IMG/VR virus record: IMGVR_UViG_2639762784_000001
Coordinates: 21,285 to 85,284 of that record
Reading direction: 5' to 3' (one strand)
Length of the DNA: 64,000 nt
Origin: a virus
Taxonomy: Duplodnaviria; Caudoviricetes
The notes under the pieces were generated by a model. It saw only the letters and a program-made list of their open reading frames with translations. It had not been told where the DNA came from and did not search any database. Shown here in pieces: positions 1-64,000 of the stretch. Position 1 is the first letter of the stretch. Each line of letters starts with the position of its first letter. The position numbers were made by a program, and so were the translations under genes.

Positions 1-509
1 TCCAACTGTCCCTGGGCCCGCTCGACTCCCTCATCGCGTCGATGCGGCTCGCCCGGGACCACAAGTACGCGCTGCTGCTGAAGTTCGTGCAACGGCTGCA
101 CCTGGCCGGGCAGCACCCCGACTGGGCCGGCGTCCAGGTCCTCCCGGCGAAGCTCACCTTCGGCCCGTACACGCCCACCGACCGGGCCGCCATCCTCGAA
201 CAGGTCGCCCTCGGCGTGGAGAAGGGCGTCCTGTCCAAGGAAACCGGCATCGTCATGCTCATCGAGGCCGGCTTCCCCATCGAGGACGCCGCCGAGGAAC
301 TCAAGCGGATCGACTCCCGCGCGTTCATCGACGCCCGCGCCCTCGCCGATGCCCTCGGCAACCCGGACGAGGTCGCCCGCTTCCTCAACCGGCAGGCCCC
401 GGACGAGCCCGAGACGCCGCCGGTGATCCTGCCCCCGGCCGGAGGCGACGAGGACGAGGACGACGCCCCGGACGGGACCGCCGGGGAAGGCGGGGGGAAC
501 ACCCCATGA
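1..509 (+). CDS. Portal protein, C-terminal part (5' truncated by window)
   Basis: Open from window start; directly upstream of scaffold/capsid; portal-like tail (LSKETGIVML..IEDAAEELKRI) with acidic end. Confidence 0.65.
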   Translation, partial: QLSLGPLDSLIASMRLARDHKYALLLKFVQRLHLAGQHPDWAGVQVLPAKLTFGPYTPTDRAAILEQVALGVEKGVLSKETGIVMLIEAGFPIEDAAEELKRIDSRAFIDARALADALGNPDEVARFLNRQAPDEPETPPVILPPAGGDEDEDDAPDGTAGEGGGNTP

Positions 510-571
510 CGAACTGTGGTGTCCTTGATCTAGGCGCGGGGCCTGACTTGTCCACGGGAGGACTGTCCCTC

Positions 572-1297
572 ATGCGTCGCCCCACGCAGCGTCCCGCCGC
601 CCCCGGCTGGGTCCACCCCTACACCGGCCTCGCCGGTCTCGCCGTGTTCTACAACGACGGCGGCGACCCGCCCGCGGACCCGCCGAAGCCCGGACCGCCT
701 CCCACCCCCGCCCCGTCCCCGCAGTTCACCCAGGACGACCTGGACCGGATCGCCGCCAAGGAGAAGGCCCAAGGGCAGCGGGCCGGCGCCCGTCAGGCCC
801 TCGAGGACCTTGCCACCGAACTCGGCTTCACCAACCCGGACGACGTGAAGACGTTCGTGGCCGCCGCCCGCAAGGCGCAGCAGGACGCCCTCACGGAGGA
901 GGAGCGCCGCCGCCAGGAACTCGAGCAGCGCGAGCAGGAGCTGGCCACCCGCGAGGCTGCCGCCACCGCGCGGGAGCGGGCCGCGAACCGGCGGGCCGTC
1001 CTGGTCGGGCTCGGCGCCACCGGCGACGACCTCGAGGACGCCGCCGCCCTGCTGCGCGTCGCGGACGACGCCGACGACCAGACCGTCCAGGACGCCGCCG
1101 CCGCGCTGAAGGAGCGCCGCCCCGAACTGTTCGGCACGAAGCCCGCCCCGGCGCCCAGCGCGCTGCCGCCCGCGCCCGGCGGGGCCCCCGCCGGCGCGCC
1201 CCCGGCCCGCACCACCCCCGGCAAGGACGACGCCAAGACCCGGGCCCGCGAACTGGCCATCAAGATGGGCTACGCCAAGCGGCCCGACGCCGCCTGA
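572..1297 (+). CDS. Capsid scaffolding protein
   Basis: GGAG RBS before ATG 572; FTQDDLDRI motif, coiled coil, Pro-rich linker; lies between portal and capsid. Confidence 0.75.
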   Translation: MRRPTQRPAAPGWVHPYTGLAGLAVFYNDGGDPPADPPKPGPPPTPAPSPQFTQDDLDRIAAKEKAQGQRAGARQALEDLATELGFTNPDDVKTFVAAARKAQQDALTEEERRRQELEQREQELATREAAATARERAANRRAVLVGLGATGDDLEDAAALLRVADDADDQTVQDAAAALKERRPELFGTKPAPAPSALPPAPGGAPAGAPPARTTPGKDDAKTRARELAIKMGYAKRPDAA

Positions 1298-1405
1298 CCA
1301 GCGGCCCGCAGACCGAGGGACCACGCCCTCTCTCCTCCCGTGGACGACACCCGCCAGGTGTCCGCACCCCCGCAGTGCAAGCAGTCCCCATGGGAGGAGA
1401 TCGGC

Positions 1406-1813
1406 GTGGACATCCAGCCGACCACCACACAGGCGACCAGCACGGCCGACCGGCCGTGGCTGCTGTCGACCTACGGCACCGAGACCAACAAGACCGTCAC
1501 CCTGGACGTCAGCAAGTTCACGTCCGGCACCCACTACACGGCCGCCGCGAACGGCGTCCCGAACCGGCTCAAGTCCGGTCTCCCGCTCGCCAAGGTCACC
1601 GCGTCCGGCCTGTACGCCCCCTACGCGTCCGGCGCGTCCGACGGCACCGAGGTCCTCGCCGGGCTCCTGGAGACCGAGACCGCGTTCAACACCGGCTCCA
1701 CCAAGGTCGGCGCCGCCCTGCGCATCGTCGGCGACGTCGCCCGCGCCAAGCTGCCCGTCGCGCTCACCGTCCCCGCGGCCGCGAACCGCTCCGACTCCAT
1801 CCACTTCTCCTGA
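1406..1813 (+). CDS. Head decoration protein
   Basis: GGAGGAG RBS, GTG 1406; LKSGLPLAKVTASGLYAPY..DGTE..AGLL motif of lambda gpD-like decoration proteins. Confidence 0.8.
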   Translation: MDIQPTTTQATSTADRPWLLSTYGTETNKTVTLDVSKFTSGTHYTAAANGVPNRLKSGLPLAKVTASGLYAPYASGASDGTEVLAGLLETETAFNTGSTKVGAALRIVGDVARAKLPVALTVPAAANRSDSIHFS

Positions 1814-1831
1814 GAAAGGGCGTGAACCCAG

Positions 1832-2881
1832 ATGCTTGAGGCCCTGCTCAGGGACATCACCCCGACCGACATCATCGCCTTCGCCCGCGAGGTGCAGACC
1901 CCGGCGGACTACGCGCTCACCGCGAACGTCATGCCGGAACGGCAGATCAACGGCGTCAAGTTCAAGACCCGCCGCACCAGCCGCCGCGTCAACGCCGCGA
2001 AGTACCGCGCCTACGACGCGCAGACCCCCGTCGCGTCCCGCGAGGTCAAGCGGATCGAGACCGAGGGCATGCTGCCCCCGCTCGGCCAGAAGTACCTCGT
2101 CGGTGAGCTGGAGACGATCCTGCTGGCCGCCCGGCGCGGCGCGGACGCGAGCGAGCTGGTGGAGTCCCTCTACGAGGACACCGCCGCGCACAGCCTGTCC
2201 ATCCGCTCCCGCCTCGAACTTGCCGTCGGCGACCTGCTCACCGACGGCAAGTTCACCCTGTCCGGGGAGAACGGGCTGACCATCGAGTACAACGCGCAGG
2301 TCCCCACCGCGAACATGCCCACCGCGGCAACGGCGTGGACCAACCCGGCCGCGGACGCCATCGCGGACGAGATGGCCTGGCTCGAGGTGCTGCGCGCCTC
2401 CGGAGCGCCGATGCCGGAGAAGGTCGTCACCTCCTACAAGGCACGCGCCCTCCTCGCCGGGAACGACGCCTACCGGTCCGCCTACTACGGCTCGGTGAAC
2501 CCGTCGAACACGCCGACCGCGACCCTCGCACCCAACGAGGTCGACACGGTCCGCGCCCGGTACAACCTGCCCCCGATCGAGATCTACGACGTGCAGATCC
2601 CGAAGGACGACGGCAGCATGGCCCGCCCGATCCCCGAGGACCGGTGGATCATGGTGCCGCCGAACCGGCAGCAGTGGGGCGAGACCCAGTACGGCATCAC
2701 CGCCGAATCCATCGCGCTCACCACCGGCGACAACCCCGCCATCGAGCTGGAAGAGGCGCCCGGCATCATCGTCACCCACGGCTGGCAGGACGACCCCGTC
2801 CAGGTGTGGACCAAGGGATCCGCCGTGGCCATGCCGGTGCTGTACGTGCCGGACATCCACATCACCGCCAAGGTGTTCTGA
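1832..2881 (+). CDS. Major capsid protein (lambda gpE-like)
   Basis: 349 aa, follows decoration gene; YRAYDAQTP, LPPLGQK and DPVQVWTKGSAVAMPVL motifs. Confidence 0.88.
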   Translation: MLEALLRDITPTDIIAFAREVQTPADYALTANVMPERQINGVKFKTRRTSRRVNAAKYRAYDAQTPVASREVKRIETEGMLPPLGQKYLVGELETILLAARRGADASELVESLYEDTAAHSLSIRSRLELAVGDLLTDGKFTLSGENGLTIEYNAQVPTANMPTAATAWTNPAADAIADEMAWLEVLRASGAPMPEKVVTSYKARALLAGNDAYRSAYYGSVNPSNTPTATLAPNEVDTVRARYNLPPIEIYDVQIPKDDGSMARPIPEDRWIMVPPNRQQWGETQYGITAESIALTTGDNPAIELEEAPGIIVTHGWQDDPVQVWTKGSAVAMPVLYVPDIHITAKVF

Positions 2882-3159
2882 TGGCGCGGCTCGTGACGGA
2901 CACCTTCGTGAAGGACCCGCAGACGCGCCTCATGGTGCATCTGCGGGCCGGTGAAGAACCCGCACCCGAGTACGCGGAGCTCGTGACGAACCCCGCCGCG
3001 TGGGAAGACGGCAAGCTCCCCACCTCCGCCAAGTCCAAGGCCGACTCGTCCGACAAGGACGACGACGCCGAGGACGCCAAGCCGGCCGCGCGTAAGACCG
3101 CGGCCCGCAAGCCGGCTCGGGGCCGGAGCGCCGCTGACGAGGGCGACAGCGGCGACTAG
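2881..3159 (+). CDS. Small virion-associated/hypothetical protein
   Basis: TGATG coupling to capsid stop; typical position after the major capsid gene. Confidence 0.7.
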   Translation: MARLVTDTFVKDPQTRLMVHLRAGEEPAPEYAELVTNPAAWEDGKLPTSAKSKADSSDKDDDAEDAKPAARKTAARKPARGRSAADEGDSGD

Positions 3160-3163
3160 CGGC

Positions 3164-3208
3164 GTGCGGGCCCGCCCCAGGTGGGGGCGCCAACCGGCGG
3201 GCCCGCAC
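3164..3208 (+). terminator. GC-rich hairpin after capsid genes
   Basis: GTGCGGGCCCGCC / GGCGGGCCCGCAC perfect 13-bp inverted repeat. Confidence 0.55.
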
Positions 3209-3252
3209 CCGCACACCCTTCCCACCCCACACCACGCCCCAGGAGGCCAGCA

Positions 3253-3582
3253 GTGGACACCGCCGTACGGTCCTGGCTCCTCGCCGAACTCGGCACCGCA
3301 ACCGACCTGGTAGACCTTGAGGCCCGCTACACCCGCCTCGGCTCGGCACGCGCCGTCGCTCTCGAGATCCTCCGTGAACGCCTCGCCGCGCTGCGTGCCC
3401 AGCCGTCCACCGTCAACGTGTCCGGTGTCGTGGCGGTCGGCTTCGCGGAGAACATCAAGGCGTACGAGCGGCAGATCGCCGCTCTCGAGAACGGGGAGCC
3501 GCCCGCCCCCGACGACCCGACCGACGGCAGCACCGGCAGCGGTCTCGGCATGCTGCGCCTGGTCGAACGGCCACGCCGATGA
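3253..3582 (+). CDS. Putative head-tail connector protein
   Basis: AGGAGG RBS, GTG 3253; position in head module. Confidence 0.55.
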   Translation: MDTAVRSWLLAELGTATDLVDLEARYTRLGSARAVALEILRERLAALRAQPSTVNVSGVVAVGFAENIKAYERQIAALENGEPPAPDDPTDGSTGSGLGMLRLVERPRR

Positions 3583-4424
3583 CCACCCCGGTCCGGCGCC
3601 GCGGCCGCACCCTGCGCCAGCGTCTCCTCGGCTACATCACCAGCGCCGTCAACCGGCTCCGGCAGGCGTGGGCGATCCTCACCGGCGCCCAGAACCGGCT
3701 CCTGGCCGCCCTCGCCCGCATCCGGCCCGGCCGCAGTGCTGGCAGCGGCCAACGCCTGCGCGCCGCGGTCGCCGACTTCAACACGTCCCTCGCGGCGTTC
3801 AATCGGGCGGCGATGGCGATGGCGGAACGCTGGGCCGCCACGGACCTGCCGGTCATCTACCGCGAGGGCGCCTGGACACTCCTCGACAACGCGCTGCGCC
3901 CCACCACCCGTTTCTCCTGGACCGCCCGGCACCAGGCCGCCGTCACCGGCCTGTCCGCCCAGTACTACGCCGACCTCACCAGCCGCATCCAGGAGACCCT
4001 CCGCCGCGCCCGCGCGTTCCTCCGTGCCGCACAGGACGAAGCCCGCGACCCGGTCTCCGCTCGCATCGACACGGCTCGGCTGCGCGCCGACCACTCCCTC
4101 GACACCGTCGTCTACGCCAACAACTCGAAGCATTCGGTGGAGGCGTGGGCGAGTGCTGCGGTCACCTGGCAGGCCGTCACCACCGCCAACACGGCGGCCG
4201 CCCGCACCGCGCTGGACGAGCTCGGCACCGAGTGGGTGGAGGTCCGTGACGGAAAAGGCTGCGGGTGGCGTGACCATCAGGACCCGGACAAGGCCGACCG
4301 CACGCTGCGCACCGTTCAGGACGCCCTTGCTCACCCGACCAGTCACGCCCACTGCGTCCGCGAGTTGCTGCCCCGCCTCGACCTCATCGGCCGAACCGAC
4401 ATCCGCACAGGAGCCCTCCTATGA
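3579..4424 (+). CDS. Minor capsid / head morphogenesis (MuF-like) protein
   Basis: ATGA overlap; C-terminal EVRDGKGCGW..HPTSHAHCVR resembles the HPNCxR motif of minor capsid proteins. Confidence 0.6.
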   Translation: MTTPVRRRGRTLRQRLLGYITSAVNRLRQAWAILTGAQNRLLAALARIRPGRSAGSGQRLRAAVADFNTSLAAFNRAAMAMAERWAATDLPVIYREGAWTLLDNALRPTTRFSWTARHQAAVTGLSAQYYADLTSRIQETLRRARAFLRAAQDEARDPVSARIDTARLRADHSLDTVVYANNSKHSVEAWASAAVTWQAVTTANTAAARTALDELGTEWVEVRDGKGCGWRDHQDPDKADRTLRTVQDALAHPTSHAHCVRELLPRLDLIGRTDIRTGALL

Positions 4425-4690
4425 CCGCGTCCCGATTCCGTAAGAAGCCCGTAGAGATCCAGGCCATGCACCTGTCCGAGCCGAACACGCCGGACTCCGT
4501 GGCCTCCTGGTGCGGCGGTCGAGTGGTCGGCGACGGCGTCACCGGTCATCGGTACTCCATCGAGATCGACACTCTCGAAGGGACCATGCGAGCCGATTTC
4601 GGCGACTGGGTGATCAGGGGTGTGGTCGGAGAGTTTTACCCATGCAAGCCGGACATCTTCGAGGCAACTTATGAGCCCGTCGATGAATGA
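4421..4690 (+). CDS. Conserved small phage protein (FRKKPVEI..TLEG..GDWVIRG..EFYPCKPDIF family)
   Basis: Recognisable widespread phage protein motif. Confidence 0.75.
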   Translation: MTASRFRKKPVEIQAMHLSEPNTPDSVASWCGGRVVGDGVTGHRYSIEIDTLEGTMRADFGDWVIRGVVGEFYPCKPDIFEATYEPVDE

Positions 4691-5069
4691 GCAGCCCGCC
4701 GAGCCGCAGGCCCACGGCGTCCGCATCACCGCCCAGCCCGGCCACGCCACCATCACCATCGGCGGCACCCCCCTCCCGTTGAACATCGTCACCGGGTACG
4801 CCGTCCAGCACGACATCGCGGGCGGGCTCCCCCTCGTCGTCCTCCACACCCGGCAACCGGACGGCGTCGCCTTCGAGGGCCTCGCCCGCGTCGCGGTTGG
4901 CGTCAGCCAGACGCCCGGCGAGCTGGTGGCCGCTTTCCTCGCCGAGGTCGACCCGGAGATCCTGGACCAGCAGGCGCTGAACCGGGCCGACTACGGCGGC
5001 GGACCCGGCGCCACCGCACGCGCCATGCTCCAAACCCTCACCGAGTGGGCCAAGGGCGGTGGACGCTGA
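4683..5069 (+). CDS. Hypothetical phage protein
   Basis: Overlaps flanking genes; high-GC3 codon usage. Confidence 0.6.
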   Translation: MNEQPAEPQAHGVRITAQPGHATITIGGTPLPLNIVTGYAVQHDIAGGLPLVVLHTRQPDGVAFEGLARVAVGVSQTPGELVAAFLAEVDPEILDQQALNRADYGGGPGATARAMLQTLTEWAKGGGR

Positions 5070-5512
5070 TGGCCGGCCTCGACCTCTCCTCCGTCGCCAC
5101 CCTCGTGGAGGGCTTGGTCCTCCTCGACACCGTGCGGTTCGCCACCCCTGCCGGGGGGCCGCCCGTCTTCGACCCGGGCACCGGCCAGTACACCGCGCCC
5201 GAGGGGGTCATCATCTACGAGGGACCCGGCGCCGTGCAGGTCGCCGGCACGGTAGGCGGCGTCACGTCGTTGCCCGTACCGAACCTGCCCTGGTCCGACG
5301 AGACACGGTCCAAGTACAAGGCGCTGACACCGCTCGCGGCGCCGATCGCCGAACGGGACACCATCGTCACCGTCGTGACCGTGCACGAGGGGGGTGACGT
5401 GTCGCTGATCGGCCGGCAGTGGCGCGCCCAGGACCCATCCACCGGCGGCACGCTCGGTGTGGTCCGGGTGACGACGCTGGACCAGATCCAGCAGACCCGA
5501 GAGACCGGGTGA
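5069..5512 (+). CDS. Head-tail adaptor/stopper (DUF6093-like)
   Basis: FDPGTGQY..IYEGPGAVQ motif; TGATG coupling. Confidence 0.6.
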   Translation: MAGLDLSSVATLVEGLVLLDTVRFATPAGGPPVFDPGTGQYTAPEGVIIYEGPGAVQVAGTVGGVTSLPVPNLPWSDETRSKYKALTPLAAPIAERDTIVTVVTVHEGGDVSLIGRQWRAQDPSTGGTLGVVRVTTLDQIQQTRETG

Positions 5513-5913
5513 GCGGCATGGACCTCGAGGACCTGGGGCCCCGCCTGGAGCGGGCAGCGGACCGGGTGGGCCCGGAGGTGAACCGGACGGTGCAGCAGCA
5601 GGCCCGCCTCGCCAAAGCAATGATCCGGTTCAACGCGTCCGGCAGGCCGGGCCCGAACATCATCACGGGGCAGTACTTCGACTCGTGGCGCACCGAGCCG
5701 TTCCCCGTGCCTGACGGCGGAGGAGCGACGGTCGGCACCGACCGCCCGCAGGGCCGTCGCCTGGAGTTCGGGTTCTGGGACATGACGGACAGCATCGGAC
5801 GGCACTTCTTCCAGCCGCCGTACCCGCACGTGGAACCCGCCGTGAGCGAGCTGTCGGCGGAGTACGCGGACGCGTTCAAGGACGCCCTGGACCGAATCTT
5901 CGGGGGCGCGTGA
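5509..5913 (+). CDS. HK97 gp10-like tail-completion protein
   Basis: TGQYFDSW..VGTDRPQGRRLEFG..PYPHVEPA motif. Confidence 0.7.
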   Translation: MSGMDLEDLGPRLERAADRVGPEVNRTVQQQARLAKAMIRFNASGRPGPNIITGQYFDSWRTEPFPVPDGGGATVGTDRPQGRRLEFGFWDMTDSIGRHFFQPPYPHVEPAVSELSAEYADAFKDALDRIFGGA

Positions 5914-6386
5914 TGATTGAGAGACGGCCCGTCACCCTGGGCCTGCAAACCCTCCTCGCCACCCTTACCGGGCGCCCCGTCGGCCTGCGCAGCGTCCCCC
6001 TGGACAATGCAGGCCGTCCGGTCGCGCCGCCGTACACGCTCCTGTACCCCCTCGACCGCAGCGACGACACCCGCACCCTCGCCGACAACCAACGGGCCGC
6101 TGTCCTGACCTACCAGGCCACGTTCGTCTCCGGCCCCACTCCCGGGGACCCCAACTCGCGTGGCGGGGACGAACAGGCGCAGTGGCTCACGGACCGCGCC
6201 TGGAAGGTCGTCGAACGGCCCGCCAACGGATCCCCTGGCTACGCGCACCCCATGAACGTCGGGCCCGGCGTCAACTGCTGGAAACGGGAGGCAACCGAGG
6301 CGGGGGGAACGTCCGACGCAGGAGATGGAATCATCACCAGTGTGATCCGATTCCGGCTCTTCCTCGAGGAGCAGCCGGCCGCCTGA
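5910..6386 (+). CDS. Tail terminator protein
   Basis: PPYTLLYPL motif; immediately upstream of major tail protein. Confidence 0.6.
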   Translation: MMIERRPVTLGLQTLLATLTGRPVGLRSVPLDNAGRPVAPPYTLLYPLDRSDDTRTLADNQRAAVLTYQATFVSGPTPGDPNSRGGDEQAQWLTDRAWKVVERPANGSPGYAHPMNVGPGVNCWKREATEAGGTSDAGDGIITSVIRFRLFLEEQPAA

Positions 6387-6515
6387 CCTTCCGGGGCCGG
6401 GCATCACCGCACCGCGGCGGGACCCCACGCGGACGCCACCACCTGCTGGTGGCCGCCACACCAGACACGTGTAGCAGGGGCCCCAAATCTCGGCCCCTAT
6501 CCGCGAGGGGCCATC

Positions 6516-6986
6516 ATGAGGTTCAACCGCAAGGGCACCAGCAAAATCCAATTCCTTCCGACGATCGCCGACGAGTCGCTGATCCCGACCACCGCCGAGA
6601 TCACCGCCGGTACGGACTACACCGAGCAGATCAACGCCATCGAAGGCTGGTCCCTCGAGAACCAGCCCATCGAGACACCGGACATGGCGTCCACGTTCGT
6701 GTCGAAGATCGGCGGCGACGACTCCGCGGCCGACTCCTCCCTGACCTTCTACGAGGACTCGACGCTCGACGACATCGAGACCGACCTCGCCAAGGGCACG
6801 TCCGGCTACGTCGTCATCTTCTCCAAGGGCAACGCACCCGACGCCAAGGGCATGGACGTCTACCCCGTCACCGTCGTCTCCAACAGCAAGGCGTACACGG
6901 CGGACAACGAAGCCGCGAAAATCACCGTCCAGTTCACGATCACCGCACGGCCCCTCTTCAACGGGACCGTCCCCACCGCCCCGTAA
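6516..6986 (+). CDS. Major tail (tube) protein
   Basis: PTTAEITAGTD..IEGWS..IETPD motif of actinophage tail tube proteins; GAGGGG RBS. Confidence 0.8.
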   Translation: MRFNRKGTSKIQFLPTIADESLIPTTAEITAGTDYTEQINAIEGWSLENQPIETPDMASTFVSKIGGDDSAADSSLTFYEDSTLDDIETDLAKGTSGYVVIFSKGNAPDAKGMDVYPVTVVSNSKAYTADNEAAKITVQFTITARPLFNGTVPTAP

Positions 6987-7087
6987 CCCTGGCCGGCTGA
7001 CACACCCCTCCAAGCCCCCGGCCGGGCCCCGGTGTATCTGGGAAGGGCGCCGCGTGCGCCCGGCCGGGCCTTCCCAAAGGACCCGAC

Positions 7088-7618
7088 ATGAGCAGCAGCA
7101 CCCCCGACTGGGGAACCCTGCGGAAGCGCCTCGACAACATCAAGTTGCCGGTGGCGGCCTTCACCATCTGCGAAGACCCCGACCTTCGACAGGACCTCGC
7201 CCGCGCCAAGGCCAACCACCAGAAGGCCACCGACCGGCTCGCCGCCGGCGACGACACCGAATCCGATGTGAAGGCCTTCCTTCAGAAGACGGTCGACACC
7301 GCCAAGGCGGACCTGGCAGCCGCACAGAAGGCGTTCGACAAGGCGTCCGTCACCCTGCGCTTCACCGCCCTGGAACGGAAGGCCCTCGAGGCGCTCCAGA
7401 AAGAACACCCGCCGGCCGAGGCAGACGAAGCCAACGGCGAAGACTTCGCGATGGAGACCTTCGCGCCCGCCCTCATCTCCGCCGCATCCCTGGACGGCAT
7501 GCCCCTCGAGGACGCCCAGCACTTCCTCAACACGTGGTCGACGGCGGACGCGACGTCCCTGTGGCGGGCCGCCTGGGGAATCCAGCACCAGCAGCGGACC
7601 GACCTGGGAAAAGGCTGA
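7088..7618 (+). CDS. Tail assembly chaperone (gpG-like)
   Basis: Between major tail and tape measure; ends in slippery G GGA AAA. Confidence 0.8.
   Translation: MSSSTPDWGTLRKRLDNIKLPVAAFTICEDPDLRQDLARAKANHQKATDRLAAGDDTESDVKAFLQKTVDTAKADLAAAQKAFDKASVTLRFTALERKALEALQKEHPPAEADEANGEDFAMETFAPALISAASLDGMPLEDAQHFLNTWSTADATSLWRAAWGIQHQQRTDLGKG
7606..7612 (+). other. Programmed -1 ribosomal frameshift site GGGAAAA
   Basis: X XXY YYZ heptamer in frame (CTG GGA AAA GGC TGA); -1 frame is open to 7980. Confidence 0.85.
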
Positions 7619-7980
7619 TCGATGATGCCGACTTCCGCGCACAGATGGAGCTCTGCCACAAGTGGGGCATCCCCCATTCGCAGTTCCGCGGGCACGGAGA
7701 CGGCACCTGGTCGGACCTCGACCGCCGCAAGGCCCTCGCCTACGCCCACTACCTGCGCTCCGTATGCCCGACCTGCGGGACCCGGCCCGAGGAGTGGGAC
7801 GAGCACCTGGGCGGTGACGAGGACGCCTACCGGGCCACCACCCACCGCTGCACCGGCTGCCAACTCATCCAGGACCGACAGAAAACCGTGCCCGACGGCG
7901 ACGAGGGGCACGGCGTGAAAGTCGCATTGATCCCCACCAGCGTCGCCGCAGCCCTCGAACTCCACAGCCAGCACCACTAG
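7612..7980 (+). CDS. Tail assembly chaperone frameshift extension (gpGT C-terminal part)
   Basis: -1 frame ORF (RLIDDADFRAQMELC..CPTCG..CTGC) ending just before tape measure RBS. Confidence 0.78.
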   Translation, partial: RLIDDADFRAQMELCHKWGIPHSQFRGHGDGTWSDLDRRKALAYAHYLRSVCPTCGTRPEEWDEHLGGDEDAYRATTHRCTGCQLIQDRQKTVPDGDEGHGVKVALIPTSVAAALELHSQHH

Positions 7981-7998
7981 CCCAGGAAGGAGCCCACC

Positions 7999-10900
7999 GT
8001 GTCCGAGTGGAATCTGTCGGTACGCCTCACCGGGCAGGGCTCCGACCTCGCACGCACCCTCCGCAGCCTTTCCCACGACGCCAACAACGCCTCCCGCAAC
8101 GTCCAAGCCCTCCGCCGGAACCTCCAACAGCTCCGCCGCGAGACGCGAAACCCCATCCGTGTCCGCCTCGACGTGGACGCCGCACACCTCCGCAGTGCCG
8201 GCGCAGGGCAGGGCCTGGCCGTGAACCTGCGCCTCGGCAACGCCATGCAGCTACGGCGCGAGGTGGAAGATGCGGTGCGTTGGGCGACGTGGGGGCACCG
8301 CATCGAAATCCCCATCGGCCTCGCCGACCCGATGCAGCTGCGCCGGGACGTCACGGCCGCCGTGCGGTGGGCGCAGGACAACCAGCGGATCCGCCTGCGG
8401 GTCGACGCGGACACCAGCGCTCTGCGCGGCCTGGGCGGCACCCTCGGCGGCGGCTCGGGCTCCAGCAGCGGCGGCCTCGACATCGGTCTCGCCGGACTGC
8501 TACCCATCGCCACCGCCGCGATCCCTCTGATTGCCGGGCTGTCCACCAGCCTTGGGCCGCTCGCCGCCGGGTTCACGGCCAGCGGTACAGCAGCGACTGC
8601 GTTCGGGATCGCCCTTGCCGGACAGATCGGTCCGCTCACCGAGGTCGCGGACGCGCAGACGAAGTACGAGGAAGCAGTCCGGGAACACGGCCGGTCATCC
8701 GGGGAGGCGACGGAAGCACAGATCAAATACCAGCAGATCCTCGCCGAACTGCCGCCGGAAGCGCAGCAGGCCGCCATGGCGATATCGCGGCTGAAGACGA
8801 ACTTCGGCGACTGGTCGGATGAGATGTCCGGCTTCACCATGGCCCCGCTCACCAAGGGCATCACCGTCCTCGACCAACTCATCCCGCGCCTGACTCCGCA
8901 TGTGAAGTCGGCGTCCACCCAGCTGGACCGGCTGGTCACCGTCGCCGGCGGCGCCATCAACACGCCCGGCTTCGACGCGATGACCGCGAAGTTCGCCGAC
9001 TTCACAGACCGGCAGCTGGACGAGATGACCGACGGCGTCATCCACTTCCTGCGTGTCCTGTCCGAGGGCGGTGCCTTCCAGGACGGGCCGATCGCCGAGT
9101 TCATGGCCTACGCCCGCGCGAACGGGCCTGCCGCCCGCGAAGCGCTGTCCGCTATCTCTGCGGCTGTAGTGACGCTGCTGCGGGCCGCGGCGGAGGCCGG
9201 GCCGACCATGCTCACCCTGGTCACCGCGTTCGCGAACCTGGTGGCGGCGCTACCCCCCGAACTGGTCGGCATCATCCTCCAGGTCGCCACCGCCCTGAAA
9301 CTCCTCCAGCTCACGGGGGCGGGCATGGCCGTGCTCGCCGCCGGGCTGGGCCGGGTCCGTACCGCGGTGGCCGCCCTCGGCACCACGGCCGCCACCGCAG
9401 GCGGCGGCATCGCCGGACTGAGGGCCGCGTTCCTGTCCCTCGGGCTCGCTGCGCGGGCATCCATCGTCATTGCCGGGATCGCCGCCGTCGTCGTCATCTT
9501 CAAGGAACTCTCGGAGATCGGGAAGCAGGCCCCGCCAGACGTCGACAAACTCACCACCTCCCTCGGAAAGCTCGGGCAGACCGGCAAGGTCGCCGGCGAG
9601 GCATCGAGGGCGTTCGGCAAGGACCTGGGCGGCCTCGCCGACAGCCTGCGCACCCTCTCCAGGCCCTCCAATCTGGACAAGACGCAACAGTTCCTGACCA
9701 GCCTGGTCGGCATGGACTCCACCCCGGTCAAGGAAGCCAAGGAGGACCTGGACGCCGTCGACAAGTCCCTCTCCAACCTGGTGAAGGCCGGCAAGGGCGA
9801 CATCGCCGCGGCAGCGTTCGAGCGGATCGCGGCCGCGATGCGCAAGCAGGGCATGTCCGGCAAGGAGCTCCGGGAGCAGCTGGACGACTACAAGTCCGCC
9901 CTCGCCGACCAGGCCTTCGAAGCCGAGCTGGCCGCCCAGTCGATGGGCATGTTCGGACAGGCGGCGCAGGAGACGTCGGCGAAGCTCGCAGACCAGAAGG
10001 CCAGCGCGGACGGTCTCCGCCAGTCGATCATTGCCCTGAACGACGTCAACCGGGCCGCCGGCTCCGCGATGTCCGCGTTCGAGCAGTCCATCGACGACAC
10101 CACTAAAGCGATCAAGGAGCATGCCGGGGCGCTGAAGATGCGCGACGGGGAACTCGACCTCGGCTCCCAGAAGGCCCGCGATGCCGAAGCCGTCCTCTCC
10201 GACCTCGCCGCGAACACGGATGCCGCCGCGGCCGCTGCCCGGGAGCAGGGCAAGAGTTGGGAGTACGTCAGCGGCATCCAGGAGCGCGGCCGGGCTGCGT
10301 TCATCGACGCCGCCGACGCCATGGGCCTGTCCAAGGCGCAGGCGGAGGCGCTCGCCGACTCCTACCTGGCGATCCCTGACGAGAAGTCCACGCGGATCGA
10401 CATGCGCACCGAGGACGCCATCGCCGGCCTGGACGCGGTCATCGCCGCGATCGAGGAAACCCCGGACAAGAAGTCCGTCACGGTGGACGCCCTCACCACC
10501 CAAGCCGTCACCATGCTGGAAAGCCTCGGCTTCAAGGTGACCGAGCTGAAGGACGGCCGTTTCAAGGTCATCGCCGAGACCGGGACCGCCGGCAGCGCCC
10601 TGGATGAGCTGAAGGGTCGACGCGACGGACTTCAGGACAAGACGATCACGATCGACGCGGCGACCGTGGGCGCGATCACGGACCTGGAGAAGATCAAGGC
10701 GAAGGTCGCCTCCACCAACGGCAAGACCATCACGATGAAGGCGCCGACCGCTGAAGCGCGCCGCCAGCTCGAGCTTCTCGGCTTCAAGATCCGGGACACC
10801 AAGGGGAAGAACGTCACCATCACCGTGCCGACCGGCTCGCAGCGCGCCAACGTCAGCGCCCTCGCCTCCGCCATCGCTGGGCTGCGGAACAAGAGCGTCA

Positions 10901-12354
10901 CGGTCACCACCACCTTCTACGAGCGGCACATCGTCTCCAGCACCGGTGAGGCCCGCTCCCGCACCAAACTGCGACCCGGGTCGTACGCCGACGGTGCGGT
11001 GGTCGACTACTACGCCGATGGTGGCTTCAGCCCCCGAGTCCGAGCGTTCGCGAACGGCGCGGAGAACCACATCGCGCAGATCGCCCGCCCCGGAGCGTGG
11101 CGGATGTGGGCCGAACCGGAGACCGGCGGCGAGGCGTACATCCCGCTCGCCCTGTCCAAGCGGGAACGCTCCCGCGCCATCGCCGAGGAGACCATCCGCC
11201 GCCTCGGCGGCGACCCGGACACGGTCCAGTGGAACGCCAACGGATCCATCACCGACTGGCGCTACGACCCCGCCTCCGGGTCCCTGTACTCGCCGTCCGA
11301 CGCCGGGTCGGCGGGCCGGAAGACGAAGAACGTGAAGGGCAAGGAAGTCTCCTACTTCGACCTTGGGGCGGTGGAGCGGAAGCTGGTGTCCGCGGGGCGC
11401 GCCACGGCCGCATGGAACCGCAACCTGGAGAAAGTCGCCGAACTCGCCGGCGGGGACGTCGCCCAGGCCCTCGCGTCGATGGGTAAGGAAGGCGAGGGCC
11501 TGGCCAGGAAGATGGCCACCGGGTCGAAGAAGTACATCGCGCAGATGAGCATCGCGCTGCGCGACCTTCAGAAGACGGCGCGGGCCACCCTCGGCGACTA
11601 CAGCGTCCAGTTGAACCACGCCATGGGGAACCAGGACCTGTTCGTGAAGAACCTGTCCAAGCTGTCCGCGCAGGGGTACGGCGACCTTGCCGGGCAGCTC
11701 GCCGCGCAGAACGACCAGGCGGCCCGTGAATTGGCCGCGGCGGCGGTGAGCGACAAGAAGAAGGCAGGCAAGGCCAACACTGCGGCGAAGCGCGCAAACA
11801 ACGCCCTGACCGGCGAGCAGGTGCGGGACCTGGTGCAGATCATCGCCGCGATCAGGAAGCCAACCACCGGCATCCACGACGTGGCAGCCGCTACCGGTCT
11901 GGGTGAGGACGTCATCATCGAGATCGCGACCAAGGCTCAGGGGCAGATCCAGACCGCCCTCGGCTCCCGGTCGGGCCGTTTCATTGCCGACCTGCGGAAG
12001 GCGAACGCGCACCAGGCGTATGCGGACGGCGGTATCCGCGCCGGCATGTACGCCACCCGCGACGGGATCATCCGCTTCGCGGAACCGGAGACCGGCGGGG
12101 AGGCGTACCTGCCGCTGTCCCCGTCCAAGCGCCGCACCGCGCTGCCCGTCCTCCACGACGTCGCCACCCGCTTCGGGCTGGGCCTGACCGACGCGCGTGC
12201 CACCCAGCCGGTCGTCATCGTCCACGAGTCCAGCCCCACCACCGTCCAGGTCACCGCCGTGCGTACCGGGGCGTCCGCATCCGACATCGGAGCCCAGGTC
12301 GGCCGCAGTGTCCGCCGCGCGCGTAGGGGAGGGGTGGCCGCCCGTGCCGCTTGA
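7999..12354 (+). CDS. Tape measure protein
   Basis: 1451 aa, Ala-rich helical with hydrophobic segments; two AEPETGGEAY motifs; canonical position. Confidence 0.92.
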   Translation: MSEWNLSVRLTGQGSDLARTLRSLSHDANNASRNVQALRRNLQQLRRETRNPIRVRLDVDAAHLRSAGAGQGLAVNLRLGNAMQLRREVEDAVRWATWGHRIEIPIGLADPMQLRRDVTAAVRWAQDNQRIRLRVDADTSALRGLGGTLGGGSGSSSGGLDIGLAGLLPIATAAIPLIAGLSTSLGPLAAGFTASGTAATAFGIALAGQIGPLTEVADAQTKYEEAVREHGRSSGEATEAQIKYQQILAELPPEAQQAAMAISRLKTNFGDWSDEMSGFTMAPLTKGITVLDQLIPRLTPHVKSASTQLDRLVTVAGGAINTPGFDAMTAKFADFTDRQLDEMTDGVIHFLRVLSEGGAFQDGPIAEFMAYARANGPAAREALSAISAAVVTLLRAAAEAGPTMLTLVTAFANLVAALPPELVGIILQVATALKLLQLTGAGMAVLAAGLGRVRTAVAALGTTAATAGGGIAGLRAAFLSLGLAARASIVIAGIAAVVVIFKELSEIGKQAPPDVDKLTTSLGKLGQTGKVAGEASRAFGKDLGGLADSLRTLSRPSNLDKTQQFLTSLVGMDSTPVKEAKEDLDAVDKSLSNLVKAGKGDIAAAAFERIAAAMRKQGMSGKELREQLDDYKSALADQAFEAELAAQSMGMFGQAAQETSAKLADQKASADGLRQSIIALNDVNRAAGSAMSAFEQSIDDTTKAIKEHAGALKMRDGELDLGSQKARDAEAVLSDLAANTDAAAAAAREQGKSWEYVSGIQERGRAAFIDAADAMGLSKAQAEALADSYLAIPDEKSTRIDMRTEDAIAGLDAVIAAIEETPDKKSVTVDALTTQAVTMLESLGFKVTELKDGRFKVIAETGTAGSALDELKGRRDGLQDKTITIDAATVGAITDLEKIKAKVASTNGKTITMKAPTAEARRQLELLGFKIRDTKGKNVTITVPTGSQRANVSALASAIAGLRNKSVTVTTTFYERHIVSSTGEARSRTKLRPGSYADGAVVDYYADGGFSPRVRAFANGAENHIAQIARPGAWRMWAEPETGGEAYIPLALSKRERSRAIAEETIRRLGGDPDTVQWNANGSITDWRYDPASGSLYSPSDAGSAGRKTKNVKGKEVSYFDLGAVERKLVSAGRATAAWNRNLEKVAELAGGDVAQALASMGKEGEGLARKMATGSKKYIAQMSIALRDLQKTARATLGDYSVQLNHAMGNQDLFVKNLSKLSAQGYGDLAGQLAAQNDQAARELAAAAVSDKKKAGKANTAAKRANNALTGEQVRDLVQIIAAIRKPTTGIHDVAAATGLGEDVIIEIATKAQGQIQTALGSRSGRFIADLRKANAHQAYADGGIRAGMYATRDGIIRFAEPETGGEAYLPLSPSKRRTALPVLHDVATRFGLGLTDARATQPVVIVHESSPTTVQVTAVRTGASASDIGAQVGRSVRRARRGGVAARAA

Positions 12355-13243
12355 TCTGATCGACTGGCAGTACGACCTGGGTGGTGTCCTCATCGGCACC
12401 GGCACCACGGTGGACGTCATCGAGACGACCGGCCTGGGCCGCCCCCCGGTACGGGAGTCCGATGTCGACCAGCCGTCCATGGACGGCCAGTTCGCCGGCC
12501 CCGACCACTGGGCAGGTCGGCAGGTCCAGATCGATGCCGCCATCCGCACCCCCGGCAGCCCGGCCGCCTGCCACGACATGGTCGCCGCGCTTCAGGCCGT
12601 CACCGACCCGGCCGACGTCCGGCTGGTGGGCGGGCAGGGCATGGTGCTGCGCATCAAGCGGCCCGGACGGCCGGTGAAAAGACTCACCGTGCGCGCCCGG
12701 AGGGTGGATCCCGAGTACGGGCAGGTCATTCACGGCTACGTGCCCCTGGACCTCGAGTTTTTGGCCCACGACCCGACCTTCTACGCCGACGAGGAATCCA
12801 CCACCGAACTCCCGTTGGGCTGGCTGGCAGGTGGCGGATTCGCTGCGCCGGTGGTCGCGCCGGTCTATGTGCAGGACGGGACGGTGGCCGCGGACCGGCC
12901 CGGCTGGGTCACCAACGCCGGCAGCGCGGACGCCTGGCCCATCCTGCGCGTGATGGGGCCGTGCGCGAATGTGACCATCACCCACGTCGCCTCCGGACGC
13001 GCCCTGGCCCTGCCCACGCTGAACCTGGCGGCTGGCCGCTGGGTGGAGATCGACACCCGCCCGGGTTATCGCACCGTCACCTGGGACAACGGCGGCAACG
13101 CCTCCACCTACCTGTCCCCGAGCAGCCGCATCGACCTGTTCTCCATCCCCCCGGGGACGTCGGAGATGCGGTGGACCGCCTTCGACAACACGAACTCCGG
13201 CCGCCTCCGCGTCACCTGGCGCGACGCCTACATAGCCCTCTAG
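12344..13243 (+). CDS. Distal tail (Dit)-like protein
   Basis: Follows tape measure; FLAHDPTFY, NAGSADAWP and LAAGRWVEIDT motifs. Confidence 0.78.
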   Translation: MPLDLIDWQYDLGGVLIGTGTTVDVIETTGLGRPPVRESDVDQPSMDGQFAGPDHWAGRQVQIDAAIRTPGSPAACHDMVAALQAVTDPADVRLVGGQGMVLRIKRPGRPVKRLTVRARRVDPEYGQVIHGYVPLDLEFLAHDPTFYADEESTTELPLGWLAGGGFAAPVVAPVYVQDGTVAADRPGWVTNAGSADAWPILRVMGPCANVTITHVASGRALALPTLNLAAGRWVEIDTRPGYRTVTWDNGGNASTYLSPSSRIDLFSIPPGTSEMRWTAFDNTNSGRLRVTWRDAYIAL

Positions 13244-13253
13244 GAGAGCCGAC

Positions 13254-14189
13254 ATGGCACTGTTTGCACGGCCCATCCTCACCAACGGGGCCACCCACCC
13301 GGCGCAGCAATTCCGCATGCTGGTGCGGGACCTCGCCAACGGCGCGGAGGGCGTCACCCAGGGCGACGACCTGAAAGTGGCCCAACGTTCCACCCCCGGT
13401 AGTGGTGTGACGATCGGCGACGGCTCCGGGATCGTCCGCGGCCGCGCCAACACGTTCCAGGGCCACTACGCGGTGTGCAACATCGGAGCCGCTGACGTGC
13501 CGGTAGCGGCAACAGGGGGAACCGGACGATCCGACATGATCATTGTTCGGGTGGAGGACCCCGAATACGAGGGCAGCCTGGACCCGCAGGTCGATCAGGT
13601 CACCTACTTCGACGTCATCTCCAACGTGTCCGCCTCCGCCACGGTCATCCCCGACGGGCGCACCGGCATCCCCCTGGCCCGGATCGACATCCCCGCCTCC
13701 ACCAGCACCATCACCAACGCGATGATCACCGACCTGCGGAAGATCGCAAACCCGCGCCGCCAGCGCCGCATGTACACCCACTCACCGGCCAGCGACTCCA
13801 GCCTGATCGGCTCCTCCACCACCTACTCCTACTTCTCCACCGAAGCCGGGCAGAACATCGCCATCCCCGACTGGGCCACCACCGCCCGGATCCGCGTCGA
13901 CGTCTGCCCGCTGCGCTACAGCGTCGACAACTACTTCGGCGCCCTGCGCGCCACCTTCGGCTCCTCCCTGACCCTCCAGTTCACGTCCCTCGACGACAAC
14001 CAGGGGACCGGCATCCGCAAAATTCCCGCGATCGTCGCCGACACCCTCACCATCCCCTCCTCCTACCGCGGCACCACCCAGCTGCTGCGCGCACAGGCCA
14101 ACGGCGCCTCCGGCAACGGCGGACGGATCAACGTCACCACCAGCACGACGTTCGTGTACGACGTGGAGTTCGAGGAGGCTCCCAGGTGA
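13254..14189 (+). CDS. Minor tail / baseplate protein
   Basis: AGGAG RBS; RSDMIIVRVEDPEYEG..IPLARIDIPAST..ITDLRKIA motif of actinophage minor tail proteins. Confidence 0.72.
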   Translation: MALFARPILTNGATHPAQQFRMLVRDLANGAEGVTQGDDLKVAQRSTPGSGVTIGDGSGIVRGRANTFQGHYAVCNIGAADVPVAATGGTGRSDMIIVRVEDPEYEGSLDPQVDQVTYFDVISNVSASATVIPDGRTGIPLARIDIPASTSTITNAMITDLRKIANPRRQRRMYTHSPASDSSLIGSSTTYSYFSTEAGQNIAIPDWATTARIRVDVCPLRYSVDNYFGALRATFGSSLTLQFTSLDDNQGTGIRKIPAIVADTLTIPSSYRGTTQLLRAQANGASGNGGRINVTTSTTFVYDVEFEEAPR

Positions 14190-15289
14190 GCGTCGCGCCA
14201 CCGGCCAGGGTCCTCACCCGGCACGCTCTCACCGGTGCCTGGCTGTCGACCGCGCTACCGGTCACGGATCTGGAGTACGGGCCGGAAGTGTCCGGGCCCG
14301 GCGAACTGCGCGGCACCCTCTCCCCGCGGCTGGTCGCCTCCCATCCGACACTGGCCGACCCGGGCACCACGGAAATCTATGTGGAGGCCGAGGACCAGCT
14401 GGAGTGGGGCGGCCTGATCTGGGACGTCCGCGCACAGGGCAACAACTACACGATCGAGGCCGCGTCCTGGTCGTCGTACCTGCAGAAGCGTTTCGACCTG
14501 GACGGGGAGCACGGAGCCCGCGGCCCCTACGTGTATACAGACCGCTGCCAGGTCATCCGCAACATTTGGGCGTACGCGCAGTCCGTCCCCGACGGCGACA
14601 TAGGCGTGGTCGTCGACTCCACCACCAGCACCTCTACGGTCGGCACACCGGCCGACGTCCACCACTCCTACTGGTACGACACCAAGAGCCTCGGGGACCA
14701 GGTCGACGAGCTTGTCTCCGACCAGGGGACCCCCGAATACACGTGCACCACGTCCTGGAACCCCGACAAGAGCGACGTCGTGAAGCGGATCCGGCTGGGC
14801 TGGCCGCGTCTCGGTGCCCGACGCAGAGACATCGAATTCTCGTCCGGCGTGAACATCATCGAGGAGCCCGAGGAAGCCCTAGCCGGGGACGACTACGCGC
14901 AGGTCGTCATCGGCACCGGCGCGGGCGACGGCAGCGCGAAACTCAGGCAGATCTCCGCCGTCCGCAACGGCCGGCTCCGCCTCGAGGCGGCCGTCGCCTT
15001 CCCTGAAGTCAACGGCACCGACGTCCTCAAACAGCGGGTGGAGTGGGAACGCGCGTGGCGGCAGACCCTGGGCGCGGTCGAGACGGTCACGATCCGCGAC
15101 ACCCCCGCCGCACCGTTCGGGTCGTGGCAGGTGGGTGACGACGTGTACGTCCGCATCCACAACGCCTGGACCAGCTACACCGGCTGGTGCCGGGTCACCG
15201 GCTGGACCATCAAGCCCACCGCGCCCGGCGGCCCGCAAGCACAGGTCTCCCTGAAACCGTCCGCAATGTACACCTACGGAGGTCAGTAA
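14186..15289 (+). CDS. Minor tail / baseplate hub protein
   Basis: GTGA overlap; WGGLIW and GSWQVGDDV motifs. Confidence 0.72.
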   Translation: MSVAPPARVLTRHALTGAWLSTALPVTDLEYGPEVSGPGELRGTLSPRLVASHPTLADPGTTEIYVEAEDQLEWGGLIWDVRAQGNNYTIEAASWSSYLQKRFDLDGEHGARGPYVYTDRCQVIRNIWAYAQSVPDGDIGVVVDSTTSTSTVGTPADVHHSYWYDTKSLGDQVDELVSDQGTPEYTCTTSWNPDKSDVVKRIRLGWPRLGARRRDIEFSSGVNIIEEPEEALAGDDYAQVVIGTGAGDGSAKLRQISAVRNGRLRLEAAVAFPEVNGTDVLKQRVEWERAWRQTLGAVETVTIRDTPAAPFGSWQVGDDVYVRIHNAWTSYTGWCRVTGWTIKPTAPGGPQAQVSLKPSAMYTYGGQ

Positions 15290-16773
15290 TGGACATCGGG
15301 CGGAAACTCGCCGAACTCGAGGCGCGCCTGAACCGGGTGGAGGGCTCCCCACGCCTCTCCCATGCCGCACTCGACAACGCCAACATCGTCATCAAGGACG
15401 ATGCCGGGCAGGTGCGGGGCCGGATCGGGATGCAGGACGACGGCACCATCGGCCTGATCGCCGTGGACGGGCCCGCACCCGGCGCCCCGAACACGCCCGT
15501 GGTCACCTCCACCATCGGCGGCCTACGGATCGTGTGGGACGGCACCCTCGCCTCCGGCCTGGCCCTGCCCGCCGACTTCGCTCACGTCGCCGTCCACGTC
15601 TCCACCACCGCCGACTTCACCCCATCAGCGGGCACCTACGTCGGCACCATCACCAAGGCCGGAGACGGCGGCATGCTGCCCGTCCTACCCCTGCCGTACG
15701 TGCCGCACTACGTCCGCCTCACCGCAGTCAACACCTCCGGCGTAGCGGGGGACCCATCGCAGGAGACCACCGCGACCCCCATCAAGGTCGACGGCCCGGA
15801 CCTCCAGGCCGGATCGGTCACCGCCACCACCATCGAAGCTGGCGCCGTCACCGCGGAGAAACTGGAGGCGGTCCTCCAACTCGTCACCCGCCTGGTAGCC
15901 GGCGACCCGGCCGGCGCCCGCGTGGAACTCAACGAGGACGGGCTACGCGTCTACAACAGCCTGGGTGGGCTGGTGATCCAGTTCAACTCCGCCGACGGTT
16001 CCGCCGCCTTCACCGGCGCCATCACTGGTAGCACCGTCACCGGCGGACTCATCCAGACCGCCACCAGCGGTGAACGGATCGCCATCAACGAGTCCGGGAA
16101 CAACCGAATCCTGGTTTACGACAGCGCCAACAAGGCGGTCGCGTCACTCACCCCCGGCGGTATCGGCCTGGCAGGTCCCACTGGGAACGCCATGTCCATC
16201 AGCCCTGCGACCACCTATCCGTCCATCCGATGGCTGAACGCCGCCCAGGACAAAACTGCGCGTATCCAGGTCCTCACCTCGGCGGCCGGGGACCTCAACC
16301 TGCAACTCCAGAACAGCATCGGCCACTCCCTGTACCTGCTGGAGAACCGTATCTACGTCGGTGGCACCACCCTGCAAGTGCTGCCCGCCGCCAGCGCCTC
16401 CAGCGGCTTCTACCTGGAGGCCGAGACCGGCCACACCGGGCACCTGTTCCGCCTGGTCCGTGACGGCGACAAGTTCACCGTCGACAAGGACGGCAACACG
16501 ACCACCCCCGGCAGCCTGACCGCCGGGAACATCACCACAGGCCGCATCTCGATCACCCCTAGTGCCGCAAACGCGCCCACCTCCGCCAGCGTCAGCGGCC
16601 TGAACATCAAGGGCAGCACGATCCGGGTCGTGGCCACCCCCTCCACCTCCGTCCCCGGCACCTCGGTTCTCGGGGTCGGCGTCACCAACGTCACCACCAC
16701 AGGTTTCACCGTATGGCTGACCCGCACCAACACTGCCTCCACCGGAATCGACTGGATAGCGATCGGATCATGA
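15289..16773 (+). CDS. Tail fibre / receptor-binding protein
   Basis: FN3-like segment, GAVTAEKL fibre repeats, C-terminal TTTGFTV..IDWIAIG tip (H-type lectin/gp53-like). Confidence 0.72.
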   Translation: MDIGRKLAELEARLNRVEGSPRLSHAALDNANIVIKDDAGQVRGRIGMQDDGTIGLIAVDGPAPGAPNTPVVTSTIGGLRIVWDGTLASGLALPADFAHVAVHVSTTADFTPSAGTYVGTITKAGDGGMLPVLPLPYVPHYVRLTAVNTSGVAGDPSQETTATPIKVDGPDLQAGSVTATTIEAGAVTAEKLEAVLQLVTRLVAGDPAGARVELNEDGLRVYNSLGGLVIQFNSADGSAAFTGAITGSTVTGGLIQTATSGERIAINESGNNRILVYDSANKAVASLTPGGIGLAGPTGNAMSISPATTYPSIRWLNAAQDKTARIQVLTSAAGDLNLQLQNSIGHSLYLLENRIYVGGTTLQVLPAASASSGFYLEAETGHTGHLFRLVRDGDKFTVDKDGNTTTPGSLTAGNITTGRISITPSAANAPTSASVSGLNIKGSTIRVVATPSTSVPGTSVLGVGVTNVTTTGFTVWLTRTNTASTGIDWIAIGS

Positions 16774-17138
16774 CCACAGAGGCCGAACCCACGCCCGAGT
16801 CCGAGCCCAACCCCATCGAGCCCACCCCGCTGCCTGAGGAGCCGCCCCCTCCACCGCCGGACGAGGTGCCGCCGCCGCCTGCCCCGGAGCCGCCGCCCGC
16901 TCCCGACATGCCCACCACGCCGATCACCTTTGAGCCGGCCACCTACTACGAGGTCGACTCCGTCTGCCTGACTGCGGACAGGGGTGATGGCGAGCCGTGC
17001 CGCAATCTAAACGTGACCGCGACGGATCCGATGGTGTACTCCAACGCTGGGAAGCCGATCATTTTCTGCGGCGTGTGCTCCAAGTACCGGACCATCCTGT
17101 CCGCGACCAAGCTGGACCCGCAGCCCGAGGTGTCGTAA
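16770..17138 (+). CDS. Pro-rich, Cys-containing tail-associated protein
   Basis: ATGA overlap; Pro/Glu-rich N-terminus; C..C..CGVC. Confidence 0.6.
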   Translation: MTTEAEPTPESEPNPIEPTPLPEEPPPPPPDEVPPPPAPEPPPAPDMPTTPITFEPATYYEVDSVCLTADRGDGEPCRNLNVTATDPMVYSNAGKPIIFCGVCSKYRTILSATKLDPQPEVS

Positions 17139-17155
17139 CCCGCTGTCGGCCCGGA

Positions 17156-17187
17156 GCCGGGCGGGGGCAACGTCTGCCCCGCCCGGC
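17156..17187 (+). terminator. Hairpin between tail and lysis genes
   Basis: GCCGGGCGGGG / CCCCGCCCGGC inverted repeat. Confidence 0.5.
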
Positions 17188-17310
17188 CCGTAGCCTGACC
17201 ACAGGGCGACCCTCCGCCCCCTCTGCTCCAGCCCCCGAGGGACGGCCGCACGCAGTGGCCCGCCACAGCATCATCAGCTCTGGGCGCGGGGAGATCCAGG
17301 AGCACGGGCA

Positions 17311-17694
17311 ATGCCCGATCCGATCACACAACAGGACGAGCAGACGGCTGCCCGGAAGAAGACCGCTCCCGCCCCGGAGCCCTCCCCGGCCCCCAGCCCC
17401 GACACCACCGTCGTCGACACGGCACGGTACGAGCCGTACCCCGGCGCCGCGTTCTTCCACGGCGGCCGACACTCACCCCTCTTCGCGGCGATGGCCCGAC
17501 GCCTCGATGCCGAAGGCTGCACCGACGGCCGCCACCTCGGACCGGACTGGACGACCGCCCACCGCGACGCGTTCGCCACCTGGCAGCGCACCCTGCGCCC
17601 CAAGGAGGGCGGCGACGTGTCCGGCATCCCCGACCAGGTCGCCTGGGACCGACTCCACGTCCCGCGCATCACACCCCTTCCCAAGGAGACCTGA
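17311..17694 (+). CDS. Stand-alone peptidoglycan-binding domain protein
   Basis: YEPYPGAAFF..GPDWT..FATWQR..GIPDQVAWDRLHVP resembles Streptomyces PG-binding modules. Confidence 0.7.
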   Translation: MPDPITQQDEQTAARKKTAPAPEPSPAPSPDTTVVDTARYEPYPGAAFFHGGRHSPLFAAMARRLDAEGCTDGRHLGPDWTTAHRDAFATWQRTLRPKEGGDVSGIPDQVAWDRLHVPRITPLPKET

Positions 17695-17695
17695 G

Positions 17696-18673
17696 ATGGC
17701 CACCCCGCTGTCCGCCACAAAGCTTCTCGCCGTACTCAAGGCCGAGGGCTGCAAGGTTGTCGAGTACCGGTCTTGGCGTACCCACAACCGCAACTCCAAG
17801 GGCGCCTGGGGTCCCGTCAACGGTGTCATGATCCACCACACCGTTTCATCAGGCGAAGACTCATCCGTCGCGCTCTGCTACAACGGGCACACCCTCCTGC
17901 CCGGACCGCTCTGCCACACCGTCGGGGGCAAGTCCGGAAAGCTGTACATGGTCTCCGCAGGCCGCGCCAACCACGCCGGCTCCGGCGACGGCGACGTACT
18001 GCGCGCCGTCATCAACGAAACCGCACTGCCCGCAGACAACCAGGCCAACACCGACGGGAACTCCCGCTTCTACGGCCTGGAGATCGTCAACCTCGGCAAC
18101 GGCAAGGACACCTACCCCGCCACCCAGTACGACGCCGCAGTCCGGTGGGCCGCCGCGATCTGCCGCGCCCACGGCTGGGGCGCCGCATCGGTCATCGGCC
18201 ATAAGGAGTGGCAGCCCGGAAAGATCGACCCCCACGGGCCTGTCGAGGGCCGCGGCCCCTTCAACATGACCGCCTTCCGCCGCGACGTCGCCGAACGGCT
18301 GAAGAACGCGGCCTCCTGGAGCTCCGGCTCCACCCCGAGCACGCCCGACACCGCGGAGGACCCCATGGCAGGGATGACCAAGCAGGACATCTACGAAGCG
18401 GTGTGGAGGACGGACGCCATCACCGCGCCCGCCACGGCCACAGACCGCGCCACGAACAAGACATGGGAGCCGCAGTCTTACCTCAAGGACATCGGCAACC
18501 GGGTCAGGTCGATGGACAGCCGTCTCGCCGCCCAGTCCGCCGCGATCACCGAGCTGACGAGGACCGTCACCCAACTCGCCACCAACAGCGAGTCCCTCGA
18601 CGCCGACGCGCTCGTCCACCGCATCGAGCAGGCCATCGAAGCCATCGACATCCGCCTCGAAGTCACCAGCTGA
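17696..18673 (+). CDS. Endolysin, N-acetylmuramoyl-L-alanine amidase (Amidase_2)
   Basis: GVMIHHT, RANHAG, YGLEIVN and VIGHKEW..KIDP zinc-amidase motifs. Confidence 0.9.
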   Translation: MATPLSATKLLAVLKAEGCKVVEYRSWRTHNRNSKGAWGPVNGVMIHHTVSSGEDSSVALCYNGHTLLPGPLCHTVGGKSGKLYMVSAGRANHAGSGDGDVLRAVINETALPADNQANTDGNSRFYGLEIVNLGNGKDTYPATQYDAAVRWAAAICRAHGWGAASVIGHKEWQPGKIDPHGPVEGRGPFNMTAFRRDVAERLKNAASWSSGSTPSTPDTAEDPMAGMTKQDIYEAVWRTDAITAPATATDRATNKTWEPQSYLKDIGNRVRSMDSRLAAQSAAITELTRTVTQLATNSESLDADALVHRIEQAIEAIDIRLEVTS

Positions 18674-18700
18674 CCATCCCAGAAGAAACGAGACCTTCTC

Positions 18701-19081
18701 ATGAGACTCATTGCCCGCGAACCCGCCCTGCTCCTGGGCCTCATCGCCGCCGGCGTCAAGCTCCTCGGCTACGAACTCGACGTGTCCGCCGGAGTCCAGA
18801 CCGCCATCAACGCCATCGCCGCCGGTGTCGTCGCCGTCATCATCGCGTTCGTCGCGAAGAACGGCGCCTGGGCTGCCGCGGTTCTCCAGACCGCGCAGGC
18901 CGTCATGGCTTTGTTCGTCGGCCTGGGGCTCGACTGGTCCGCCGGCCGGCAGGCCCTGTGGATGGCGTCCATCGCCGCAGTGCTGGCTGTCGTGGAGCGG
19001 TTCATGGTCACCCCGCCGCTGGCGACCACCGGCCTCGAGCAGTCCAGCCCGCTCGCCAAGCGCGGCCCGACCGCGGTCTGA
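18701..19081 (+). CDS. Holin-like membrane protein
   Basis: REPALLLG start; about four hydrophobic segments; follows endolysin. Confidence 0.7.
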   Translation: MRLIAREPALLLGLIAAGVKLLGYELDVSAGVQTAINAIAAGVVAVIIAFVAKNGAWAAAVLQTAQAVMALFVGLGLDWSAGRQALWMASIAAVLAVVERFMVTPPLATTGLEQSSPLAKRGPTAV

Positions 19082-19148
19082 ACTGTGACCCTCTGGCGCG
19101 CCGCCCGTCGACTGGCAGCGGCGTCGGCGCGCCACCAGAGGCCAAGGA

Positions 19149-19493
19149 GTGGCACCGGTGAATGAGCTGTCGGCCGTGAGCGTCCTTCTGCCGGGCGGGG
19201 CCGGGGCCATCGTGACTCTCATCGTGCTGCTCATCCTCCGAGGCAGTCTTGTCGCGCGGGCCGTCCTCGAGGACGTCCGCAAGGACCGTGACGACCGCGT
19301 CGCCGAGCTGGCCAAGGAGCGGGATGCGTGGCGGGAGGCGCATCGGCAGAGCGAAGCCGCACGAATCGATGCACAGAACCAGGTCGGTGAACTCCTCGAA
19401 CTGTCGCGGATCGCCGATCACGTTCTTCGCGCTATGAGAGGGGAGGTGCCTGGGGATGCGATGGATCAGCCGGTTGCTGCGCCGCCGTCCTGA
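19149..19493 (+). CDS. Membrane protein with coiled coil (lysis accessory)
   Basis: N-terminal TM segment then charged coiled coil. Confidence 0.6.
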   Translation: MAPVNELSAVSVLLPGGAGAIVTLIVLLILRGSLVARAVLEDVRKDRDDRVAELAKERDAWREAHRQSEAARIDAQNQVGELLELSRIADHVLRAMRGEVPGDAMDQPVAAPPS

Positions 19494-19701
19494 GCCCGCC
19501 CCGCAGCGCCCGAAGTCCACAGGCAAGCCGTCCGGGCAGCGGGAAGCGGAGCTGGCTCTCTCCCGCGCCCGGGAGGCCCGCCGGCAGGTCGAGGCATACC
19601 GTCCGGCCGTCGCGCGGGTCGCCGCGCGTCTCGCGCGTGAGCGTCAACAGAACCATTTCGCGGAGCTGTTTCGGTCCGCCTTGGAGGGAGGTCAGCGCTG
19701 A
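19456..19701 (+). CDS. Small basic protein (lysis cassette)
   Basis: GGAGG upstream; ERQQNHFAELF motif; coupled to next gene. Confidence 0.55.
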   Translation: MRWISRLLRRRPEPAPQRPKSTGKPSGQREAELALSRAREARRQVEAYRPAVARVAARLARERQQNHFAELFRSALEGGQR

Positions 19702-20054
19702 TGAACTGGGCGCAGCTCGCAAACACGGCAGCATCGGGTCTGGTCGCCCTGGCCAGCATGCTCTTTGCTGTCGTCTACCACCTGCACGCACCGTGGCGGT
19801 CCACCGCGGTGGGCCGGCACCTGATGGGCTTCACCCTCGCAATAGGAGCGCTGGGCGCCTACACCGTGGCGATCACGATGTGGCCGGAGGGGGCTCCTGC
19901 CTCGGTGCTGCGAACGATCCGCACCGCGCTGATGGTGGTCATCGCCGCTCTGGTGGTGCAGCGAATCCACATGGTGATCACCGCCCAGCACCGTGGGGCG
20001 CTCCTCGACGCCCACCCCCCTCACGATCAGCCCGGTCCGCCGCCTTCTGCCTGA
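19701..20054 (+). CDS. Putative holin-like membrane protein
   Basis: Three TM segments; PWRSTAVGRHLM motif. Confidence 0.6.
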   Translation: MNWAQLANTAASGLVALASMLFAVVYHLHAPWRSTAVGRHLMGFTLAIGALGAYTVAITMWPEGAPASVLRTIRTALMVVIAALVVQRIHMVITAQHRGALLDAHPPHDQPGPPPSA

Positions 20055-20070
20055 ACTGGAGTACACGCAC

Positions 20071-22515
20071 ATGACCATGGTGAACGGCACGCTCCTGGGG
20101 GGCGGCGATTCGCGGCGGGTGGAGATGCGGGCCGCGCTAGTCGATGTGACCGGCGCCCCTGCGGTCGGCTATGTGCCCTCCCTGGAGGGAGAGCTGGTGC
20201 GCCCGGTGCCGATCACCCCCGACCAGGGTGGGGACTGGTCGGCGGACCTCACCCCGAACAGCCTGATCGAGTCGACGTCCGGGGACACCCTGTGGGCGGT
20301 GCAGGAGGGCCGCACCCTGTCCGGTGTTCCGATCATCACCCACATTCTGGTGCCCGAGGCCGGCCAGTGGTGGGTGGGGCAGCTGCGGGTCGACCTGGCA
20401 GACACACAGACCGGTCAGGGCAGCATCGTCTACGTGCCTGGCGAAGCCGGACCACAGGGGGCACAGGGCCCGGCCGGGCCGGCCGGTACCGACGGCCAGG
20501 ACGGCACCCCCGGAGCCCCGGGCGCAGACGGTGAGGACGGGGCATCCGCCTACGAGGTGGCCGTCACGAGCGGGTTCACCGGCACACAGACGCAATGGCT
20601 GGCCTCCCTCGTCGGCCCCCAGGGCGAGCCGGGCGAGCAGGGCGAGCAGGGTCCGCCCGGCGCTGACGGTTCCAACGCGGACGCGGAGGCCTACACCGAC
20701 ACCGCCATGACCGCCGAAGTGGCGCGCGCGGATGCCGCCTACGAGCCGGCTGGGACCGCGACGGCCGCCGTTTTTGCCCACACCAGCGCGACCGACCCGC
20801 ACGGGGACCGCGCATGGGCCGACAACAAGTTCGCCACCCTCACCGCCCTCGGCACCCTCAACGCCACCGTCACCGACCTCGGCGGCGCCGTCACCAACCT
20901 CGACGGATTCGTGCAGGACTGCCTCACCCGGGTCGCCGGAATCGAGCAGGGAACCGCCTGGCTGTCCGCCCTCAACGTCGCCGGGAACGCTCAGATATCC
21001 GGTGGGGACCTGACCGTGTACGACACGTCCAAGGGCTACCGGCTCCGCCGCGGGGGCGCCGACCTGGACCTTGAAGGCACCGGCGCCGACCTCGTCACCA
21101 GCGTGTGGTCCGGGACCGCGTTCAACGGCACCCAGCACTCCTACGACCGGTACTCCGCAAGCTCCCTGAATGTGCAGCATGCCGGGAAACGCGAGTTCGT
21201 GGACGGCCTGTACGGCGCCGCCCGGCACGTCCTGGACCCCGACAGTGACCGCATCGGCTTCTTCGGCGCCGACCCGGCCGGCCAGCAACAGGTCACCGGA
21301 GCCTCACAAGGGGAGACGGTGGCGTCTCTGACGGAGGCGCTCGCCGCCTACGGGCTCGTCGTGAACGTGGCCGCCCCCGCGGCGAAGGGCGTGTACGTGC
21401 CGAACGGGTGGGGGGAGCACTGGCGGGCCGCCCGCGACACCGCCAGCGCCACCCCCGCACGAATCGTCACCCTCGGAGGCAGTGCGACGCAGGGCATGTA
21501 TGCCTCCAACCCGATCACCCACTCGTGGCCGGGCCTGGTCCGTACCGCCCTCCAGGCCCAGTACGGGGACGGCGGCTCCGGATATCACACGACGAGTCTG
21601 TCCTCGACCGTCCTCGCCTCGGGAGATGCCGCGGCGCTCGCCGCATGGACGACTGCCGGTGCGATCGTCGGGCAGAGTGGCACCTGGTCCCTGTCCGCGA
21701 ACCGGTACGGGCCGGGTATCACCGGCGTGTACACCGACGTGACCGGCTCCACCATGACGTTCACGGTCCGCGGCACCACCGTGAAGATCTACACCATCAG
21801 CGGCGGCACCCGCCCGCCTTTCACCTACGCCATCGACGGCGGCACGGCAGAGACTGTGACCGTGCCCGGCGGAACCGCCGCCGTGCAGGTCACCACCATC
21901 ACCGACCTCACCCCAGGCACCCATACAGTGGTCCTCACCTGCGGCACGACCACCACCGGCCAATACCTGACCGTCGCCGGAGCCGCCGGGGAGAACGCCA
22001 GCGGAGTCATCGTCGACAACCTGGCCCGCGCGGGCGCCGGCTCCGGTTCCTACGCGACGCTGCCGGAGTCGGCGCTGAACGCCACATGGAACGGCGGCAT
22101 CAACTACCCGGCCAGCCTGGCCATCTACACGGCCGGACCCAACGACGCATCCAGCGATGTCGCCCCCGACGTGTGGGTGGACAACGTGGCCGCCTGGCTG
22201 CGCGGCGTACGAGACCTGGGCACCTCACAGGGCGCCACGGACATCATCCTCGGCATGCCCCACCTCGGTCGGCACACCACCGCGAACTACCGATACGCGG
22301 AGTACGCGGCGCGGCTGCGCTCGCTGGCGGCGTCGTACAACGCTGCGGTGGTCGACTGGTGGGAGATGGGCCGCAACAGCTGGCCGTACTGGTCCACGCT
22401 CGGGTATTGGGGCACGAACGCGGGCACCGGCGGGGCCGGGACGGACAGCGTGCATCTGTCGAATGCAGGGTTCGCCGCGATGGCCTCCCCGGTCATCGAC
22501 CTGCTGAAGGCCTGA
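20071..22515 (+). CDS. Collagen-repeat appendage protein with C-terminal SGNH/GDSL hydrolase domain
   Basis: Gly-X-Y repeats, SAYEVAV..GFTGT..WLASL, DPHGDRA; SGNH blocks LGGSATQG, GPND, DSVH. Confidence 0.72.
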   Translation: MTMVNGTLLGGGDSRRVEMRAALVDVTGAPAVGYVPSLEGELVRPVPITPDQGGDWSADLTPNSLIESTSGDTLWAVQEGRTLSGVPIITHILVPEAGQWWVGQLRVDLADTQTGQGSIVYVPGEAGPQGAQGPAGPAGTDGQDGTPGAPGADGEDGASAYEVAVTSGFTGTQTQWLASLVGPQGEPGEQGEQGPPGADGSNADAEAYTDTAMTAEVARADAAYEPAGTATAAVFAHTSATDPHGDRAWADNKFATLTALGTLNATVTDLGGAVTNLDGFVQDCLTRVAGIEQGTAWLSALNVAGNAQISGGDLTVYDTSKGYRLRRGGADLDLEGTGADLVTSVWSGTAFNGTQHSYDRYSASSLNVQHAGKREFVDGLYGAARHVLDPDSDRIGFFGADPAGQQQVTGASQGETVASLTEALAAYGLVVNVAAPAAKGVYVPNGWGEHWRAARDTASATPARIVTLGGSATQGMYASNPITHSWPGLVRTALQAQYGDGGSGYHTTSLSSTVLASGDAAALAAWTTAGAIVGQSGTWSLSANRYGPGITGVYTDVTGSTMTFTVRGTTVKIYTISGGTRPPFTYAIDGGTAETVTVPGGTAAVQVTTITDLTPGTHTVVLTCGTTTTGQYLTVAGAAGENASGVIVDNLARAGAGSGSYATLPESALNATWNGGINYPASLAIYTAGPNDASSDVAPDVWVDNVAAWLRGVRDLGTSQGATDIILGMPHLGRHTTANYRYAEYAARLRSLAASYNAAVVDWWEMGRNSWPYWSTLGYWGTNAGTGGAGTDSVHLSNAGFAAMASPVIDLLKA

Positions 22516-22591
22516 CCTCGAGGGTGCGACCACCGGCGGGACGGCCGCGCCCTGCTCCGGGCGCCGGATCGCTCGCACGTACGATGACCGG

Positions 22592-22762
22592 GTGAGCACC
22601 CCTGCCCCTGCACGTTCGAAGCCGCCTACGCCCGACTGCGCGCCCTCCCAGATCGGCCCGTGCACGAAGTGCCAGCACCCTTGTCACCGGTACGGGCACG
22701 GCGGGAACCCGCTGTGCGTGGTCTGCCGCCGGGAACTGGAAGCGTGGCGGGCCCGCCAGTAG
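22592..22762 (+). CDS. Small Cys-rich protein (56 aa, below ORF-track cutoff)
   Basis: GTG..TAG open frame encoding IGPCTKCQHPCHRYGHGGNPLCVVC. Confidence 0.5.
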   Translation: MSTPAPARSKPPTPDCAPSQIGPCTKCQHPCHRYGHGGNPLCVVCRRELEAWRARQ

Positions 22763-23515
22763 TCAGGGGGCGATGCGTCCGTTGGCGTTGAACGCGGCGT
22801 AGGTGAGGGGCATCAGCTTCGCCCACTCGTTTTCCATGGCCTCGCCGACCATCTCGATCTCGCGCTGGGGAAACGACGGCGTTGTGGCGTCGGGGTGGGT
22901 GGTGCGCAGTCCGAGGAAGTGCATCAGGGAGCGGGCGTTGCAGGTGGCGTAGATCGACGAGTACAGGCCCACCGGCAGCACCGTGCGGGCAACCTCCCGC
23001 GCCACACCGGCGGCGAGCATCGCCTGGTAGGCGTCGTACGCCTGCCGGTAGGAGTTCACGGTGACCCGCTCGGTCAGCTCATGCTGCGCCTGGGTGCCCG
23101 CGGTGAACTGGTACTGGCCGGCCTTCCCTTCCTGGACCAGGCGCCGGTCGGGGCCGGGCACGTAGAAGACGGGCTCGAGTTCCCGGTAGCGCCCGGACTC
23201 CTCGTTGTAGGACCAGCCGGCCCTGTGGCGCATGAACTCGCGGAACACGAAGATGGGGGCGCTGATCAGGAACGTCATCGACGTGTGCTCGAAGGGGCTT
23301 CCGTGCCGGTCCCGCATCAGGTAGTTGATGAGGCCCCGGTTTCGGCGTGCTTGCGGGTGCTCGGTGTCGGTCTGGTCCCAGGTGATGAGGGAGTCGAGGG
23401 AGCGTTCGCCTTGGGTGGAGACGCGGGCGGCGAAGAGGACGTCGGCGTCGAATGCGGTGTGCTTGACGAGTTGGACGGTGACGTCGCTGCGGAAGGTCGG
23501 GGTGGGTGTGGGCAT
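22763..23515 (-). CDS. thyX: FAD-dependent thymidylate synthase
   Basis: AARVS, HGSPFEH, RHRxxWSYNEESGRY signature, REVAR..LP. Confidence 0.95.
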   Translation of the reverse strand: MPTPTPTFRSDVTVQLVKHTAFDADVLFAARVSTQGERSLDSLITWDQTDTEHPQARRNRGLINYLMRDRHGSPFEHTSMTFLISAPIFVFREFMRHRAGWSYNEESGRYRELEPVFYVPGPDRRLVQEGKAGQYQFTAGTQAQHELTERVTVNSYRQAYDAYQAMLAAGVAREVARTVLPVGLYSSIYATCNARSLMHFLGLRTTHPDATTPSFPQREIEMVGEAMENEWAKLMPLTYAAFNANGRIAP

Positions 23516-23656
23516 GGTGGGGTTCCGTCCTGCGGGTGGTGAGGTGCCCTCAGTCTGGCCCGGCTCGGCGGCCCGTGTTGCCCCTCGAATTCGGGCGCCC
23601 GCGGTCGCCGTCGGCGCAGGGGAAGGCGGCAAGCAGTTCGGTCATAGGCTCGCGGC

Positions 23657-24238
23657 GTGCTCCTCTCCGACAGAGACCTCCACGCGGCGATACGCGACGG
23701 CCGGCTCGGTATCGATCCGTTCGATGAGGCGATGCTTCAGCCCGCCAGCATCGACGTCCGTCTCGATGACCGCTTCCGGGCGTTCAACAGCCACGCGCAC
23801 ACGCACATCGACCCTGCGCTCGATCAGGACGATCTGACACGCCTGGTCCGGGTCGACGACGGCGAGCCGTTCGTGCTGCACCCGGGGGAGTTCGTGTTGG
23901 CGTCGACGTACGAGCGGGTGTCCCTTCCGGACACGCTCGCCGCGAGGTTGGAGGGTAAGAGTTCGCTCGGGCGTCTGGGGCTGGTTACGCATTCCACGGC
24001 CGGGTTTATCGACCCGGGTTTTGAGGGGCACGTGACGTTGGAGCTGAGTAATCTCGCGACGCTTCCGATCAAGTTGTGGCCGGGTATGAAGATCGGGCAG
24101 ATCGCCGTGTTCGCGATGAGTGGGCCGGCGGAGCATCCGTATGGGAGTGCGGTGCGGGGGTCGCGGTATCAGGGGCAGCGGGGGCCGACGGCGTCCCGGT
24201 CGTGGCAGGGCTTCCACCGGACGGTGCTGCCTCGGTGA
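23657..24238 (+). CDS. dcd: dCTP deaminase
   Basis: [48 protein letters not shown]. Confidence 0.95.
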
Positions 24239-24411
24239 TGCGTTGAGGGCTCTGCGTAGCGGTTATGATCTGCGTGGCGGGTGCTGACCCACGCATAGCG
24301 GAGCGAGTCGGACCACGCTTTGACCTCTGAGAACTGCACATCGGTAGCATGAATAGCGGTGCCCCCGGCTGCTTTCCTCAGCCGGGGGCACCGCATTTTT
24401 GTTCCGTGGGC

Positions 24412-24822
24412 CTATGCGGCCATGCTGGGGTCGAACCGGTCGTGGGCCGCCCCCTGCCAGATCTCCCAGTCGGTGCTGACGTGCCCGGTGCCAGCCGCCG
24501 TTCCGGTGGCGGCCCAGAAGGGGCGCAGGGTCAGCGGTCCGGACTTCTGCCGCCAGCATCCGTCCGCGTGCACGTCCGGGTAGGCGGTGTGGTTGAACTG
24601 GCCGGGCCCGTACAGGTGGCCGCAGCAGTTCACGCGCCAGTCGATGGCGCGGTGGGACTCGGGGACCCGGCGGCGGTCCATGGCGTCCTGGTAGTGGTGG
24701 TGGATGACGTGGTCGCCGTGGGCTTTGGCGGCTTCGAGGTTGGTGTAGACGCCCAGTGTCTGTTTGAACTTCTGCACGTTCCAGAGGTCGGCGCCAACGT
24801 CGGCCATGGTCGGTGTCCTCAC
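24412..24822 (-). CDS. Hypothetical protein
   Basis: Coupled to upstream minus-strand gene; biased codon usage. Confidence 0.5.
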   Translation of the reverse strand: MRTPTMADVGADLWNVQKFKQTLGVYTNLEAAKAHGDHVIHHHYQDAMDRRRVPESHRAIDWRVNCCGHLYGPGQFNHTAYPDVHADGCWRQKSGPLTLRPFWAATGTAAGTGHVSTDWEIWQGAAHDRFDPSMAA

Positions 24823-25124
24823 TGCTCTCGGTGGTGCCGGTTCACGTGGTTGTTGATGCTCTCCTGGTTGCCCCGGTAGCCGCAGCCGCGCGGGCAGTCC
24901 TGCCAGAGTCCCGCGTCCACGGCGGCCTTGGTGACGGACTTGGTGTCGTCGGGGCCGTAGCCGTGGGCGTGGAGCATCTGGGCGACGGTGCCGCCGTGGT
25001 GGAGGGCGAGGAAGGCGGCTTCGGCGGTCTTGTCGTGCCCGGCGGCGAAGTACCGGCCGTAGCCGATCTCCTTGCCGCAGCCGCAGTAGCAGCGGCCGGT
25101 GGGCTGGACGGTGGTGCCTGTCAT
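24819..25124 (-). CDS. Zn-binding hypothetical protein
   Basis: CYCGCG..FAAGHD and CPRGCGY..NHVNRHH; GAGGAG RBS. Confidence 0.65.
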   Translation of the reverse strand: MTGTTVQPTGRCYCGCGKEIGYGRYFAAGHDKTAEAAFLALHHGGTVAQMLHAHGYGPDDTKSVTKAAVDAGLWQDCPRGCGYRGNQESINNHVNRHHREQ

Positions 25125-25126
25125 GG

Positions 25127-25522
25127 TCAGTTCTCCTCGGCGGCGGGGGCCAGGGTGAACGGCTCCCAGATGGCGGCGAGGTACTGACCGCGCTCGGCGA
25201 GCCATGCGCGGACGGCGGGCTCGTCCTCCTCGGTCACGATGCACTCGGTGGAGCGGAGGATCGCCTTGCGCTGGATGACCCAGAAGACGAGCAGCGTGTC
25301 CGGCTCGGGGTCCTCACCCTCCTCCAGGTACTCGCCGTCGTCACGCTGCCAGTCCCAGCGGAAGACGAGGTTCATGTCCTTGTCGGCATCGCCCCACTCC
25401 TCTTGGAACTCGGTCCACGAGGCATAGGTGTCGTGCAGGCCGTTCTTGTAGTAGTTGCCCTCCTTGCAGTAGTAGGGATGGTCGATCTCCCATAGGTGGG
25501 GCTGAGCCGTGTCGTCTGTCAT
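25127..25522 (-). CDS. Conserved acidic phage hypothetical protein
   Basis: HLWEIDHPYYC..ADKDMNLVFRWDW; probably leaderless, -10 sits just upstream of ATG. Confidence 0.7.
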   Translation of the reverse strand: MTDDTAQPHLWEIDHPYYCKEGNYYKNGLHDTYASWTEFQEEWGDADKDMNLVFRWDWQRDDGEYLEEGEDPEPDTLLVFWVIQRKAILRSTECIVTEEDEPAVRAWLAERGQYLAAIWEPFTLAPAAEEN

Positions 25523-25528
25523 GCCGTC

Positions 25529-25557
25529 AAACTACAGGGCTTGACTATCCAAGACAA
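25529..25557 (-). promoter_or_regulatory. Sigma70-type promoter with imperfect palindrome overlapping -35/spacer
   Basis: Minus strand TTGTCT-17 bp-TAGTTT ending 6 nt before ATG; CTTG-GATAGT-CAAG palindrome. Confidence 0.5.
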
Positions 25558-26072
25558 CCCAAGGATTCCAAGGGTTACGCCGGGAAGTTGACCCGCAGAA
25601 AGGGGCCTGGCGCGCCCGAACTCGGGATCGCCGGTACGCGGAGACCTTCCAGCTCCTCACGGGCCGTCAGGCGCCCGCGTGGCCGATCCGGGCAGAAGGC
25701 GGGGCGCCCGACCAACTGGTCTACGCTGAGTGCCAGCCGTCAGCCTGATAAGCGGCGCGCCGGACGCATCCACCGTCTGCCGCGCTTGGGCGGTCAGTGG
25801 ACAGAGGGGCCGGAGCCGACGGGCGACGGCCCTTCGTCGTTTGTGCACGGGAAGTCGTCCGGGAACATCGCCGTCTGATCTGGGGATTGGTGCATCGACA
25901 TCCCAACTACCTGCCACACCTGGCATGCAGGGCACATGGCGTCCTACCGTAGAGGTGTTGGCTCCTCCTGGGGCTGGTTCCAACTGGTTCGAGAGCGCGG
26001 TTCCGCAGGCAGTCCCTTTGGCGAGGGTGCGGCACCGCGCTTCTCGGCGTTCCCGGGGGATCGCACCGTTTG

Positions 26073-26100
26073 GTTCCCGATAAGCTCACATATAGCCAGC
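26073..26100. other. Possible dif/res-like tyrosine recombinase site
   Basis: GTTCCCGATAA-GCTCAC-ATATAGCCAGC, 11-6-11 layout upstream of recombinase operon; right arm diverged. Confidence 0.35.
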
Positions 26101-26124
26101 GATCACGAGAGGTAGGGGAGCAGC

Positions 26125-26370
26125 GTGGAGTCCGTAGAGATCGAACTGTTCGGAGGGCCAGCGCACGGTATGCATGTGGTCATCCCCGGCGAACCCATGA
26201 ATCCGCCCGACACCTACGAGTTGCAGCAGGCTCCGGCCCACCAGGAGGCAGAGCCCCGCCGTCTCGTCTACCGGAAGGACGCAGAGCCCCGCCGTCTCGT
26301 CTACCGGAAGGACTTCGACACTCTCGGTAGGACCCTGTGGGTGTACCGGTACGAGGAGCAGGTGCTGTGA
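26125..26370 (+). CDS. Hypothetical protein with internal duplication
   Basis: GGGGAG RBS; ELFGGPAHG motif; AEPRRLVYRKD twice. Confidence 0.6.
   Translation: MESVEIELFGGPAHGMHVVIPGEPMNPPDTYELQQAPAHQEAEPRRLVYRKDAEPRRLVYRKDFDTLGRTLWVYRYEEQVL
26248..26313 (+). repeat. Perfect 33-bp tandem duplication
   Basis: GCAGAGCCCCGCCGTCTCGTCTACCGGAAGGAC x2. Confidence 0.95.
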
Positions 26371-27398
26371 GCACCGAGAACCTTCCCGCCAGACCAGCTG
26401 ACCGCCCGCCGCTCCCCACCGAGTTCGACCCCGAGCTCCGCGCCCGCCTCGCCGCCCTCGACACCGCCAGCGACACCCACGCCCGCGAGCAGCGCCCCGA
26501 CAACACCACCCGCGCCTACGCCGCCGACTGGCGTGTCTGGGAGGAGTTCTGCGCCCAACTCCAGATCCCCACCGCCGCCGCCACCCGCGGCACCCTGCGC
26601 GCCTTCGTCGACTACCTCTGGACCCGCAAGCAAGCCGCCTACTCCACCATCGACCGCCGCCTCGCCGGCGTCACCGTCACCCTGCGCCAGCAATACTCCG
26701 TCGTCGTCGACCCCGAAGCCACCAAGGCTGCACGCGAGCTGCTGAAGGACTACCGGAAGAAAGCCGCCGAAGCCGAAGAGCCCGAGCGCGGCCGCGGCAA
26801 GGCCCCCGCCATGCGCCTGCACGACCTCCGCCGCATCGCCTCCCTCTGCGGCACCGACATCTTCGGCCTCCGCGACCGCGCCATGCTCCTCCTCGGCTTC
26901 TCCATCGCCGCCCGCCGCGCCGAACTCGCCGGACTCCGCCTGCGGAACATCCGCGACGACGACAACGGGCTCCTCGTCCACGTCGCCGTCTCCAAAACCG
27001 ACCCCCGCACCGTCCCCGTCCCCCACGGCACCAGCCCCGACACCTGCCCCGTCCGCGCCTGGAAGACCTGGGCAGCCGCCGCCAGCATCGTCGACCCCGA
27101 CCGGCACGCCTTCCGCCGCATCCACCACACCGGCAAAGTCCAACCGCACGGCCTGTCCCCGCAACGCGCCGGCGACCTCATCACCGCCGCCGGACTCCGC
27201 GCCGGATACGAGGACCTTTTCACCGGCCACTCCGTGCGCTCCGGCCTCGCCACCGAAGCCCGCCGCGCCGGCAAGGACCGTAAGGCCATCGCCGCCATCA
27301 CCGGACACGCCGACGGCTCCAAGGTGCTGGACGGCTACATGCAGATCGTCGACCAGTGGAGCGAGCAGGACAACGCCCTGATTGGACTCGGACTGTGA
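26367..27398 (+). CDS. Tyrosine recombinase (Cre/Xer-like resolvase or integrase)
   Basis: SAM-like N-terminus; RDRAMLLLGF..RRAEL, SKTD, GHSVRSG, TGH..GY: complete catalytic set. Confidence 0.92.
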   Translation: MSTENLPARPADRPPLPTEFDPELRARLAALDTASDTHAREQRPDNTTRAYAADWRVWEEFCAQLQIPTAAATRGTLRAFVDYLWTRKQAAYSTIDRRLAGVTVTLRQQYSVVVDPEATKAARELLKDYRKKAAEAEEPERGRGKAPAMRLHDLRRIASLCGTDIFGLRDRAMLLLGFSIAARRAELAGLRLRNIRDDDNGLLVHVAVSKTDPRTVPVPHGTSPDTCPVRAWKTWAAAASIVDPDRHAFRRIHHTGKVQPHGLSPQRAGDLITAAGLRAGYEDLFTGHSVRSGLATEARRAGKDRKAIAAITGHADGSKVLDGYMQIVDQWSEQDNALIGLGL

Positions 27399-27880
27399 CC
27401 AACGAACGGACTGCTTACCCCATGCTCGCGCCCGCCTGCTGGTCATGGCCGCCCGAGCGTCCGACCAGCGACGACATTAGCCGTCGATTCTGGGAGGGCA
27501 TCGACACCACGGGTTATAGCGCGAGCATGATCAACCTGTTGGAGGAGACCGCAGCCGCCCGGCACACGGACGAAGAGACGTTGAGGACTTGGCAGTCCGG
27601 CCGCTGTGCCATCTGTGGAGCGACGGGCCGCTGTATGGTCTGCGACCACGACCACGAAACCGGGCTGGTGCGAGGGTGGCTGTGCGTTTCGTGCAACACG
27701 CGTGAGGGTGTCGCTATCGGCCTTCCCGGAACTGTCATGGCTGCATATCGAGAGCGGCCGCCCACTGCCATCCTCGGATTGACGATCCGCTACCGGGATC
27801 CGTTCACCCGGCAGTGGGCCGTTCCCGAACCAGTCATCGAGGACGGCTGGGAGAACAGCCCCTCTGCCGACCTCACCTAG
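27395..27880 (+). CDS. Recombination endonuclease VII domain protein
   Basis: QSGRCAICG..DHDHETGLVRGWLCVSCN. Confidence 0.85.
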   Translation: MTNERTAYPMLAPACWSWPPERPTSDDISRRFWEGIDTTGYSASMINLLEETAAARHTDEETLRTWQSGRCAICGATGRCMVCDHDHETGLVRGWLCVSCNTREGVAIGLPGTVMAAYRERPPTAILGLTIRYRDPFTRQWAVPEPVIEDGWENSPSADLT

Positions 27881-28194
27881 CCCGCCGCCAGTGCCTCCCG
27901 GAGGTAGTGGGGCAGGGCCTGCCGGGCGGCCGCCCCCACCTCCCCCGCGGGAAGTTCGTCGGGGGTGACGATGACCGGCTGCCCGCCGTCGGGGCGGGCC
28001 AGGGCCCGGAAGGTTTCCCCGCCGTGAGCGGATGTGCCGGCGAGGTAGGCAGTCAGGGCGGCTCGTGCGATGTCGGCGGGGTCGGCGGTGGTGGTGGCGC
28101 GCCCGTATCCTCGGCTGATCCACATACCGGTGACGATCTCGTACAGCTGGACTTCCCACGTGATCCGCGTGGGCTGGGTGTCTTCGCAGGTCAT
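27877..28194 (-). CDS. Hypothetical protein
   Basis: ATG ORF with biased codon usage, convergent with EndoVII gene. Confidence 0.5.
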   Translation of the reverse strand: MTCEDTQPTRITWEVQLYEIVTGMWISRGYGRATTTADPADIARAALTAYLAGTSAHGGETFRALARPDGGQPVIVTPDELPAGEVGAAARQALPHYLREALAAG

Positions 28195-28245
28195 GCCGTA
28201 CAGCCTGCCCGGCCGATGGGAGCGGCGCGCCGCATACGTGCAATT

Positions 28246-28470
28246 TCACGTCCCGGGCTGGCTGCGCGCGTCTCCGCCTGGGCTGCGGAGGACCGCGCCG
28301 GCCTCGAGGAGGATGCCGCGGGTGAAGCCGTATGAGCGTCCGGTGCTCTCGGCCAGCGTCCTGATGGAGACGCCGCTCGCGTATGCCTTTTTCAGGTCGG
28401 AGGCGAGCTTGTCGCGCTCTGTGCCGGTGACCTTCCTGCCCTTGCCTACCATGACCGTCTCCTCTGCCAT
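28246..28470 (-). CDS. Small HTH protein resembling the Streptomyces GATC-binding nucleoid protein Gbn (SCO1839 family)
   Basis: KGRKVTGTERDKLASDLKKAYASGVSIRTLAESTGRSYGF..LLEAGAVLRSPGG matches the recalled family pattern. Confidence 0.75.
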   Translation of the reverse strand: MAEETVMVGKGRKVTGTERDKLASDLKKAYASGVSIRTLAESTGRSYGFTRGILLEAGAVLRSPGGDARSQPGT

Positions 28471-28494
28471 GTCCCGAAGGGTGATCATCGCGCA

Positions 28495-29349
28495 TCAGCC
28501 GCCGTTGGGGGTGTCCCAGTATCCGGTGTGGGCGATGGTGTCCGCGGTGACGGGGGGCTGCCGGTCGGCGAGGAGGGGGTGGGTGGCGGCCATCTGTCCG
28601 ACGAGTTTGTTGACCCAGCGGGACTGCAACGCTTGCCGGTTGTCGTTCAGCAGCAGCGCGTGTTCGCCCGGGTCGGCGGGTTCGGGGCGGACCTTCAGGT
28701 ACTCCTTGACGGCGGCGCCGGTGAGCGGCTCGAGGACGAACTGTTTGCCGACCGCTTCGTGGTCGTCGGGGGCGCGGATCTCCCAGGTGCCGTCGGGCTG
28801 GGGGTAGAGGTGGCGTTTGTCGACGCGGACGACGTGGGCGGGGCGCAGGCCCTCGAGGAGGAGCCAGACGGCGAGCCGGTCGCGTTGGTAGTGCCGGGAG
28901 TAGTGAGGGCCCCAGCCGCCGATGACGGCGAACAGAGTGGCACGTTCCATGCGGGCCAGGCGGTTTTTGGCGCCGGCGGGCCGGGTGACGCCGGAGCGTA
29001 GGGCGACCAGGTCGGGGGGGATGGTGATGATGCGGCGGCCGTGGGCGGCCTCGTAGAACTGGGTGAGGGCGCTGATGCGGCGGTCGTGGGAGCGGGCTGC
29101 TTCGGGGTGGTGGTCGGCGAGCTGGGCGAGGGCGTCGGGTCCGTTGAAGGGCCGGCCGTCGAGGTAGGGCGCGAGGAAGCAGTCGTGGGCCCAGGCGGCG
29201 ATGTCTTGAGGGCGGGCGGTGTAGGCGTCAACTTGCCGGGTGCGGCACCAGGTGAGGAAGGAGCCGATCTCGCGCGCGTATTCGGCGCGGGTGGAGGGGC
29301 GCAGGGCGGATCCCGCGAGCCAGTCGTGCAGGAAGTCGTCGGCGTCCAT
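28495..29349 (-). CDS. Catalytically degenerate tyrosine-recombinase-like protein
   Basis: SAM-like N-terminus and RDRLAVWLLLEGLR box I kept; HxxR box reads ADTIAHT and the protein ends before the Tyr nucleophile region. Confidence 0.7.
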   Translation of the reverse strand: MDADDFLHDWLAGSALRPSTRAEYAREIGSFLTWCRTRQVDAYTARPQDIAAWAHDCFLAPYLDGRPFNGPDALAQLADHHPEAARSHDRRISALTQFYEAAHGRRIITIPPDLVALRSGVTRPAGAKNRLARMERATLFAVIGGWGPHYSRHYQRDRLAVWLLLEGLRPAHVVRVDKRHLYPQPDGTWEIRAPDDHEAVGKQFVLEPLTGAAVKEYLKVRPEPADPGEHALLLNDNRQALQSRWVNKLVGQMAATHPLLADRQPPVTADTIAHTGYWDTPNGG

Positions 29350-29365
29350 GGCCTTATCCTGCCCG

Positions 29366-29510
29366 CCCGATGATCGGGTTACAAAACTTCCGGGCTACCT
29401 CATCCCCAGTGGCGGGGTGGTGGCGGTGTGCGTGAGGGTGCGGGGTGGGGTCGCGCGTGCAGGCTGGAGGGTGGTGGGGTGGAAGTTTTGTAACCTTGCC
29501 GATCATGGGG
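29366..29510. repeat. Inverted repeat pair enclosing 89 bp
   Basis: GGTTACAAAACTTCC (29377-29391) / GGAAGTTTTGTAACC (29481-29495) perfect; extends via CCCGATGATCG / CGATCATGGGG. Confidence 0.9.
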
Positions 29511-30015
29511 AGCGGGCGCGGGCCCCATGCCGGAGGCCACACGGGCACCGTATGCCGGAACCGGGGAAGGTGTTCCCCCTGCCCGCGGCGGGTCAGTGCC
29601 CTGTGGCAGGGTGATCGCCATGCCCTCCGCAGACCTTCCCGAGCTTCCCGATCCGTTCCCTGAGCACGCGTGGGATGCCGTCCAGCGCACGCTTTGACGG
29701 CCCGGCACTCCCGAAGCTGCGGTGAAGTGACAAGTAACTGAGAGTGACGCTTTGGGGGCTGCTCCCTCTGGTGGGGTTCCCCCCCAATAGCTTGCAGCCG
29801 GAAGACCTGGCAGAAGGGGCGGAACGGTGGCGAAGCGGTGGGACAAGTACGTGCGGGACCCGGAACAGGATGGCGAGGGAGAAGACGGCGGGGAGTAGGT
29901 CTTCGCGCAAGATCTGGACCCGTGGCGACTTCCTGAGCTACGCTGCGCGTGCGCGATCATCATACGCAAAGGCCACAACCCCGATGCGGGGAAGTGGCCT
30001 TCGGCATGTCCGGGG

Positions 30016-30288
30016 TCAGGCGGTGGTCGGCCGGTGCTTCTCCACGGCGTCGCGGATCCAGGGCTGCACCATGTCGTACCGGTCCAGGCGGGTGCCGATC
30101 TCTTCGGTCTCACCGGTTTCCTCGCTGATGCCGATCACGGTGAGCTTGGTGAGCTGCTCGTCTTCGTAGGTCAGCCGGAGGCCGGTGACGTCGTGGTATT
30201 CGTAGTCCGCCTTCAGGGGAGGAGCGTCGGTGACGGCGAGTTCGATGACTCGGGTGGTCTTCTGGCTGATCATGCTGGTGGTCGGCAC
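30016..30288 (-). CDS. Small acidic hypothetical protein
   Basis: GAAGGAAAG RBS then GTG; downstream of WYL gene. Confidence 0.6.
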   Translation of the reverse strand: MPTTSMISQKTTRVIELAVTDAPPLKADYEYHDVTGLRLTYEDEQLTKLTVIGISEETGETEEIGTRLDRYDMVQPWIRDAVEKHRPTTA

Positions 30289-30305
30289 AGTCTTCTTTCC
30301 TTCGG

Positions 30306-30755
30306 TCAGGCGGCAAGGCCGGTCTGGGACTGAGTCAGCTTCACGCGGGGACGGTAGTCGGCGTCGTCGGGGTCGCGGGCCAGCTCGTAGTAGAAGAGGG
30401 CCTGGGCGTCGTCGGCCGGCTGGGGCTCGGGGCGCTCGTAGGTGGTGTTGGCGGGCGGGGTGAGGGTGTAGCCCATCCGGTGGACCGTGTAGGAGAGGAC
30501 GCCCGCGAGGTGGAATTCGCGGCGCTCCCGGCGGAGGCGGCACATGGCGATGATGACGATGCCGCCGCCGCGAACCTGACCGGTCTTGGTGATGCGGACG
30601 CTGGTGGTGCGCAGCTCCATGATCTCGATGGTGCGCACGGTGGGCTCGGTCTCGCCGGGCTTGAGGTAGGTGATCGTGACGGCTTGGCGGCGGTCGAGGC
30701 TGCGGTAGAGGTCGGCGAGGGTCTTGGTCTGGGTCTGGCGGGCGGTGATGCGCAT
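30306..30755 (-). CDS. Stand-alone WYL domain protein
   Basis: AVTITYLKPG..TVRTIE..AMCRLRRERREFHLAGV; GAGGGG RBS. Confidence 0.75.
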   Translation of the reverse strand: MRITARQTQTKTLADLYRSLDRRQAVTITYLKPGETEPTVRTIEIMELRTTSVRITKTGQVRGGGIVIIAMCRLRRERREFHLAGVLSYTVHRMGYTLTPPANTTYERPEPQPADDAQALFYYELARDPDDADYRPRVKLTQSQTGLAA

Positions 30756-30788
30756 TGCGGTGTCCCCTCGCTGTGTGGTGATGACACC

Positions 30789-30824
30789 ACATTACCCATA
30801 CTCCATTGCGCAAGCAAGGGGTTT
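30789..30824 (-). promoter_or_regulatory. Promoter with conserved 15-bp spacer box (copy 1)
   Basis: TTGCTT-17-TAATGT containing CGCAATGGAGTATGG. Confidence 0.75.
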
Positions 30825-30968
30825 GCGCGTACTGTGGTCCCCACCCCCCCCCCGCACGCCACAGCCATGGCGGGCGCAATGAGATATGGAGGACACTAGG
30901 TGGCTAACGCCCCCACGCACCCGCCGAACCGGTCCAGGAACGGCGGGAGCCCGCCGAAAGGACCGCGC

Positions 30969-31505
30969 ATGCCGCGCAGCCGACGCCTCGCCCCCGAGGT
31001 TGTCCGTGCCCGTCTGACCGTCGCCTCGGATCGTCTCCGCCAGTCCGGGGACGAGGATTTGGCTGAGGCGATCGATGCGGTGACTGCCCCTCGCGGGTGG
31101 GAGCTGCTGAAGAAGCCGGTCAAGGAGACCGCCGCCGACCCGAACATGGCGTTGTGGATGAACAAGACCATCAAGGACGCCATCCTGGCCGCCTCCCGGG
31201 TGGCCGGCGACAGCCTTCCGGATGTGGTTGACCAGGGGTTCCGGGCGTTTATTGCCGGGGATTTCGTGCCGGCGAAGCCGTTGCGGTCGGCCCGCGGGTC
31301 GGCGACGCCGAAGGACAACTTGAACGTGCGTCCGTCGAAGACTCTGCGGGACCAGGTGGAAGCCCTGTGCCCGGCGAAGTCGACCGAGTTGGGCTGGCAG
31401 GTGACGCCGGGGCTGGTGGCTGCGGCGTGGCTGTATGAGGAGTACGGCATCACGGATGACGACCAGCGTGGTGTGACGGCTCCGGCCATGCCCGACCAGG
31501 AGTAG
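30969..31505 (+). CDS. Hypothetical, possibly ribbon-helix-helix-type DNA-binding protein
   Basis: AAAGGA RBS; two NMALWM / NLNVRP strand-helix units (family is inference). Confidence 0.55.
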   Translation: MPRSRRLAPEVVRARLTVASDRLRQSGDEDLAEAIDAVTAPRGWELLKKPVKETAADPNMALWMNKTIKDAILAASRVAGDSLPDVVDQGFRAFIAGDFVPAKPLRSARGSATPKDNLNVRPSKTLRDQVEALCPAKSTELGWQVTPGLVAAAWLYEEYGITDDDQRGVTAPAMPDQE

Positions 31506-31590
31506 CCCTATCTGGGGGTGAGGCCGGGTCTGGACGCCGACAACCGGCCGGCCTCGCCCCTATCTCGTACAACCTCTATAGGAGACCTCA

Positions 31591-32556
31591 ATGGCTCAGG
31601 CCATCCAGGCCGCCGCGAACGCGGGCGGTCCGACTTCTCACACCCGTTTTCAGTTCGCTCCGGCCACCAAGGAGCAGTCCAAGGCCCGCGTCGCCCTGGA
31701 CGGGCCCAGCGGTTCGGGCAAGACCTACTCGGCGCTGACGATCGCCACGGCGCTCGGCTCTCGCATCGCTGTCATCGACACGGAGCGCGGTTCGGCCCGC
31801 AAGTACGCCAACGAGTTCGCCTTCGACGTCCTGGAGCTTGCGTACTTCTCCCCGGACGACCTGGTGGAGGCCCTGGCGGCTGCCGGGTCGGCCGGGTACG
31901 ACGTCGTCATCGTCGATTCCCTGTCGCACTTCTGGTCCGGTTCCGGCGGCATGCTGGAGCAGGTCGACCACGCCGCGAAGAAGGGCTTCGGCGGGAACAG
32001 CTTCGGCGGGTGGAAGGAAGCCCGGCCGATGGAGCGTCGCATGGTCGATGCGCTGGTCTCGTACCCGGGGCACGTCATCGTGACGATGCGTGCGAAGACG
32101 GACTACGTACTGGAGACCAATGACCGTGGCCGGCAGGTGCCGCGGAAGGTTGGCATGAAGCCGGAGCAGCGTGAAGGGCTGGAGTACGAGTTCGACATCG
32201 TCGGCTCGATGGACTGGGAGAACACTCTCGTGGTCACCAAGTCCCGGGCACGGACGTTGACGGGTGCGGTGGTGCGGCAGCCGGGTATCGAGTTCGGTCA
32301 GCAGATCAAGGCGTGGCTGGAGGACGGTACGGCGGTGCAGCCGGTGCAGGACCTGATCACGGAGGCGAACCGGGAGAACGCCACGTTCGAGGACCTGGGT
32401 GCACTGATGCGGAAGGTTCGGGCGCGCCGGCTGGAGGGTGCGCCGATGCTGACGCCGGAGGGTTCTGCGACGACGCTGGGTGCCCATATCCAGGAGCGCG
32501 GCAAGCAGATGCGGAAGGCCGCGCAGGGCGGCGACACGGAGAGGGGAGCCGCCTGA
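31591..32556 (+). CDS. AAA-family ATPase (AAA_24 / Sak4-like recombination protein)
   Basis: Walker A GPSGSGKT, IDTE, Walker B VIVDSLSH, EYEFD. Confidence 0.85.
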   Translation: MAQAIQAAANAGGPTSHTRFQFAPATKEQSKARVALDGPSGSGKTYSALTIATALGSRIAVIDTERGSARKYANEFAFDVLELAYFSPDDLVEALAAAGSAGYDVVIVDSLSHFWSGSGGMLEQVDHAAKKGFGGNSFGGWKEARPMERRMVDALVSYPGHVIVTMRAKTDYVLETNDRGRQVPRKVGMKPEQREGLEYEFDIVGSMDWENTLVVTKSRARTLTGAVVRQPGIEFGQQIKAWLEDGTAVQPVQDLITEANRENATFEDLGALMRKVRARRLEGAPMLTPEGSATTLGAHIQERGKQMRKAAQGGDTERGAA

Positions 32557-34262
32557 TGGGGTACCGCAACGACAACGACGCGTTGTCTGTTATGGATTGG
32601 TTCTGCGGGGCAGGAGGGTCCTCCCAGGGCGTTCACTCCGTGCCCGGCGTCCGCGTGGAGCGGGCCGCGAACCATTGGAAGCTCGCCATTGAGTCGCACG
32701 CCGCGAACTTCCCCACCACCAGCCACTACCAGGGCGACATCCGTAAGGCCCCGGTGTGGGACTGGCCGGTGACCGATATCTTCTGGGCCAGCCCAGAATG
32801 TACTAACTGGAGCGTCGCCAAGGGTAAGAAGCGGGACTTCGCCGACGCCATGCAGGGCAGCCTCCTCGATCTCCTCGCCTCGACCGACGAGGACGACGAG
32901 CCGTCTGCCGAGGAGGAGTCCCGGGCGCTGATGGAGGAGGTGCCGCTGTACCTACGCGGTGTGCAGGAGCGGGGCGGCTTGGTGAAGGCCGGCATCGTCG
33001 AGAACGTCACCGACGTCCGCGCCTGGGACCAGTGGGACCGGTGGATCGGGGAGATCCACAAGCTGGGCTACCGCACGCGGATCATCGCCCTGAACTCGAT
33101 GCATGCGAACCCTCGGTCGGTGCACGCGGCGCCGCAGTCCCGGGACCGGCTGTACGTCGGCTACTGGCACGAGAGCCTGGGCCGCACGCCGGACTGGGAC
33201 AAGTGGCTGAGGCCGCGCGCCTGGTGCTCCGGCTGCGACGCGTTCGTGCAGGCGATGCAGGTGTTCAAGGACCCGAAGCGGGACATGGGCCGCTACCGCA
33301 GCCAGTACGTGTACCGGTGTCCGAACACCCGCTGCCGCAACCAGGTCGTTGAGCCGGAGGCCCTGCCCGCCGCCGCGGCGATCGACTGGTCGATTCCCGG
33401 GCAGCGGATCGGTGACCGGGCCAAGCCGCTCGCCGACAAGACCCTCGCGCGCATCGAGGCCGGACTGAAGAAGTTCGCTCGCCCCGTGCCGATGATGGTC
33501 CCGGCCGGCGGCACCTGGCGGGACGCCGCGGTCTCCGTCGGCGAGCCGATGCCCGCGCGTACCACCCGCGAGAACGACGCGCTGATGGTGCCGCCGCTGA
33601 TGGTCCCCGTCGAGGGCCGCGTGGGTAAGAGTGCGGCGTCCGCGCACGGCCCACTGCGGGCGATGACGACCCGCAACGAAACCGGGCTGGCTTGGCTGCC
33701 GTTCATTGCCGAGTTGCGGGGCGGCGGCTCCGTTGCCCGGACCGTGGCGGAGTCCCTCGCCACTGTGACCGCGTCCGGGAACCACCACGGGCTGGTCACG
33801 CCGCCGATGCCCGCCATGGTGATGCGGAACAACGGCTCCAAGGGCGACGGCGGCGAGCACTGCACCTCGCCGGTCGAGCCGTTCCGGACGATGACGACGG
33901 CCGGACACCAGTCGCTGCTCACGTGGGAGCACATGCTCGTCCCGTACTACGGCAATGGTGCCCCGCGGTCGGTGAATGAGCCGATCGGTGCGCTGACAAC
34001 CCGGGACCGGTACGCCCTGGTGCGCGGTGAGGTCGACATCGACGACGTGATGTTCCGGATGCTCGAGCCGCACGAGATCGGCCGCGCGATGAGCTTCGCC
34101 GACGAGTACGTGGTCCTCGGGAACAAGCGGGAGAAGGTCCGCCAGTACGGCAATGCCGTTACCCCGAACGCTGCCGAGGTTCTGGTGTGCGCGCTGGTGG
34201 AGGCCGTCACCGGCGAGGACATCGACCGGTACGCAGAGCCGGAGTTCGCGGCCGCCGCCTGA
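32556..34262 (+). CDS. Orphan C5 DNA cytosine methyltransferase
   Basis: Motif I DWFCGAGG, IV SPEC, VI ENV, VIII PQSRDRLY, X YGNAV. Confidence 0.92.
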   Translation: MGYRNDNDALSVMDWFCGAGGSSQGVHSVPGVRVERAANHWKLAIESHAANFPTTSHYQGDIRKAPVWDWPVTDIFWASPECTNWSVAKGKKRDFADAMQGSLLDLLASTDEDDEPSAEEESRALMEEVPLYLRGVQERGGLVKAGIVENVTDVRAWDQWDRWIGEIHKLGYRTRIIALNSMHANPRSVHAAPQSRDRLYVGYWHESLGRTPDWDKWLRPRAWCSGCDAFVQAMQVFKDPKRDMGRYRSQYVYRCPNTRCRNQVVEPEALPAAAAIDWSIPGQRIGDRAKPLADKTLARIEAGLKKFARPVPMMVPAGGTWRDAAVSVGEPMPARTTRENDALMVPPLMVPVEGRVGKSAASAHGPLRAMTTRNETGLAWLPFIAELRGGGSVARTVAESLATVTASGNHHGLVTPPMPAMVMRNNGSKGDGGEHCTSPVEPFRTMTTAGHQSLLTWEHMLVPYYGNGAPRSVNEPIGALTTRDRYALVRGEVDIDDVMFRMLEPHEIGRAMSFADEYVVLGNKREKVRQYGNAVTPNAAEVLVCALVEAVTGEDIDRYAEPEFAAAA

Positions 34263-34370
34263 TTCATCTGCGCCATCTGCGGCCCGCCTTCGTGCGGGCC
34301 GCTCCTTTCAGCCCACCCCGCGGGGCTACCCACCACACCCATACCGGCCTACGCCGATCGGAGTTCCGTC

Positions 34371-34607
34371 ATGTCTTCATCCGCCTTCTGGTTGCTCGCG
34401 CTCCTGGTCGTCTCTGTGCTCGGTACGCGTCTGGCTCTCCGGGGAGAGCGGCGGCGTCCGTCGTCGTATTCGCGCCGGCCGGATGTGCTGGCCCGGTGGC
34501 GGGCCCAGTCGACCGAGGCGCAGGCCGCGCACGACAACGCGGTCCTGGACGCGGCGGAGGCTGCGGAGAACGTGGTCGCGCGGGTGCATTCGCTGTACCG
34601 GCCCTGA
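34371..34607 (+). CDS. Small membrane-anchored hypothetical protein
   Basis: GGAG RBS; N-terminal hydrophobic segment. Confidence 0.5.
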   Translation: MSSSAFWLLALLVVSVLGTRLALRGERRRPSSYSRRPDVLARWRAQSTEAQAAHDNAVLDAAEAAENVVARVHSLYRP

Positions 34608-34660
34608 CCCGGGCCGGCCTGTCCAACCCGTCTGGCACACCATCAAGGGAGGTGAGCGCA

Positions 34661-34930
34661 GTGCCAGCATCTCGCATACCTGTTGTGGCCGCGTTCGCCG
34701 CCCTGGCCGGGGCGGCGTGCGGGGCCCGGCACTTCTACCAACTGCGGCGTGCTCTGGATGCGGAGCGCGCCGCGCGTCGTCTCACGGACGGTCTGCACCA
34801 GCAGGACCTCGAGGCGTTCACGATGCGGCTGCATCGCAGCGTGCAGGCGCAGCACGCCTTGCGTCAGGCCGACCTGGTTCTGGATTCGGCTCTTGCTACT
34901 CATCACGACCCGGAAGGGGGTTCCTCGTGA
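34661..34930 (+). CDS. Small membrane-anchored hypothetical protein
   Basis: GGAGG RBS; coupled to WhiB-like gene. Confidence 0.5.
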   Translation: MPASRIPVVAAFAALAGAACGARHFYQLRRALDAERAARRLTDGLHQQDLEAFTMRLHRSVQAQHALRQADLVLDSALATHHDPEGGSS

Positions 34931-35754
34931 CCCAGCCTGTTCGTCTGGATTCAGCTACTGCTCTCCGAGCGCTTGCGGACCATCCGCGCTACCGGTATCG
35001 GGGCTGCGCCCCCGACGTCGACAACCCGCGGATGGCGGCAGGTGACATCTCGGTGCCGGTGGATTCGTGGCAGGCCCCGGACCTGGATGGTGGGGAAGGC
35101 CTCGAGGCGCGGCAGGCGCGGGAGGCGGCCGCGGTGGAAGTGTGCGTGGGCTGTCCGGTGATGGTGCAGTGCCTGGCTTACGGGTCGTCGCTGACGCCGA
35201 AGGGGGAGTTGGCGGAGGAGCACGCGATCCTGGGTGGTCTGACCTCGTTGGAGCGGCACCGGGCGTTCGTGGAGTACAAGCGGGTACGGGAGACGGTGGC
35301 CCGGCCGGAGCCGGCTCCGGTGTCCCAGCTCCGCACCCGGCAGAAGCTTGCCGTCCTCAAGGCGCTGGCCCGGTTCGAGGAGCCCGAGGACGTTGCCACG
35401 GCGGCCGGGATGGACCTGCGGACGGCGAAGTGGCAGATCGCCCGCCTGACCACCCAGTTGGGTCTGGACAAGTCCGCGGGCCGTGCCGAGCTGCTGGCGG
35501 CCGCGGTGGAGCGGGGTCTCCTCGAGCCGGCGGACCTGCCCGACGTCCAGCCCGCCCCGGTCCCGGCTGCTGTCCCTGCTGCGGGTTGTGCCCGTGCGGT
35601 CCAGTCCCGTCGCCGCGGTCGCCGGGTGACGGTGGCGCCCGGCCAGCTCGCCTTCTTCGACTTCCCGGACGCTCCTGTCCCTGCCGCTCGGTCTTCCCGG
35701 GCGGCGTCTGTCACCACCCTGTTCCCGAACGCGCCTTTGGAGGCCGCAGCATGA
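34927..35754 (+). CDS. WhiB-like regulator with C-terminal HTH
   Basis: C..EVCVGCPVMVQC..ILGGLT followed by LuxR-like HTH. Confidence 0.78.
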   Translation: MTQPVRLDSATALRALADHPRYRYRGCAPDVDNPRMAAGDISVPVDSWQAPDLDGGEGLEARQAREAAAVEVCVGCPVMVQCLAYGSSLTPKGELAEEHAILGGLTSLERHRAFVEYKRVRETVARPEPAPVSQLRTRQKLAVLKALARFEEPEDVATAAGMDLRTAKWQIARLTTQLGLDKSAGRAELLAAAVERGLLEPADLPDVQPAPVPAAVPAAGCARAVQSRRRGRRVTVAPGQLAFFDFPDAPVPAARSSRAASVTTLFPNAPLEAAA

Positions 35755-36191
35755 CCACTCACCCCACCACCACTCCCGCCTCCTCCGACGACGCGCAGGG
35801 CGGCGTTCTCGAGGACGCGGCGTTCGAGACGATGCGGACGGACGCTGTGCTGACGGGTCGGGCGATGTCGTCGGGCGAGTTCCTGGCGGGGCTGATCGCG
35901 AACGGTGAGCTGGCGACGGTGGGCCGGCCGGAGAAGCTGGCCGTCGACCTGTGGCCGGATGTGGATCCGGTGGTGGTGCAGCAGATCTGGGATCGGGCGT
36001 TGGCGGTGGGTCTGCATGCGGGTCGCCGGTCGGTGAGGCCGCGGTTGTACCGGGATGAGATGGATCGGGTGGCGGGCCAGTTGTCGGAGGCCGGGTTTCA
36101 CGCGATGGCGGGGACGACCGCGCGGTCGCGGCGTCTGGTGGCGCCGGAGGTGCCGCATCCGGCGGACGGGGAGGGTGCGGGCGGGCACTGA
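35751..36191 (+). CDS. Hypothetical protein
   Basis: ATGA overlap; GGAGG RBS. Confidence 0.6.
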   Translation: MTTHPTTTPASSDDAQGGVLEDAAFETMRTDAVLTGRAMSSGEFLAGLIANGELATVGRPEKLAVDLWPDVDPVVVQQIWDRALAVGLHAGRRSVRPRLYRDEMDRVAGQLSEAGFHAMAGTTARSRRLVAPEVPHPADGEGAGGH

Positions 36192-36543
36192 CTGCCTGTC
36201 GGGGTGTGACCAGTAGTACCAACGACACGAGGGGAAGGAAGGTGGGACAGGTGGTGGGGTCAAACGGTAGGCTGGTGCCTGCGCCAGACGTCCAGTCAGT
36301 TGCGAGGCCGGACGGAAAGCGTGCAGGAATGTCAGAAGCCCCCGCTGCCACGTTGGTGGCGGTCCCGGTTTGCGAAGCCGGAACGCGAGGGCTGTCGACA
36401 CTCACCGCGCTAACGAATGAAGGTGCCGACGTGGCAAAGAGTACCCGGACATCCGGACGATCAGACAGTGCAACCTCAGCCACCGCCGTGAAGATCACAC
36501 CGGCGATGCATGCGGGTCCTGTCACCACTACCCCCTCAGTCGC

Positions 36544-37101
36544 ATGACCGCCCGGGGCGAGATGTCCGACGAGGACATCCGTCTGGCTCAGATCCGCGCC
36601 GTCCGCGAACTCATCGCCGGACGCGCCGACGACGCCACTGTCTGCGTCGCCGAACTCCATCAGGCACTGGATAACCCGATCGGCGAGTTCATGGTCGACA
36701 TGGCGGCGCCCGGCCCGAGGGACCTCCTCGCCTGGCTGGACCGCGCCATCAGCAAGGCGGAAGCAGACGCCGACCGTTGGCACGACGTTGAGTGCGAGTC
36801 GCACGGGACCGGCTTGATTGACGCAATCGTCCTGCGAGACGCAACGCTCTGCGACTGTGCTGGCCCGGCCGCTGTACGGCGCCGCTGCGCCGCCGACCGG
36901 AAGCTGCTGGAACTCCACAAGGCCGTTCCCGACCATGGCCGGTACAGCGAAGCCCAGTGCCCGGCCGACTGCGACGGCGAGCACAGTGCACCCCCGGTGT
37001 GCGCTTCCTGCCGAACCTACGCAGGTGATCCCGTGGCGTTCCCCTGCCCCACGGTCCGTGTGGTGGCGGAGGGCTACGGCTGGACGGAGGGCGAGCGATG
37101 A
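36544..37101 (+). CDS. DUF6221-like protein
   Basis: DLLAWLDRAI..AVRRRCAADRKLLELH..CPTVRVVAEGY. Confidence 0.65.
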   Translation: MTARGEMSDEDIRLAQIRAVRELIAGRADDATVCVAELHQALDNPIGEFMVDMAAPGPRDLLAWLDRAISKAEADADRWHDVECESHGTGLIDAIVLRDATLCDCAGPAAVRRRCAADRKLLELHKAVPDHGRYSEAQCPADCDGEHSAPPVCASCRTYAGDPVAFPCPTVRVVAEGYGWTEGER

Positions 37102-37328
37102 GCGTTCATCGTCTGTGCCCGCGCTGCAACAAGGTCGTCCGGGTGCGTGTCCGTGACGGCGCCTATGGCGTTCACCGCAAGGGCGCGTACTACAACTGCA
37201 CGGCCTCCGGCCTCACCCCTGAAGAGGTCCGCCAGGGCATGACCGCCCTGGGCAAGCGGACCGCCGAATACCTCGCCACCAAGGCGCAGGAGCAGACCCC
37301 ACCCACTGAGGGGGATCAGATGACGTAG
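37098..37328 (+). CDS. Small Zn-ribbon hypothetical protein
   Basis: CPRC..H..C; ATGA overlap. Confidence 0.5.
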   Translation: MSVHRLCPRCNKVVRVRVRDGAYGVHRKGAYYNCTASGLTPEEVRQGMTALGKRTAEYLATKAQEQTPPTEGDQMT

Positions 37329-37545
37329 CCGCTATGGGGCGGGAGATTCCTCGACCGCCCCGGCCGCTTCCCCCGGTCTGGTGCGCCAACACCATCCGGG
37401 CCCTGCGGCCCTCGTGCCACTGATCGGACGCCAATCCGATCTAAGGCCCGCCGGGCGCCAACCCGAGCGAGCAACTTCCAGGTTCTAGCCGAACCACTTT
37501 CACCACCAGGCGGGCTTTTACGTCCCGCAGGACGGCAGGTACATA

Positions 37546-38820
37546 GTGCCTCAGCGCACCCCCTCTTGTCAGCTCGACCACCCCGCGACGGGCGATTCAC
37601 GGCTTATCTGCCCCCCTTCAGGCGGCACCCAGTGCCCCGAACGGCGTCTCGCCGTGCCCCTCGCACGCGGCACCGCCCAGGAGATCGCCCACACCGCATC
37701 CCGCCGCAGCGGACCCCGAAAGTGGCTCCGCGCTGTCCAGTGGCTCATCGGCGCCGGCCTCCACCCCAAGGCGAACGCCACCACCCTCCGCGTCGCCGAG
37801 GACCTCGCCGCCCGCATGGACTACGACACCGGGCACGCCCGCTACTGCCTCGACGAGACCGCCGCACGACTCGGCGTCTCCCGGGCCACCGTCAAGCGGC
37901 ACGTCGGCTACCTCCGAGAGCTCGGCGCCCTCGCCTGGGTTCAGCACGGCACCCGCACCAACGTCCGCCGACTGATGGGGCTCAAGGGCTACGCCGCCAC
38001 CGCCACCGTGTACGCCGCGGTCATCCCCTCAGTGTTCGACCACGCCATGGGCCACCGCATCATCGGCACCGGCTACACGGCGCGCGTCATCATTGACCAG
38101 CGCGGCCAGGCTCAGAAGCCTGTGGATACTGCTGGTAACTCGCCTGTGGATAACTCCGCTCTCGGGGGCCTTGAGCCCCCTTCCCTCACCTTGGTTAAGG
38201 AAGAGAGTCAAGTTCAGGTAGTGGGTGGTAGTAACTACACCTCGCAGGCTCGGCCGCCCAAGAGCCGGATCCCCCACCAGAACAGCAGCATCAACGGTCG
38301 CCGCCGCACCGCCGCCGACGTTCAGAAGGCAAACCAGACCGTTCGCCTGGTGCGCGCCCTCGTCAACTGGACCCAGACCGTGCCCCTGCGGCGCCTGGAG
38401 TACGTCCTCCGCCCGTGGACCGACCGCGGCTGGGACGCCCTCCGTATCGCCGACGAACTCCACGGCCTGTGCTCCGGCATGCGTTGGAAGCCCAAGCGCC
38501 CGGACGCGTTCATCCGCGCCCAGATCGCTAAGGACACCGCGCACGAGGAGATGTTGGCGCAGGCCGTCGCGTGGGAGGACTCCACCGCCTACCGGCAGAT
38601 GACCGCCCTGCGTGCCCTCCTCGCCCCCGCCGCCACGGAACCCGAGCCGGAGCCGGAGCGCACCGACGAAGACCGCCTCCGCGCCCGCATGGACTGGAAC
38701 AACTGGCCCGAGGTCCTCGACCACTACGAGGAAGACGACCTCGACGCCATCGACCTGTACGGCAAGCGCCTCGTCGACTTCGCCATCGAGCAGGGCGCCC
38801 GCACCCGCGCCTACCTCTGA
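37546..38820 (+). CDS. Putative plasmid replication initiator (wHTH Rep)
   Basis: N-terminal HTH (TAARLGVSRATVKRHVGYLRELG), internal DnaA boxes, adjacent DciA-like gene and parAB. Confidence 0.68.
   Translation: MPQRTPSCQLDHPATGDSRLICPPSGGTQCPERRLAVPLARGTAQEIAHTASRRSGPRKWLRAVQWLIGAGLHPKANATTLRVAEDLAARMDYDTGHARYCLDETAARLGVSRATVKRHVGYLRELGALAWVQHGTRTNVRRLMGLKGYAATATVYAAVIPSVFDHAMGHRIIGTGYTARVIIDQRGQAQKPVDTAGNSPVDNSALGGLEPPSLTLVKEESQVQVVGGSNYTSQARPPKSRIPHQNSSINGRRRTAADVQKANQTVRLVRALVNWTQTVPLRRLEYVLRPWTDRGWDALRIADELHGLCSGMRWKPKRPDAFIRAQIAKDTAHEEMLAQAVAWEDSTAYRQMTALRALLAPAATEPEPEPERTDEDRLRARMDWNNWPEVLDHYEEDDLDAIDLYGKRLVDFAIEQGARTRAYL
38121..38153 (-). promoter_or_regulatory. Two DnaA boxes inside the rep gene (candidate origin)
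   Basis: TGTGGATAC 38121-38129 and TGTGGATAA 38145-38153 (= TTATCCACA), followed by an AT-richer tract. Confidence 0.65.
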
Positions 38821-38832
38821 TCGGAGACCGCC

Positions 38833-39165
38833 ATGCCCAACACTCCTGAGACCGTGGACTTCCTGACGGTGCCCCTCGCCGACGGCGGCACCTGGACCCG
38901 CCTGGACCGGCTCACCGACGGCCGCATCATGTGCTGCATCTGCTTCGAGTTCTGCACTCGCGACCAGCTGAACCAGGTCGACGGCGGCGTGGAAGACGTC
39001 TGCAAGCCCTGCGTCCGCAAGGAGGCAGCCGTCGCTGAACTCCCCAGCAGCGCCTGCCGCATAACCCTCGACCCCGGATGGGGTGGTGCCATCCAGGTTT
39101 GCACCCGCGTCAAGGGCCACGACGGCTACCACCGCGACGACCGGACGGCCGGAGGTGCCCAGTGA
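38833..39165 (+). CDS. Cys-rich hypothetical protein
   Basis: GGAG RBS; CCICFE..CKPC. Confidence 0.6.
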   Translation: MPNTPETVDFLTVPLADGGTWTRLDRLTDGRIMCCICFEFCTRDQLNQVDGGVEDVCKPCVRKEAAVAELPSSACRITLDPGWGGAIQVCTRVKGHDGYHRDDRTAGGAQ

Positions 39166-39947
39166 CTGAGCAGGCATCCGGCGCCGACCTCGCCCGGCAG
39201 GCCCTCGCCGCCGCCCGCGCCACCGCCAAGACCGCCCCCGCCCCGGGCCCCAGGAAGACCCGCCGCACCCGGCCGGCCCGCGGAGAAGGACGTGACCCCC
39301 AAGGCCTCGGCGCCATCCTCGGACGCCTCACCGCCGAACAAGGCTGGGACACCGGACTCGACGGCGGCAACCTCATCGACCAGTGGCCCACCATCGCCCC
39401 CACCGAACTCGCCACCACCGTGCAGCCCGTCGCCTACGACCCCGACCGCGGCATCCTCGAACTCCGACCGTCGTCCCCCGCCTACGCCACCCAGGTCCGC
39501 CTGTTCCAGCACCAGCTCGCCAAACACCTCAACACCGCGCTGGGCCGGCCCGCCGTCCGCACCATCCGCGTCCTCGCTCCCGGCCACGCCACGGCGGCCG
39601 CCGACACCGGCCCGGAGCCCGAGCCGGCCAAGCCCACGGACACCCCGGTGAAGACGAGGGAGACCGCGCACCCCGGGTACCGGGCTGCCCTCGAAGCCGC
39701 CCTCACCCACCGGCCCGAACGCCAGCACACCAACCCCTACGTCGGCGAAGCAGCCGCCCGCCAGGAAGCCGCCATGCGCGCCCACCGGCAAGCCGAAGAC
39801 GAACACCGCGACGCCGTGTGGGAACTGGACCGGCTCACCGTCCCGGAGGTCGACCGCAGCGAAGCCGCCCGCCGCGCCGCCCTCGCCTACAAACGGCAGG
39901 CCCCCGCCGACGGCGGCACGCCCCGCCGACTGTTCGGCGCAGCCTGA
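39162..39947 (+). CDS. dciA: DciA / DUF721 family protein
   Basis: SGADLARQALAAAR..GRDPQGLGAILGRL..GW..QWPTI..SPAYATQVRL..LNTALG..IRVLAP. Confidence 0.8.
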   Translation: MTEQASGADLARQALAAARATAKTAPAPGPRKTRRTRPARGEGRDPQGLGAILGRLTAEQGWDTGLDGGNLIDQWPTIAPTELATTVQPVAYDPDRGILELRPSSPAYATQVRLFQHQLAKHLNTALGRPAVRTIRVLAPGHATAAADTGPEPEPAKPTDTPVKTRETAHPGYRAALEAALTHRPERQHTNPYVGEAAARQEAAMRAHRQAEDEHRDAVWELDRLTVPEVDRSEAARRAALAYKRQAPADGGTPRRLFGAA

Positions 39948-40175
39948 CCGGCAGGGGCAACGCGGCGGCGGTTCCTGCGGCACCGTGTACGCGATCAGCA
40001 CTGCACGAACGGAGCCGCCCATGGTCCTCACCCGCACCCCCGCCTGGCACACCCGCGAAGCTGCGGACGAACGGGCATGGCTCGACCACTGGGCCCAACT
40101 CCACCTCGCCCCCCTCCTCGAGCCCCAGCCCGTCCCGGCCGCCGCGCCGGCCCTCACCCTCGCCGGGAGCCCTCG

Positions 40176-40430
40176 ATGACCACCATCGTCTACCCACGCC
40201 AAAACCCCCGCCCCCGAGCCGCCATCTCCAGCACAGCCCTGGACGCACCGGAGGCCGCCCGGGAAGTCGCCCGCACGCTCCGCCGACCCATCGCCGACTT
40301 GGGGCTCCCCGCCTGGCCGCGGCCCCGGCTCGTCCACGACCACGCCGCACTGTTCCGTGAGCCGACGTACGCCGACGGCCAGCCCTACGCGACCGACGAC
40401 GACGAGGACGACCAACCGGCGGCGCCCTGA
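40176..40430 (+). CDS. Hypothetical protein
   Basis: GGGAG RBS, ATG 40176. Confidence 0.45.
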   Translation: MTTIVYPRQNPRPRAAISSTALDAPEAAREVARTLRRPIADLGLPAWPRPRLVHDHAALFREPTYADGQPYATDDDEDDQPAAP

Positions 40431-40441
40431 CCGCCCACCGA

Positions 40442-40459
40442 CGTATACCGCGGTATACG
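40442..40459. promoter_or_regulatory. parS-like palindrome 1
   Basis: CGTATACCGCGGTATACG perfect palindrome upstream of parA. Confidence 0.8.
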
Positions 40460-40497
40460 CGCCCACCTGGTTGGCAAACCTCCTCTGCGGTCCCCGA

Positions 40498-40519
40498 GGC
40501 GTATACCGCGGTATACGCC
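40498..40519. promoter_or_regulatory. parS-like palindrome 2
   Basis: GGCGTATACCGCGGTATACGCC. Confidence 0.8.
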
Positions 40520-40631
40520 CGCCACGGTGAACCCACCGCCCAATCCCAGACCCCACCCCGCCCATCTGAGAAGCTATGCCCCGTCCGAGTACCGAGAGCC
40601 CTTCTCGGGAAGCACACGGAAACGGAGCACC

Positions 40632-41294
40632 ATGCCCTCCTCAGTCCTCGTCGTGTCCACCGACCCCCAAGGGTCAACCATCTGGTGGGCCGACCGCGTC
40701 GGCGACAACCTCCCCTTCGACTTCGCCGCCGCCCACGAAGACCCCGACAGCCTCGCCGCCCTGAAGGGCTTGGGCGCGCAGATCCACGTCATCGCCAACC
40801 AGAAGGGCGGCGTCGGTAAAACCACCACCGCCGTCAACCTCGCCGCCGTCACCCACGACGTCCTCGGCAACAGCGACGACCGGCAGCACATCTTCATCGA
40901 CACCCCCGGCAGCCTCGAGAACGAACACATCCTCGCCGCCGCCCTCGACGTCGCCGACGACGTCCTCGTGCCCATGCCGCCCGAGCCGCTCGCCTTCGAC
41001 CCGACCGCCCGCACCATCGAACGCGTCATCGTCCCCCGCGGTCTCCCGTACACGGTCGTCATCAATGCCTGGGACCCGCGCGACGGCAAGGCGGACCTCG
41101 AGGACACCGTCGCCTACATCGACGCCATGGGCTGGCCCCGCGCGAAGACCGTCATCCGCCGCTACAAAATCCACACCCGTGCCGCGTCCGAAGGCAAGGT
41201 CGTCACCCAGTACGCCGACAACGGCACCACCCTGCGGGCCCGCGAGGACTACTTCCGCCTGGCCCTGGAGCGCGGCTACGGAGGACGCCGCTGA
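40632..41294 (+). CDS. parA: ParA family partition ATPase (segment-permuted)
   Basis: Deviant Walker A NQKGGVGKTT, Walker B IFIDTPG; A' motif TDPQGS precedes Walker A. Confidence 0.9.
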   Translation: MPSSVLVVSTDPQGSTIWWADRVGDNLPFDFAAAHEDPDSLAALKGLGAQIHVIANQKGGVGKTTTAVNLAAVTHDVLGNSDDRQHIFIDTPGSLENEHILAAALDVADDVLVPMPPEPLAFDPTARTIERVIVPRGLPYTVVINAWDPRDGKADLEDTVAYIDAMGWPRAKTVIRRYKIHTRAASEGKVVTQYADNGTTLRAREDYFRLALERGYGGRR

Positions 41295-42442
41295 TGGCCG
41301 GCAAGCGCGTCTCCCTCGCCTCCCTCGCCGAAGCCAAAGTCGAAGCCGTTCCCGGGGCCAGCCGGCCCGACCTCATCCACGTCCCCCCGAACACGGTCGC
41401 CCCCACCCCCCTCAACCCGCGGCGCGCCTTCGACGAAACCGAACTGATAGAGCTCGGGGAAGACATGCGGGCCGGGCAGCTCCAGCCGTGCGTCGCCGTC
41501 AACAAGGCCGCCTACCTGAAGCTGTACCCGGAGCACGCCGACCGACTGCCCGACGGCTGCCGGTACATCATGGCCGCCGGGGAACGCAGGTGGCGGGCCG
41601 CCGCCAAGGTCGGCCTGGACAGCCTCGATGTGATGCTGCGGCACGACCTCACCGAATCCCGGGTCCGGTTCCTCGCCGCGGTGCTCTCGGAGAACGTGCA
41701 GCGAGCCAACTTCAACCCCATCGAGGAAGCCGACGGGCTGCGCGCCATGCTCGACCTCCACGACGGGAACCAGGCGGCCGCCGCCAGGGCGATGGGCAAG
41801 TCGAAGGCGTGGTTCAACCAGCGGATCGGCCTGCTGCGCCTGTCCGATCAGATGGTGGAGCTCGTCTTCGCGGGGAAGCTCACCGCGTTCAGGGACATGC
41901 GCCGGTACGCGGCCCTACCCCCCGGCGAGCAGTACACCGCGTGGAAGTCGGACCAGGAGCAGCCCCGCCCGCCGAAGCCGCCCCAGCCCGAACCGCCCGC
42001 GGCTGCTCCTGCCCGTGATGCCGGGCAGCCGGAGGCGTATACCGCGGTATACGCCGGGCCCGCAGAACCCGCGCCTGCCCCGGACGTCCCGGCGGTGTCC
42101 GGTTCGTCCTCGGGCCTCCGGAAGGAGCTGTCGCCGGAGCCGGCCACCGCACCGGTGGAACCGCCGGCAGGCGGACTTGAGCGCGCCGAACCGGCGCCTG
42201 GTGCTCCTGAGGCGCTGCGGCCCGAGCCTGAGCTGATCCCCGACCCGCGGCCCGAGCCATCGGCGGAGGGCAGGCGGTTCCCCTACGACAGTCCAGGGGA
42301 GGCAGTCATGCTGCTGGCGCATCGGATGGGCGACGACGCGTTCTTCGAAACGGTGCGGCTCCTTGTCATGAAGGCCGCCGACCGTAATGGGGGCCGTCTG
42401 CACGGCATCCTGCGTGACACGGTGAAGGAACGCTCTTTGTAG
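41294..42442 (+). CDS. parB: ParB/Spo0J partition protein
   Basis: NPRRAFD, GQLQP, AGERRWRA, ENVQR..PIEEA, HTH. Confidence 0.92.
   Translation: MAGKRVSLASLAEAKVEAVPGASRPDLIHVPPNTVAPTPLNPRRAFDETELIELGEDMRAGQLQPCVAVNKAAYLKLYPEHADRLPDGCRYIMAAGERRWRAAAKVGLDSLDVMLRHDLTESRVRFLAAVLSENVQRANFNPIEEADGLRAMLDLHDGNQAAAARAMGKSKAWFNQRIGLLRLSDQMVELVFAGKLTAFRDMRRYAALPPGEQYTAWKSDQEQPRPPKPPQPEPPAAAPARDAGQPEAYTAVYAGPAEPAPAPDVPAVSGSSSGLRKELSPEPATAPVEPPAGGLERAEPAPGAPEALRPEPELIPDPRPEPSAEGRRFPYDSPGEAVMLLAHRMGDDAFFETVRLLVMKAADRNGGRLHGILRDTVKERSL
42034..42055. promoter_or_regulatory. parS-like palindrome 3, inside parB
   Basis: GGCGTATACCGCGGTATACGCC, read as AYTAVYA in the ParB linker. Confidence 0.8.
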
Positions 42443-42459
42443 AGCACCTGCTCCGGTAT

Positions 42460-42488
42460 TCGGCCCTCACCATGATGGTGGGGGCCGA
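42460..42488 (+). terminator. Hairpin downstream of parB
   Basis: TCGGCCCTCACCAT / ATGGTGGGGGCCGA. Confidence 0.55.
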
Positions 42489-43246
42489 CGTCGTCTTCCG
42501 GTCAACTTCCATCCCATACAGCCCAGTTGCCGGGGTTTCTGCATCACCCGCTCGAGTGACACCAGCCCGCGACTCTTTCCTCGCGCACCAGTTCGTGGAT
42601 TGGGTGGAGACTGCTGCCAAGTCTGGGGCTGCCGGCGGCAGGCCGGGAACGGCGGAGGTGGATCGCAGCCCACCCGCCGGATCCCGGCCCCCACACCTGG
42701 CACCTCTCCTGGCCGCACGAAAACAGGGGGAACAGGGTCCTGCGGTGTGGCGTCATCCGGGATTAGACTCCCGTCATCTGGCGGGCGTACGCCCGTGAGG
42801 TCTCAAGGCCCCTCCCAGTCGCCCCGATGGTGTGTTGTCGGCAACACCGCACCCCGGACCGCGCAGGAGGGGCCTTCCCCATGCCCACACCACCCCTTCA
42901 CGCCCCGTCCACGCTCCTTCAACCCCGGGTAACGCACTGGCCAAAATTCGTTTCGAATGCGAGTCAATAGCCGAGAACCCGCCTCCATGTCTTACTCACA
43001 CACCATCGGCAGTGTCACAGTGGCAACCCGCACTCCGGACTGGCAGCCGGATGCGCACCCACCACCCCGGCACCCGATCAGTGTCGGTGCACCAAACCTT
43101 CCCATCTGCCGGAGGAGCGGAGACGCCCCATGTCCGCAGAGCCGACCCGTCCCGGGCCCGACCGACCATCCCGCCCGGCCACAGTCCTCACTTTTCCGAC
43201 GGCGAGCCGGCCCCCGCGCCCCACGCGCAGGGAAAGGACCCCTGTC

Positions 43247-43489
43247 GTGCCACCCGACCCCCACACGGACGCCCACCAGCGGCTCGCCGCCACCATCGAG
43301 GCCGTGTTCGCCCGCCACGGCCGCAGCCTCACCGACGACGACACCGCACAGGACTACCGCATCACCCTGACCGAGGTGCGGCGGATGTTCCAGGGCGCCC
43401 ACGCCCAAGGAGTCCTCGGCAGCGAAGCGCACCGCGAACTGGACGCGATGATCGAAGGCATGGCGGCGGTCCCCGACTTCCTCACCTGA
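43247..43489 (+). CDS. Hypothetical protein
   Basis: AAAGGA RBS before GTG; biased codon usage. Confidence 0.5.
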   Translation: MPPDPHTDAHQRLAATIEAVFARHGRSLTDDDTAQDYRITLTEVRRMFQGAHAQGVLGSEAHRELDAMIEGMAAVPDFLT

Positions 43490-43733
43490 CGCCGGGTGAG
43501 GCCGGGGTGACCCGGGCTGCTTCATCACGGCCACCCCGGACACTCAACAGCAAATACGCCCCGTTGATCATTTGACACAGTCTGTTCAACAGGCGCCCCA
43601 GATGTGCCACGATGGGCCGACCGGGTAGACCCGGAGTACCAACCTCCAGCCGCCCCGGCGTGCGCCCCACCGTGCCCACGGACCCAAGTGCGCCCCGGGA
43701 CAGGCAGCTGGATGAACAGGGGACGGGGACAGC

Positions 43734-44273
43734 ATGGGCCAAGACACCAGCATTGCCGCAGCCAGAGCCCTCCGACTGCTCAACACACCAGCCCTGCGAC
43801 ACCCTCCCACCCGCGGCCCCCAAGAACGCCGCACGGCATCCACCACCCCGGCCGCACCGCTCAACCTCGGCATCGTCGACTACCTCGCCCGCACCGTCGC
43901 CGAAGTCGCCGACCACACCCGGGAAGTGGACCCGCAGGCCGGCCCGCCCCCGGACCGGGTGGAGGACATCTACGACTGGTACACCGCCCACACCGGCGAC
44001 GCTGACGAGGACCAGCAGCGCCGCCGCGACACCGTGATCGAGCGTCACCGCCTCGAGCACGCCGTACGGCTCGGCGAGTTCGACGAAGTGTGCAAGCATC
44101 CCTGCCCCCGCTGCCGATGCTGGGGCCTGATGTGGCAGGCCGCGGGTAACCGGGCCAGGTGTACGAACCGCCGGTGCCGTACCCCGGACGGCATGAGCTC
44201 CTCCTGGACCCTCGGCCGGCTCGCCGCGCAAAAGGTCCAGCGGACAGAAATCTGGCGACTGAACGCAACCTGA
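43734..44273 (+). CDS. Zn-finger hypothetical protein
   Basis: APLNLGIVDY; CPRC..CTNRRC. Confidence 0.65.
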   Translation: MGQDTSIAAARALRLLNTPALRHPPTRGPQERRTASTTPAAPLNLGIVDYLARTVAEVADHTREVDPQAGPPPDRVEDIYDWYTAHTGDADEDQQRRRDTVIERHRLEHAVRLGEFDEVCKHPCPRCRCWGLMWQAAGNRARCTNRRCRTPDGMSSSWTLGRLAAQKVQRTEIWRLNAT

Positions 44274-44404
44274 TCCGCCCCCAACGGGTCTACCCAGCAA
44301 CATCCACAACTGGACACATCCCCACCCAAGCGGACCCCTGCTGGGTTCGCGCCCGTATCGGTCGCCGTCAGCTGCGAACTGTGGCCGCCGACCTGGGAGG
44401 CCAC

Positions 44405-44653
44405 ATGGCCGCAACGCACTACAGTCCCCTGCCCGAGCAGATAGAGGACCCGGTCACCTACCAGGAGGCCGCAGCCCTGTTCGCCCGCACCGGGCATGAT
44501 GCGCCCGTGTCCACGCTCCGCCGGTGGGCCAAGGAGGACCGTCTGGAGACGGTGAAGTCGGGGCGGACGGTCTACGTGTCGTGGAGCGACCTCCTGGAGG
44601 CGCACGCGAAGCGGATGGCGGTGAAGCTGAGGGCGTCGTCGAACTGGCCTTGA
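44405..44653 (+). CDS. Small excisionase/MerR-like HTH DNA-binding protein
   Basis: GGAGG RBS; VTYQEAAALF..STLRRWAK..GRTVYVSWSDLL. Confidence 0.7.
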   Translation: MAATHYSPLPEQIEDPVTYQEAAALFARTGHDAPVSTLRRWAKEDRLETVKSGRTVYVSWSDLLEAHAKRMAVKLRASSNWP

Positions 44654-44668
44654 CTGTCCGCATGAGCT

Positions 44669-44707
44669 AGGCCCTGATCTCCAGTTGCTGGGGGTCGGGG
44701 CCTTTTT
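44669..44707 (+). terminator. Intrinsic terminator
   Basis: AGGCCCTGATCTCCAG / CTGGGGGTCGGGGCCT plus T-tract. Confidence 0.8.
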
Positions 44708-44721
44708 CATGCCCACACTCT

Positions 44722-44758
44722 GAACCTATTGCATTCGTAATGGAATATGGGTTAACTT
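44722..44758 (+). promoter_or_regulatory. Promoter with conserved 15-bp spacer box (copy 2)
   Basis: TTGCAT-18-TAACTT containing CGTAATGGAATATGG. Confidence 0.75.
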
Positions 44759-44826
44759 GGGTTTGCAGTCACCGCCACACCCTGAACGGGCAGGCGACGC
44801 ACACCCATCCCCACCCCGGAGCACCC

Positions 44827-45159
44827 ATGGCCGTGATCACGCACGCCCACACCCGACCCGAAACCGACTACTACGCCCTCCCGGCCACGCTCCAGGACGC
44901 CTTCGACGAGCTGATGGAGCAGGCCGACCAGGCCGGCACCACCGACCACTTCCTCACCCTCATGGCCCGCGCCGCCAGCCTGACCGGCATTCGACTCCCG
45001 GCCAGCGGCGACATACGGCGCTGCGCCTGCTCCTGCATCTGCGGCTGCATCTTCGACGCCGAAGACCCCGACGCCCACGTCATCGAGTGGACCGACGGCT
45101 ACAACCTGGGCCGCCTCCAGTGCCCCACCTGCCACGACCGGCACTCCGAAACCGCCTGA
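44827..45159 (+). CDS. Cys-rich hypothetical protein
   Basis: GGAG RBS; CACSCICGC..CPTC. Confidence 0.65.
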   Translation: MAVITHAHTRPETDYYALPATLQDAFDELMEQADQAGTTDHFLTLMARAASLTGIRLPASGDIRRCACSCICGCIFDAEDPDAHVIEWTDGYNLGRLQCPTCHDRHSETA

Positions 45160-45253
45160 GAACGCAGACACCCCGATGCACCCGCAAGCCCGCCCGGCCG
45201 CGCATGACCACCGCACTGCGCGGCCGGGCGACCAACCCCCAAGGAGACGCCGC

Positions 45254-45664
45254 ATGGCCACCACCGCCATGAACCTGCACGTGATGGCCGCCTACGCGAA
45301 CCTCCACGGCATCCACACCGGCGACCAGTTCGCCACCGGCGACCGGCTGGACATCTGCGCCATCGCCTACGTGGTCGCCAAAGACTGCCCGGCCCCGCCC
45401 GTCTTCTACACCGACGAGTGCGCCTCCCTCGACCTCATCGAAGCCAGCGAGCCGGCCATGGACGCCATCCGCGCCATCTCCGCCTCCCTCCACTCCGAGC
45501 CGTGCGAGACCAACGGGCAGCCCGACTACATCGAGCACGTCTCCAACTGGGCCGCCACCCGCGCCCCGTTCTCCAGCGCGCCGCCCACCCCCAGCGAGGT
45601 CATCGGCCGCATCCTGCGGGCCGCCCTCGCCCTCGACACCGACCGCCCCTCCGCCGTCGCCTGA
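45254..45664 (+). CDS. Hypothetical protein
   Basis: AAGGAG RBS; strong C3 bias. Confidence 0.65.
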   Translation: MATTAMNLHVMAAYANLHGIHTGDQFATGDRLDICAIAYVVAKDCPAPPVFYTDECASLDLIEASEPAMDAIRAISASLHSEPCETNGQPDYIEHVSNWAATRAPFSSAPPTPSEVIGRILRAALALDTDRPSAVA

Positions 45665-45686
45665 CACCCCGAACGGAGCCCCTGCC

Positions 45687-45917
45687 ATGAGCGCCATGAC
45701 CCCCGAGACCACGAACACCTCCCCCGCCGACTCCTACAACGACGGCCTCATCGACGGTGAACTCGCCGCCATCACCCACCTGCCCTCCGCCCGCATCCAC
45801 GCCCGCGCCGCCATGGCCGACGAGTACGACCCGCTGTACGCGCAGGGCCTCATCGACGGCTACCTCCACGCCATCGCCGTCAACGCCGCCCTCATCGAGA
45901 AGGAGCAGACCGCATGA
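45687..45917 (+). CDS. Hypothetical protein
   Basis: GGAG RBS; coupled to next gene. Confidence 0.6.
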   Translation: MSAMTPETTNTSPADSYNDGLIDGELAAITHLPSARIHARAAMADEYDPLYAQGLIDGYLHAIAVNAALIEKEQTA

Positions 45918-46429
45918 GCGCCCGCGACGAACTCCGCCGCTACGTCCACCTACTGGCCGACGCATGGACGCCCTGCGAGACAACCGACGCCCGCGTTGAG
46001 AAGCTGTACGGGCTCGTCCGCGCTGAGGTACTCGCCGAGGCCAAGGCTGAAACCGTCGCCTGGCTGGTGAAGAAGGCCAGCGAGCGGAACATGCAGGACG
46101 CCGCCGTCCTGGCATCCAAGCTCGACCGAGGCGCCGTCCGCATCTTCATCGGGACGGACTACTACCGGGGCGCCATGGACGAGCACCGCGCTGAGGTGCT
46201 CGCCGAAGCGGCAGCAGTGGTCGACGCGACGCTGACGGAAGAACCCGACACCATGCGCGCCTCCGCCCTGTACGAAGCCCTGCTGAAGCTGCGCGCCATG
46301 CCGCCCTGCACCTGCGCCCGCAGCTGGGGCCTCCACGGGAAGGCCTGCCGAAAGTACGTGGCTGGCCACGAACTGCTCAGCCCTGCCAACGCCCTCGCGG
46401 CCTACCGCGCTGAGACGGACGCCAGGTGA
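45914..46429 (+). CDS. Hypothetical phage protein
   Basis: ATGA overlap; RAEVLAEA repeated twice. Confidence 0.6.
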   Translation: MSARDELRRYVHLLADAWTPCETTDARVEKLYGLVRAEVLAEAKAETVAWLVKKASERNMQDAAVLASKLDRGAVRIFIGTDYYRGAMDEHRAEVLAEAAAVVDATLTEEPDTMRASALYEALLKLRAMPPCTCARSWGLHGKACRKYVAGHELLSPANALAAYRAETDAR

Positions 46430-46540
46430 CCTGGCCCGACGGCATCGCCCTCGCCGTCGGGCTCACCGCCCTCACCCTCATCCTCACCCACCAGCACCGG
46501 AGCACCACCACCCAGCACCCCAGCAGGACGGAGCACCGCA

Positions 46541-47299
46541 ATGGCCCGCACCAGCAACACGGCGAAGAAGACCACCAGCCCGGCGAAGAAGACGACCGCG
46601 AAGAAGACCGCCCCCGCACGGACCCCGCGTAAGAGCGCCGCCAAGACCGCCCCCGCCACGCCAGCCACGCCCCGCCTGTCCCTCGTCAAACCCGAACCCG
46701 CTCGCCCCCACCTCCCCACCCGCGCCCGCCACTGGATGACCGACACCCAAGGCCACGCCACCCTCGCCGCCCGCATCGCTGGCATCCCCACCCACCGCAT
46801 CCACGACTGGCGTGACCACCGCGACGGAACCGCCACCCGCCCCCTGGCCGACGGCAGCCACCTCCACTACGACCACACCACCCGAACCCTCACCTGGCAC
46901 GCCCCCTGCCCCCAGGGCGCCATCCACGCCTACCGGCTCGACTCCCCGTCCACCGCCACCACGGCCCGCATCCACGCCGACCGCTGCACCACCCCCCACA
47001 CCGACCTCAACCACATCCCCGCCCTCACCCCCGACGAACTCGCCGGCTACGGCATCCACACCGGCCCCACCTGGGCCCGCCCCGACGTCCTCGGCGAAAC
47101 CCCCACCCAATCCATCCCCGACCTCGACCACATCTCCGGCCCCTACCCCGAGCCGCGCGCCCTCGGCGACCAGCTCACCCACTCCGGTACCGACACCACC
47201 GCCACCCAGCCCATGAATACCCGCGAGATAGCCGCCGCCCTCGAAGCCCGCACCGACAACGACCTCGACACCGCGAAGGAGCACCCGGACCATGCCTGA
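46541..47299 (+). CDS. Hypothetical protein with histone-like Lys/Ala/Thr N-terminus
   Basis: AKKTTSPAKKTTAKKTAPARTPRKSAAKTA; GGAG RBS. Confidence 0.6.
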   Translation: MARTSNTAKKTTSPAKKTTAKKTAPARTPRKSAAKTAPATPATPRLSLVKPEPARPHLPTRARHWMTDTQGHATLAARIAGIPTHRIHDWRDHRDGTATRPLADGSHLHYDHTTRTLTWHAPCPQGAIHAYRLDSPSTATTARIHADRCTTPHTDLNHIPALTPDELAGYGIHTGPTWARPDVLGETPTQSIPDLDHISGPYPEPRALGDQLTHSGTDTTATQPMNTREIAAALEARTDNDLDTAKEHPDHA

Positions 47300-47624
47300 A
47301 CTCCTTGTCCTCATCGACAACAAGCCCACCCCTCTCCACGACTGCGCCTGGGTGGAATACGCCTCCTGCGGCTGCGCTGTCAGCGTCGCCATGGCCGCCA
47401 TGGACGACGGATCCCGCGCCCTGCCCACCGAGGACGACGCCCGCCGCCACCTCGAACCCAGCAAGAGAGCCCGGGACAAGCAGATCCGTCAGGGCGACCG
47501 CCTGGAACTGATGACCATGGACCGCTACCACGCGGAGGTCGAACTGGCCGTCCGCTGCCCGCACCTCAAGGGCGACACCACGCAGCAGACGCTGGACCCG
47601 GCACAGGGAGCCACCCGTGCCTGA
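47292..47624 (+). CDS. Hypothetical protein
   Basis: AAGGAG upstream; overlaps previous stop. Confidence 0.55.
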   Translation: MPELLVLIDNKPTPLHDCAWVEYASCGCAVSVAMAAMDDGSRALPTEDDARRHLEPSKRARDKQIRQGDRLELMTMDRYHAEVELAVRCPHLKGDTTQQTLDPAQGATRA

Positions 47625-48033
47625 GACCACCCCCGGCTACGACGCCGCCCTCGCCGCCGCCGAACACCACGCCGCCATGCTCAAACGCCACGACCCCTTC
47701 TACATCACCCAACTCGCCAACCAGCTCGAGCAAGCCGTCGAATTCCGCATCCCCTGCCCCGGACACCCCCACCACGCCGACCTCCGCATCAAACGCCGCC
47801 TCGACGGCCAGGCAGACGGATGGGCCGTCCTCAACGACAACCCCGGCAACGAACACGCCTGGACCGGCACCCGGTGGATCTACCGCGGCAACCTGACCCG
47901 CGAACAGATCTACCGCTACACCCGCGACGACGCCATCGAGGAAGCCACCCGCATCGCCCCCCTCGAAACCGCCGCGTTCCTCGCCCACATCGAACGCCTC
48001 CGCGCGCAGCACCAGGAAGGAGTCACCCAGTGA
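47617..48033 (+). CDS. Hypothetical protein
   Basis: GGGAG RBS; strong C3 bias. Confidence 0.6.
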   Translation: MPETTPGYDAALAAAEHHAAMLKRHDPFYITQLANQLEQAVEFRIPCPGHPHHADLRIKRRLDGQADGWAVLNDNPGNEHAWTGTRWIYRGNLTREQIYRYTRDDAIEEATRIAPLETAAFLAHIERLRAQHQEGVTQ

Positions 48034-48500
48034 CCATGACCGCCCCCGAAACCGCACACGGCGGCATCCTCCGCCCCCCGTCCTGGCGCCTCGCCCTCCC
48101 CGCCCAAACCAAGCTCATCAACGCTAACCAGACCATCCACTACCGGCGCAAAGCCGAACTGGTGAAGGTCATCCGCAACGCCGCATGGACCATGGCCCGC
48201 CACAGCAACATCCCGGCCCTCCAGCGCGCCCACATCTACTTCGTCATCCACCCCGACACCAGCATCAAACGCCGCGACCCCGGCAACTGGGCCCCCTCCG
48301 CCAAAGCCGCCGTCGACGGCCTCGTGGACGCCGGCGTCCTCCCCGACGACGACGCCACCCGCCTCATCGGACCCGACCCCCGCATCGGCCACCCCGTCAA
48401 GGGCTCCCAACTCGTCCTGTGGATCACCGACCTCAACCAGATCCACCCCGACCACCTCGCCCTCCTCAACCCGCCGGCCCTCCCCGGAGACCCCCGATGA
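48030..48500 (+). CDS. RusA-like Holliday junction resolvase
   Basis: RRDPGNWAPSAKAAVDGLVDAGVLPDDD. Confidence 0.78.
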   Translation: MTMTAPETAHGGILRPPSWRLALPAQTKLINANQTIHYRRKAELVKVIRNAAWTMARHSNIPALQRAHIYFVIHPDTSIKRRDPGNWAPSAKAAVDGLVDAGVLPDDDATRLIGPDPRIGHPVKGSQLVLWITDLNQIHPDHLALLNPPALPGDPR

Positions 48501-49288
48501 GCCTCACAACCGCCCGTACCGGCCACGGCATAAGAAATGCCTCGCTGAGCGCTCCGGAGCACCCTCTCGGGACCCGGGAGAAGCGCACCGCCGTCAACTA
48601 CGCCCTGAGTGCGAAGGGGATACCCGCGAAGGCCTGCTCCAAGTGCTGGGTCATCTAGTCGACGGGAAACTTCTGCAAGAAGAAGAGCGCCTCTGATGGG
48701 CTTGAGTCCTACTGCCGAGCCTGCGCAGCGGCCACGTACACAAGGCGGATGGCTGAAGACCCGGGCTACCGGGAGATGATGCGCAAATCTTCGCGGGAGT
48801 CTCACCGGAAGTTCTACCCCGAGCGTCGGGCAGTGATCCAGCAGCGAGTGAAGCGGCGGCGCCTTCAGTACCTTGCCGAGAACGCGAACAGGGTGCAGGA
48901 CCCGAAGGTTCTCAAGCGGTGCGCCGGCCAGTGCGGCCAGATGCTACCCGAGACGGAATTTCGGCTGAACCGCGGAGTGGCGGGTGGGCTGCGCGCTCGC
49001 TGCAACCACTGCTCGGATGCCTGCAAGAGGGCCCGACGAACCTGCTTCGAGGCGTTCGGTGACCCTGTCGGCCAGGCCTGCTACCTGTGCGGACACGAGA
49101 TAGAAGCCCTGCCTGACGCGTGGGTTGACCACGTCATACCGCAGTCCCAGAGCGGACCTGATACGGCGGACAACGTCCGCTGGACGCATGAGCTGTGCAA
49201 CCTCAGCCGCGGAGCGAAGCCGCTCACCCCTGAACAGTTCCAGCGCTTTCAGCGCATCGTTCCTACCTTCCCGGGAGCCCAGAAGTGA
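48497..49288 (+). pseudogene. HNH endonuclease gene interrupted by in-frame TAG (48656-48658)
   Basis: KACSKCWVI*STGNF..DGLESYCRAC continues in frame into ORF 48749-49288 with CYLCG..DHVIP..NVRWTHELCN. Confidence 0.75.
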
Positions 49289-49932
49289 CCACCACGCTGC
49301 ACCTGACCCGCGCCCACAACTGGCGCACCTCCGCCGCCTGCCAGGGCGTCGACCTCGAGATGTTCTTCGTCGACAACCCTGGCACCCAGGCCCGCATCCA
49401 GGGGATTTGTCGAGGCTGCCCGGTCCGCACCAGCTGCCTCGCCGACACCCTCGACTACGAGGGGCAGTCCCACATGCGGTGGGGTGTCGTCGGCGGGCTC
49501 ACCACCTGCCAGCGGCGGGCCCTGCGCTGCGAGGCCCTGCTGGGGAACCGGCCGAACCTGAAGCAGGCGCGGGTGTTGTCGTCGCCGGTGTGGGCGGCCG
49601 TGATGGTGCCGTTGCGGCATCGCGGGTTGTCGCCGGCGCAGATCGCGGTGGAGCTTCGTGCGCACGATGTGCTGGTGTCGGCGGTGACGGTGCGGGTCGC
49701 GGTGTGGTGGGCGGGTGGTAAGGGCAGTGTGATGCCTCGCCGTGGTCCGGGGGATGGCCGGCAGGTGTGGGAGTTGGTGCGGGATGAGTGCCGGGAGGTG
49801 GTGTACGGGCTGCGGGAGTTGGGGGCGGGGAATCGGGATGTGGCCGCCTATTTGCAGGTGTCGGAGGACGCGTTGGCTCGTGCGATTCATGCCTGGCGTG
49901 CCGAGGCCTCGGAGGGGGTGAAGGCGGCATGA
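49285..49932 (+). CDS. WhiB family regulator with C-terminal HTH extension
   Basis: WRTSAACQGVDLEMFF..ICRGCPVRTSC..WGVVGGLT. Confidence 0.88.
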   Translation: MTTTLHLTRAHNWRTSAACQGVDLEMFFVDNPGTQARIQGICRGCPVRTSCLADTLDYEGQSHMRWGVVGGLTTCQRRALRCEALLGNRPNLKQARVLSSPVWAAVMVPLRHRGLSPAQIAVELRAHDVLVSAVTVRVAVWWAGGKGSVMPRRGPGDGRQVWELVRDECREVVYGLRELGAGNRDVAAYLQVSEDALARAIHAWRAEASEGVKAA

Positions 49933-50747
49933 GTGGTCTGTCTGCTGAGCGGCGTGGTGACCTCGCTGAGGGGATGCTGCCGGTGGCCGCGAACCTGGCT
50001 GTCCTGGTGCACGGTGATGGCGGCCCCGAAGACGTTGCGCAGGTTCTTGAGAGTTTGGACGACGTCCAGAAGAACGCGCTGATCGTGGTCCTGGCCGGGT
50101 TGGTGGATCCGGAGCAGCCGGTGGGGAAAGCGTTGGGCTGGCTCGACTTCAACGAGCACGGCAGTCTGACGGTGCCGGCGTCGTGGTCCGAGGAGCGTTC
50201 GGTACGCGACCTGGCCCCGGATCCGGCCGTGGACCTGGATGACGACTTCGTGGACCAGGAGGCCGTCACCCGGTTCGTGCGCGGGTTCCGCGTCGACAGC
50301 TTCACCGACACAGAGTTCCTCGAGGCCGTGAAGCAGTGCGTCGCGAAGGGGATGAGCCTGGGGGACGTGGATCAGCTGCGCCGGTGGCCGCGGAAGACGA
50401 CGGAGAACTGGGTGAACCGGCTACGGAAGCAGTACCAGCGCTCTGGTCGTACGTTTCCGTCGCTGGCCCAGCCGGGGGCCCGGGTGCTGTCGGAGCAGGA
50501 GGTGATCGAGATTCGGGAGCGGTCCGCGGCCGGCGCTTTGGATCTCGATCTGGGGATGGCGTTCGGTTTGAACTCATCCACTGTCGGGGCGATCTGCCGG
50601 GGCCGGTCGTACGCCCAGTACGGGGGGCCGATTCGGGAGCCGAAGAAGGTGCAGCACCTGGCGGGGACGCGGAAGCACACGTGTGGGCACGGGGACAACT
50701 CCCTGGCCGCGAGGAACGTGAAGCATGAGATGGGAGAAGCGGCATGA
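49929..50747 (+). CDS. Hypothetical HTH-containing protein
   Basis: ATGA overlap; [27 protein letters not shown]. Confidence 0.65.
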
Positions 50748-51277
50748 GTGGCGACACGGTGATCACGGTGTGTGGCAACGTCACCAAGGACCCCGAACTG
50801 CGCTGGACGAACAACGGTGTGGCGGTCGCGAAGTTCACCGTGGCGTCCACGCCGCGGACGTACAACCGGGACAAGCAGGCGTGGGAGGACGGGCCGACGC
50901 TGTTCCTTCCGGTGACGGTGTGGCGGCAGCAGGCCGAGCATGTTGCGGAGAGTGTGGCCCGGGGCTGCCGTGTGGTGGTGCAGGGCCGGCTGTCCCAGCG
51001 GTCCTATGAGGACAAGCAGGGCGTCAAACGGACCGTTTATGAGCTGGAGGGTGACGAGGTTGCCGTTTCGCTCCGGTCGGCGACCGCGGTGGTGTCGAAA
51101 GCCGGTGGGCAGGGGCAGGGCCGGGAGCAGTATCAGCAGGCGCGTGCGCGGTCGTCGCAGGAGGGTCGGGAGGATCCGTGGGCGTCGTCGGGTGCGGCTG
51201 CGGCTGCGGCTGCGGAGGCGGCGCAGGCCGGGGCGTGGGGTGGTCGGGGAGGGGATGCGGACGATCCGCCTTTCTGA
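50744..51277 (+). CDS. ssb: Single-stranded DNA-binding protein
   Basis: [32 protein letters not shown]; C-terminal DDPPF. Confidence 0.95.
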
Positions 51278-51295
51278 TCTGACGCGCGGAGCGTG

Positions 51296-51326
51296 GAGGG
51301 GTCTGGCCGGTGGCTGGGCCCCTTTT
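51296..51326 (+). terminator. Intrinsic terminator
   Basis: GAGGGGTCTGGCC / GGCTGGGCCCCTT plus T-tract. Confidence 0.7.
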
Positions 51327-51346
51327 CGTGCGCCGAGGCGCCCGTT

Positions 51347-51383
51347 AAACCTATTGCCGTCGCAATGGAGTATGGATTAGAGT
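51347..51383 (+). promoter_or_regulatory. Promoter with conserved 15-bp spacer box (copy 3)
   Basis: TTGCCG-18-TAGAGT containing CGCAATGGAGTATGG. Confidence 0.75.
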
Positions 51384-51424
51384 GGCGATACCGACACCGC
51401 ACCACCCGAACGCAGGGGGACCCC

Positions 51425-51931
51425 ATGGTCACGTCCACCAGCCACCTCGCCGCGATCATCACCGCCAGCACCGCCCTCGTCCTCGCCCCCATCACCCCCG
51501 CCGCCGCCCACCACCTCACCGCCTCCATCCCCGAGCCCACGCCGGCCCTCACCCCGCAGCCCCCCACGCCCACCGCGATCCTCCTCGCCCACGCCCAGCT
51601 CACCCTCGCCGCCCAGGTCCGCACCGCCCTCGGAATGCCCGGCCGCCACATGCGCGAGGACGAGGGCGAGACCGCCCGCCGCGTCAGCCTGTGGTCCCAG
51701 CACGAACTGAATGCCCTGTACGAGCGGGTCGGCGGCACCGTGACCACCCGCACCGTCCAGCGCTCCACCCACGGCGGCGAATCGACGTGGGAGGCCCTCG
51801 AAATCACGCTCACCGTCGACCTCCCCGGCATCGGCACCGTCGAGATCTTCACCGACTGGGACGAGGAGACCGGCGGATACGACCTGCCCGTCATGCAGGC
51901 CACCCCGGACGCCACGCTCATCCCCGCCTGA
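51425..51931 (+). CDS. Hypothetical protein
   Basis: AGGGGGA RBS; first gene after promoter. Confidence 0.6.
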   Translation: MVTSTSHLAAIITASTALVLAPITPAAAHHLTASIPEPTPALTPQPPTPTAILLAHAQLTLAAQVRTALGMPGRHMREDEGETARRVSLWSQHELNALYERVGGTVTTRTVQRSTHGGESTWEALEITLTVDLPGIGTVEIFTDWDEETGGYDLPVMQATPDATLIPA

Positions 51932-52073
51932 CCGCCGAAGGGCCCGGCCTGCCCTGGCCGGACCCTTCTCCCCCCCTGGAAGGGGACATCCGTTGCCCTG
52001 CGACTGCGACGCCACCCCCGAAGAGGTGGCCGCCAACATCCACAACCAGCCGTGCACCAGCCACGACAACGCA

Positions 52074-52115
52074 CCCGACGACGACCCGGCCGACCACTAC
52101 ACCCAGTAGGAGCCC
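52074..52115 (+). repeat. 42-bp start-associated direct repeat, copy 1
   Basis: CCCGACGACGACCCGGCCGACCACTACACCCAGTAGGAGCCC. Confidence 0.9.
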
Positions 52116-52118
52116 GCC

Positions 52119-52475
52119 ATGCCCGCCCATGACATCGACATCGACGACTACGCCTCCTACTCCGAGACCACCGAGCACGAGGACGGCCGCACCAGCGGGC
52201 CCGTGATCGTCACGGGCCGTCAGGTCCGGAACCGCATGACCGCCACGGTGTACACGGCGGGCGGTGAGGCTCCGGAGTATCAGGTGATCGTGCAGAACCC
52301 GGAGACCGGAGCCATCACCGGCATCTCCACGGCCGTCAAGCACGGGCACCACACGACGACCTGGACACAGATCAGTGCTGACGAGCAGGACCGCATCAGG
52401 CGCGAGCGGACCACGCAGAGGGCGCAGATGTGGCAGGCCGCGGCAGCCGCTGGCGCCTTGACCCGCGACGCCTGA
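52119..52475 (+). CDS. Hypothetical protein
   Basis: AGGAG RBS within the repeat. Confidence 0.65.
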   Translation: MPAHDIDIDDYASYSETTEHEDGRTSGPVIVTGRQVRNRMTATVYTAGGEAPEYQVIVQNPETGAITGISTAVKHGHHTTTWTQISADEQDRIRRERTTQRAQMWQAAAAAGALTRDA

Positions 52476-52542
52476 ACCCGCGGTCCCTGGCCCCTCGGGG
52501 GACCGTCCGGCCGTGCATCTCGGCTCGGCACCCCTACCTCAG

Positions 52543-52584
52543 CCCGACGACGACCCGGCCGACCACTACACCCAGTAGGAGCCC
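52543..52584 (+). repeat. 42-bp start-associated direct repeat, copy 2
   Basis: Identical to 52074-52115. Confidence 0.9.
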
Positions 52585-52589
52585 TGCAC

Positions 52590-52973
52590 ATGACCGACAG
52601 CCAGCCCACCAAGACCGTCACTATCACCCTCGACGCCGCAAACAGCGACCGCCAGTACCCGTCCTACCAGATCAGCATCAACGCGATGGAGAGCGAGACT
52701 AACGGTCACGGCTACCGGCTGATGGGCTCGAAGTACATGGGCCGCAGCCGCAACTTGCGCACGGTGGAGCTCACGCAGCGGGACGCGGACGAGATCCGCG
52801 CTGTTCTTGACGAGGTGTTCCCGCCGAATCCGGCGGCCGTCCTCGACGAGATCGCCGACGTTCTCGCCCGCGCCTACGACGGGCAGTCGCTCGCCGAACT
52901 CCGCGACGAGCACGCCGCCCTCCACCTCGAGGCCGCGGCCGCCGTCCTCGCCCACCTGACCGCCCGCCACTGA
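52590..52973 (+). CDS. Hypothetical protein
   Basis: AGGAG RBS within the repeat. Confidence 0.65.
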   Translation: MTDSQPTKTVTITLDAANSDRQYPSYQISINAMESETNGHGYRLMGSKYMGRSRNLRTVELTQRDADEIRAVLDEVFPPNPAAVLDEIADVLARAYDGQSLAELRDEHAALHLEAAAAVLAHLTARH

Positions 52974-52991
52974 CCCTCCGAGGAGACCGGC

Positions 52992-53435
52992 ATGCCTCTC
53001 ATCGACCAGCACCCCAGCCCCGCCCCCGAGTCCCAGCCGGCCGAACCCGTGGGGACCGTTTTCACTCCCACGCTTGAGGACATGGAGGGCTGCTACAGCG
53101 GTGTCCTCGTGGCGTCGCTCGGCGAGGGTGAGGAGGCCATCGCCGTCACCGGTGACAAGCGTCAGGCGTTGGAAGCGCTCGACACCTACTACCGGGAGGT
53201 GTGCGGGCATCCGAACCTCCTGGACGACGCTGCCGCCGGGCTGGTGGACGCCTACTACTTCCTGGACTGCGGGCACGCCCTGTTCACGCGCCGCGCGGAC
53301 GGCGGATGGACGGCTACGGCCGCCGCCGAGACCACGCCCAGCGCCATCCCCGTCACCTGGTTCCAGGCACCGGGACCGGTTCCGCAACCTTACGTGCGGC
53401 ACAACGACCCGCAACTGCCCGCCGGATCCGCTTGA
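52992..53435 (+). CDS. Acidic hypothetical protein
   Basis: GAGGAG RBS. Confidence 0.6.
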   Translation: MPLIDQHPSPAPESQPAEPVGTVFTPTLEDMEGCYSGVLVASLGEGEEAIAVTGDKRQALEALDTYYREVCGHPNLLDDAAAGLVDAYYFLDCGHALFTRRADGGWTATAAAETTPSAIPVTWFQAPGPVPQPYVRHNDPQLPAGSA

Positions 53436-53519
53436 GGGCCGGCGGCCCCGAACAACAGCGACGACCCGGAGCGCATCGACGACTGCCCCCGATCCCACCA
53501 CACCACCAGGAGCCCCGCC

Positions 53520-54392
53520 GTGACCACCACCCACATCGGCCGCTCGTTCCTCGGGATGCGTCCCGACATCGAAGACTCCTGCCCCTGCCCGAAGGCGCCA
53601 TGCGGGCTCGTCATCGCCGACGAGGCCAGCCCGGAGTGCGGCCAGCATCACTGGTCGGCGGCGAAGACGATGCGTCAGTCGCACCCGGCGGACGAGTGCC
53701 CCGCCGAAGCCCGACCCACCCCGGCCGCCCCCGCGGGCAGCCTTCCCGATCTCACACCACCATCAGGAGACCCGATCATGACCGACCAGCAGATCACCAC
53801 CGCCCTCACCCACCGCCTGCGTCTCGCGCACGACTACATGCAGACCCACGGCTGGACACAGCACACCGAAAAGGACGAGCAGGGTCAGGTGTGTCTGACC
53901 GGAGCGGTCCGACTGTGCTCACCCAAGACCGGTGACGAGTACCTCGTCAGGGCTGTACTCCAGCATCGGGGCCTGGCGGAGTCCTGGAACGACGCCGCGG
54001 ACCGCACCGTGGCCGATGTGCTGGATGTGCTCTCCACACTGGAGATCACGGACACCGACCTGGAGCACACGTTCGGTCCCGGATGGGCCGGCGTGGTCCG
54101 GGTCGTGCGTGAGGCCGCCACCCTGACGGAAGAGCAGGCGGACCGGATCTCTGCCGCCTGGGATGCCGCCCAGTCTGCCGCCTGGTATGCCGCCCAGTCT
54201 GCCGCCTGGTATGCCGCCTGGGATGCCGCCTGGGATGCCGCCCAGTCTGCCGCCTGGGATGCCGCCCAGTCTCCCGCCCGGCCTGCCGCCCGGGATGCCG
54301 CGCTCGCTGAGGCCACCAGGCACCACACCACCCCCGAGCAGTACCAGTTGCTCTCCGCCCCCTGGCAGACGGTGTTCCCCGTCCAGGACTGA
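53520..54392 (+). CDS. Hypothetical protein (DUF6197-like domain plus AAWD repeats; second in-frame start at 53778)
   Basis: AGGAG before both GTG 53520 and ATG 53778; [19 protein letters not shown] motif. Confidence 0.6.
54153..54302 (+). repeat. Coding 12-bp tandem array GCCGCC(TGGGAT/CAGTCT/TGGTAT)
   Basis: Encodes [12 protein letters not shown] tetrapeptides. Confidence 0.9.
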
Positions 54393-54413
54393 CCCACCCC
54401 GACCGCCCCCACC

Positions 54414-54532
54414 GGTGGCGGGCCCGCCCCGGCTCCGCACAGGGCCCGGCACCTCGTCCAACGCCCCCTCGAACCCCGCGCGCACATCACCCGCCGCCAA
54501 ATCGACATCCTCCGCCTCGCCGCGAACGGCAG
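54414..54532 (+). repeat. 119-bp direct repeat, copy 1 (orphan fragment of LuxR-like gene)
   Basis: Identical to 55203-55321. Confidence 0.92.
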
Positions 54533-54612
54533 TGAGACCGCATGACCATCGCCCGCGCTTCGGCGCGACTCCCGTACACCCGACGCCCCACCACCACGAA
54601 GGAGACCACCCG

Positions 54613-55170
54613 ATGACCGACACCGACGACCTCACCCCGCAGACCCCCGAGGAACTCATCGCCGACCTCGGCGAACTCCACACGCGCACCATGGTGTCCC
54701 CCCTCCCGAAGCAGCCCGCGGCGATGGGCTGGCAGGCCGTCGCCGGGACCATGGCCGCCGGGTTCACCCGCGCCCTGTACGCCCTCAACGAGGTCGACCC
54801 CGTCAAGGCAACCGAGATCACCGCGTGGTACCAGGGCCCGTTCGAGGACGGCCCGGACCCGGAGGAGCACACGGACTGGCTGGAGCGGACCGTCGCGAAG
54901 GTCGACCTGGATCTGCTGGAGCGGTGGGTGCAGGACGGCCAGCGTCTGGCGGAGTCGTCCAAAGCCGCCGTGGAAGCCCACGAGGCGGAGAAGTGGGAGC
55001 CGCTGCGCCTGGCCCTGTCCCAGGCCCTCGGTCTCGGCACCGGCGCCCCGTGGAACGCCATCCAGGACCGCGCCACCGAACTCGCTGCCCTCACCGACAA
55101 GCACCGCTGCGACAACTGCGAGGGCGTGGCCCCGGCGTCCTGCCTGGTGAATCCGGAGCGCACCGCGTGA
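54613..55170 (+). CDS. Hypothetical protein flanked by 119-bp repeats
   Basis: AAGGAG RBS, ATG 54613. Confidence 0.65.
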
Positions 55171-55517
55171 ACGCCCCAGTTCTGGTGGGCCCGTCACCCG
55201 ATGGTGGCGGGCCCGCCCCGGCTCCGCACAGGGCCCGGCACCTCGTCCAACGCCCCCTCGAACCCCGCGCGCACATCACCCGCCGCCAAATCGACATCCT
55301 CCGCCTCGCCGCGAACGGCAGCACCAACCGGGCCATCGCCCACCAGCTGGGCGTGAGCGAGGAAACCATCAAGACCCAGTTGCAGGTGGCGTACCGGAAG
55401 TTGCGGACGAGGGATCGCACGCAGGCGGTCACGGTGGCGCTGCGTCTGGGGCTGCTGTCGCTGGACGACATCGACGTGCCGGCGGGCGCGAACTCCGGCT
55501 ACCGGCACTCCGAATGA
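55167..55517 (+). CDS. Stand-alone LuxR/GerE-type HTH regulator
   Basis: [46 protein letters not shown]. Confidence 0.82.
55203..55321 (+). repeat. 119-bp direct repeat, copy 2
   Basis: Identical to 54414-54532. Confidence 0.92.
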
Positions 55518-55584
55518 CCCAGCGAAACGGACATCTTAGACACCGCCACCGGCGGGTAAGACCGATCAAGCCCGGGAGGGCCCC

Positions 55585-55842
55585 ATGCACCGCATCCGCC
55601 CACACCTCGGGCTCACCGCGTACATCCTCGTCGGAGCCGCCACCGGAACCGGCAGCGTCCTGTTCTGGCTTCGCGTCCTCGGACCGGACCGCCCCCAGTG
55701 GGTCCTGTTCCTGATAACCGCTGTGACGGCCCTGATCGTGTTGAGGGCTGCGGCCGAAGCGCAGCACCGCCACGGAAGGCGGCGGCCCCGCCGCGCCCAC
55801 GCCCGACCCCACCCCGCCAAGACCGGAAGGAAGATCGCATGA
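55585..55842 (+). CDS. Small two-TM membrane protein
   Basis: GGGAGG RBS; two hydrophobic segments. Confidence 0.55.
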   Translation: MHRIRPHLGLTAYILVGAATGTGSVLFWLRVLGPDRPQWVLFLITAVTALIVLRAAAEAQHRHGRRRPRRAHARPHPAKTGRKIA

Positions 55843-56372
55843 CCGACCGCCCGCCCCTCGAGGACCTGGACGCCGAACCGGAGCCCGCACGCTGGTGCTG
55901 CAACGGCAACGCAGAAGACTGCGCCCTGTGCACCGATCCGAACCCGCCCTACCCGTTCGTCTGCCCCGAGCATCCGCGGACGCCGGACAACGAGCGGATT
56001 GTGGAAGACAAGGCGGAGGAGCGGGCCGCGGCGGAAGCCTACGATCGGGCCCTCCGTACCCCGCCCAGCGCGGAGGCGTGCGCTGCTCTCCGGGAGCGGT
56101 TGACGTCGGGAACGGTCGCTCGCCGGAAGGTTCGCCGACGGACGGCGACCGAAGCGACCGGAGCCGTCTGCACGGTGACCGTGACCGTGCACGCCCCGAC
56201 CGAGGAGAACGCCGCAGCGTGGGCGCAGACGATTAGCGATCTCGTATCTGCCGAGCACGGGCAGGAGATGCGGCTGAACATCCAGATCGACCGCCCGCGG
56301 AAAGCGTGCTGCGGCAAGGACATCGGGCACCACATCTTCTGCCCGACACGCCAGCCCAAGGAGCAGCCGTGA
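55839..56372 (+). CDS. Hypothetical protein
   Basis: ATGA overlap; Cys clusters at both ends. Confidence 0.55.
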   Translation: MTDRPPLEDLDAEPEPARWCCNGNAEDCALCTDPNPPYPFVCPEHPRTPDNERIVEDKAEERAAAEAYDRALRTPPSAEACAALRERLTSGTVARRKVRRRTATEATGAVCTVTVTVHAPTEENAAAWAQTISDLVSAEHGQEMRLNIQIDRPRKACCGKDIGHHIFCPTRQPKEQP

Positions 56373-57013
56373 GCGCCGCGGGTGGGTCCGCGACCCGTGA
56401 GGCTGCCCGCATCCGCAGGAGCGGCCGGAAGGGCGCGTGGGGCCACATCACGGCGTGGGCGGGCATGAACCCGGAAGCCGCCCGCGCGGACGCCACAGCG
56501 GCCCGGTGGGAGTTAGGGGCCCGCGCGGAACGGGCCACCGCACGGCTGGTGCGGCCGCTTTGGTGGCGTGGCTGGCGGATACGGCACGACCTGCGGATGG
56601 CCGGCCGCCGCTTCAACATCGACCACGTGCTCGTGGCGCCGTGCGGGACGGCGGTCGTCGTCGGGGACACCAAACGCTGGCATGCCGGGCGGGCGACGCA
56701 CGCGGTGGGCGGGCGGCTGTTCTGCGAGGCGGAGGACCGACACGGTGAGGCGGAGAAGGCTGCCGGGTACGCGCGGCTCCTCCAGGACGCGCTGGGCCTG
56801 CCCGGGGTGGTGGTGTGGCCGGTACTGATCGTGCACGGGTCCCCGGTGGCGGCGGGCGGGCATGTGCAGGTGGTGGCGGGGGCGGGGGTGGTGCAGGTGG
56901 TGGCCGCGGACCGGGTGCGGGGACTGTTGCGGGGTGCGTCGTCGGGCTGGTCGTGGAGCCGTGCCCGGCGGGTGGCGGCCCGGGTGGACGAGGTACTGCG
57001 CCCCTACCAGTGA
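56369..57013 (+). CDS. NERD (nuclease-related domain) protein
   Basis: GARAERATA..GWRIRHDL..NIDHVLVAP..VGDTKRW; in-frame TTA at 56513. Confidence 0.8.
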   Translation: MSAAGGSATREAARIRRSGRKGAWGHITAWAGMNPEAARADATAARWELGARAERATARLVRPLWWRGWRIRHDLRMAGRRFNIDHVLVAPCGTAVVVGDTKRWHAGRATHAVGGRLFCEAEDRHGEAEKAAGYARLLQDALGLPGVVVWPVLIVHGSPVAAGGHVQVVAGAGVVQVVAADRVRGLLRGASSGWSWSRARRVAARVDEVLRPYQ

Positions 57014-57056
57014 TCGGCAGGGGACCGTAGGGTGGGTGGACGCCTGGGGGCATGAG

Positions 57057-57097
57057 GAGGCCCGTCATCTGCTTCGTGCAGGTGGCGGGCCTCTTTT
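57057..57097 (+). terminator. Intrinsic terminator
   Basis: GAGGCCCGTCATCTGC / GCAGGTGGCGGGCCTC plus TTTT. Confidence 0.82.
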
Positions 57098-57118
57098 CGT
57101 GTTTCTGCACAGAACCGG

Positions 57119-57147
57119 TTGCGCCTTCCAGATTTGGAAGCTACCTT
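57119..57147 (+). promoter_or_regulatory. Promoter with palindromic operator in the spacer
   Basis: TTGCGC-17-TACCTT with CTTCCA-GATT-TGGAAG (57125-57140). Confidence 0.78.
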
Positions 57148-57200
57148 GGTGTCGTGAGGTCAGGGGAACAGCCCCAGACCCCAGTCGGAAGGACCCGACC

Positions 57201-57662
57201 ATGAACCGCATCGACATCGCCCACCAGGTCTCCACCACCCTCGGCGACCATGCCGACGACTTCAACATCGACGGCATCGTCGACGACCTGATCGCCGCCC
57301 ACGACGGCAACCTGGCCAGCATTGACGACTTCGACTCTCAGTCCTACTGGGCCATCGTCGAGACCCACGACGTTTCCACCCAGGCTGACGAGGACAACGA
57401 CCTCGGCACCACCGCATGGCTCGCCGTCCAGTCCAACGTCCTCGTCTACGGCGAGGGCCCCCAGGTGATGGTCCTCGCCCACCAGGCTGACGGCAACGCC
57501 CTCGAGGTGATGCCCTCCACGGCCCTGCCCGTCCCCCTCAGCGACGACCACGACATTGCGCAGGACGCCGCTGAGACCACCCTCAAGGCGGCCGGCTGGG
57601 AGACCGTCGGGGAGTGGAACGCCGTCGACACCGGCTACACCGTCAAGGTCCGCCGCGCCTGA
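57201..57662 (+). CDS. Highly acidic hypothetical protein (anti-CRISPR/anti-defence candidate)
   Basis: 153 aa, about 28 D/E versus 5 K/R by manual count; directly upstream of Aca2-like gene. Confidence 0.7.
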   Translation: MNRIDIAHQVSTTLGDHADDFNIDGIVDDLIAAHDGNLASIDDFDSQSYWAIVETHDVSTQADEDNDLGTTAWLAVQSNVLVYGEGPQVMVLAHQADGNALEVMPSTALPVPLSDDHDIAQDAAETTLKAAGWETVGEWNAVDTGYTVKVRRA

Positions 57663-57730
57663 CCCGTCGCCCCCTTCCGCCTGGGCCCGTCCTCGTACTG
57701 CCGGGGACGGGCCCGCCCTTTGGAGAACCG

Positions 57731-58189
57731 ATGCCCGAGAAGACCTACACCGACCCGGCCGGCATGCCTGACGACGAACGCATGACGCCCGCAGAACTCC
57801 GCGTCGTACGCGAGTTCCTAGGCCTGACCCCCGAGTGGCTTGCCGCTCACCTGAACGTGTCCGGGCGGACCGTCCGCCACTGGGAGCAGGGCAAGTACGC
57901 CATCCCTGATGGTGTCCGCCTGGAGATCGAAGACCTGGAGCGGCGCACCGGTGAGTTCGTGTCCGGGGTCATCGACAAGCTGATGGACCTGCCCGACCCG
58001 GCGGTGGTCACCTACCGGGACGACGCCGAATACCGGGCTGCACGCCCGGATGCCGAGTTCCCCGCGTCCTGGCACCGTGCGGTCGTCGCCCGTGTCGCGC
58101 AGGAGGTGCCGGCCCTGTCCATCGCCTACCCGGACGAGGCCGCCACCGGTGCGCCGGCCCAGACCGCGCGGCAGGGGGCGCGGAGGTGA
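57731..58189 (+). CDS. Aca2/YdiL-like (DUF1870) HTH regulator
   Basis: MTPAELRVVREFLGLT..VSGRTVRHWEQG..IPDGV..YRDDAEY..ASWHRAVVARV. Confidence 0.8.
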   Translation: MPEKTYTDPAGMPDDERMTPAELRVVREFLGLTPEWLAAHLNVSGRTVRHWEQGKYAIPDGVRLEIEDLERRTGEFVSGVIDKLMDLPDPAVVTYRDDAEYRAARPDAEFPASWHRAVVARVAQEVPALSIAYPDEAATGAPAQTARQGARR

Positions 58190-58983
58190 CCTGCAAGGCG
58201 CCGACGTCGTCGTGCGGCACCCCCTCCGGGTGGCGGGCCGGTGGGCGCTGCGTGCGCTGCCGTCTCGCCCACAACCACGACACGAGCAGCCGCCGCGGCC
58301 TGACCGACCAGGAGCGTGACACCTTCCTGACCATGCTGCGCGCCGGGAAGACCGTGGAGGAAGCGGCAGAGGGCGCCGGCGTCACCACGAATGCGCTGGC
58401 GCAGGCCGCGCGCCGTGACGGGGAACTGCGGGCCGCCCTGGACGGCATGCCGGTCGGCGTACAGGCCGCGGCGCAGCGCGCCGAGCTGCTGGCCGCCCTG
58501 GTCCGCTGCGGCGGGAACCAGGCCCTCGCCCAGGACCAGGCCGGTCTCCCGCACGGCACCGTCAACAACTGGCGGCAGGCTGATCCGGAGTTCGATGCGG
58601 TGGTGCAGTCGATTCTGGTGTGGCTGGACGCCTCGGAAGGGCGGAACCGCAAGCGGGTCGGGAACCGGATGCATCAGCATGCCGCCCGGTTCCGTGAACT
58701 GTGGATGTCCGGGGCGTCCTACCGGGAGATCGGGGACGAGCTGAGCATCACCCCTGCCACCATCAGTTCCTGGCGCAGGAAGATGGACCTGCCGGCCCGC
58801 AGCACGCCGGTGCTGGACGAGCATGCCGACCGCTTCCGGGAGTTGTGGGAGGCCGGAGCTACTTACGAGGCGATTGCCTCGGAGTTGGGGATCAGTGAGG
58901 CCACCGTCTACCTGTGGCGGTCCCGGCTGGGTCTGCCGTCCCGGCACCGGGTGAAGACCGAGGTCGACGTTTTGAACGCCTGA
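58186..58983 (+). CDS. Multi-HTH DNA-binding protein
   Basis: Repeated RFRELW..GASYREI..ELSI..TI..WR units; N-terminal CVRC. Confidence 0.7.
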   Translation: MTCKAPTSSCGTPSGWRAGGRCVRCRLAHNHDTSSRRGLTDQERDTFLTMLRAGKTVEEAAEGAGVTTNALAQAARRDGELRAALDGMPVGVQAAAQRAELLAALVRCGGNQALAQDQAGLPHGTVNNWRQADPEFDAVVQSILVWLDASEGRNRKRVGNRMHQHAARFRELWMSGASYREIGDELSITPATISSWRRKMDLPARSTPVLDEHADRFRELWEAGATYEAIASELGISEATVYLWRSRLGLPSRHRVKTEVDVLNA

Positions 58984-59017
58984 CGGACGTGCGACTGACC
59001 CCGCTCCGCGGGGGATG

Positions 59018-59055
59018 AGGGCGGGCGCCGCAACGGGGGATGCGGCGCCCGCCCT
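59018..59055. terminator. Hairpin between convergent operons
   Basis: AGGGCGGGCGCCGCA / TGCGGCGCCCGCCCT perfect 15-bp inverted repeat. Confidence 0.75.
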
Positions 59056-59092
59056 GGCAGTCTGGCACGCGCCACCGACAGGACGGGGCGGT

Positions 59093-59365
59093 TCAGGATG
59101 GGATGTTCAGCCACTCCGGGGGCTCGGCCAGGCACGGCGCGCTGGCCGCACTGGTCACGGGGACCTGCCCGTCCGGGGCGGCGAGGATGTTGCCGGTGAG
59201 TTCGTCGAGGACGAACTCTGTGTAGAGGATCACGCGCTGCCCGTCCTGTACGGCGATGCGGAGGTCGGAGTCGCGTAGCGGAACTGTGCGCGGGTTGATG
59301 CCGTTCGCGGTGAGCCCCTCGCAGAGGGCGAGCCGTTCTTCCTCGGTGGGGTGCGTAACGCCCAT
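59093..59365 (-). CDS. Hypothetical protein
   Basis: TGATG-coupled start. Confidence 0.6.
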   Translation of the reverse strand: MGVTHPTEEERLALCEGLTANGINPRTVPLRDSDLRIAVQDGQRVILYTEFVLDELTGNILAAPDGQVPVTSAASAPCLAEPPEWLNIPS

Positions 59366-59658
59366 CAGGCACCGTCCTCGCCATGAAGGGTGTGTCCCAC
59401 CTGTCGGATCACGTCGGCGAGGTCTGCGTGGGAGTAAGGGTCGTCGTCGTCCATGAAGCCGATGTCGCAGAGGGCGCGGCGGATGTCGTCCAGTTGGTGT
59501 TCCTTGGCGCGGCGGGCCTGGTGGGCGAGGCGGAGGCGGCTCTCTGCGGTCTCGGTGCGTTGCCGCTGCTCCTCGTACGCCTCGGGTGTGGGTGCGACGT
59601 CGCCGCGGCCGCAGGACGGGCAGTAGCCGGTGGGCGGGGCGGGGGAGGTCTGGGCCAT
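59365..59658 (-). CDS. Hypothetical protein
   Basis: TGATG-coupled; CPSC; ends EDGA. Confidence 0.6.
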   Translation of the reverse strand: MAQTSPAPPTGYCPSCGRGDVAPTPEAYEEQRQRTETAESRLRLAHQARRAKEHQLDDIRRALCDIGFMDDDDPYSHADLADVIRQVGHTLHGEDGA

Positions 59659-59918
59659 CAGGCACCGTCCTGAGTGGGCGGGGCGAGCTTGCCTGCCATG
59701 AAGGCGCGCCCCATCGCGGCTGCGAGCTGGGTGTCGAGGTTCTCCATCTCCTTCTCGGCGGTGGAGCCCTCGCTGATGATCCGGACGGCCATGGCGAGGC
59801 CGGAAAGCATGCCGGACAGGAAGATGCCGGCAGGCGTGCCGTCGGTCTGCTGGGTGAACTCCTTGCCGACTTCGAGGAGGGCCTTGATCTCGCGCTGTTC
59901 GCGGGGGTCCATGGGCAT
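59658..59918 (-). CDS. Hypothetical protein
   Basis: TGATG-coupled; ends PTQDGA. Confidence 0.6.
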   Translation of the reverse strand: MPMDPREQREIKALLEVGKEFTQQTDGTPAGIFLSGMLSGLAMAVRIISEGSTAEKEMENLDTQLAAAMGRAFMAGKLAPPTQDGA

Positions 59919-60226
59919 CAGGCACCGTCCTGGGTGGGCTGGAGGGCTACGTGCGGGTAGGCGCGCACATGCGTGAGGTCCTCGTTGGGGACGGTCTTGC
60001 CGCCGAGGGGTCTGGCTGATGTCTCAGCCCAGCCGGCGTGGACGCTGGGGAAGAGGACGAGCTGGGCGCCGGATTCGATGCATAGGTCGTTGGGGCCGAT
60101 GACGCGGATGCGGCCTTGGCGGAGGCAGACGGGGTCGGTGCCGATGAATGCGACGGTGTCGCCTTCGGTGAGGGGGCGTCCGCTGTAGTCGACGGCCTGG
60201 GGCGGGGGCGTGTCGGTGGTGGGCAT
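59918..60226 (-). CDS. Hypothetical protein
   Basis: GGAG RBS; ends PTQDGA. Confidence 0.6.
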   Translation of the reverse strand: MPTTDTPPPQAVDYSGRPLTEGDTVAFIGTDPVCLRQGRIRVIGPNDLCIESGAQLVLFPSVHAGWAETSARPLGGKTVPNEDLTHVRAYPHVALQPTQDGA

Positions 60227-60338
60227 GTCTCCACGGTGCCGGTTTTCCGGTCCGACGTTGCCCCCTCCGGTGCGGGCATGGAGGTGGCCCGGCAGCGCAC
60301 TGGGGGTTTGCTGCCGGGCCGGTCTGAAGGGGGGTGGG

Positions 60339-60572
60339 TTAGCCCCAGGTGGTGTCGTTGGGGGCGACCGGGGCCGTCTCGCCGTCGCCGTCGTCGGCGG
60401 CGTTCTCGTCGTCGTTGTCGGCGGGTGTGGTGCCCCAGGTGGTGTCGCCGGTGGTGGTGGGGGATCCCCACGTGGTGTCCGGTGGCGTGGAGGTTTGAAT
60501 GGTGAGGGCGGTACCGGTGACGGCGGCGGCGATGCTCAGGCCGACGAGGAGGCGGCGGATGCGTTTGGTCAC
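60339..60572 (-). CDS. Secreted propeptide with three DTTWG repeats (candidate signalling peptide precursor)
   Basis: AGAAAGGGA RBS, GTG; basic n-region and hydrophobic h-region; DTTWG at residues 32, 43 and 73 (C-terminus) of 77. Confidence 0.78.
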   Translation of the reverse strand: MTKRIRRLLVGLSIAAAVTGTALTIQTSTPPDTTWGSPTTTGDTTWGTTPADNDDENAADDGDGETAPVAPNDTTWG

Positions 60573-60830
60573 GGCGGGGTCCCTTTCTGTAATTATGGGG
60601 TGCACGATAACGGGGCGCCGTCCCGGTTTTCTCGTACTTGGCGATCCTGCTGCGAGTCCCCTGGTGTGCGCGCGTGTTCTGGCAGTAGACGCGTGCACGG
60701 TGTGGGGAGGATGCGTTGTACGAGCGCCGGGGGACGCCCCACGAACAATCTGCCCTAGTGTGGCTGCACTCTCAACGGTTCGACTTTGCGTATTGATGCA
60801 GTGCGTGTTTACGCAGGCGGGGGGTTTGTT

Positions 60831-61892
60831 TTGACGGGGGATCAAGTTTTGGCCATGGGTGACGCGGTGTGTGATCGGCCGGTTTTGTCTGCGGACGCTG
60901 TGCGCGCGTATGGCCTGATAGTGCAGGGTGAACCGGTACCCGCCGAATGCGCGGACGCCGTGGAGGAGCTCGCCGCCTGGGGTTTCATCGTCACTGGCGG
61001 TGATCACAGAAACCGACCGGTCGCGCTGAATCCCGCCGACGTCGCCCAGCGCCGCATGGACGCCATGCTCACGGAAGCGGCCGCCCGTGTCGCCCAGCTC
61101 AGCGCCCTGCCGAAGGTGACGGAGCAGCTCGCCGGCCAGTACGCGCGGGCACAGTGGACAGCCGGCGCGGGAGCGCAGTACATCGACGACGCGGTGGAGG
61201 TGAATGCCCGTCTGGATGATGTGGTGGCGGGCGCGGGGTGGGAGATCTTGGCCGCGCAGCCCGGGGGGCCACGGGATCGGGCGCAGCTGGAACGTTCCCT
61301 GGCTCGGGATACGGCCGCGTTGGAGCGGGGGGTGTTGAAACGGACCCTGTACATGGTGACGGCTCGGGACAATGCGGCGACCGCCGAATACGTGCGGGCC
61401 ATGTCCTCGAGGGCGGAGTACCGCACTTTGGCTGCCCCGTTCGAGCGTTGCATCGTCGTGGACCGCAGGGTGGCGTTCATCTCCAACCATTTAGTGGAGG
61501 GCGCGCCCGAGCATTCGGCGTGGCAGGTTACGGACCGGGCGATGGTCGCCTACATCTGTGCCGAGTTCGAGGGGAAGTGGCGGCTCGCGGACCCGTGGCA
61601 CGGTGAAATGCGGGGCCGGCAGGTGGAAGTGGACACGATCAGCGCCCCGGGTGCCCCGCGCACCACCAGACGCCAGCGGGAGATCCTGCGCGACCTGGCT
61701 TCGGGGAAGGCTCAGCAGTCGACTGCGGACCGGTTGGGGATCAGCCTGCGGACCCTGACGGGGGAGATCGCGGAGTTGAAGAGTCTGTTCGACGCGGTGT
61801 CGGTGCCGGAACTCACGTACAAGTGGGCGCTGTCGCCCGACCGTGGGGTGGACGACAGCGCACAGGTGTCGGAGGTTCAGGCGGTCGCCTAG
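60831..61892 (+). CDS. Transcriptional regulator: TrmB-like N-terminus, PLD-like sensor domain, C-terminal LuxR HTH
   Basis: EILAAQPGGPR..ALERGV..RTLY..RCIVVDRRVAFI; TRRQREILRDLASG..TADRLGISLRT; in-frame TTA at 61491; start uncertain (TTG 60831 or ATG 60855). Confidence 0.82.
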   Translation: MTGDQVLAMGDAVCDRPVLSADAVRAYGLIVQGEPVPAECADAVEELAAWGFIVTGGDHRNRPVALNPADVAQRRMDAMLTEAAARVAQLSALPKVTEQLAGQYARAQWTAGAGAQYIDDAVEVNARLDDVVAGAGWEILAAQPGGPRDRAQLERSLARDTAALERGVLKRTLYMVTARDNAATAEYVRAMSSRAEYRTLAAPFERCIVVDRRVAFISNHLVEGAPEHSAWQVTDRAMVAYICAEFEGKWRLADPWHGEMRGRQVEVDTISAPGAPRTTRRQREILRDLASGKAQQSTADRLGISLRTLTGEIAELKSLFDAVSVPELTYKWALSPDRGVDDSAQVSEVQAVA

Positions 61893-62161
61893 AGGCGCGG
61901 GGCGATGGCGATGACGTCGTTCCACTCGTCGAGGGCGGGCTGGTGGAAGTTAAGCGGGATCTCTGTCTGCCCGGGGATGACTTCGGGTGGCGGTTGGTCC
62001 AGGACGCTGGCGAGGCTGAGTTGGCGGACGGGCTTGGTGCGCGGGCGGCGCTGCTTGGGTGGTGTGAGGCCGAGGCGTTGTGCGCAGATGGGCCCGTATC
62101 CGGTGGGGGTGGGGTGTTTCATGGCCCGTTTGCAGCCCTGGCACTCAAGACGGCCGGTCAT
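61889..62161 (-). CDS. Small Zn-binding hypothetical protein
   Basis: CQGCKR..GYGPICAQRLG. Confidence 0.6.
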   Translation of the reverse strand: MTGRLECQGCKRAMKHPTPTGYGPICAQRLGLTPPKQRRPRTKPVRQLSLASVLDQPPPEVIPGQTEIPLNFHQPALDEWNDVIAIAPRL

Positions 62162-62523
62162 GAGGCCGTCTTGGCCGCCAGCTCGAGCAGCACGTCGACG
62201 TGACAGGGAAGTTCCAGCGGGCACCAGCACATGAGGTCCCGGCCGCGCAGTTCGACACGGGCCCGGGGAGTGAAGCCGACGGTCCGTTCGGCGAACTCGC
62301 GGTAGAGACCGACGGCCATTACGTGGGCGGCGTGCTGGCTGCTGGTGCTCACTGTCCAGTCGGGCCGGGACACACCCTCACCGGCCCAGTTGACGGCCCA
62401 GCCGGTGCGGGGCTGAGCAACGACCCACGGGTTACCCCAGCGGGTTCCGCGGCCGACGTACACGGTTCCTTCGGGCTTGCGCCAGCCCTTGGTGCGCTTG
62501 CGCTGGATTCGGGTGGGCTTCAC
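62158..62523 (-). CDS. DUF4326 family protein
   Basis: RIQRKRTKGWRKP..YVGRGTRWGNPW..ELRGRDLMCWCP..CHVDVLLELA. Confidence 0.85.
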   Translation of the reverse strand: MKPTRIQRKRTKGWRKPEGTVYVGRGTRWGNPWVVAQPRTGWAVNWAGEGVSRPDWTVSTSSQHAAHVMAVGLYREFAERTVGFTPRARVELRGRDLMCWCPLELPCHVDVLLELAAKTAS

Positions 62524-62852
62524 TCGTTGGCCTCCTGAGCTTTGCTGACGCGGTGGACCGGCAGGGTGGGGCCGGGGCCGACACTGCGGATCTGCACGGC
62601 GGGGCTGCGCGTCGTACGCGGGTCGTTGCGGTGCTTCCACGCGTCCCAGCCCTGCCGAGGGTGGGCGACCAGCCAGCCCAGGTTCTCGGCGGACAGGATG
62701 ACGAACCTGGTCCACCAGCGGGCACTGTGGCGGCGCATGGCGCGGTCGTATTTCTGCCAGTGCGCCCAGTCGGAGGCGCGGTGGGCGGGCCGGTAGCGGC
62801 CGATGAGGTAGCCGACGGCGAGGGCGGCGAGGAAGGCCAGGGTGATGGTCAT
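62520..62852 (-). CDS. Membrane-anchored hypothetical protein
   Basis: N-terminal TM; overlapping starts and stops. Confidence 0.55.
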   Translation of the reverse strand: MTITLAFLAALAVGYLIGRYRPAHRASDWAHWQKYDRAMRRHSARWWTRFVILSAENLGWLVAHPRQGWDAWKHRNDPRTTRSPAVQIRSVGPGPTLPVHRVSKAQEANE

Positions 62853-63052
62853 GCGCACCGCCCGTATTCGCGGCCCCCGGCGGGCTCCTGGGCGGCCTGG
62901 GAGGAGCGTCGGGCGGCCTGGTGCCGTATGGCGGCCCGTATGCCCGCCACGACCCCCACGAGGGCGAGGGACACGGTGGCGGTGAGGGCCTGAACCCACA
63001 GGACGGCGGTGTCGATGACGGTGACGAACGTGGTTGCGGCCTCGGGGGTCAC
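62849..63052 (-). CDS. Small membrane protein
   Basis: GAGGAG RBS, GTG; one TM segment. Confidence 0.5.
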   Translation of the reverse strand: MTPEAATTFVTVIDTAVLWVQALTATVSLALVGVVAGIRAAIRHQAARRSSQAAQEPAGGREYGRCA

Positions 63053-63216
63053 GACGGCTCCTCGCAGACGTGGTCGTCGGGCTCGAAGGGCTGCCCGTTC
63101 TCGTCGTGCAGGGTGAGGCCGTCGTCCTCGTCGTACCAGCCGTCTCCGGTGGCACCACAGCTGCCGCACTCCCAGGTACCTGACAGGCTGATTCCAGTGA
63201 ATCCGTGGCTGCTCAT
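63049..63216 (-). CDS. Small acidic Zn-ribbon protein (55 aa, below ORF-track cutoff)
   Basis: WECGSCG..HVC; overlaps both neighbours by 4 nt. Confidence 0.55.
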   Translation of the reverse strand: MSSHGFTGISLSGTWECGSCGATGDGWYDEDDGLTLHDENGQPFEPDDHVCEEPS

Positions 63217-63950
63217 CGCTGCGCCCCGTCCTGTCGCGTCTCGATGGTGACTGTGGTGGTGCGCCGGGCAAGCCGGTGCTCCGTGTCCGGCACGCGCTTA
63301 CGGACTCCGGCCAGCAGGCTCTGGGCGGCTTCCAGGATGGTCGTGCGGCTGGTGCTGTCCACCCAGGTGCCGTCGGGCTGCTGGGTCTGGGCGTAGTACT
63401 CGACGGTCGTGCGGCGCTCCGCGAACTCGGCGTTGACGGTCGGGTACAGGTCCGGGAAGGCGAAGCAGGCGTCGATCACCAGGGCCATCGTCTGCGAGTC
63501 CTTGGGGACGCCCTCCGACCGGTCGCGCATGAGGCCCTGGACGTATCCCATGACGGCGGCGGCCTGGCCGGCGGGCGGGGCGTCGGGCTGGTGGGGTACG
63601 GCACCGACGTGGGTGTTGTCCCAGTAGATACGCCCGGCGTTCCCGGCGATGCCCGCGTCGGCGATCAGAGGGCTGGCGTGGTCCGGGCGGGGCCACGCGT
63701 CACTGTCGGTGTGCTCTGCTGGGCGGACGCAGTGCTGGCGGCCGTAGGTGTGTGCGTTTTCGATGTAGGCGGTGCACGGGGCGGGCGCGGCCCGGTCGGC
63801 GGGCGGGGACGACACCGGGACGACGGGCTCCAGCGCGGCGCGAAGCGCGGACACAACGGCCGGGGTCCGGATCACCTCGGGGAGGTGCTGCTCCCAGTAG
63901 TCCGCCATCTGCCGAATACGGGCGAGGGCGGCGGTCGGGTCGGTGGTCAT
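63213..63950 (-). CDS. Hypothetical phage protein
   Basis: AAGGAG RBS, ATG 63950. Confidence 0.6.
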   Translation of the reverse strand: MTTDPTAALARIRQMADYWEQHLPEVIRTPAVVSALRAALEPVVPVSSPPADRAAPAPCTAYIENAHTYGRQHCVRPAEHTDSDAWPRPDHASPLIADAGIAGNAGRIYWDNTHVGAVPHQPDAPPAGQAAAVMGYVQGLMRDRSEGVPKDSQTMALVIDACFAFPDLYPTVNAEFAERRTTVEYYAQTQQPDGTWVDSTSRTTILEAAQSLLAGVRKRVPDTEHRLARRTTTVTIETRQDGAQR

Positions 63951-64000
63951 GGTGCTCCTTCGGTGAAAGGGTTGGTGGGCTGGCCGCCCCCGGTTGCTGC

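Follow-up and report, generated by a model that had tools for sequence, protein, structure and literature searches.

An autoregulated accessory operon of the Aca2 family was predicted in a Streptomyces-type phage-plasmid. Its first gene most likely encodes a counter-defence protein that blocks a host immune protein, a reading we put at about even chances. The operon lies in the window, by which is meant the whole stretch of 64,000 nucleotides that was analysed, part of contig C50 (85,284 bp). Cargo gene P0001 is followed in the same orientation, after a spacer of 68 nt, by the regulator gene P0002, so that aca2 immediately follows a small gene on a mobile element. The genes of the region are as follows.

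56306-57013, NERD-domain gene upstream of the operon (NERD PF08378, E 9.3e-9; P0004)
57201..57662, plus strand, cargo gene P0001, 153 aa, with an N module (residues 1-60) and a C module (residues 68-153)
57731..58189, plus strand, aca2-family repressor gene P0002, 152 aa, with an HTH, an Aca2-type C-terminal domain and a 35-aa tail
58186..58983, plus strand, P0003, 265 aa, Cys-rich at the N-terminus and with repeated HTH modules after it

The GTG start of P0003 overlaps the aca2 stop (GTGA) and P0003 therefore probably belongs to the operon as its third gene. In a related locus (L030) aca2 is likewise followed by such a gene.

The element encodes terminase (TerL), portal, major head, tape measure and tail proteins in addition to ParB, a tyrosine recombinase and an FtsK-like protein. 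Phage structural genes and plasmid maintenance genes are together on one replicon, in keeping with its earlier description as a phage-plasmid. Copies of the major capsid protein were found in 36 Streptomyces plasmids. Among the matches listed, the Streptomyces plasmids sharing the capsid gene range in size from 85 to 152 kb and are mostly about 85-94 kb. Relatives with this gene are complete plasmids, several of them circular, of about the same size as C50, in which an end overlap was absent. The closest relative among the matches listed was pSLE1, with a capsid 91% identical. Between the same flanks pSLE1 has other genes, Ku included, and the whole P0001-aca2 module is absent. The operon sits in a variable accessory island of the phage-plasmid. 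Megablast of positions 55000-60000 against phages gave zero matches. A search of sequencing runs returned no RNA run among its matches and one soil-metagenome run with a small share. To our knowledge, Streptomyces phage-plasmids and their defence conflicts have been little studied.

The region 5' of P0001 contains a compact set of predicted control elements.

57054..57096, plus strand, terminator-like hairpin with a 19-pair stem and then a T-run, ending the upstream NERD-domain gene
57119..57147, plus strand, promoter with -35 TTGCGC (57119-57124), a 17-nt spacer and -10 TACCTT (57142-57147)
57125..57140, no strand, operator palindrome CTTCCA-GATT-TGGAAG inside the promoter spacer, between -35 and -10
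57158..57180, plus strand, 5'UTR hairpin 1, GGTC-A-GGGG / loop AACAG / CCCC-A-GACC
57184..57199, plus strand, 5'UTR hairpin 2, whose loop contains the Shine-Dalgarno AAGGA (57189-57193), 7 nt 5' of the ATG

The terminator, the promoter and the palindrome in its spacer had all been named in the first-pass annotation, and each was recovered where that annotation placed it. The terminator-like hairpin (one found compared to 0.5 expected in shuffles) would shield the operon from transcription arriving from upstream. The promoter at 57119-57147 was missed by a strict scan for the sigma-70 consensus. It was nevertheless accepted because it is conserved in 14 of the 15 related loci, which share the layout TTGCGC/TTGTGC ... 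TAnnnT. The spacing of -35, palindrome, -10, both hairpins and start codon is likewise constant in 14/15 loci.

By analogy with known Aca2 operators the palindrome is a predicted binding site for an Aca2 dimer. It is conserved or covarying in 15 loci, with the variant palindromes GCTTCCTAAATTAGGAAGC, TTTCCACATTTGGAAA, GCGCCCTAAATTAGGGCGC and CTACACCCTAATTTAGGGTGTA at the same place in related loci, and its sequence shifts in loci with divergent regulators (L009 and L023). The form with an A/T-rich center is a single site in the 7.5-Mb genome, while exact CTTCC-N6-GGAAG sites number 20 across that whole genome. A search of the window for second operator sites gave five matches at one mismatch (1.8 expected), which is not beyond chance, and none were found elsewhere in the 7.5-Mb genome. 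There is therefore no sign of P0002 controlling another operon.

The two hairpins of the leader were supported by covariation. Hairpin 1 has eight pairs, three with compensatory changes, and 99.1% of cells were paired across 14 loci. Hairpin 2 has four pairs, two of them compensatory (GTCGG/CCGAC, CCGG/CCGG, CTGG/CCAG), with 96.3% of cells paired. Taken together, 98.2% of cells pair and compensatory changes occur in 5 of the 12 pairs, a level that none of 500 shuffles reached. No family was found in an Rfam search with the leader. According to the accessible text of PMC13551039 (NAR 2026), Aca2 control works at a promoter inverted repeat and at a conserved pair of 5'UTR hairpins through which the ribosome-binding site is blocked, and an 'actino-motif' class is named there. 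The leader has this same layout, likened here by description only, and would represent the published DNA-plus-RNA control of Aca2.

A further hairpin separates the cargo from the regulator.

57683..57714, plus strand, intergenic GC-rich 13-bp hairpin between cargo and aca2, then CCCTTTGGAG

It likely works by attenuation or partial termination, so that aca2 is expressed less than the cargo. A hairpin of differing sequence occupies the same place in 6/6 loci with a short spacer (54-68 nt); the count of cargo-aca2 spacers covers 7 of 13 loci, these six and one with a 381-nt gap.

P0002 scored 33.8 bits against the Pfam family Aca2_YdiL (PF08965), above the gathering cut-off of 23.8, with residues 18-118 aligned to profile positions 1-105 of 118. 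Residues 18-114 also matched the solved Aca2 chains 8w35, 7vjo and 7b5j with E values of 3.4e-9 to 2e-8. The best match was 8w35_A (E 3.4e-9; P0002 18-114 on chain 5-101 of 120). On these alignments P0002 appears homologous to Aca2 in the HTH and in the C-terminal dimerisation domain alike. The HTH protein had been assigned an Aca2/DUF1870 pattern from its sequence, and the profile search of 57731-58189 makes it a genuine member of that family. Its relatives form 687 clusters at E<=1e-10 compared to 33 for P0001. A tblastn search of phages with P0002 returned 46 records, two of them from Pectobacterium phages. Similarity of P0002 to HigA-2 was weak (E 0.003), as was similarity to MqsA-type HTH domains.

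P0001 contains 28 D+E and 5 K+R, giving a net charge of about -23. The N module is helical and the C module consists of three strands, a helix and three strands. No family was matched in Pfam, PHROGs, NCBIfam or PADLOC. PDB profile searches with the N and C modules gave best E values of 0.05-0.3. Foldseek searches of the PDB with models of the whole protein and of the C module (pLDDT 90) gave best E values of 0.2-0.27. BFVD returned uncharacterised actinophage proteins only, and the hits in the ESM Atlas were without exception unnamed actinobacterial or viral clusters with scores under 0.9. No sequence or fold relative was found among the solved anti-CRISPR and anti-restriction proteins in the PDB. 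This lack of similarity weighs little for an anti-CRISPR (Acr), since many Acr families are without relatives. The first-pass picture of a very acidic, bipartite 153-aa protein with no recognisable motif was exact in its counts and coordinates. It also held for the database families, and the two modules are shuffled separately among relatives.

The slot upstream of aca2 proved variable, with at least five mosaic classes, nearly all of them acidic. Among 26 IMG/VR loci, eight had a C-only gene immediately 5' of aca2 and nine a type B gene. The remainder comprised three N-only, one N+C, one type D and four without class. Genomes of the genus and plasmids showed a variety like that in the IMG/VR loci. 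The acidic cargo classes have 16-38 D+E compared to 1-11 K+R, and proteins that consist of N (57-65 aa) or C (84-108 aa) by itself are common. A basic type E protein was considered as a cargo class equal to the acidic ones and was rejected, as in 6/7 viral loci with this protein another, acidic gene separates it from aca2. One recognisable leader precedes at least five cargo classes and could be used as a search handle for counter-defence genes of Actinomycetota.

The modules also occur with other small DNA-binding proteins. A Phd/YefM domain is fused to the N module in 7 of 90 profile hits. In L039 a Phd/YefM domain adjoins the N module and is followed by ssb, and in L029 a Xis-like HTH adjoins a module. 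The Aca2 domain itself is fused to the C module or to another acidic domain in P0010, P0011 and P0102, and forms of 212-216 aa have an internal HTH-like module. No full-length copy of the Phd/YefM-N fusion P0074 was found by tblastn in the plasmid collection. By analogy, N and C modules with varied regulators resemble the one-cargo, many-regulators pattern of acr-aca loci.

The order of the genes and these fusions were also weighed as signs of a toxin-antitoxin-like module in reverse order, or of P0001 as an antitoxin-like neutraliser. In HigBA and MqsRA the gene of the small protein comes first and the Xre-type HTH antitoxin second. The gene order here agrees, P0002 has its weak similarity to HigA-2 and MqsA-type HTH domains, and the N module is fused to the DNA-binding domains of Phd/YefM antitoxins. 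However, P0001 is strongly acidic and matched no toxin family, and in some elements cargo and regulator are fused into single polypeptides. No toxin gene was found beside N/C modules that are paired or fused with other small DNA-binding proteins, and the pair in L039 has none. In E value the match of P0002 to Aca2 also surpasses that to HigA-2 by six orders of magnitude. A module of this type was considered very improbable.

The same fusions bear on whether the cargo acts in defence conflicts at all. P0001 could, for instance, serve as anti-repressor or co-regulator in a lysis/maintenance switch, help to take over the host or be directed against rival elements. Repeated fusion of N and C modules to DNA-binding domains (Phd/YefM, Xis-like HTH, Aca2, internal HTH-like) could mean that the modules act with or on the regulator, and the multi-HTH P0003 is translationally coupled downstream. 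Aca2-like regulators have diverse contexts: in the text available from PMC8434428 (Usher et al. 2021), YdiL stands alone and SO3848 lies 3' of a SMI1/KNR4 gene. A switch part should be conserved with its partner, whereas here unrelated acidic proteins swap before one conserved regulator. Stand-alone N and C proteins are common, and the whole module is missing from the closest relative among the matches listed. A cargo of this kind is possible, though doubtful.

The counter-defence reading of the operon can be laid out as a sequence of steps by analogy with Aca2 of Pectobacterium phage ZF40. On entry of the element into a cell the strong promoter would fire and the very acidic two-module P0001 would be the first gene product. 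P0001, drawn from a mosaic pool of small acidic slot proteins, would bind and block a host immune protein. The hairpin 3' of P0001 would let less transcription reach aca2. As P0002 accumulates, its dimer would bind the palindrome in the promoter spacer and shut off transcription. P0002 probably has a second target in the pair of 5'UTR hairpins, the ribosome-binding site being displayed in one of them, and would thereby block translation of the cargo. We infer both binding and repression by P0002, and the anti-defence activity of P0001, from this analogy. P0001 is probably anti-defence through guilt by association only. Guilt by association is no test, so the role remains a prior.

Conflict between the element and the host immune system was visible in the host genome. 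The host has a complete type I-E operon (cas3-cse1-cse2-cas7-cas5-cas6e-cas1-cas2) and 63 spacers. Four of these match the element, two of them at 32/32.

10804..10835, plus strand, sp32 protospacer, 31/32, within the tape-measure gene, with flank AAG and a mismatch at position 3
17685..17716, plus strand, sp33 protospacer, 32/32, flank CAA, with an AAG one base off register
54901..54932, plus strand, sp31 protospacer, 31/32, flank AAG, mismatch at spacer position 2
57340-57371 (flank 57372-57374), minus strand, sp36 protospacer inside P0001, 32/32, 5' flank AAC (the V58 codon on the plus strand)

In type I-E of E. coli the PAM is AAG, the last base of the repeat is derived from the PAM and the seed comprises positions 1-5 and 7-8. 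None of the four protospacers combines a perfect match with an AAG flank. A seed mismatch disarms two of them and a non-AAG flank the other two, and coexistence therefore needs no anti-CRISPR. Both AAG-flanked protospacers carry seed mismatches, which suggests that type I-E interference did act on the element and that the element was not fully shielded. Judged by its spacers, the host type I-E system has met the element, and CRISPR pressure on it was real. The repeats of sp36 and sp33 carry bases of their AAC and CAA flanks. An origin of the sp36 flank as an escape mutation of AAG was rejected. The preceding repeat ends in C, so sp36 would have been acquired from a C-flanked target. In its seed mismatches and flanks this resident plasmid preserves a clear natural trace of escape from CRISPR.

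The first-pass annotation had proposed that P0001 inhibits CRISPR-Cas, with type I-E as a candidate target, or another defence. An anti-defence candidate it remains, and spacers matching the element are indeed present in a type I-E host. As there is no perfect AAG-flanked target, an anti-CRISPR is not called for and the type I-E version is possible but not favored. In that version P0001 would block Cascade or Cas3 and let the element coexist with matching spacers. P0001 is the first gene of an Aca2 operon, and the host has its complete type I-E operon and two spacers with perfect matches to the resident element. Imperfect targets in E. coli type I-E, with a seed mismatch or non-consensus flank, should drive primed acquisition. 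Despite this expected priming 0/15 newer spacers match the element, which would fit a block of Cascade. However, mismatches at positions 2 and 3 and the AAC and CAA flanks form an escape pattern that would be needless under an effective Acr. P0001 is also unlike any solved Acr, and the cas genes could be silent or the element a recent arrival. On this balance a type I-E anti-CRISPR was judged unlikely. The locus is still a well-defined candidate, with a known type of regulator, a predicted operator and RNA element and a natural host with an intact type I-E system.

A broader version of the counter-defence reading is put forward tentatively, at rather less than even chances. The N and C modules and the type B and D proteins may together make up a large, unnamed repertoire of counter-defence modules carried by phages and plasmids of actinobacteria. 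These would be held in check by interchangeable small repressors (Aca2, Phd/YefM-type or Xis-type), adjoining or fused. P0001 could be an Acr or an inhibitor of restriction or of Pgl/BREX, and the host would have stored a spacer against the conserved core of an anti-defence gene. Spacer sp36 matches 32/32 in two elements that are otherwise about 75% identical in that region. If true, P0001 would rank with the earliest anti-defence proteins known from Streptomyces elements; a literature search found no report of an anti-CRISPR or anti-defence protein from such an element, the supplementary gene lists of PMC13551039 aside.

Compared with known systems, the operon is closest in plan to acrIF8-aca2 of Pectobacterium phage ZF40 and the actino-motif operons. 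P0002 falls in the same Pfam family with both domains aligned, the cargo comes first and the regulator second, and the operon is on a mobile element. As far as PMC13551039 describes them in its accessible text, a promoter inverted repeat and two 5'UTR hairpins beside or over the ribosome-binding site are also shared. In contrast to acrIF8-aca2, P0001 is unrelated to AcrIF8 or any named Acr and the host system would be type I-E rather than I-F. The window operon, known here from sequence alone, also has the 35-aa tail of P0002, the GC-rich intergenic hairpin and the coupled multi-HTH gene.

AcrIIA1 is an Acr-Aca fusion protein. Relatives of the window operon are similar in that acidic domains are fused to Aca2 (P0010, P0011, P0102) and the N module to Phd/YefM or an HTH. 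These fused forms are known from their sequences, and cargo and regulator in the window are, in contrast, separate genes. Ocr and ArdA are acidic DNA-mimic anti-restriction proteins. Like them P0001 is small, very acidic and encoded by an early-type gene on a mobile element. Unlike them its C module is a compact strand-helix-strand domain and not an elongated helical mimic, and the PDB searches gave no sequence or fold match of P0001 to either.

Streptomyces phage Gilgamesh has the same promoter, palindrome and hairpins, and its gp87 is 78% identical to P0002. The cargo slot is occupied by gp86, an acidic protein of 107 aa which belongs to the type B cargo class and not to N+C. The two Gilgamesh proteins are annotated only as a hypothetical protein (gp86) and an HTH protein (gp87).

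The operon is very probably an Aca2-controlled accessory module. Its parts are listed below in window coordinates. The terminator, the promoter with its spacer palindrome, the acidic 153-aa ORF and the HTH ORF reported in the first-pass annotation were all found in place.

Features of the operon
57054-57096, terminator-like hairpin at the 3' end of a NERD-domain gene
57119-57124, -35 element TTGCGC
57125-57140, palindrome CTTCCA-GATT-TGGAAG, occupying the promoter spacer
57142-57147, -10 element TACCTT, separated from TTGCGC by a 17-nt spacer
57201-57662, cargo ORF P0001, 153 aa with 28 D/E and 5 K/R
57683-57714, GC-rich hairpin between the cargo gene and aca2
57731-58189, aca2-family ORF P0002, a 152-aa HTH protein
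58186-58983, ORF P0003, Cys-rich and multi-HTH, with a GTG start overlapping the P0002 stop

P0002 was assigned by sequence to the Aca2 family. It matched Pfam Aca2_YdiL (PF08965) with 33.8 bits against a cut-off of 23.8, which bears out the Aca2/DUF1870 pattern proposed for it earlier. Residues 18-114 matched the solved Aca2 structures 8w35, 7vjo and 7b5j (E 3.4e-9 to 2e-8) in an alignment covering almost the entire Aca2 chain; the next solved relative was HigA-2 (E 0.003). The family comprised 687 clusters at E<=1e-10 out of 815 candidates. Named members were almost all from Streptomyces and several were annotated as DUF1870 or Aca2/YdiL-like. With tblastn, P0002 matched 43 plasmid records (Prescottella 28, Streptomyces 6, Gordonia 3, and others) and 46 phage records (Mycobacterium 41, Streptomyces 2, Pectobacterium 2, Thermobifida 1). 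A homologue was present in 9 of 300 other genomes sampled from the genus of the window. The annotated Aca2/DUF1870 homologues on 28 Prescottella equi plasmids are approximately 38% identical, and those plasmids listed range from 52 to 432 kb, most being approximately 80 kb. P0003 (265 aa) is translationally coupled to aca2; its N-terminus is rich in CxxC motifs, and it contains three or four HTH repeats. Its PHROG matches include "transcriptional regulator, D5-like" and small terminase families.

The 125 nt upstream of the first gene were compared at 15 loci (the window, six plasmid or phage records, six genus genomes and two viral contigs). Fourteen shared one layout: TTGCGC or TTGTGC, palindrome, TAnnnT, hairpin 1 (GGTC-A-GGGG/loop/CCCC-A-GACC), hairpin 2 with the Shine-Dalgarno AAGGA as its loop, and ATG. 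The fifteenth, L009, had the same parts farther upstream and a different palindrome, CTACACCCTAATTTAGGGTGTA. Operator variants included GCTTCCTAAATTAGGAAGC and TTTCCACATTTGGAAA, and L023 carried GCGCCCTAAATTAGGGCGC; the palindrome changes together with the regulator. Genome-wide, hairpin 1 and the operator with an A/T-rich centre were each found at a single site. Across the 12 pairs of the two hairpins in 14 sequences, 98.2% of cells were paired, compared to 59-63% when the partner was slid by one column. Five of the 12 pairs had changed on both sides, which none of 500 shuffles reached. This covariation supports but does not prove a leader RNA structure, because the aligned sequences are related. 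No Rfam family was found for the leader RNA. The passages on Aca2 control in PMC13551039 describe repression of transcription via an inverted repeat overlapping the promoter, a pair of conserved 5'UTR hairpins through which the ribosome-binding site is blocked, and an "actino-motif" class of such RNA elements known from previous work. Taking this account with the conserved leader, the locus fits a published regulatory class, the match to the "actino-motif" being judged by description. The gap between cargo gene and aca2 was surveyed at 13 loci, of which six were not parsed and one had a 381-nt gap. A hairpin of differing sequence occupied the same position in all six loci with a short extracted spacer (54-68 nt). 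The hairpin at 57683-57714 probably holds aca2 expression below that of the cargo gene.

The operon class is already known, so the locus adds one more member to it; the cargo modules are the uncharacterized part, without a solved relative. No family was found for P0001 in Pfam, PHROGs, NCBIfam or PADLOC. Its close relatives (33 of 42 candidates) are all hypothetical proteins, several on contigs of 83-95 kb, and those with names are from Streptomyces except for one Nocardioidaceae metagenome bin. The alignment and a model (pLDDT 81) divide P0001 into a helical N module (residues 1-60) and a C module (residues 68-153) joined by a disordered acidic linker, in agreement with the bipartite structure suggested at first pass. 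The C-module model (pLDDT 90, pTM 0.79) had no match in the PDB by Foldseek (best E 0.27), and PDB sequence profile searches with either module found nothing. Searched by profile, 1.84 billion representatives yielded 301 proteins at E<=0.001, in which the two modules were found independently of each other. The N module occurs in stand-alone proteins of 57-65 aa, C-terminal to Phd/YefM-type DNA-binding domains (PF02604 in 7 of 90 scanned hits), after Xis-like HTH domains and ahead of an internal HTH-like module. The C module occurs in stand-alone proteins of 84-108 aa, ahead of other HTH domains, and ahead of an Aca2 domain in a single polypeptide (P0102, and P0010 in plasmid locus L008).

The slot before aca2 was occupied by different cargo classes at plasmid, phage and genome loci.

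Cargo classes before aca2
N+C: window, L001, L030
C only: L007, L019
N only: L017, L020, L033
Type B (unrelated acidic protein, approximately 110 aa): L002, L018, Gilgamesh gp86
Type D (Cys-rich acidic protein): L016
Cargo fused to Aca2: L008, L009

The regulator was also used to fetch 26 viral contigs; in these, the gene preceding aca2 was type B in nine, C-type in eight, N only in three, N+C in one and type D in one, with no class assigned in four. Type E, a basic HTH-like gene, stood directly after the leader in seven of the 26, with an acidic cargo gene behind it in six of these seven. Type E proteins (L042-L046, L051, L063, L023) are approximately 170 aa with an HTH_17-like N-terminus and precede acidic cargo. 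The acidic classes have 16-38 D+E versus 1-11 K+R. The slot is thus variable among relatives, a point the first-pass annotation had left for checking, and the module is missing in pSLE1, the nearest relative by capsid (91% identical). pSLE1 had no DNA match to window 56845-59913 and carries other genes between the same flanks, including Ku, a hypothetical, DUF6233 and HTH; by this comparison 56845-59913 appears to be a replaceable island. A DNA ligase precedes the operon in other relatives (L001, L002).

A counter-defence protein is the most likely reading of P0001 and is held with moderate confidence. The main rival, possible but doubtful, is a role outside defence that is tied to DNA-binding regulators, beside whose domains both modules recur. 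A toxin-antitoxin pairing of P0001 and P0002 is very improbable. Regulators other than Aca2 also partner the N module, with no toxin gene near either pair: on a 16.9-kb plasmid an N gene overlaps the gene of a 63-aa Phd/YefM protein, with ssb next in line, and in L029 an Xis-like HTH gene comes after the N gene. Acr-aca loci are known for this same pattern, one cargo pool served by many small repressors.

The first-pass annotation had noted that type I-E CRISPR is common in Streptomyces, and the host has such a system. Contig C28 carries two type I-E arrays outside the window (4024-7155 and 17189-17861; 61-nt period, 52 and 12 repeats in the first scan, 63 spacers) with a complete operon between them by Pfam (cas3, cse1, cse2, cas7, cas5, cas6e, cas1, cas2). 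Of the 63, four have a match in C50, the contig bearing the window.

Host spacers matching C50
sp33, 17685-17716, 32/32, 5' flank CAA, no mismatch
sp36, 57340-57371, within P0001 (codons 47-57), 32/32, 5' flank AAC, no mismatch
sp31, 54901-54932, 31/32, 5' flank AAG, mismatch at position 2
sp32, 10804-10835, 31/32, 5' flank AAG, mismatch at position 3

The last repeat base varies (G 44, T 8, C 7, A 4; n = 63) and equals the base adjoining the protospacer for all four spacers. It apparently records the flank of the acquired protospacer, so sp36 and sp33 would have been acquired from targets flanked exactly like the resident ones. Both AAG-flanked targets have one mismatch within the first three positions while both targets with unusual flanks are intact. 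Read by the E. coli type I-E rules on flank and seed, this pattern suggests escape, with interference having hit the element or a direct ancestor. All four spacers are found 15-20 positions away from the array end next to the cas genes (assumed to be the leader end), and none of the 15 spacers nearer that end, taken as newer, matches C50. sp36 also matches a homologous gene 32/32 in a plasmid where local DNA is otherwise 74.5% identical, and so targets the most conserved N-module stretch. The record shows a real conflict between element and host CRISPR. The self-targeting spacers looked for after the first pass exist, but their escape pattern calls for no Acr and argues against a fully protective one. 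An anti-CRISPR role of P0001 against type I-E is unlikely and ranks as a minority reading. One C28 spacer matches a minor tail gene of Streptomyces phage Kromp (flank AAC, repeat ending in C). sp53 matches the chromosomal-size contig C65 at 150191-150222 (29/32), which may reflect another mobile element or chance.

The window is the final 64 kb of C50 (85,284 bp), one of 89 contigs in a 7.5-Mb genome. C50 encodes large terminase, portal, major head, tape measure and tail proteins as well as ParB, a tyrosine recombinase and an FtsK/SpoIIIE-like protein. Its major capsid protein has counterparts in 49 plasmid records, including 36 from Streptomyces; among those listed, sizes were 85-152 kb, most approximately 85-94 kb, and several were circular. 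From these genes and the recurrence of the capsid in plasmids, phage-plasmid, the term used at first pass, is a fair name. No end overlap of C50 was found. A 649-aa DNA methyltransferase (32313-34262; PHROG 116, E 4e-52) possibly gives the element self-protection against restriction. C50 1-600 is an inverted copy (94% identical) of window 53689-54300, which holds a short tandem repeat that gives AAWDAAQS... and PPGMPPS... in two different frames; the duplication may reflect a paralogous gene or explain an assembly break.

What the first reader, a model, noticed from the sequence alone, without database searches (positions are those of the whole stretch)
60339..61892. Candidate peptide communication system: secreted 3xDTTWG propeptide divergent from a TrmB/PLD-like-LuxR receptor-regulator
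Seen: a 77-aa minus-strand gene hidden at the 3' end of a spurious long ORF, with its own RBS. It has a Sec-type signal (MTKRIRR + LLVGLSIAAAVTGTAL) and three exact copies of DTTWG, the last at the C-terminus, separated by low-complexity Thr/Pro/acidic spacers. It is divergent, across about 260 bp, from a regulator with a PLD-like central domain and a LuxR HTH. Known: Firmicute RRNPP/arbitrium systems use this logic (exported propeptide, short mature peptide often C-terminal, adjacent cytoplasmic receptor) but with TPR receptors. Inference: this is a non-RRNPP analogue in which a Trp-containing pentapeptide is exported, processed, re-imported and sensed by the PLD-like domain to set lysis versus plasmid lysogeny or transfer. 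I know of no characterised actinophage example.
Basis: partly seen in the sequence, partly recalled or inferred. Interest (0 to 1): 0.92.

Follow-up and report, generated by a model that had tools for sequence, protein, structure and literature searches.

The report
Secreted DTTWG-repeat peptide and paired regulator
A Streptomyces phage-plasmid carries a tiny gene for an exported peptide with three DTTWG units back-to-back with an unusual regulator; this pairing recurs across the genus and looks like an undescribed, still untested, peptide signalling system.

Summary
Window 60339-60572 (-) encodes a 77-aa precursor with a signal-peptide-like N-terminus and three exact DTTWG units, the last at the C-terminus. 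It is divergent from a regulator (60855/60831-61892, +) with a TrmB-type N-terminus, a PLD-like middle domain lacking the HKD motif, and a LuxR-type HTH.

The pairing is not chance. 56 of 96 regulator-centred Streptomyces loci have a divergent small exported ORF with D-x-x-W repeats 37-437 bp away. So do 9 of 11 plasmid records inspected, phage Chymera, and 13 of 13 IMG/VR contigs. The same detector finds only 3 repeat-bearing ORFs in the whole 7.5-Mb host genome, 2 of them real.

Within a precursor the D-x-x-W unit is copied exactly (54 of 62), while 23 unit types exist between loci. No enzyme or transporter neighbour is conserved.

Peptide signal plus cytoplasmic receptor is the best reading (about 0.5). 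Control of lysis versus lysogeny is speculation.

A conserved, probably structured leader precedes the peptide gene.

The scan met this family on other genomes more than fifteen times. Seven literature searches found no description.

The parts
60339..60572 (-). Gene for the 77-aa exported precursor: signal-peptide-like N-terminus, then three DTTWG units (the last at the C-terminus) separated by Thr/Pro/acidic spacers
   Evidence: The family is conserved. RefSeq annotates the homologues as 'hypothetical protein'.
60286..60320 (-). Inverted repeat (11-bp GC-rich stems, 13-nt loop) 19 nt after the peptide stop codon. It is a possible terminator or attenuator without a T-run.
   Evidence: Read by eye. 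The consensus terminator scan does not list it, because its loop is longer than 8 nt and it has no T-run. Its conservation was not tested.
60611..60741 (-). Conserved, probably structured 5' leader of the peptide mRNA. P1 pairs 60733-60741 with 60611-60619. P2 pairs 60720-60724 with 60631-60635. P3 pairs 60682-60689 with 60646-60653. It ends 38 nt before the GTG.
   Evidence: Alignments A2 and A5. Pair counts are, the covariance model R1, and coordinates. Rfam gave no match. The conserved blocks could also be DNA sites.
60787..60815 (.). Two adjacent operator-like palindromes of the form TGCG-N6-CGCA (the first imperfect), 15-45 bp before the regulator's TTG
   Evidence: Conserved in 11 of 11 aligned phage-plasmid intergenic regions. 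The chromosomal clade has a different palindrome (TCCTG-N6-CAGGA) at the matching place. There is no other tandem copy in the window.
60855..61892 (+). Regulator: TrmB-type winged HTH and long helix, PLD-like domain without HKD, and a C-terminal LuxR/GerE HTH. An alternative TTG start lies at 60831. There is an in-frame TTA codon at 61491-61493.
   Evidence: The TTA frame was worked out.

Best explanation
This is a self-contained two-gene cassette on a pZL12-like phage-plasmid.

Proposed mechanism:
1. The small gene makes a Sec-exported precursor.
2. Extracellular processing releases up to three copies of a short acidic Trp peptide, with core D-T-T-W and probably DTTWG.
3. The divergent cytoplasmic regulator (TrmB-like DNA-binding and dimerisation part, non-catalytic PLD-like ligand domain, LuxR HTH) senses the peptide after re-uptake.
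4. The regulator acts on palindromes in the shared intergenic region, which gives density-dependent feedback.

Shown: the gene pair, the regulator's fold, the conserved pairing and orientation, the exact copying of the unit within a precursor, and the conserved non-coding elements.

Inferred: export, processing, uptake, binding of the peptide by the PLD-like domain, binding of the palindromes by this regulator, and any downstream output.
For: 1. Pairing in Streptomyces genomes. Regulator relatives (E<=1e-20) occur in 302 of 401 sampled genomes. Of the 96 best-scoring loci, 62 have a candidate peptide ORF. In 56 of these it is divergent and 37-437 bp from the regulator. From the background rate of 0.0049 per kb, about 3-4 hits anywhere in roughly 0.7 Mb would be expected. 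That expectation is my own arithmetic.

2. Pairing on mobile elements. 9 of 11 plasmid records inspected, and phage Chymera, carry the pair. In Chymera it sits next to the integrase and immunity repressor. All 13 IMG/VR contigs found through the leader motif carry the peptide gene.

3. The short unit is the thing conserved. Among 73 distinct precursors, 62 have two or more copies, and 54 of those 62 repeat exactly the same D-x-x-W. There are 23 unit types between loci. In 52 of 73 the last unit ends within 1 residue of the C-terminus. In the phage-plasmid clade 23 of 24 precursors end exactly in D[ST]xWG. Internal copies are followed by Pro at +2 in 21 of 33 cases, and the last copy is preceded by Pro at -2 in 18 of 23. 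The three copies in the window differ at synonymous sites.

4. The regulator has a ligand-type domain. It shares the PLD-like fold with the first subdomain of the TrmB sugar-binding domain. HKD is absent in 74 of 74 paired regulators.

5. The cassette is self-contained. No enzyme, transporter or peptidase neighbour is conserved across 56 loci, and the flanking genes are mosaic among relatives.

6. Each clade has its own operator-like palindrome beside the regulator start.

7. The same genome holds a second system with a different unit: DSSWG x5 next to two paralogous regulators.

8. In another actinobacterial genus, 3 of 3 loci have a divergent small exported ORF ending in ILDIG, VLDID or IFDIG (x2).

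9. There is a weak co-evolution signal. Sister pairs whose unit changed show relatively more divergence in the PLD-like domain: median ratio 0.96 versus 0.66, p=0.0025, for 9 versus 11 pairs.
Against: - There is no experimental or expression evidence.
- The co-evolution signal shrank when 10 more pairs were added (0.98 versus 0.75, p=0.034). The two phage-plasmid pairs with changed units (L119/L143, L127/L135) show no excess. The contrast is therefore largely chromosomal clade versus phage-plasmid clade.
- Mutual information with unit positions 2 and 3 is not enriched in the PLD-like domain (p=0.27 and 0.15).
- 40 of 96 regulator loci lack a convincing peptide. These include L039, which is 62% identical, and a whole 40-47% clade that instead sits next to an HTH gene.
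- 0 of 17 non-Streptomyces loci have a D-x-x-W peptide.
- No output was found. There is no further tandem palindrome in the 64-kb window and no conserved downstream gene.
- From recall, characterised TrmB proteins bind sugars. The ligand could therefore be a small molecule.
- An earlier scan note on the same family (e1-2912349) is marked 'its bold reading fell' on a later check. The reason was not given.
Confidence: 0.5

Rival explanations
1. Regulator plus regulated secreted effector. The regulator senses something else, for example a sugar or metabolite as TrmB proteins do, and merely switches on the neighbouring gene. The exported repeat peptide then acts outside the cell, for example on the wall, on another cell or on a phage receptor. 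It is not the regulator's ligand.
For: - Divergent regulator-target pairs are co-inherited, which alone would explain the conserved pairing.
- The co-evolution tests were weak or null.
- Many family members have no peptide.
- The sensor fold matches a sugar-binding domain.
Against: - The conserved entity is a 4-5 residue unit copied exactly within a precursor but differing between loci. It has processing-like flanks. That is typical of released short peptides rather than a folded effector.
- There is no conserved partner gene.
- Two different units coexist in one genome.
Confidence: 0.22
2. A real peptide signal, but sensed elsewhere. The peptide is a signal or pheromone detected by a membrane sensor or another receptor encoded at a different place. 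The adjacent regulator only controls its production.
For: - The repeat and flank features are the same as for the best explanation.
- There is no solid evidence of co-variation with the adjacent regulator.
- Chromosomal loci carry 2-4 tandem regulator paralogues per peptide gene, so a one-to-one cognate relation is not obvious.
Against: No sensor kinase or other receptor gene is conserved near the pair in 56 loci. The cassette also moves as a two-gene unit between phages, plasmids and chromosomes.
Confidence: 0.12
3. Multi-core precursor of a modified (RiPP-like) Trp peptide. The repeated units would be cores that enzymes encoded elsewhere modify, for example at the Trp. The product could be an antibiotic or a signal.
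For: Multi-copy core peptides with conserved flanks. NCBIfam gives a far sub-threshold hit of the N-terminus to a RiPP precursor model (TIGR04081, 16.5 bits against a cut-off of 30.5).
Against: - No modifying enzyme is conserved beside the gene in 56 loci, nor among phage-plasmid relatives.
- The N-terminus looks like a Sec signal rather than a RiPP leader.
- The NCBIfam hit covers only the hydrophobic N-terminus.
Confidence: 0.08
4. No function for the peptide ORF: a chance or decaying ORF upstream of an ordinary LuxR-type regulator.
For: The ORF is short, low in complexity and starts with GTG. It has no family match in Pfam, NCBIfam (above cut-off) or PHROGs.
Against: - The genome-wide background gives 3 repeat-bearing hits in 7.5 Mb, against 56 of 96 loci with the pair.
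- The repeat is kept through synonymous changes.
- Independent annotation pipelines call the homologues as genes.
Confidence: 0.03

Closest known systems
Arbitrium (AimR-AimP-AimX) of Bacillus SPbeta-like phages, and the wider RRNPP(A) peptide quorum-sensing systems
   Same: A mobile element carries a small Sec-type propeptide gene next to a cytoplasmic transcription factor. The short unit lies at the C-terminus of the precursor. Unit types differ between elements. In phage Chymera the pair sits beside the integrase and immunity repressor. The details of the arbitrium mechanism come from recall and from abstracts in the listings.
   Different: The receptor has no TPR domain. It has a TrmB-like / PLD-like / LuxR architecture. 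The genes are divergent, not co-directional. The host phylum is Actinomycetota. No aimX-like output was found. Binding, uptake and any effect on lysogeny are untested.
Phage-borne Rap-Phr systems with tandemly duplicated pheromones in one propeptide (PMC11343458, abstract read)
   Same: Several copies of the putative mature peptide lie in one exported precursor, and the system is carried by temperate phages.
   Different: Rap receptors are TPR proteins of Bacillota. Here there are up to 7 exact D-x-x-W copies per precursor, and the paired protein is unrelated.
TrmB / TrmBL2 family of archaeal and bacterial regulators (PDB 3qph, 2f5t, 5box)
   Same: The N-terminal winged HTH, the long helix and the PLD-like domain all match, by profile (E 1.7e-9) and by fold (9.2e-13).
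   Different: A LuxR/GerE HTH takes the place of the C-terminal part of the TrmB effector domain. That TrmB binds sugars and that TrmBL2 is a chromatin protein come from recall and from the PDB titles. No peptide ligand is known to me for this family.
LuxR-family regulators (NarL/GerE C-terminal HTH; LuxR 'solos')
   Same: The C-terminal four-helix HTH matches (NarL E 4.3e-10). Peptide-less family members resemble orphan receptors.
   Different: There is no autoinducer-binding domain and no receiver domain (Pfam). The N-terminal two thirds of the protein are TrmB-like.

Membership tests
RRNPP / arbitrium peptide signalling | Cytoplasmic receptor built of TPR repeats | tested here: not met
   The profile and fold searches give TrmBL2/TrmB, PLD-like and NarL-type domains only. 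Pfam shows no TPR.
RRNPP / arbitrium peptide signalling | Adjacent small gene for a Sec-exported propeptide, with the mature peptide near the C-terminus | tested here: inconclusive
   Adjacency and a C-terminal unit are met. Export rests on a basic N-region and a hydrophobic stretch only, because no signal-peptide predictor was available. The mature peptide is unknown.
RRNPP / arbitrium peptide signalling | Re-import by an oligopeptide permease and direct binding to the receptor | not testable with these tools
The indirect co-evolution tests were weak.
TrmB family | N-terminal winged HTH, dimerisation helix and PLD-like first subdomain of the effector domain | tested here: met
   TrmBL2 5box at E 1.7e-9 over profile positions 30-249. 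Foldseek gives TrmBL2 at 9.2e-13, TrmB 3qph at 1.3e-8 and 2f5t at 5.2e-5.
TrmB family | C-terminal second subdomain of the sugar-binding domain | tested here: not met
   Residues from about 280 onwards are a GerE/NarL-type HTH.
Phospholipase D superfamily enzymes | Catalytic HxK(x)4D motif | tested here: not met
   0 of 74 paired regulators have the motif, and 1 of 93 sequences in A1 has a match. The fold is nevertheless PLD-like.
LuxR-type acyl-homoserine-lactone receptors | N-terminal autoinducer-binding domain | tested here: not met
   Pfam finds none. NCBIfam hits cover only the C-terminal HTH and are far below their cut-offs.
RiPP precursor | Modifying enzyme genes clustered with the precursor | tested here: not met
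   No conserved neighbour apart from regulators in 56 loci. Flanks are mosaic in phage-plasmids. PHROGs finds nothing for 6 flanking ORFs.

The most novel reading that the evidence does not exclude
This would be a family of gene-encoded peptide communication systems in Actinomycetota, with a receptor unrelated to RRNPP proteins (a TrmB-like regulator whose non-catalytic PLD-like domain binds a D-x-x-W peptide). Phage-plasmids and temperate phages would carry it to set their life-cycle decisions (lysis, plasmid lysogeny or transfer). Host chromosomes would carry it for their own density sensing. A clade-specific structured leader RNA would add a second control layer, and there would be scope for cross-talk between the element's DTTWG and the host's DSSWG.
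Probability: 0.15. Interest if true: 0.92.

Novelty: new variant of a known kind. Interest (0 to 1): 0.72.

Why it matters
Cell-to-cell signalling in Streptomyces and other Actinomycetota is described as based on small molecules; the introduction of PMC10075063 says so (passage read). Phage peptide communication is characterised in Bacillota.

A widespread exported-peptide and regulator cassette would be directly testable with a synthetic pentapeptide. The regulator family has 1,636 clusters at E<=1e-30 among 1.84 billion representatives. The cassette sits on Streptomyces chromosomes, plasmids, phage-plasmids and a phage.

If it signals, it adds a new receptor fold to peptide quorum sensing. 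It would also open phage-host and phage-phage communication in antibiotic-producing bacteria.

If it does not signal, the repeat peptide is still an unexplained, strongly conserved secreted product of mobile elements.

Tried and rejected
Searches that gave nothing useful:
- a word-indexed homology search with the peptide found only 4 proteins, so the peptide family had to be collected through the regulator.
- no sequencing run was listed for the stretch, and no RNA holder was listed.
- Rfam gave no match at E<=1.
- PHROGs found nothing for the peptide, the regulator or six flanking ORFs.
- the palindrome patterns are no more frequent in the window than in shuffles, so I could not define a regulon.

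Co-evolution tests:
- the sister-pair contrast of the PLD-like domain against the rest of the protein looked significant at first. It weakened with more pairs and is confounded by clade.
- mutual information with unit positions 2 and 3 is not enriched in the PLD-like domain. The recurring columns (residues about 152-155 and 248-259) are only candidates. I could not map them in three dimensions because model coordinates are not returned.

Leader RNA:
- the structure chosen automatically for model R1 did not exceed shuffles (41/500). The structure I favour comes from the RNAalifold run on A2 and was counted.
- the regular expression mis-assigned several 3' partners. It was replaced by the anchored version.

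Signal-peptidase site:
- my rule for a cleavage site directly before the first unit was too loose to be meaningful (44 of 73 passed). I use only the observation that 9 of 73 precursors have the first unit at residues 23-26.

Literature: seven searches. I saw only listings with titles and the starts of abstracts, three passages of PMC10075063 and the abstract and outline of PMC11343458. None describes this pair. Supplements are closed, so candidate lists in the supplements of PMC10075063 could hold related systems that I could not see.

Rows dropped from the counts:
- L014, L053, L070, L072, L087 and L088 were dropped from the 62 loci with a candidate peptide ORF, leaving 56. The reasons were a doubtful ORF, a distance over 500 bp, or non-divergent orientation.
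- L027 was left out of alignments because of an internal stop.
- L126 was left out of the regulator set because its regulator is split.
- L132 and L137 have no regulator on the stored piece.
- L162 (unpublished genome G621) was not read.
Full report
**What is in the window.**
The minus-strand ORF 60339-60572 starts with GTG, and AAAGGGA lies 7 nt upstream of it. It encodes 77 residues: a basic N-terminus, a 17-residue uncharged hydrophobic stretch, and a Thr/Pro/acidic region holding three exact DTTWG units. The last unit is followed directly by the stop codon. The ORF is the tail of a 383-aa frame that runs antisense through the neighbouring gene, which explains why it looks hidden. The three units use different synonymous codons, so the repeat is maintained at the protein level. 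Nineteen nt after the stop lies an 11-bp GC-rich inverted repeat, 60286-60320. I read this, and the terminator scan does not list it.

The divergent gene runs to 61892. It starts at 60831 (TTG) or, as in the gene call on record for this contig (345 aa), at 60855 (ATG).

**The regulator.**
Pfam alone gives only a sub-threshold GerE match. I aligned 93 relatives (A1). The profile matches the NarL C-terminal domain (E 4.3e-10) and the archaeal TrmBL2 protein (E 1.7e-9, positions 30-249) among solved structures. The AlphaFold2 model is confident, with mean pLDDT 89.2. By Foldseek it resembles TrmBL2 (9.2e-13), TrmB (1.3e-8), PLD-family nucleases such as Nuc (8.8e-6) and the isolated TrmB sugar-binding domain (5.2e-5).

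The catalytic HxK(x)4D motif of PLD enzymes is absent in 74 of 74 paired regulators. The middle domain is best seen as a non-catalytic, ligand-type domain.

**The element.**
The window encodes a tape-measure protein, tail proteins and an endolysin. It also carries a ParA/ParB region that is 76.6% identical to Streptomyces phage ZL12. It shares segments with 86-94 kb Streptomyces plasmids such as pSAM1. It is thus a pZL12-like phage-plasmid.

The cassette appears to be accessory in this group. Phage ZL12 gave no regulator match at E<=1e-10. The S. leeuwenhoekii and S. seoulensis plasmids listed are not among the regulator matches.

**Is the pairing more than chance?**
Regulator relatives (E<=1e-20) occur in 302 of 401 sampled Streptomyces genomes. 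I fetched the 96 best-scoring loci, with flanks of 1.5 to 6 kb. I scanned them with a simple detector: a signal-peptide-like start, GC3 of at least 0.7, and [DEN]xxW either repeated or within 8 residues of the C-terminus.

Sixty-two loci had a candidate, and 59 of these were divergent from the regulator. After dropping six doubtful ones, 56 remain. All 56 are divergent and lie 37-437 bp from the regulator.

The same detector finds 37 ORFs in the entire 7.5-Mb genome of the window. Only 3 of them have a repeated unit, and 2 of those 3 are real members of this family.

The pair is also present in 9 of 11 plasmid records inspected and in phage Chymera. In Chymera it lies beside the integrase and immunity repressor. 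RefSeq and GenBank annotate the small gene as a hypothetical protein.

**What is conserved in the peptide.**
I compared 73 distinct precursors. Sixty-two have two to seven copies of a D-x-x-W unit. In 54 of those 62 every copy is the same four residues, although 23 different units occur between loci. In 52 of 73 the last unit ends within one residue of the C-terminus. The fifth residue is usually Gly, but it can vary within a precursor.

In the phage-plasmid clade (24 distinct precursors) the unit is D[ST]xWG with x = T, A, G, H or W. Twenty-three of the 24 end exactly in it. Internal copies are followed by a small residue and then Pro (Pro at +2 in 21 of 33). The last copy is preceded by Pro at -2 (18 of 23) and Leu at -1 (15 of 23). 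In 9 of 73 precursors the first unit begins at residues 23-26, directly after the hydrophobic stretch.

This is the pattern expected of a precursor that releases several copies of one short peptide. It is known from phage Rap-Phr systems (PMC11343458, abstract).

**Is the cassette self-contained?**
Clustering of neighbouring ORFs from 56 loci found no enzyme, transporter or peptidase shared beyond one syntenic chromosomal clade. I did not annotate those clade-specific clusters. Among phage-plasmid relatives the genes on both sides are mosaic, and PHROGs recognises none of the six flanking ORFs I tested. This argues against a RiPP cluster. It also means that I found no output gene.

**Non-coding elements.**
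The intergenic region is better conserved than the proteins it separates. Next to the regulator start lie two palindromes of the form TGCG-N6-CGCA (60787-60815). The chromosomal clade has a different palindrome, TCCTG-N6-CAGGA, at the matching place. This fits clade-specific operators. No further tandem copy occurs in the window.

Between the palindromes and the peptide start, on the peptide-sense strand, lies a block of about 131 nt (60611-60741) whose invariant segments can pair.
- On 11 aligned sequences the proposed helices are 97.2% paired, against 38-57% when partners are slid.
- Their covariation score (0.119) exceeded all 500 shuffles. The tool warns that related sequences can do this without any structure.
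- In 24 distinct sequences one pair of helix P2 reads U-A 17 times, C-G 5 times, U-G twice and C-A never. The pair switches between close relatives (L125/L126 and L134/L136).
- All one-sided changes in helices P1 and P3 are U-A to U-G, which pair only on this strand.
- The structure chosen automatically for my covariance model did not beat shuffles.
- Rfam has no match.
- The model finds the element in 25 of 25 phage-plasmid loci and in none of the other 90 sources searched.
- A pattern scan for its most conserved block found 13 IMG/VR contigs of 65-93 kb. Every one has a D-x-x-WG peptide gene immediately downstream.

I therefore regard a structured leader of the peptide mRNA as likely in this clade. 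An earlier scan note (e1-6094367) proposed the same. The blocks could also be DNA sites.

**Does the regulator sense the peptide?**
This is the weak point. I compared phylogenetically independent sister pairs of regulators. In the first set, pairs whose peptide unit differs showed relatively more divergence in the PLD-like domain than pairs with the same unit (median ratio 0.96 versus 0.66, one-sided Mann-Whitney p=0.0025, 9 versus 11 pairs).

With ten more pairs the contrast fell to 0.98 versus 0.75 (p=0.034). The two phage-plasmid pairs with changed units showed no excess, so clade is a confounder.

Mutual information between regulator columns and unit positions 2 and 3 was not enriched in the PLD-like domain (p=0.27 and 0.15).

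Binding therefore remains an inference from architecture and linkage.

**Limits of the family.**
- Forty of 96 regulator loci have no convincing peptide. These include a 62%-identical relative (L039) and a 40-47% clade that sits next to an HTH gene. In two annotated plasmids this clade also lies next to a DUF4344 metallopeptidase.
- Across the phylum, 29 of 401 sampled genomes have a family member at E<=1e-25: the window's own genome, 10 of 10 other Streptomyces, and 18 genomes of 15 other genera. The tally includes one unpublished genome, G621.
- None of the 17 non-Streptomyces loci I read has a D-x-x-W peptide. However, three loci of one genus have a divergent small exported ORF ending in ILDIG, VLDID or IFDIG (twice). 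This suggests that the regulator-plus-exported-peptide logic is older than the Trp unit.
- The profile finds 1,636 clusters at E<=1e-30 among 1.84 billion representative proteins.

**The host's own system.**
The same genome has three further family regulators. One is an orphan (contig C63). Two are adjacent on C75, and one of these is divergent from a precursor with five DSSWG units. Element and host therefore carry related but distinct units.

**Verdict.**
The best reading is an exported multi-copy peptide signal with its cytoplasmic receptor-regulator (about 0.5).

The main rival is a regulator that merely controls a secreted effector and senses something else (about 0.2). The claim that the cassette sets lysis versus plasmid lysogeny or transfer has no support beyond its location on temperate elements.

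The scan has met this family on other genomes more than fifteen times. Seven literature searches found no description of it.

Noticed in passing
window 61491-61493: There is an in-frame TTA (Leu) codon in the regulator. It is codon 221 counted from the TTG at 60831, and the preceding codon is CAT. In Streptomyces, TTA depends on the bldA tRNA (recalled), so translation of the regulator may be tied to host development. I did not check whether relatives keep it.
   Followed up: partly
own genome G000:C75:317836-320215 (outside the window): A second, chromosomal system lies here. Two adjacent paralogous regulators (about 31% identical to the window's) are followed by a divergent precursor with five DSSWG units. 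A further orphan regulator lies on C63:65607-66263.
   Followed up: partly
loci L061, L074, L078, L093, L095, L096, L102, L107 and others: Chromosomal loci of one syntenic clade carry 2-4 tandem regulator paralogues beside a single multi-copy precursor with a conserved signal peptide (MLRSVLVAAFSA...). Eight of these loci lie near genes resembling dnaJ/hspR, judged by eye from the example sequences.
   Followed up: partly
L164, L167, L168 (three genomes of one non-Streptomyces genus, handles G520, G740, G534): Distant family regulators here are divergent from small signal-peptide ORFs ending in ILDIG, VLDID or IFDIG (the last twice in one precursor). This is a different short C-terminal unit without Trp.
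   Followed up: no
L040-L045, L128, L130: A regulator clade 40-47% identical to the window's has no D-x-x-W peptide. It is divergent from a roughly 199-aa protein annotated as containing a helix-turn-helix domain. In two plasmids a DUF4344 metallopeptidase follows it.
   Followed up: partly
L010:2809-3045: The closest sampled relative's precursor has two DTTWG units but continues into an unrelated 30-residue tail instead of ending in a third unit. This may be a frameshift or loss of the C-terminal copy.
   Followed up: no
window 57731-58189 and 58186-58983: An Aca2/YdiL-like HTH protein (Pfam E 4.1e-8) is followed by a 265-aa protein with several HTH motifs. These two regulators lie just upstream of the small-gene block that ends at the peptide gene.
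   Followed up: no
window 56306-57013: A homologue of this ORF lies within a few kb of the cassette in 12 of the 25 related loci compared. RefSeq labels the homologues NERD or nuclease-related domain proteins.
   Followed up: no
window 62158-62523: A DUF4326 protein (Pfam E 1.4e-18) lies downstream of the regulator on the opposite strand. It is also present near the cassette in pSAM1.
   Followed up: no
L127, L129, L138, L141 (phage-plasmid relatives): Single precursors here mix two units that differ at position 3 (DTGWG with DTAWG or DTTWG). This could broaden or shift specificity.
   Followed up: no
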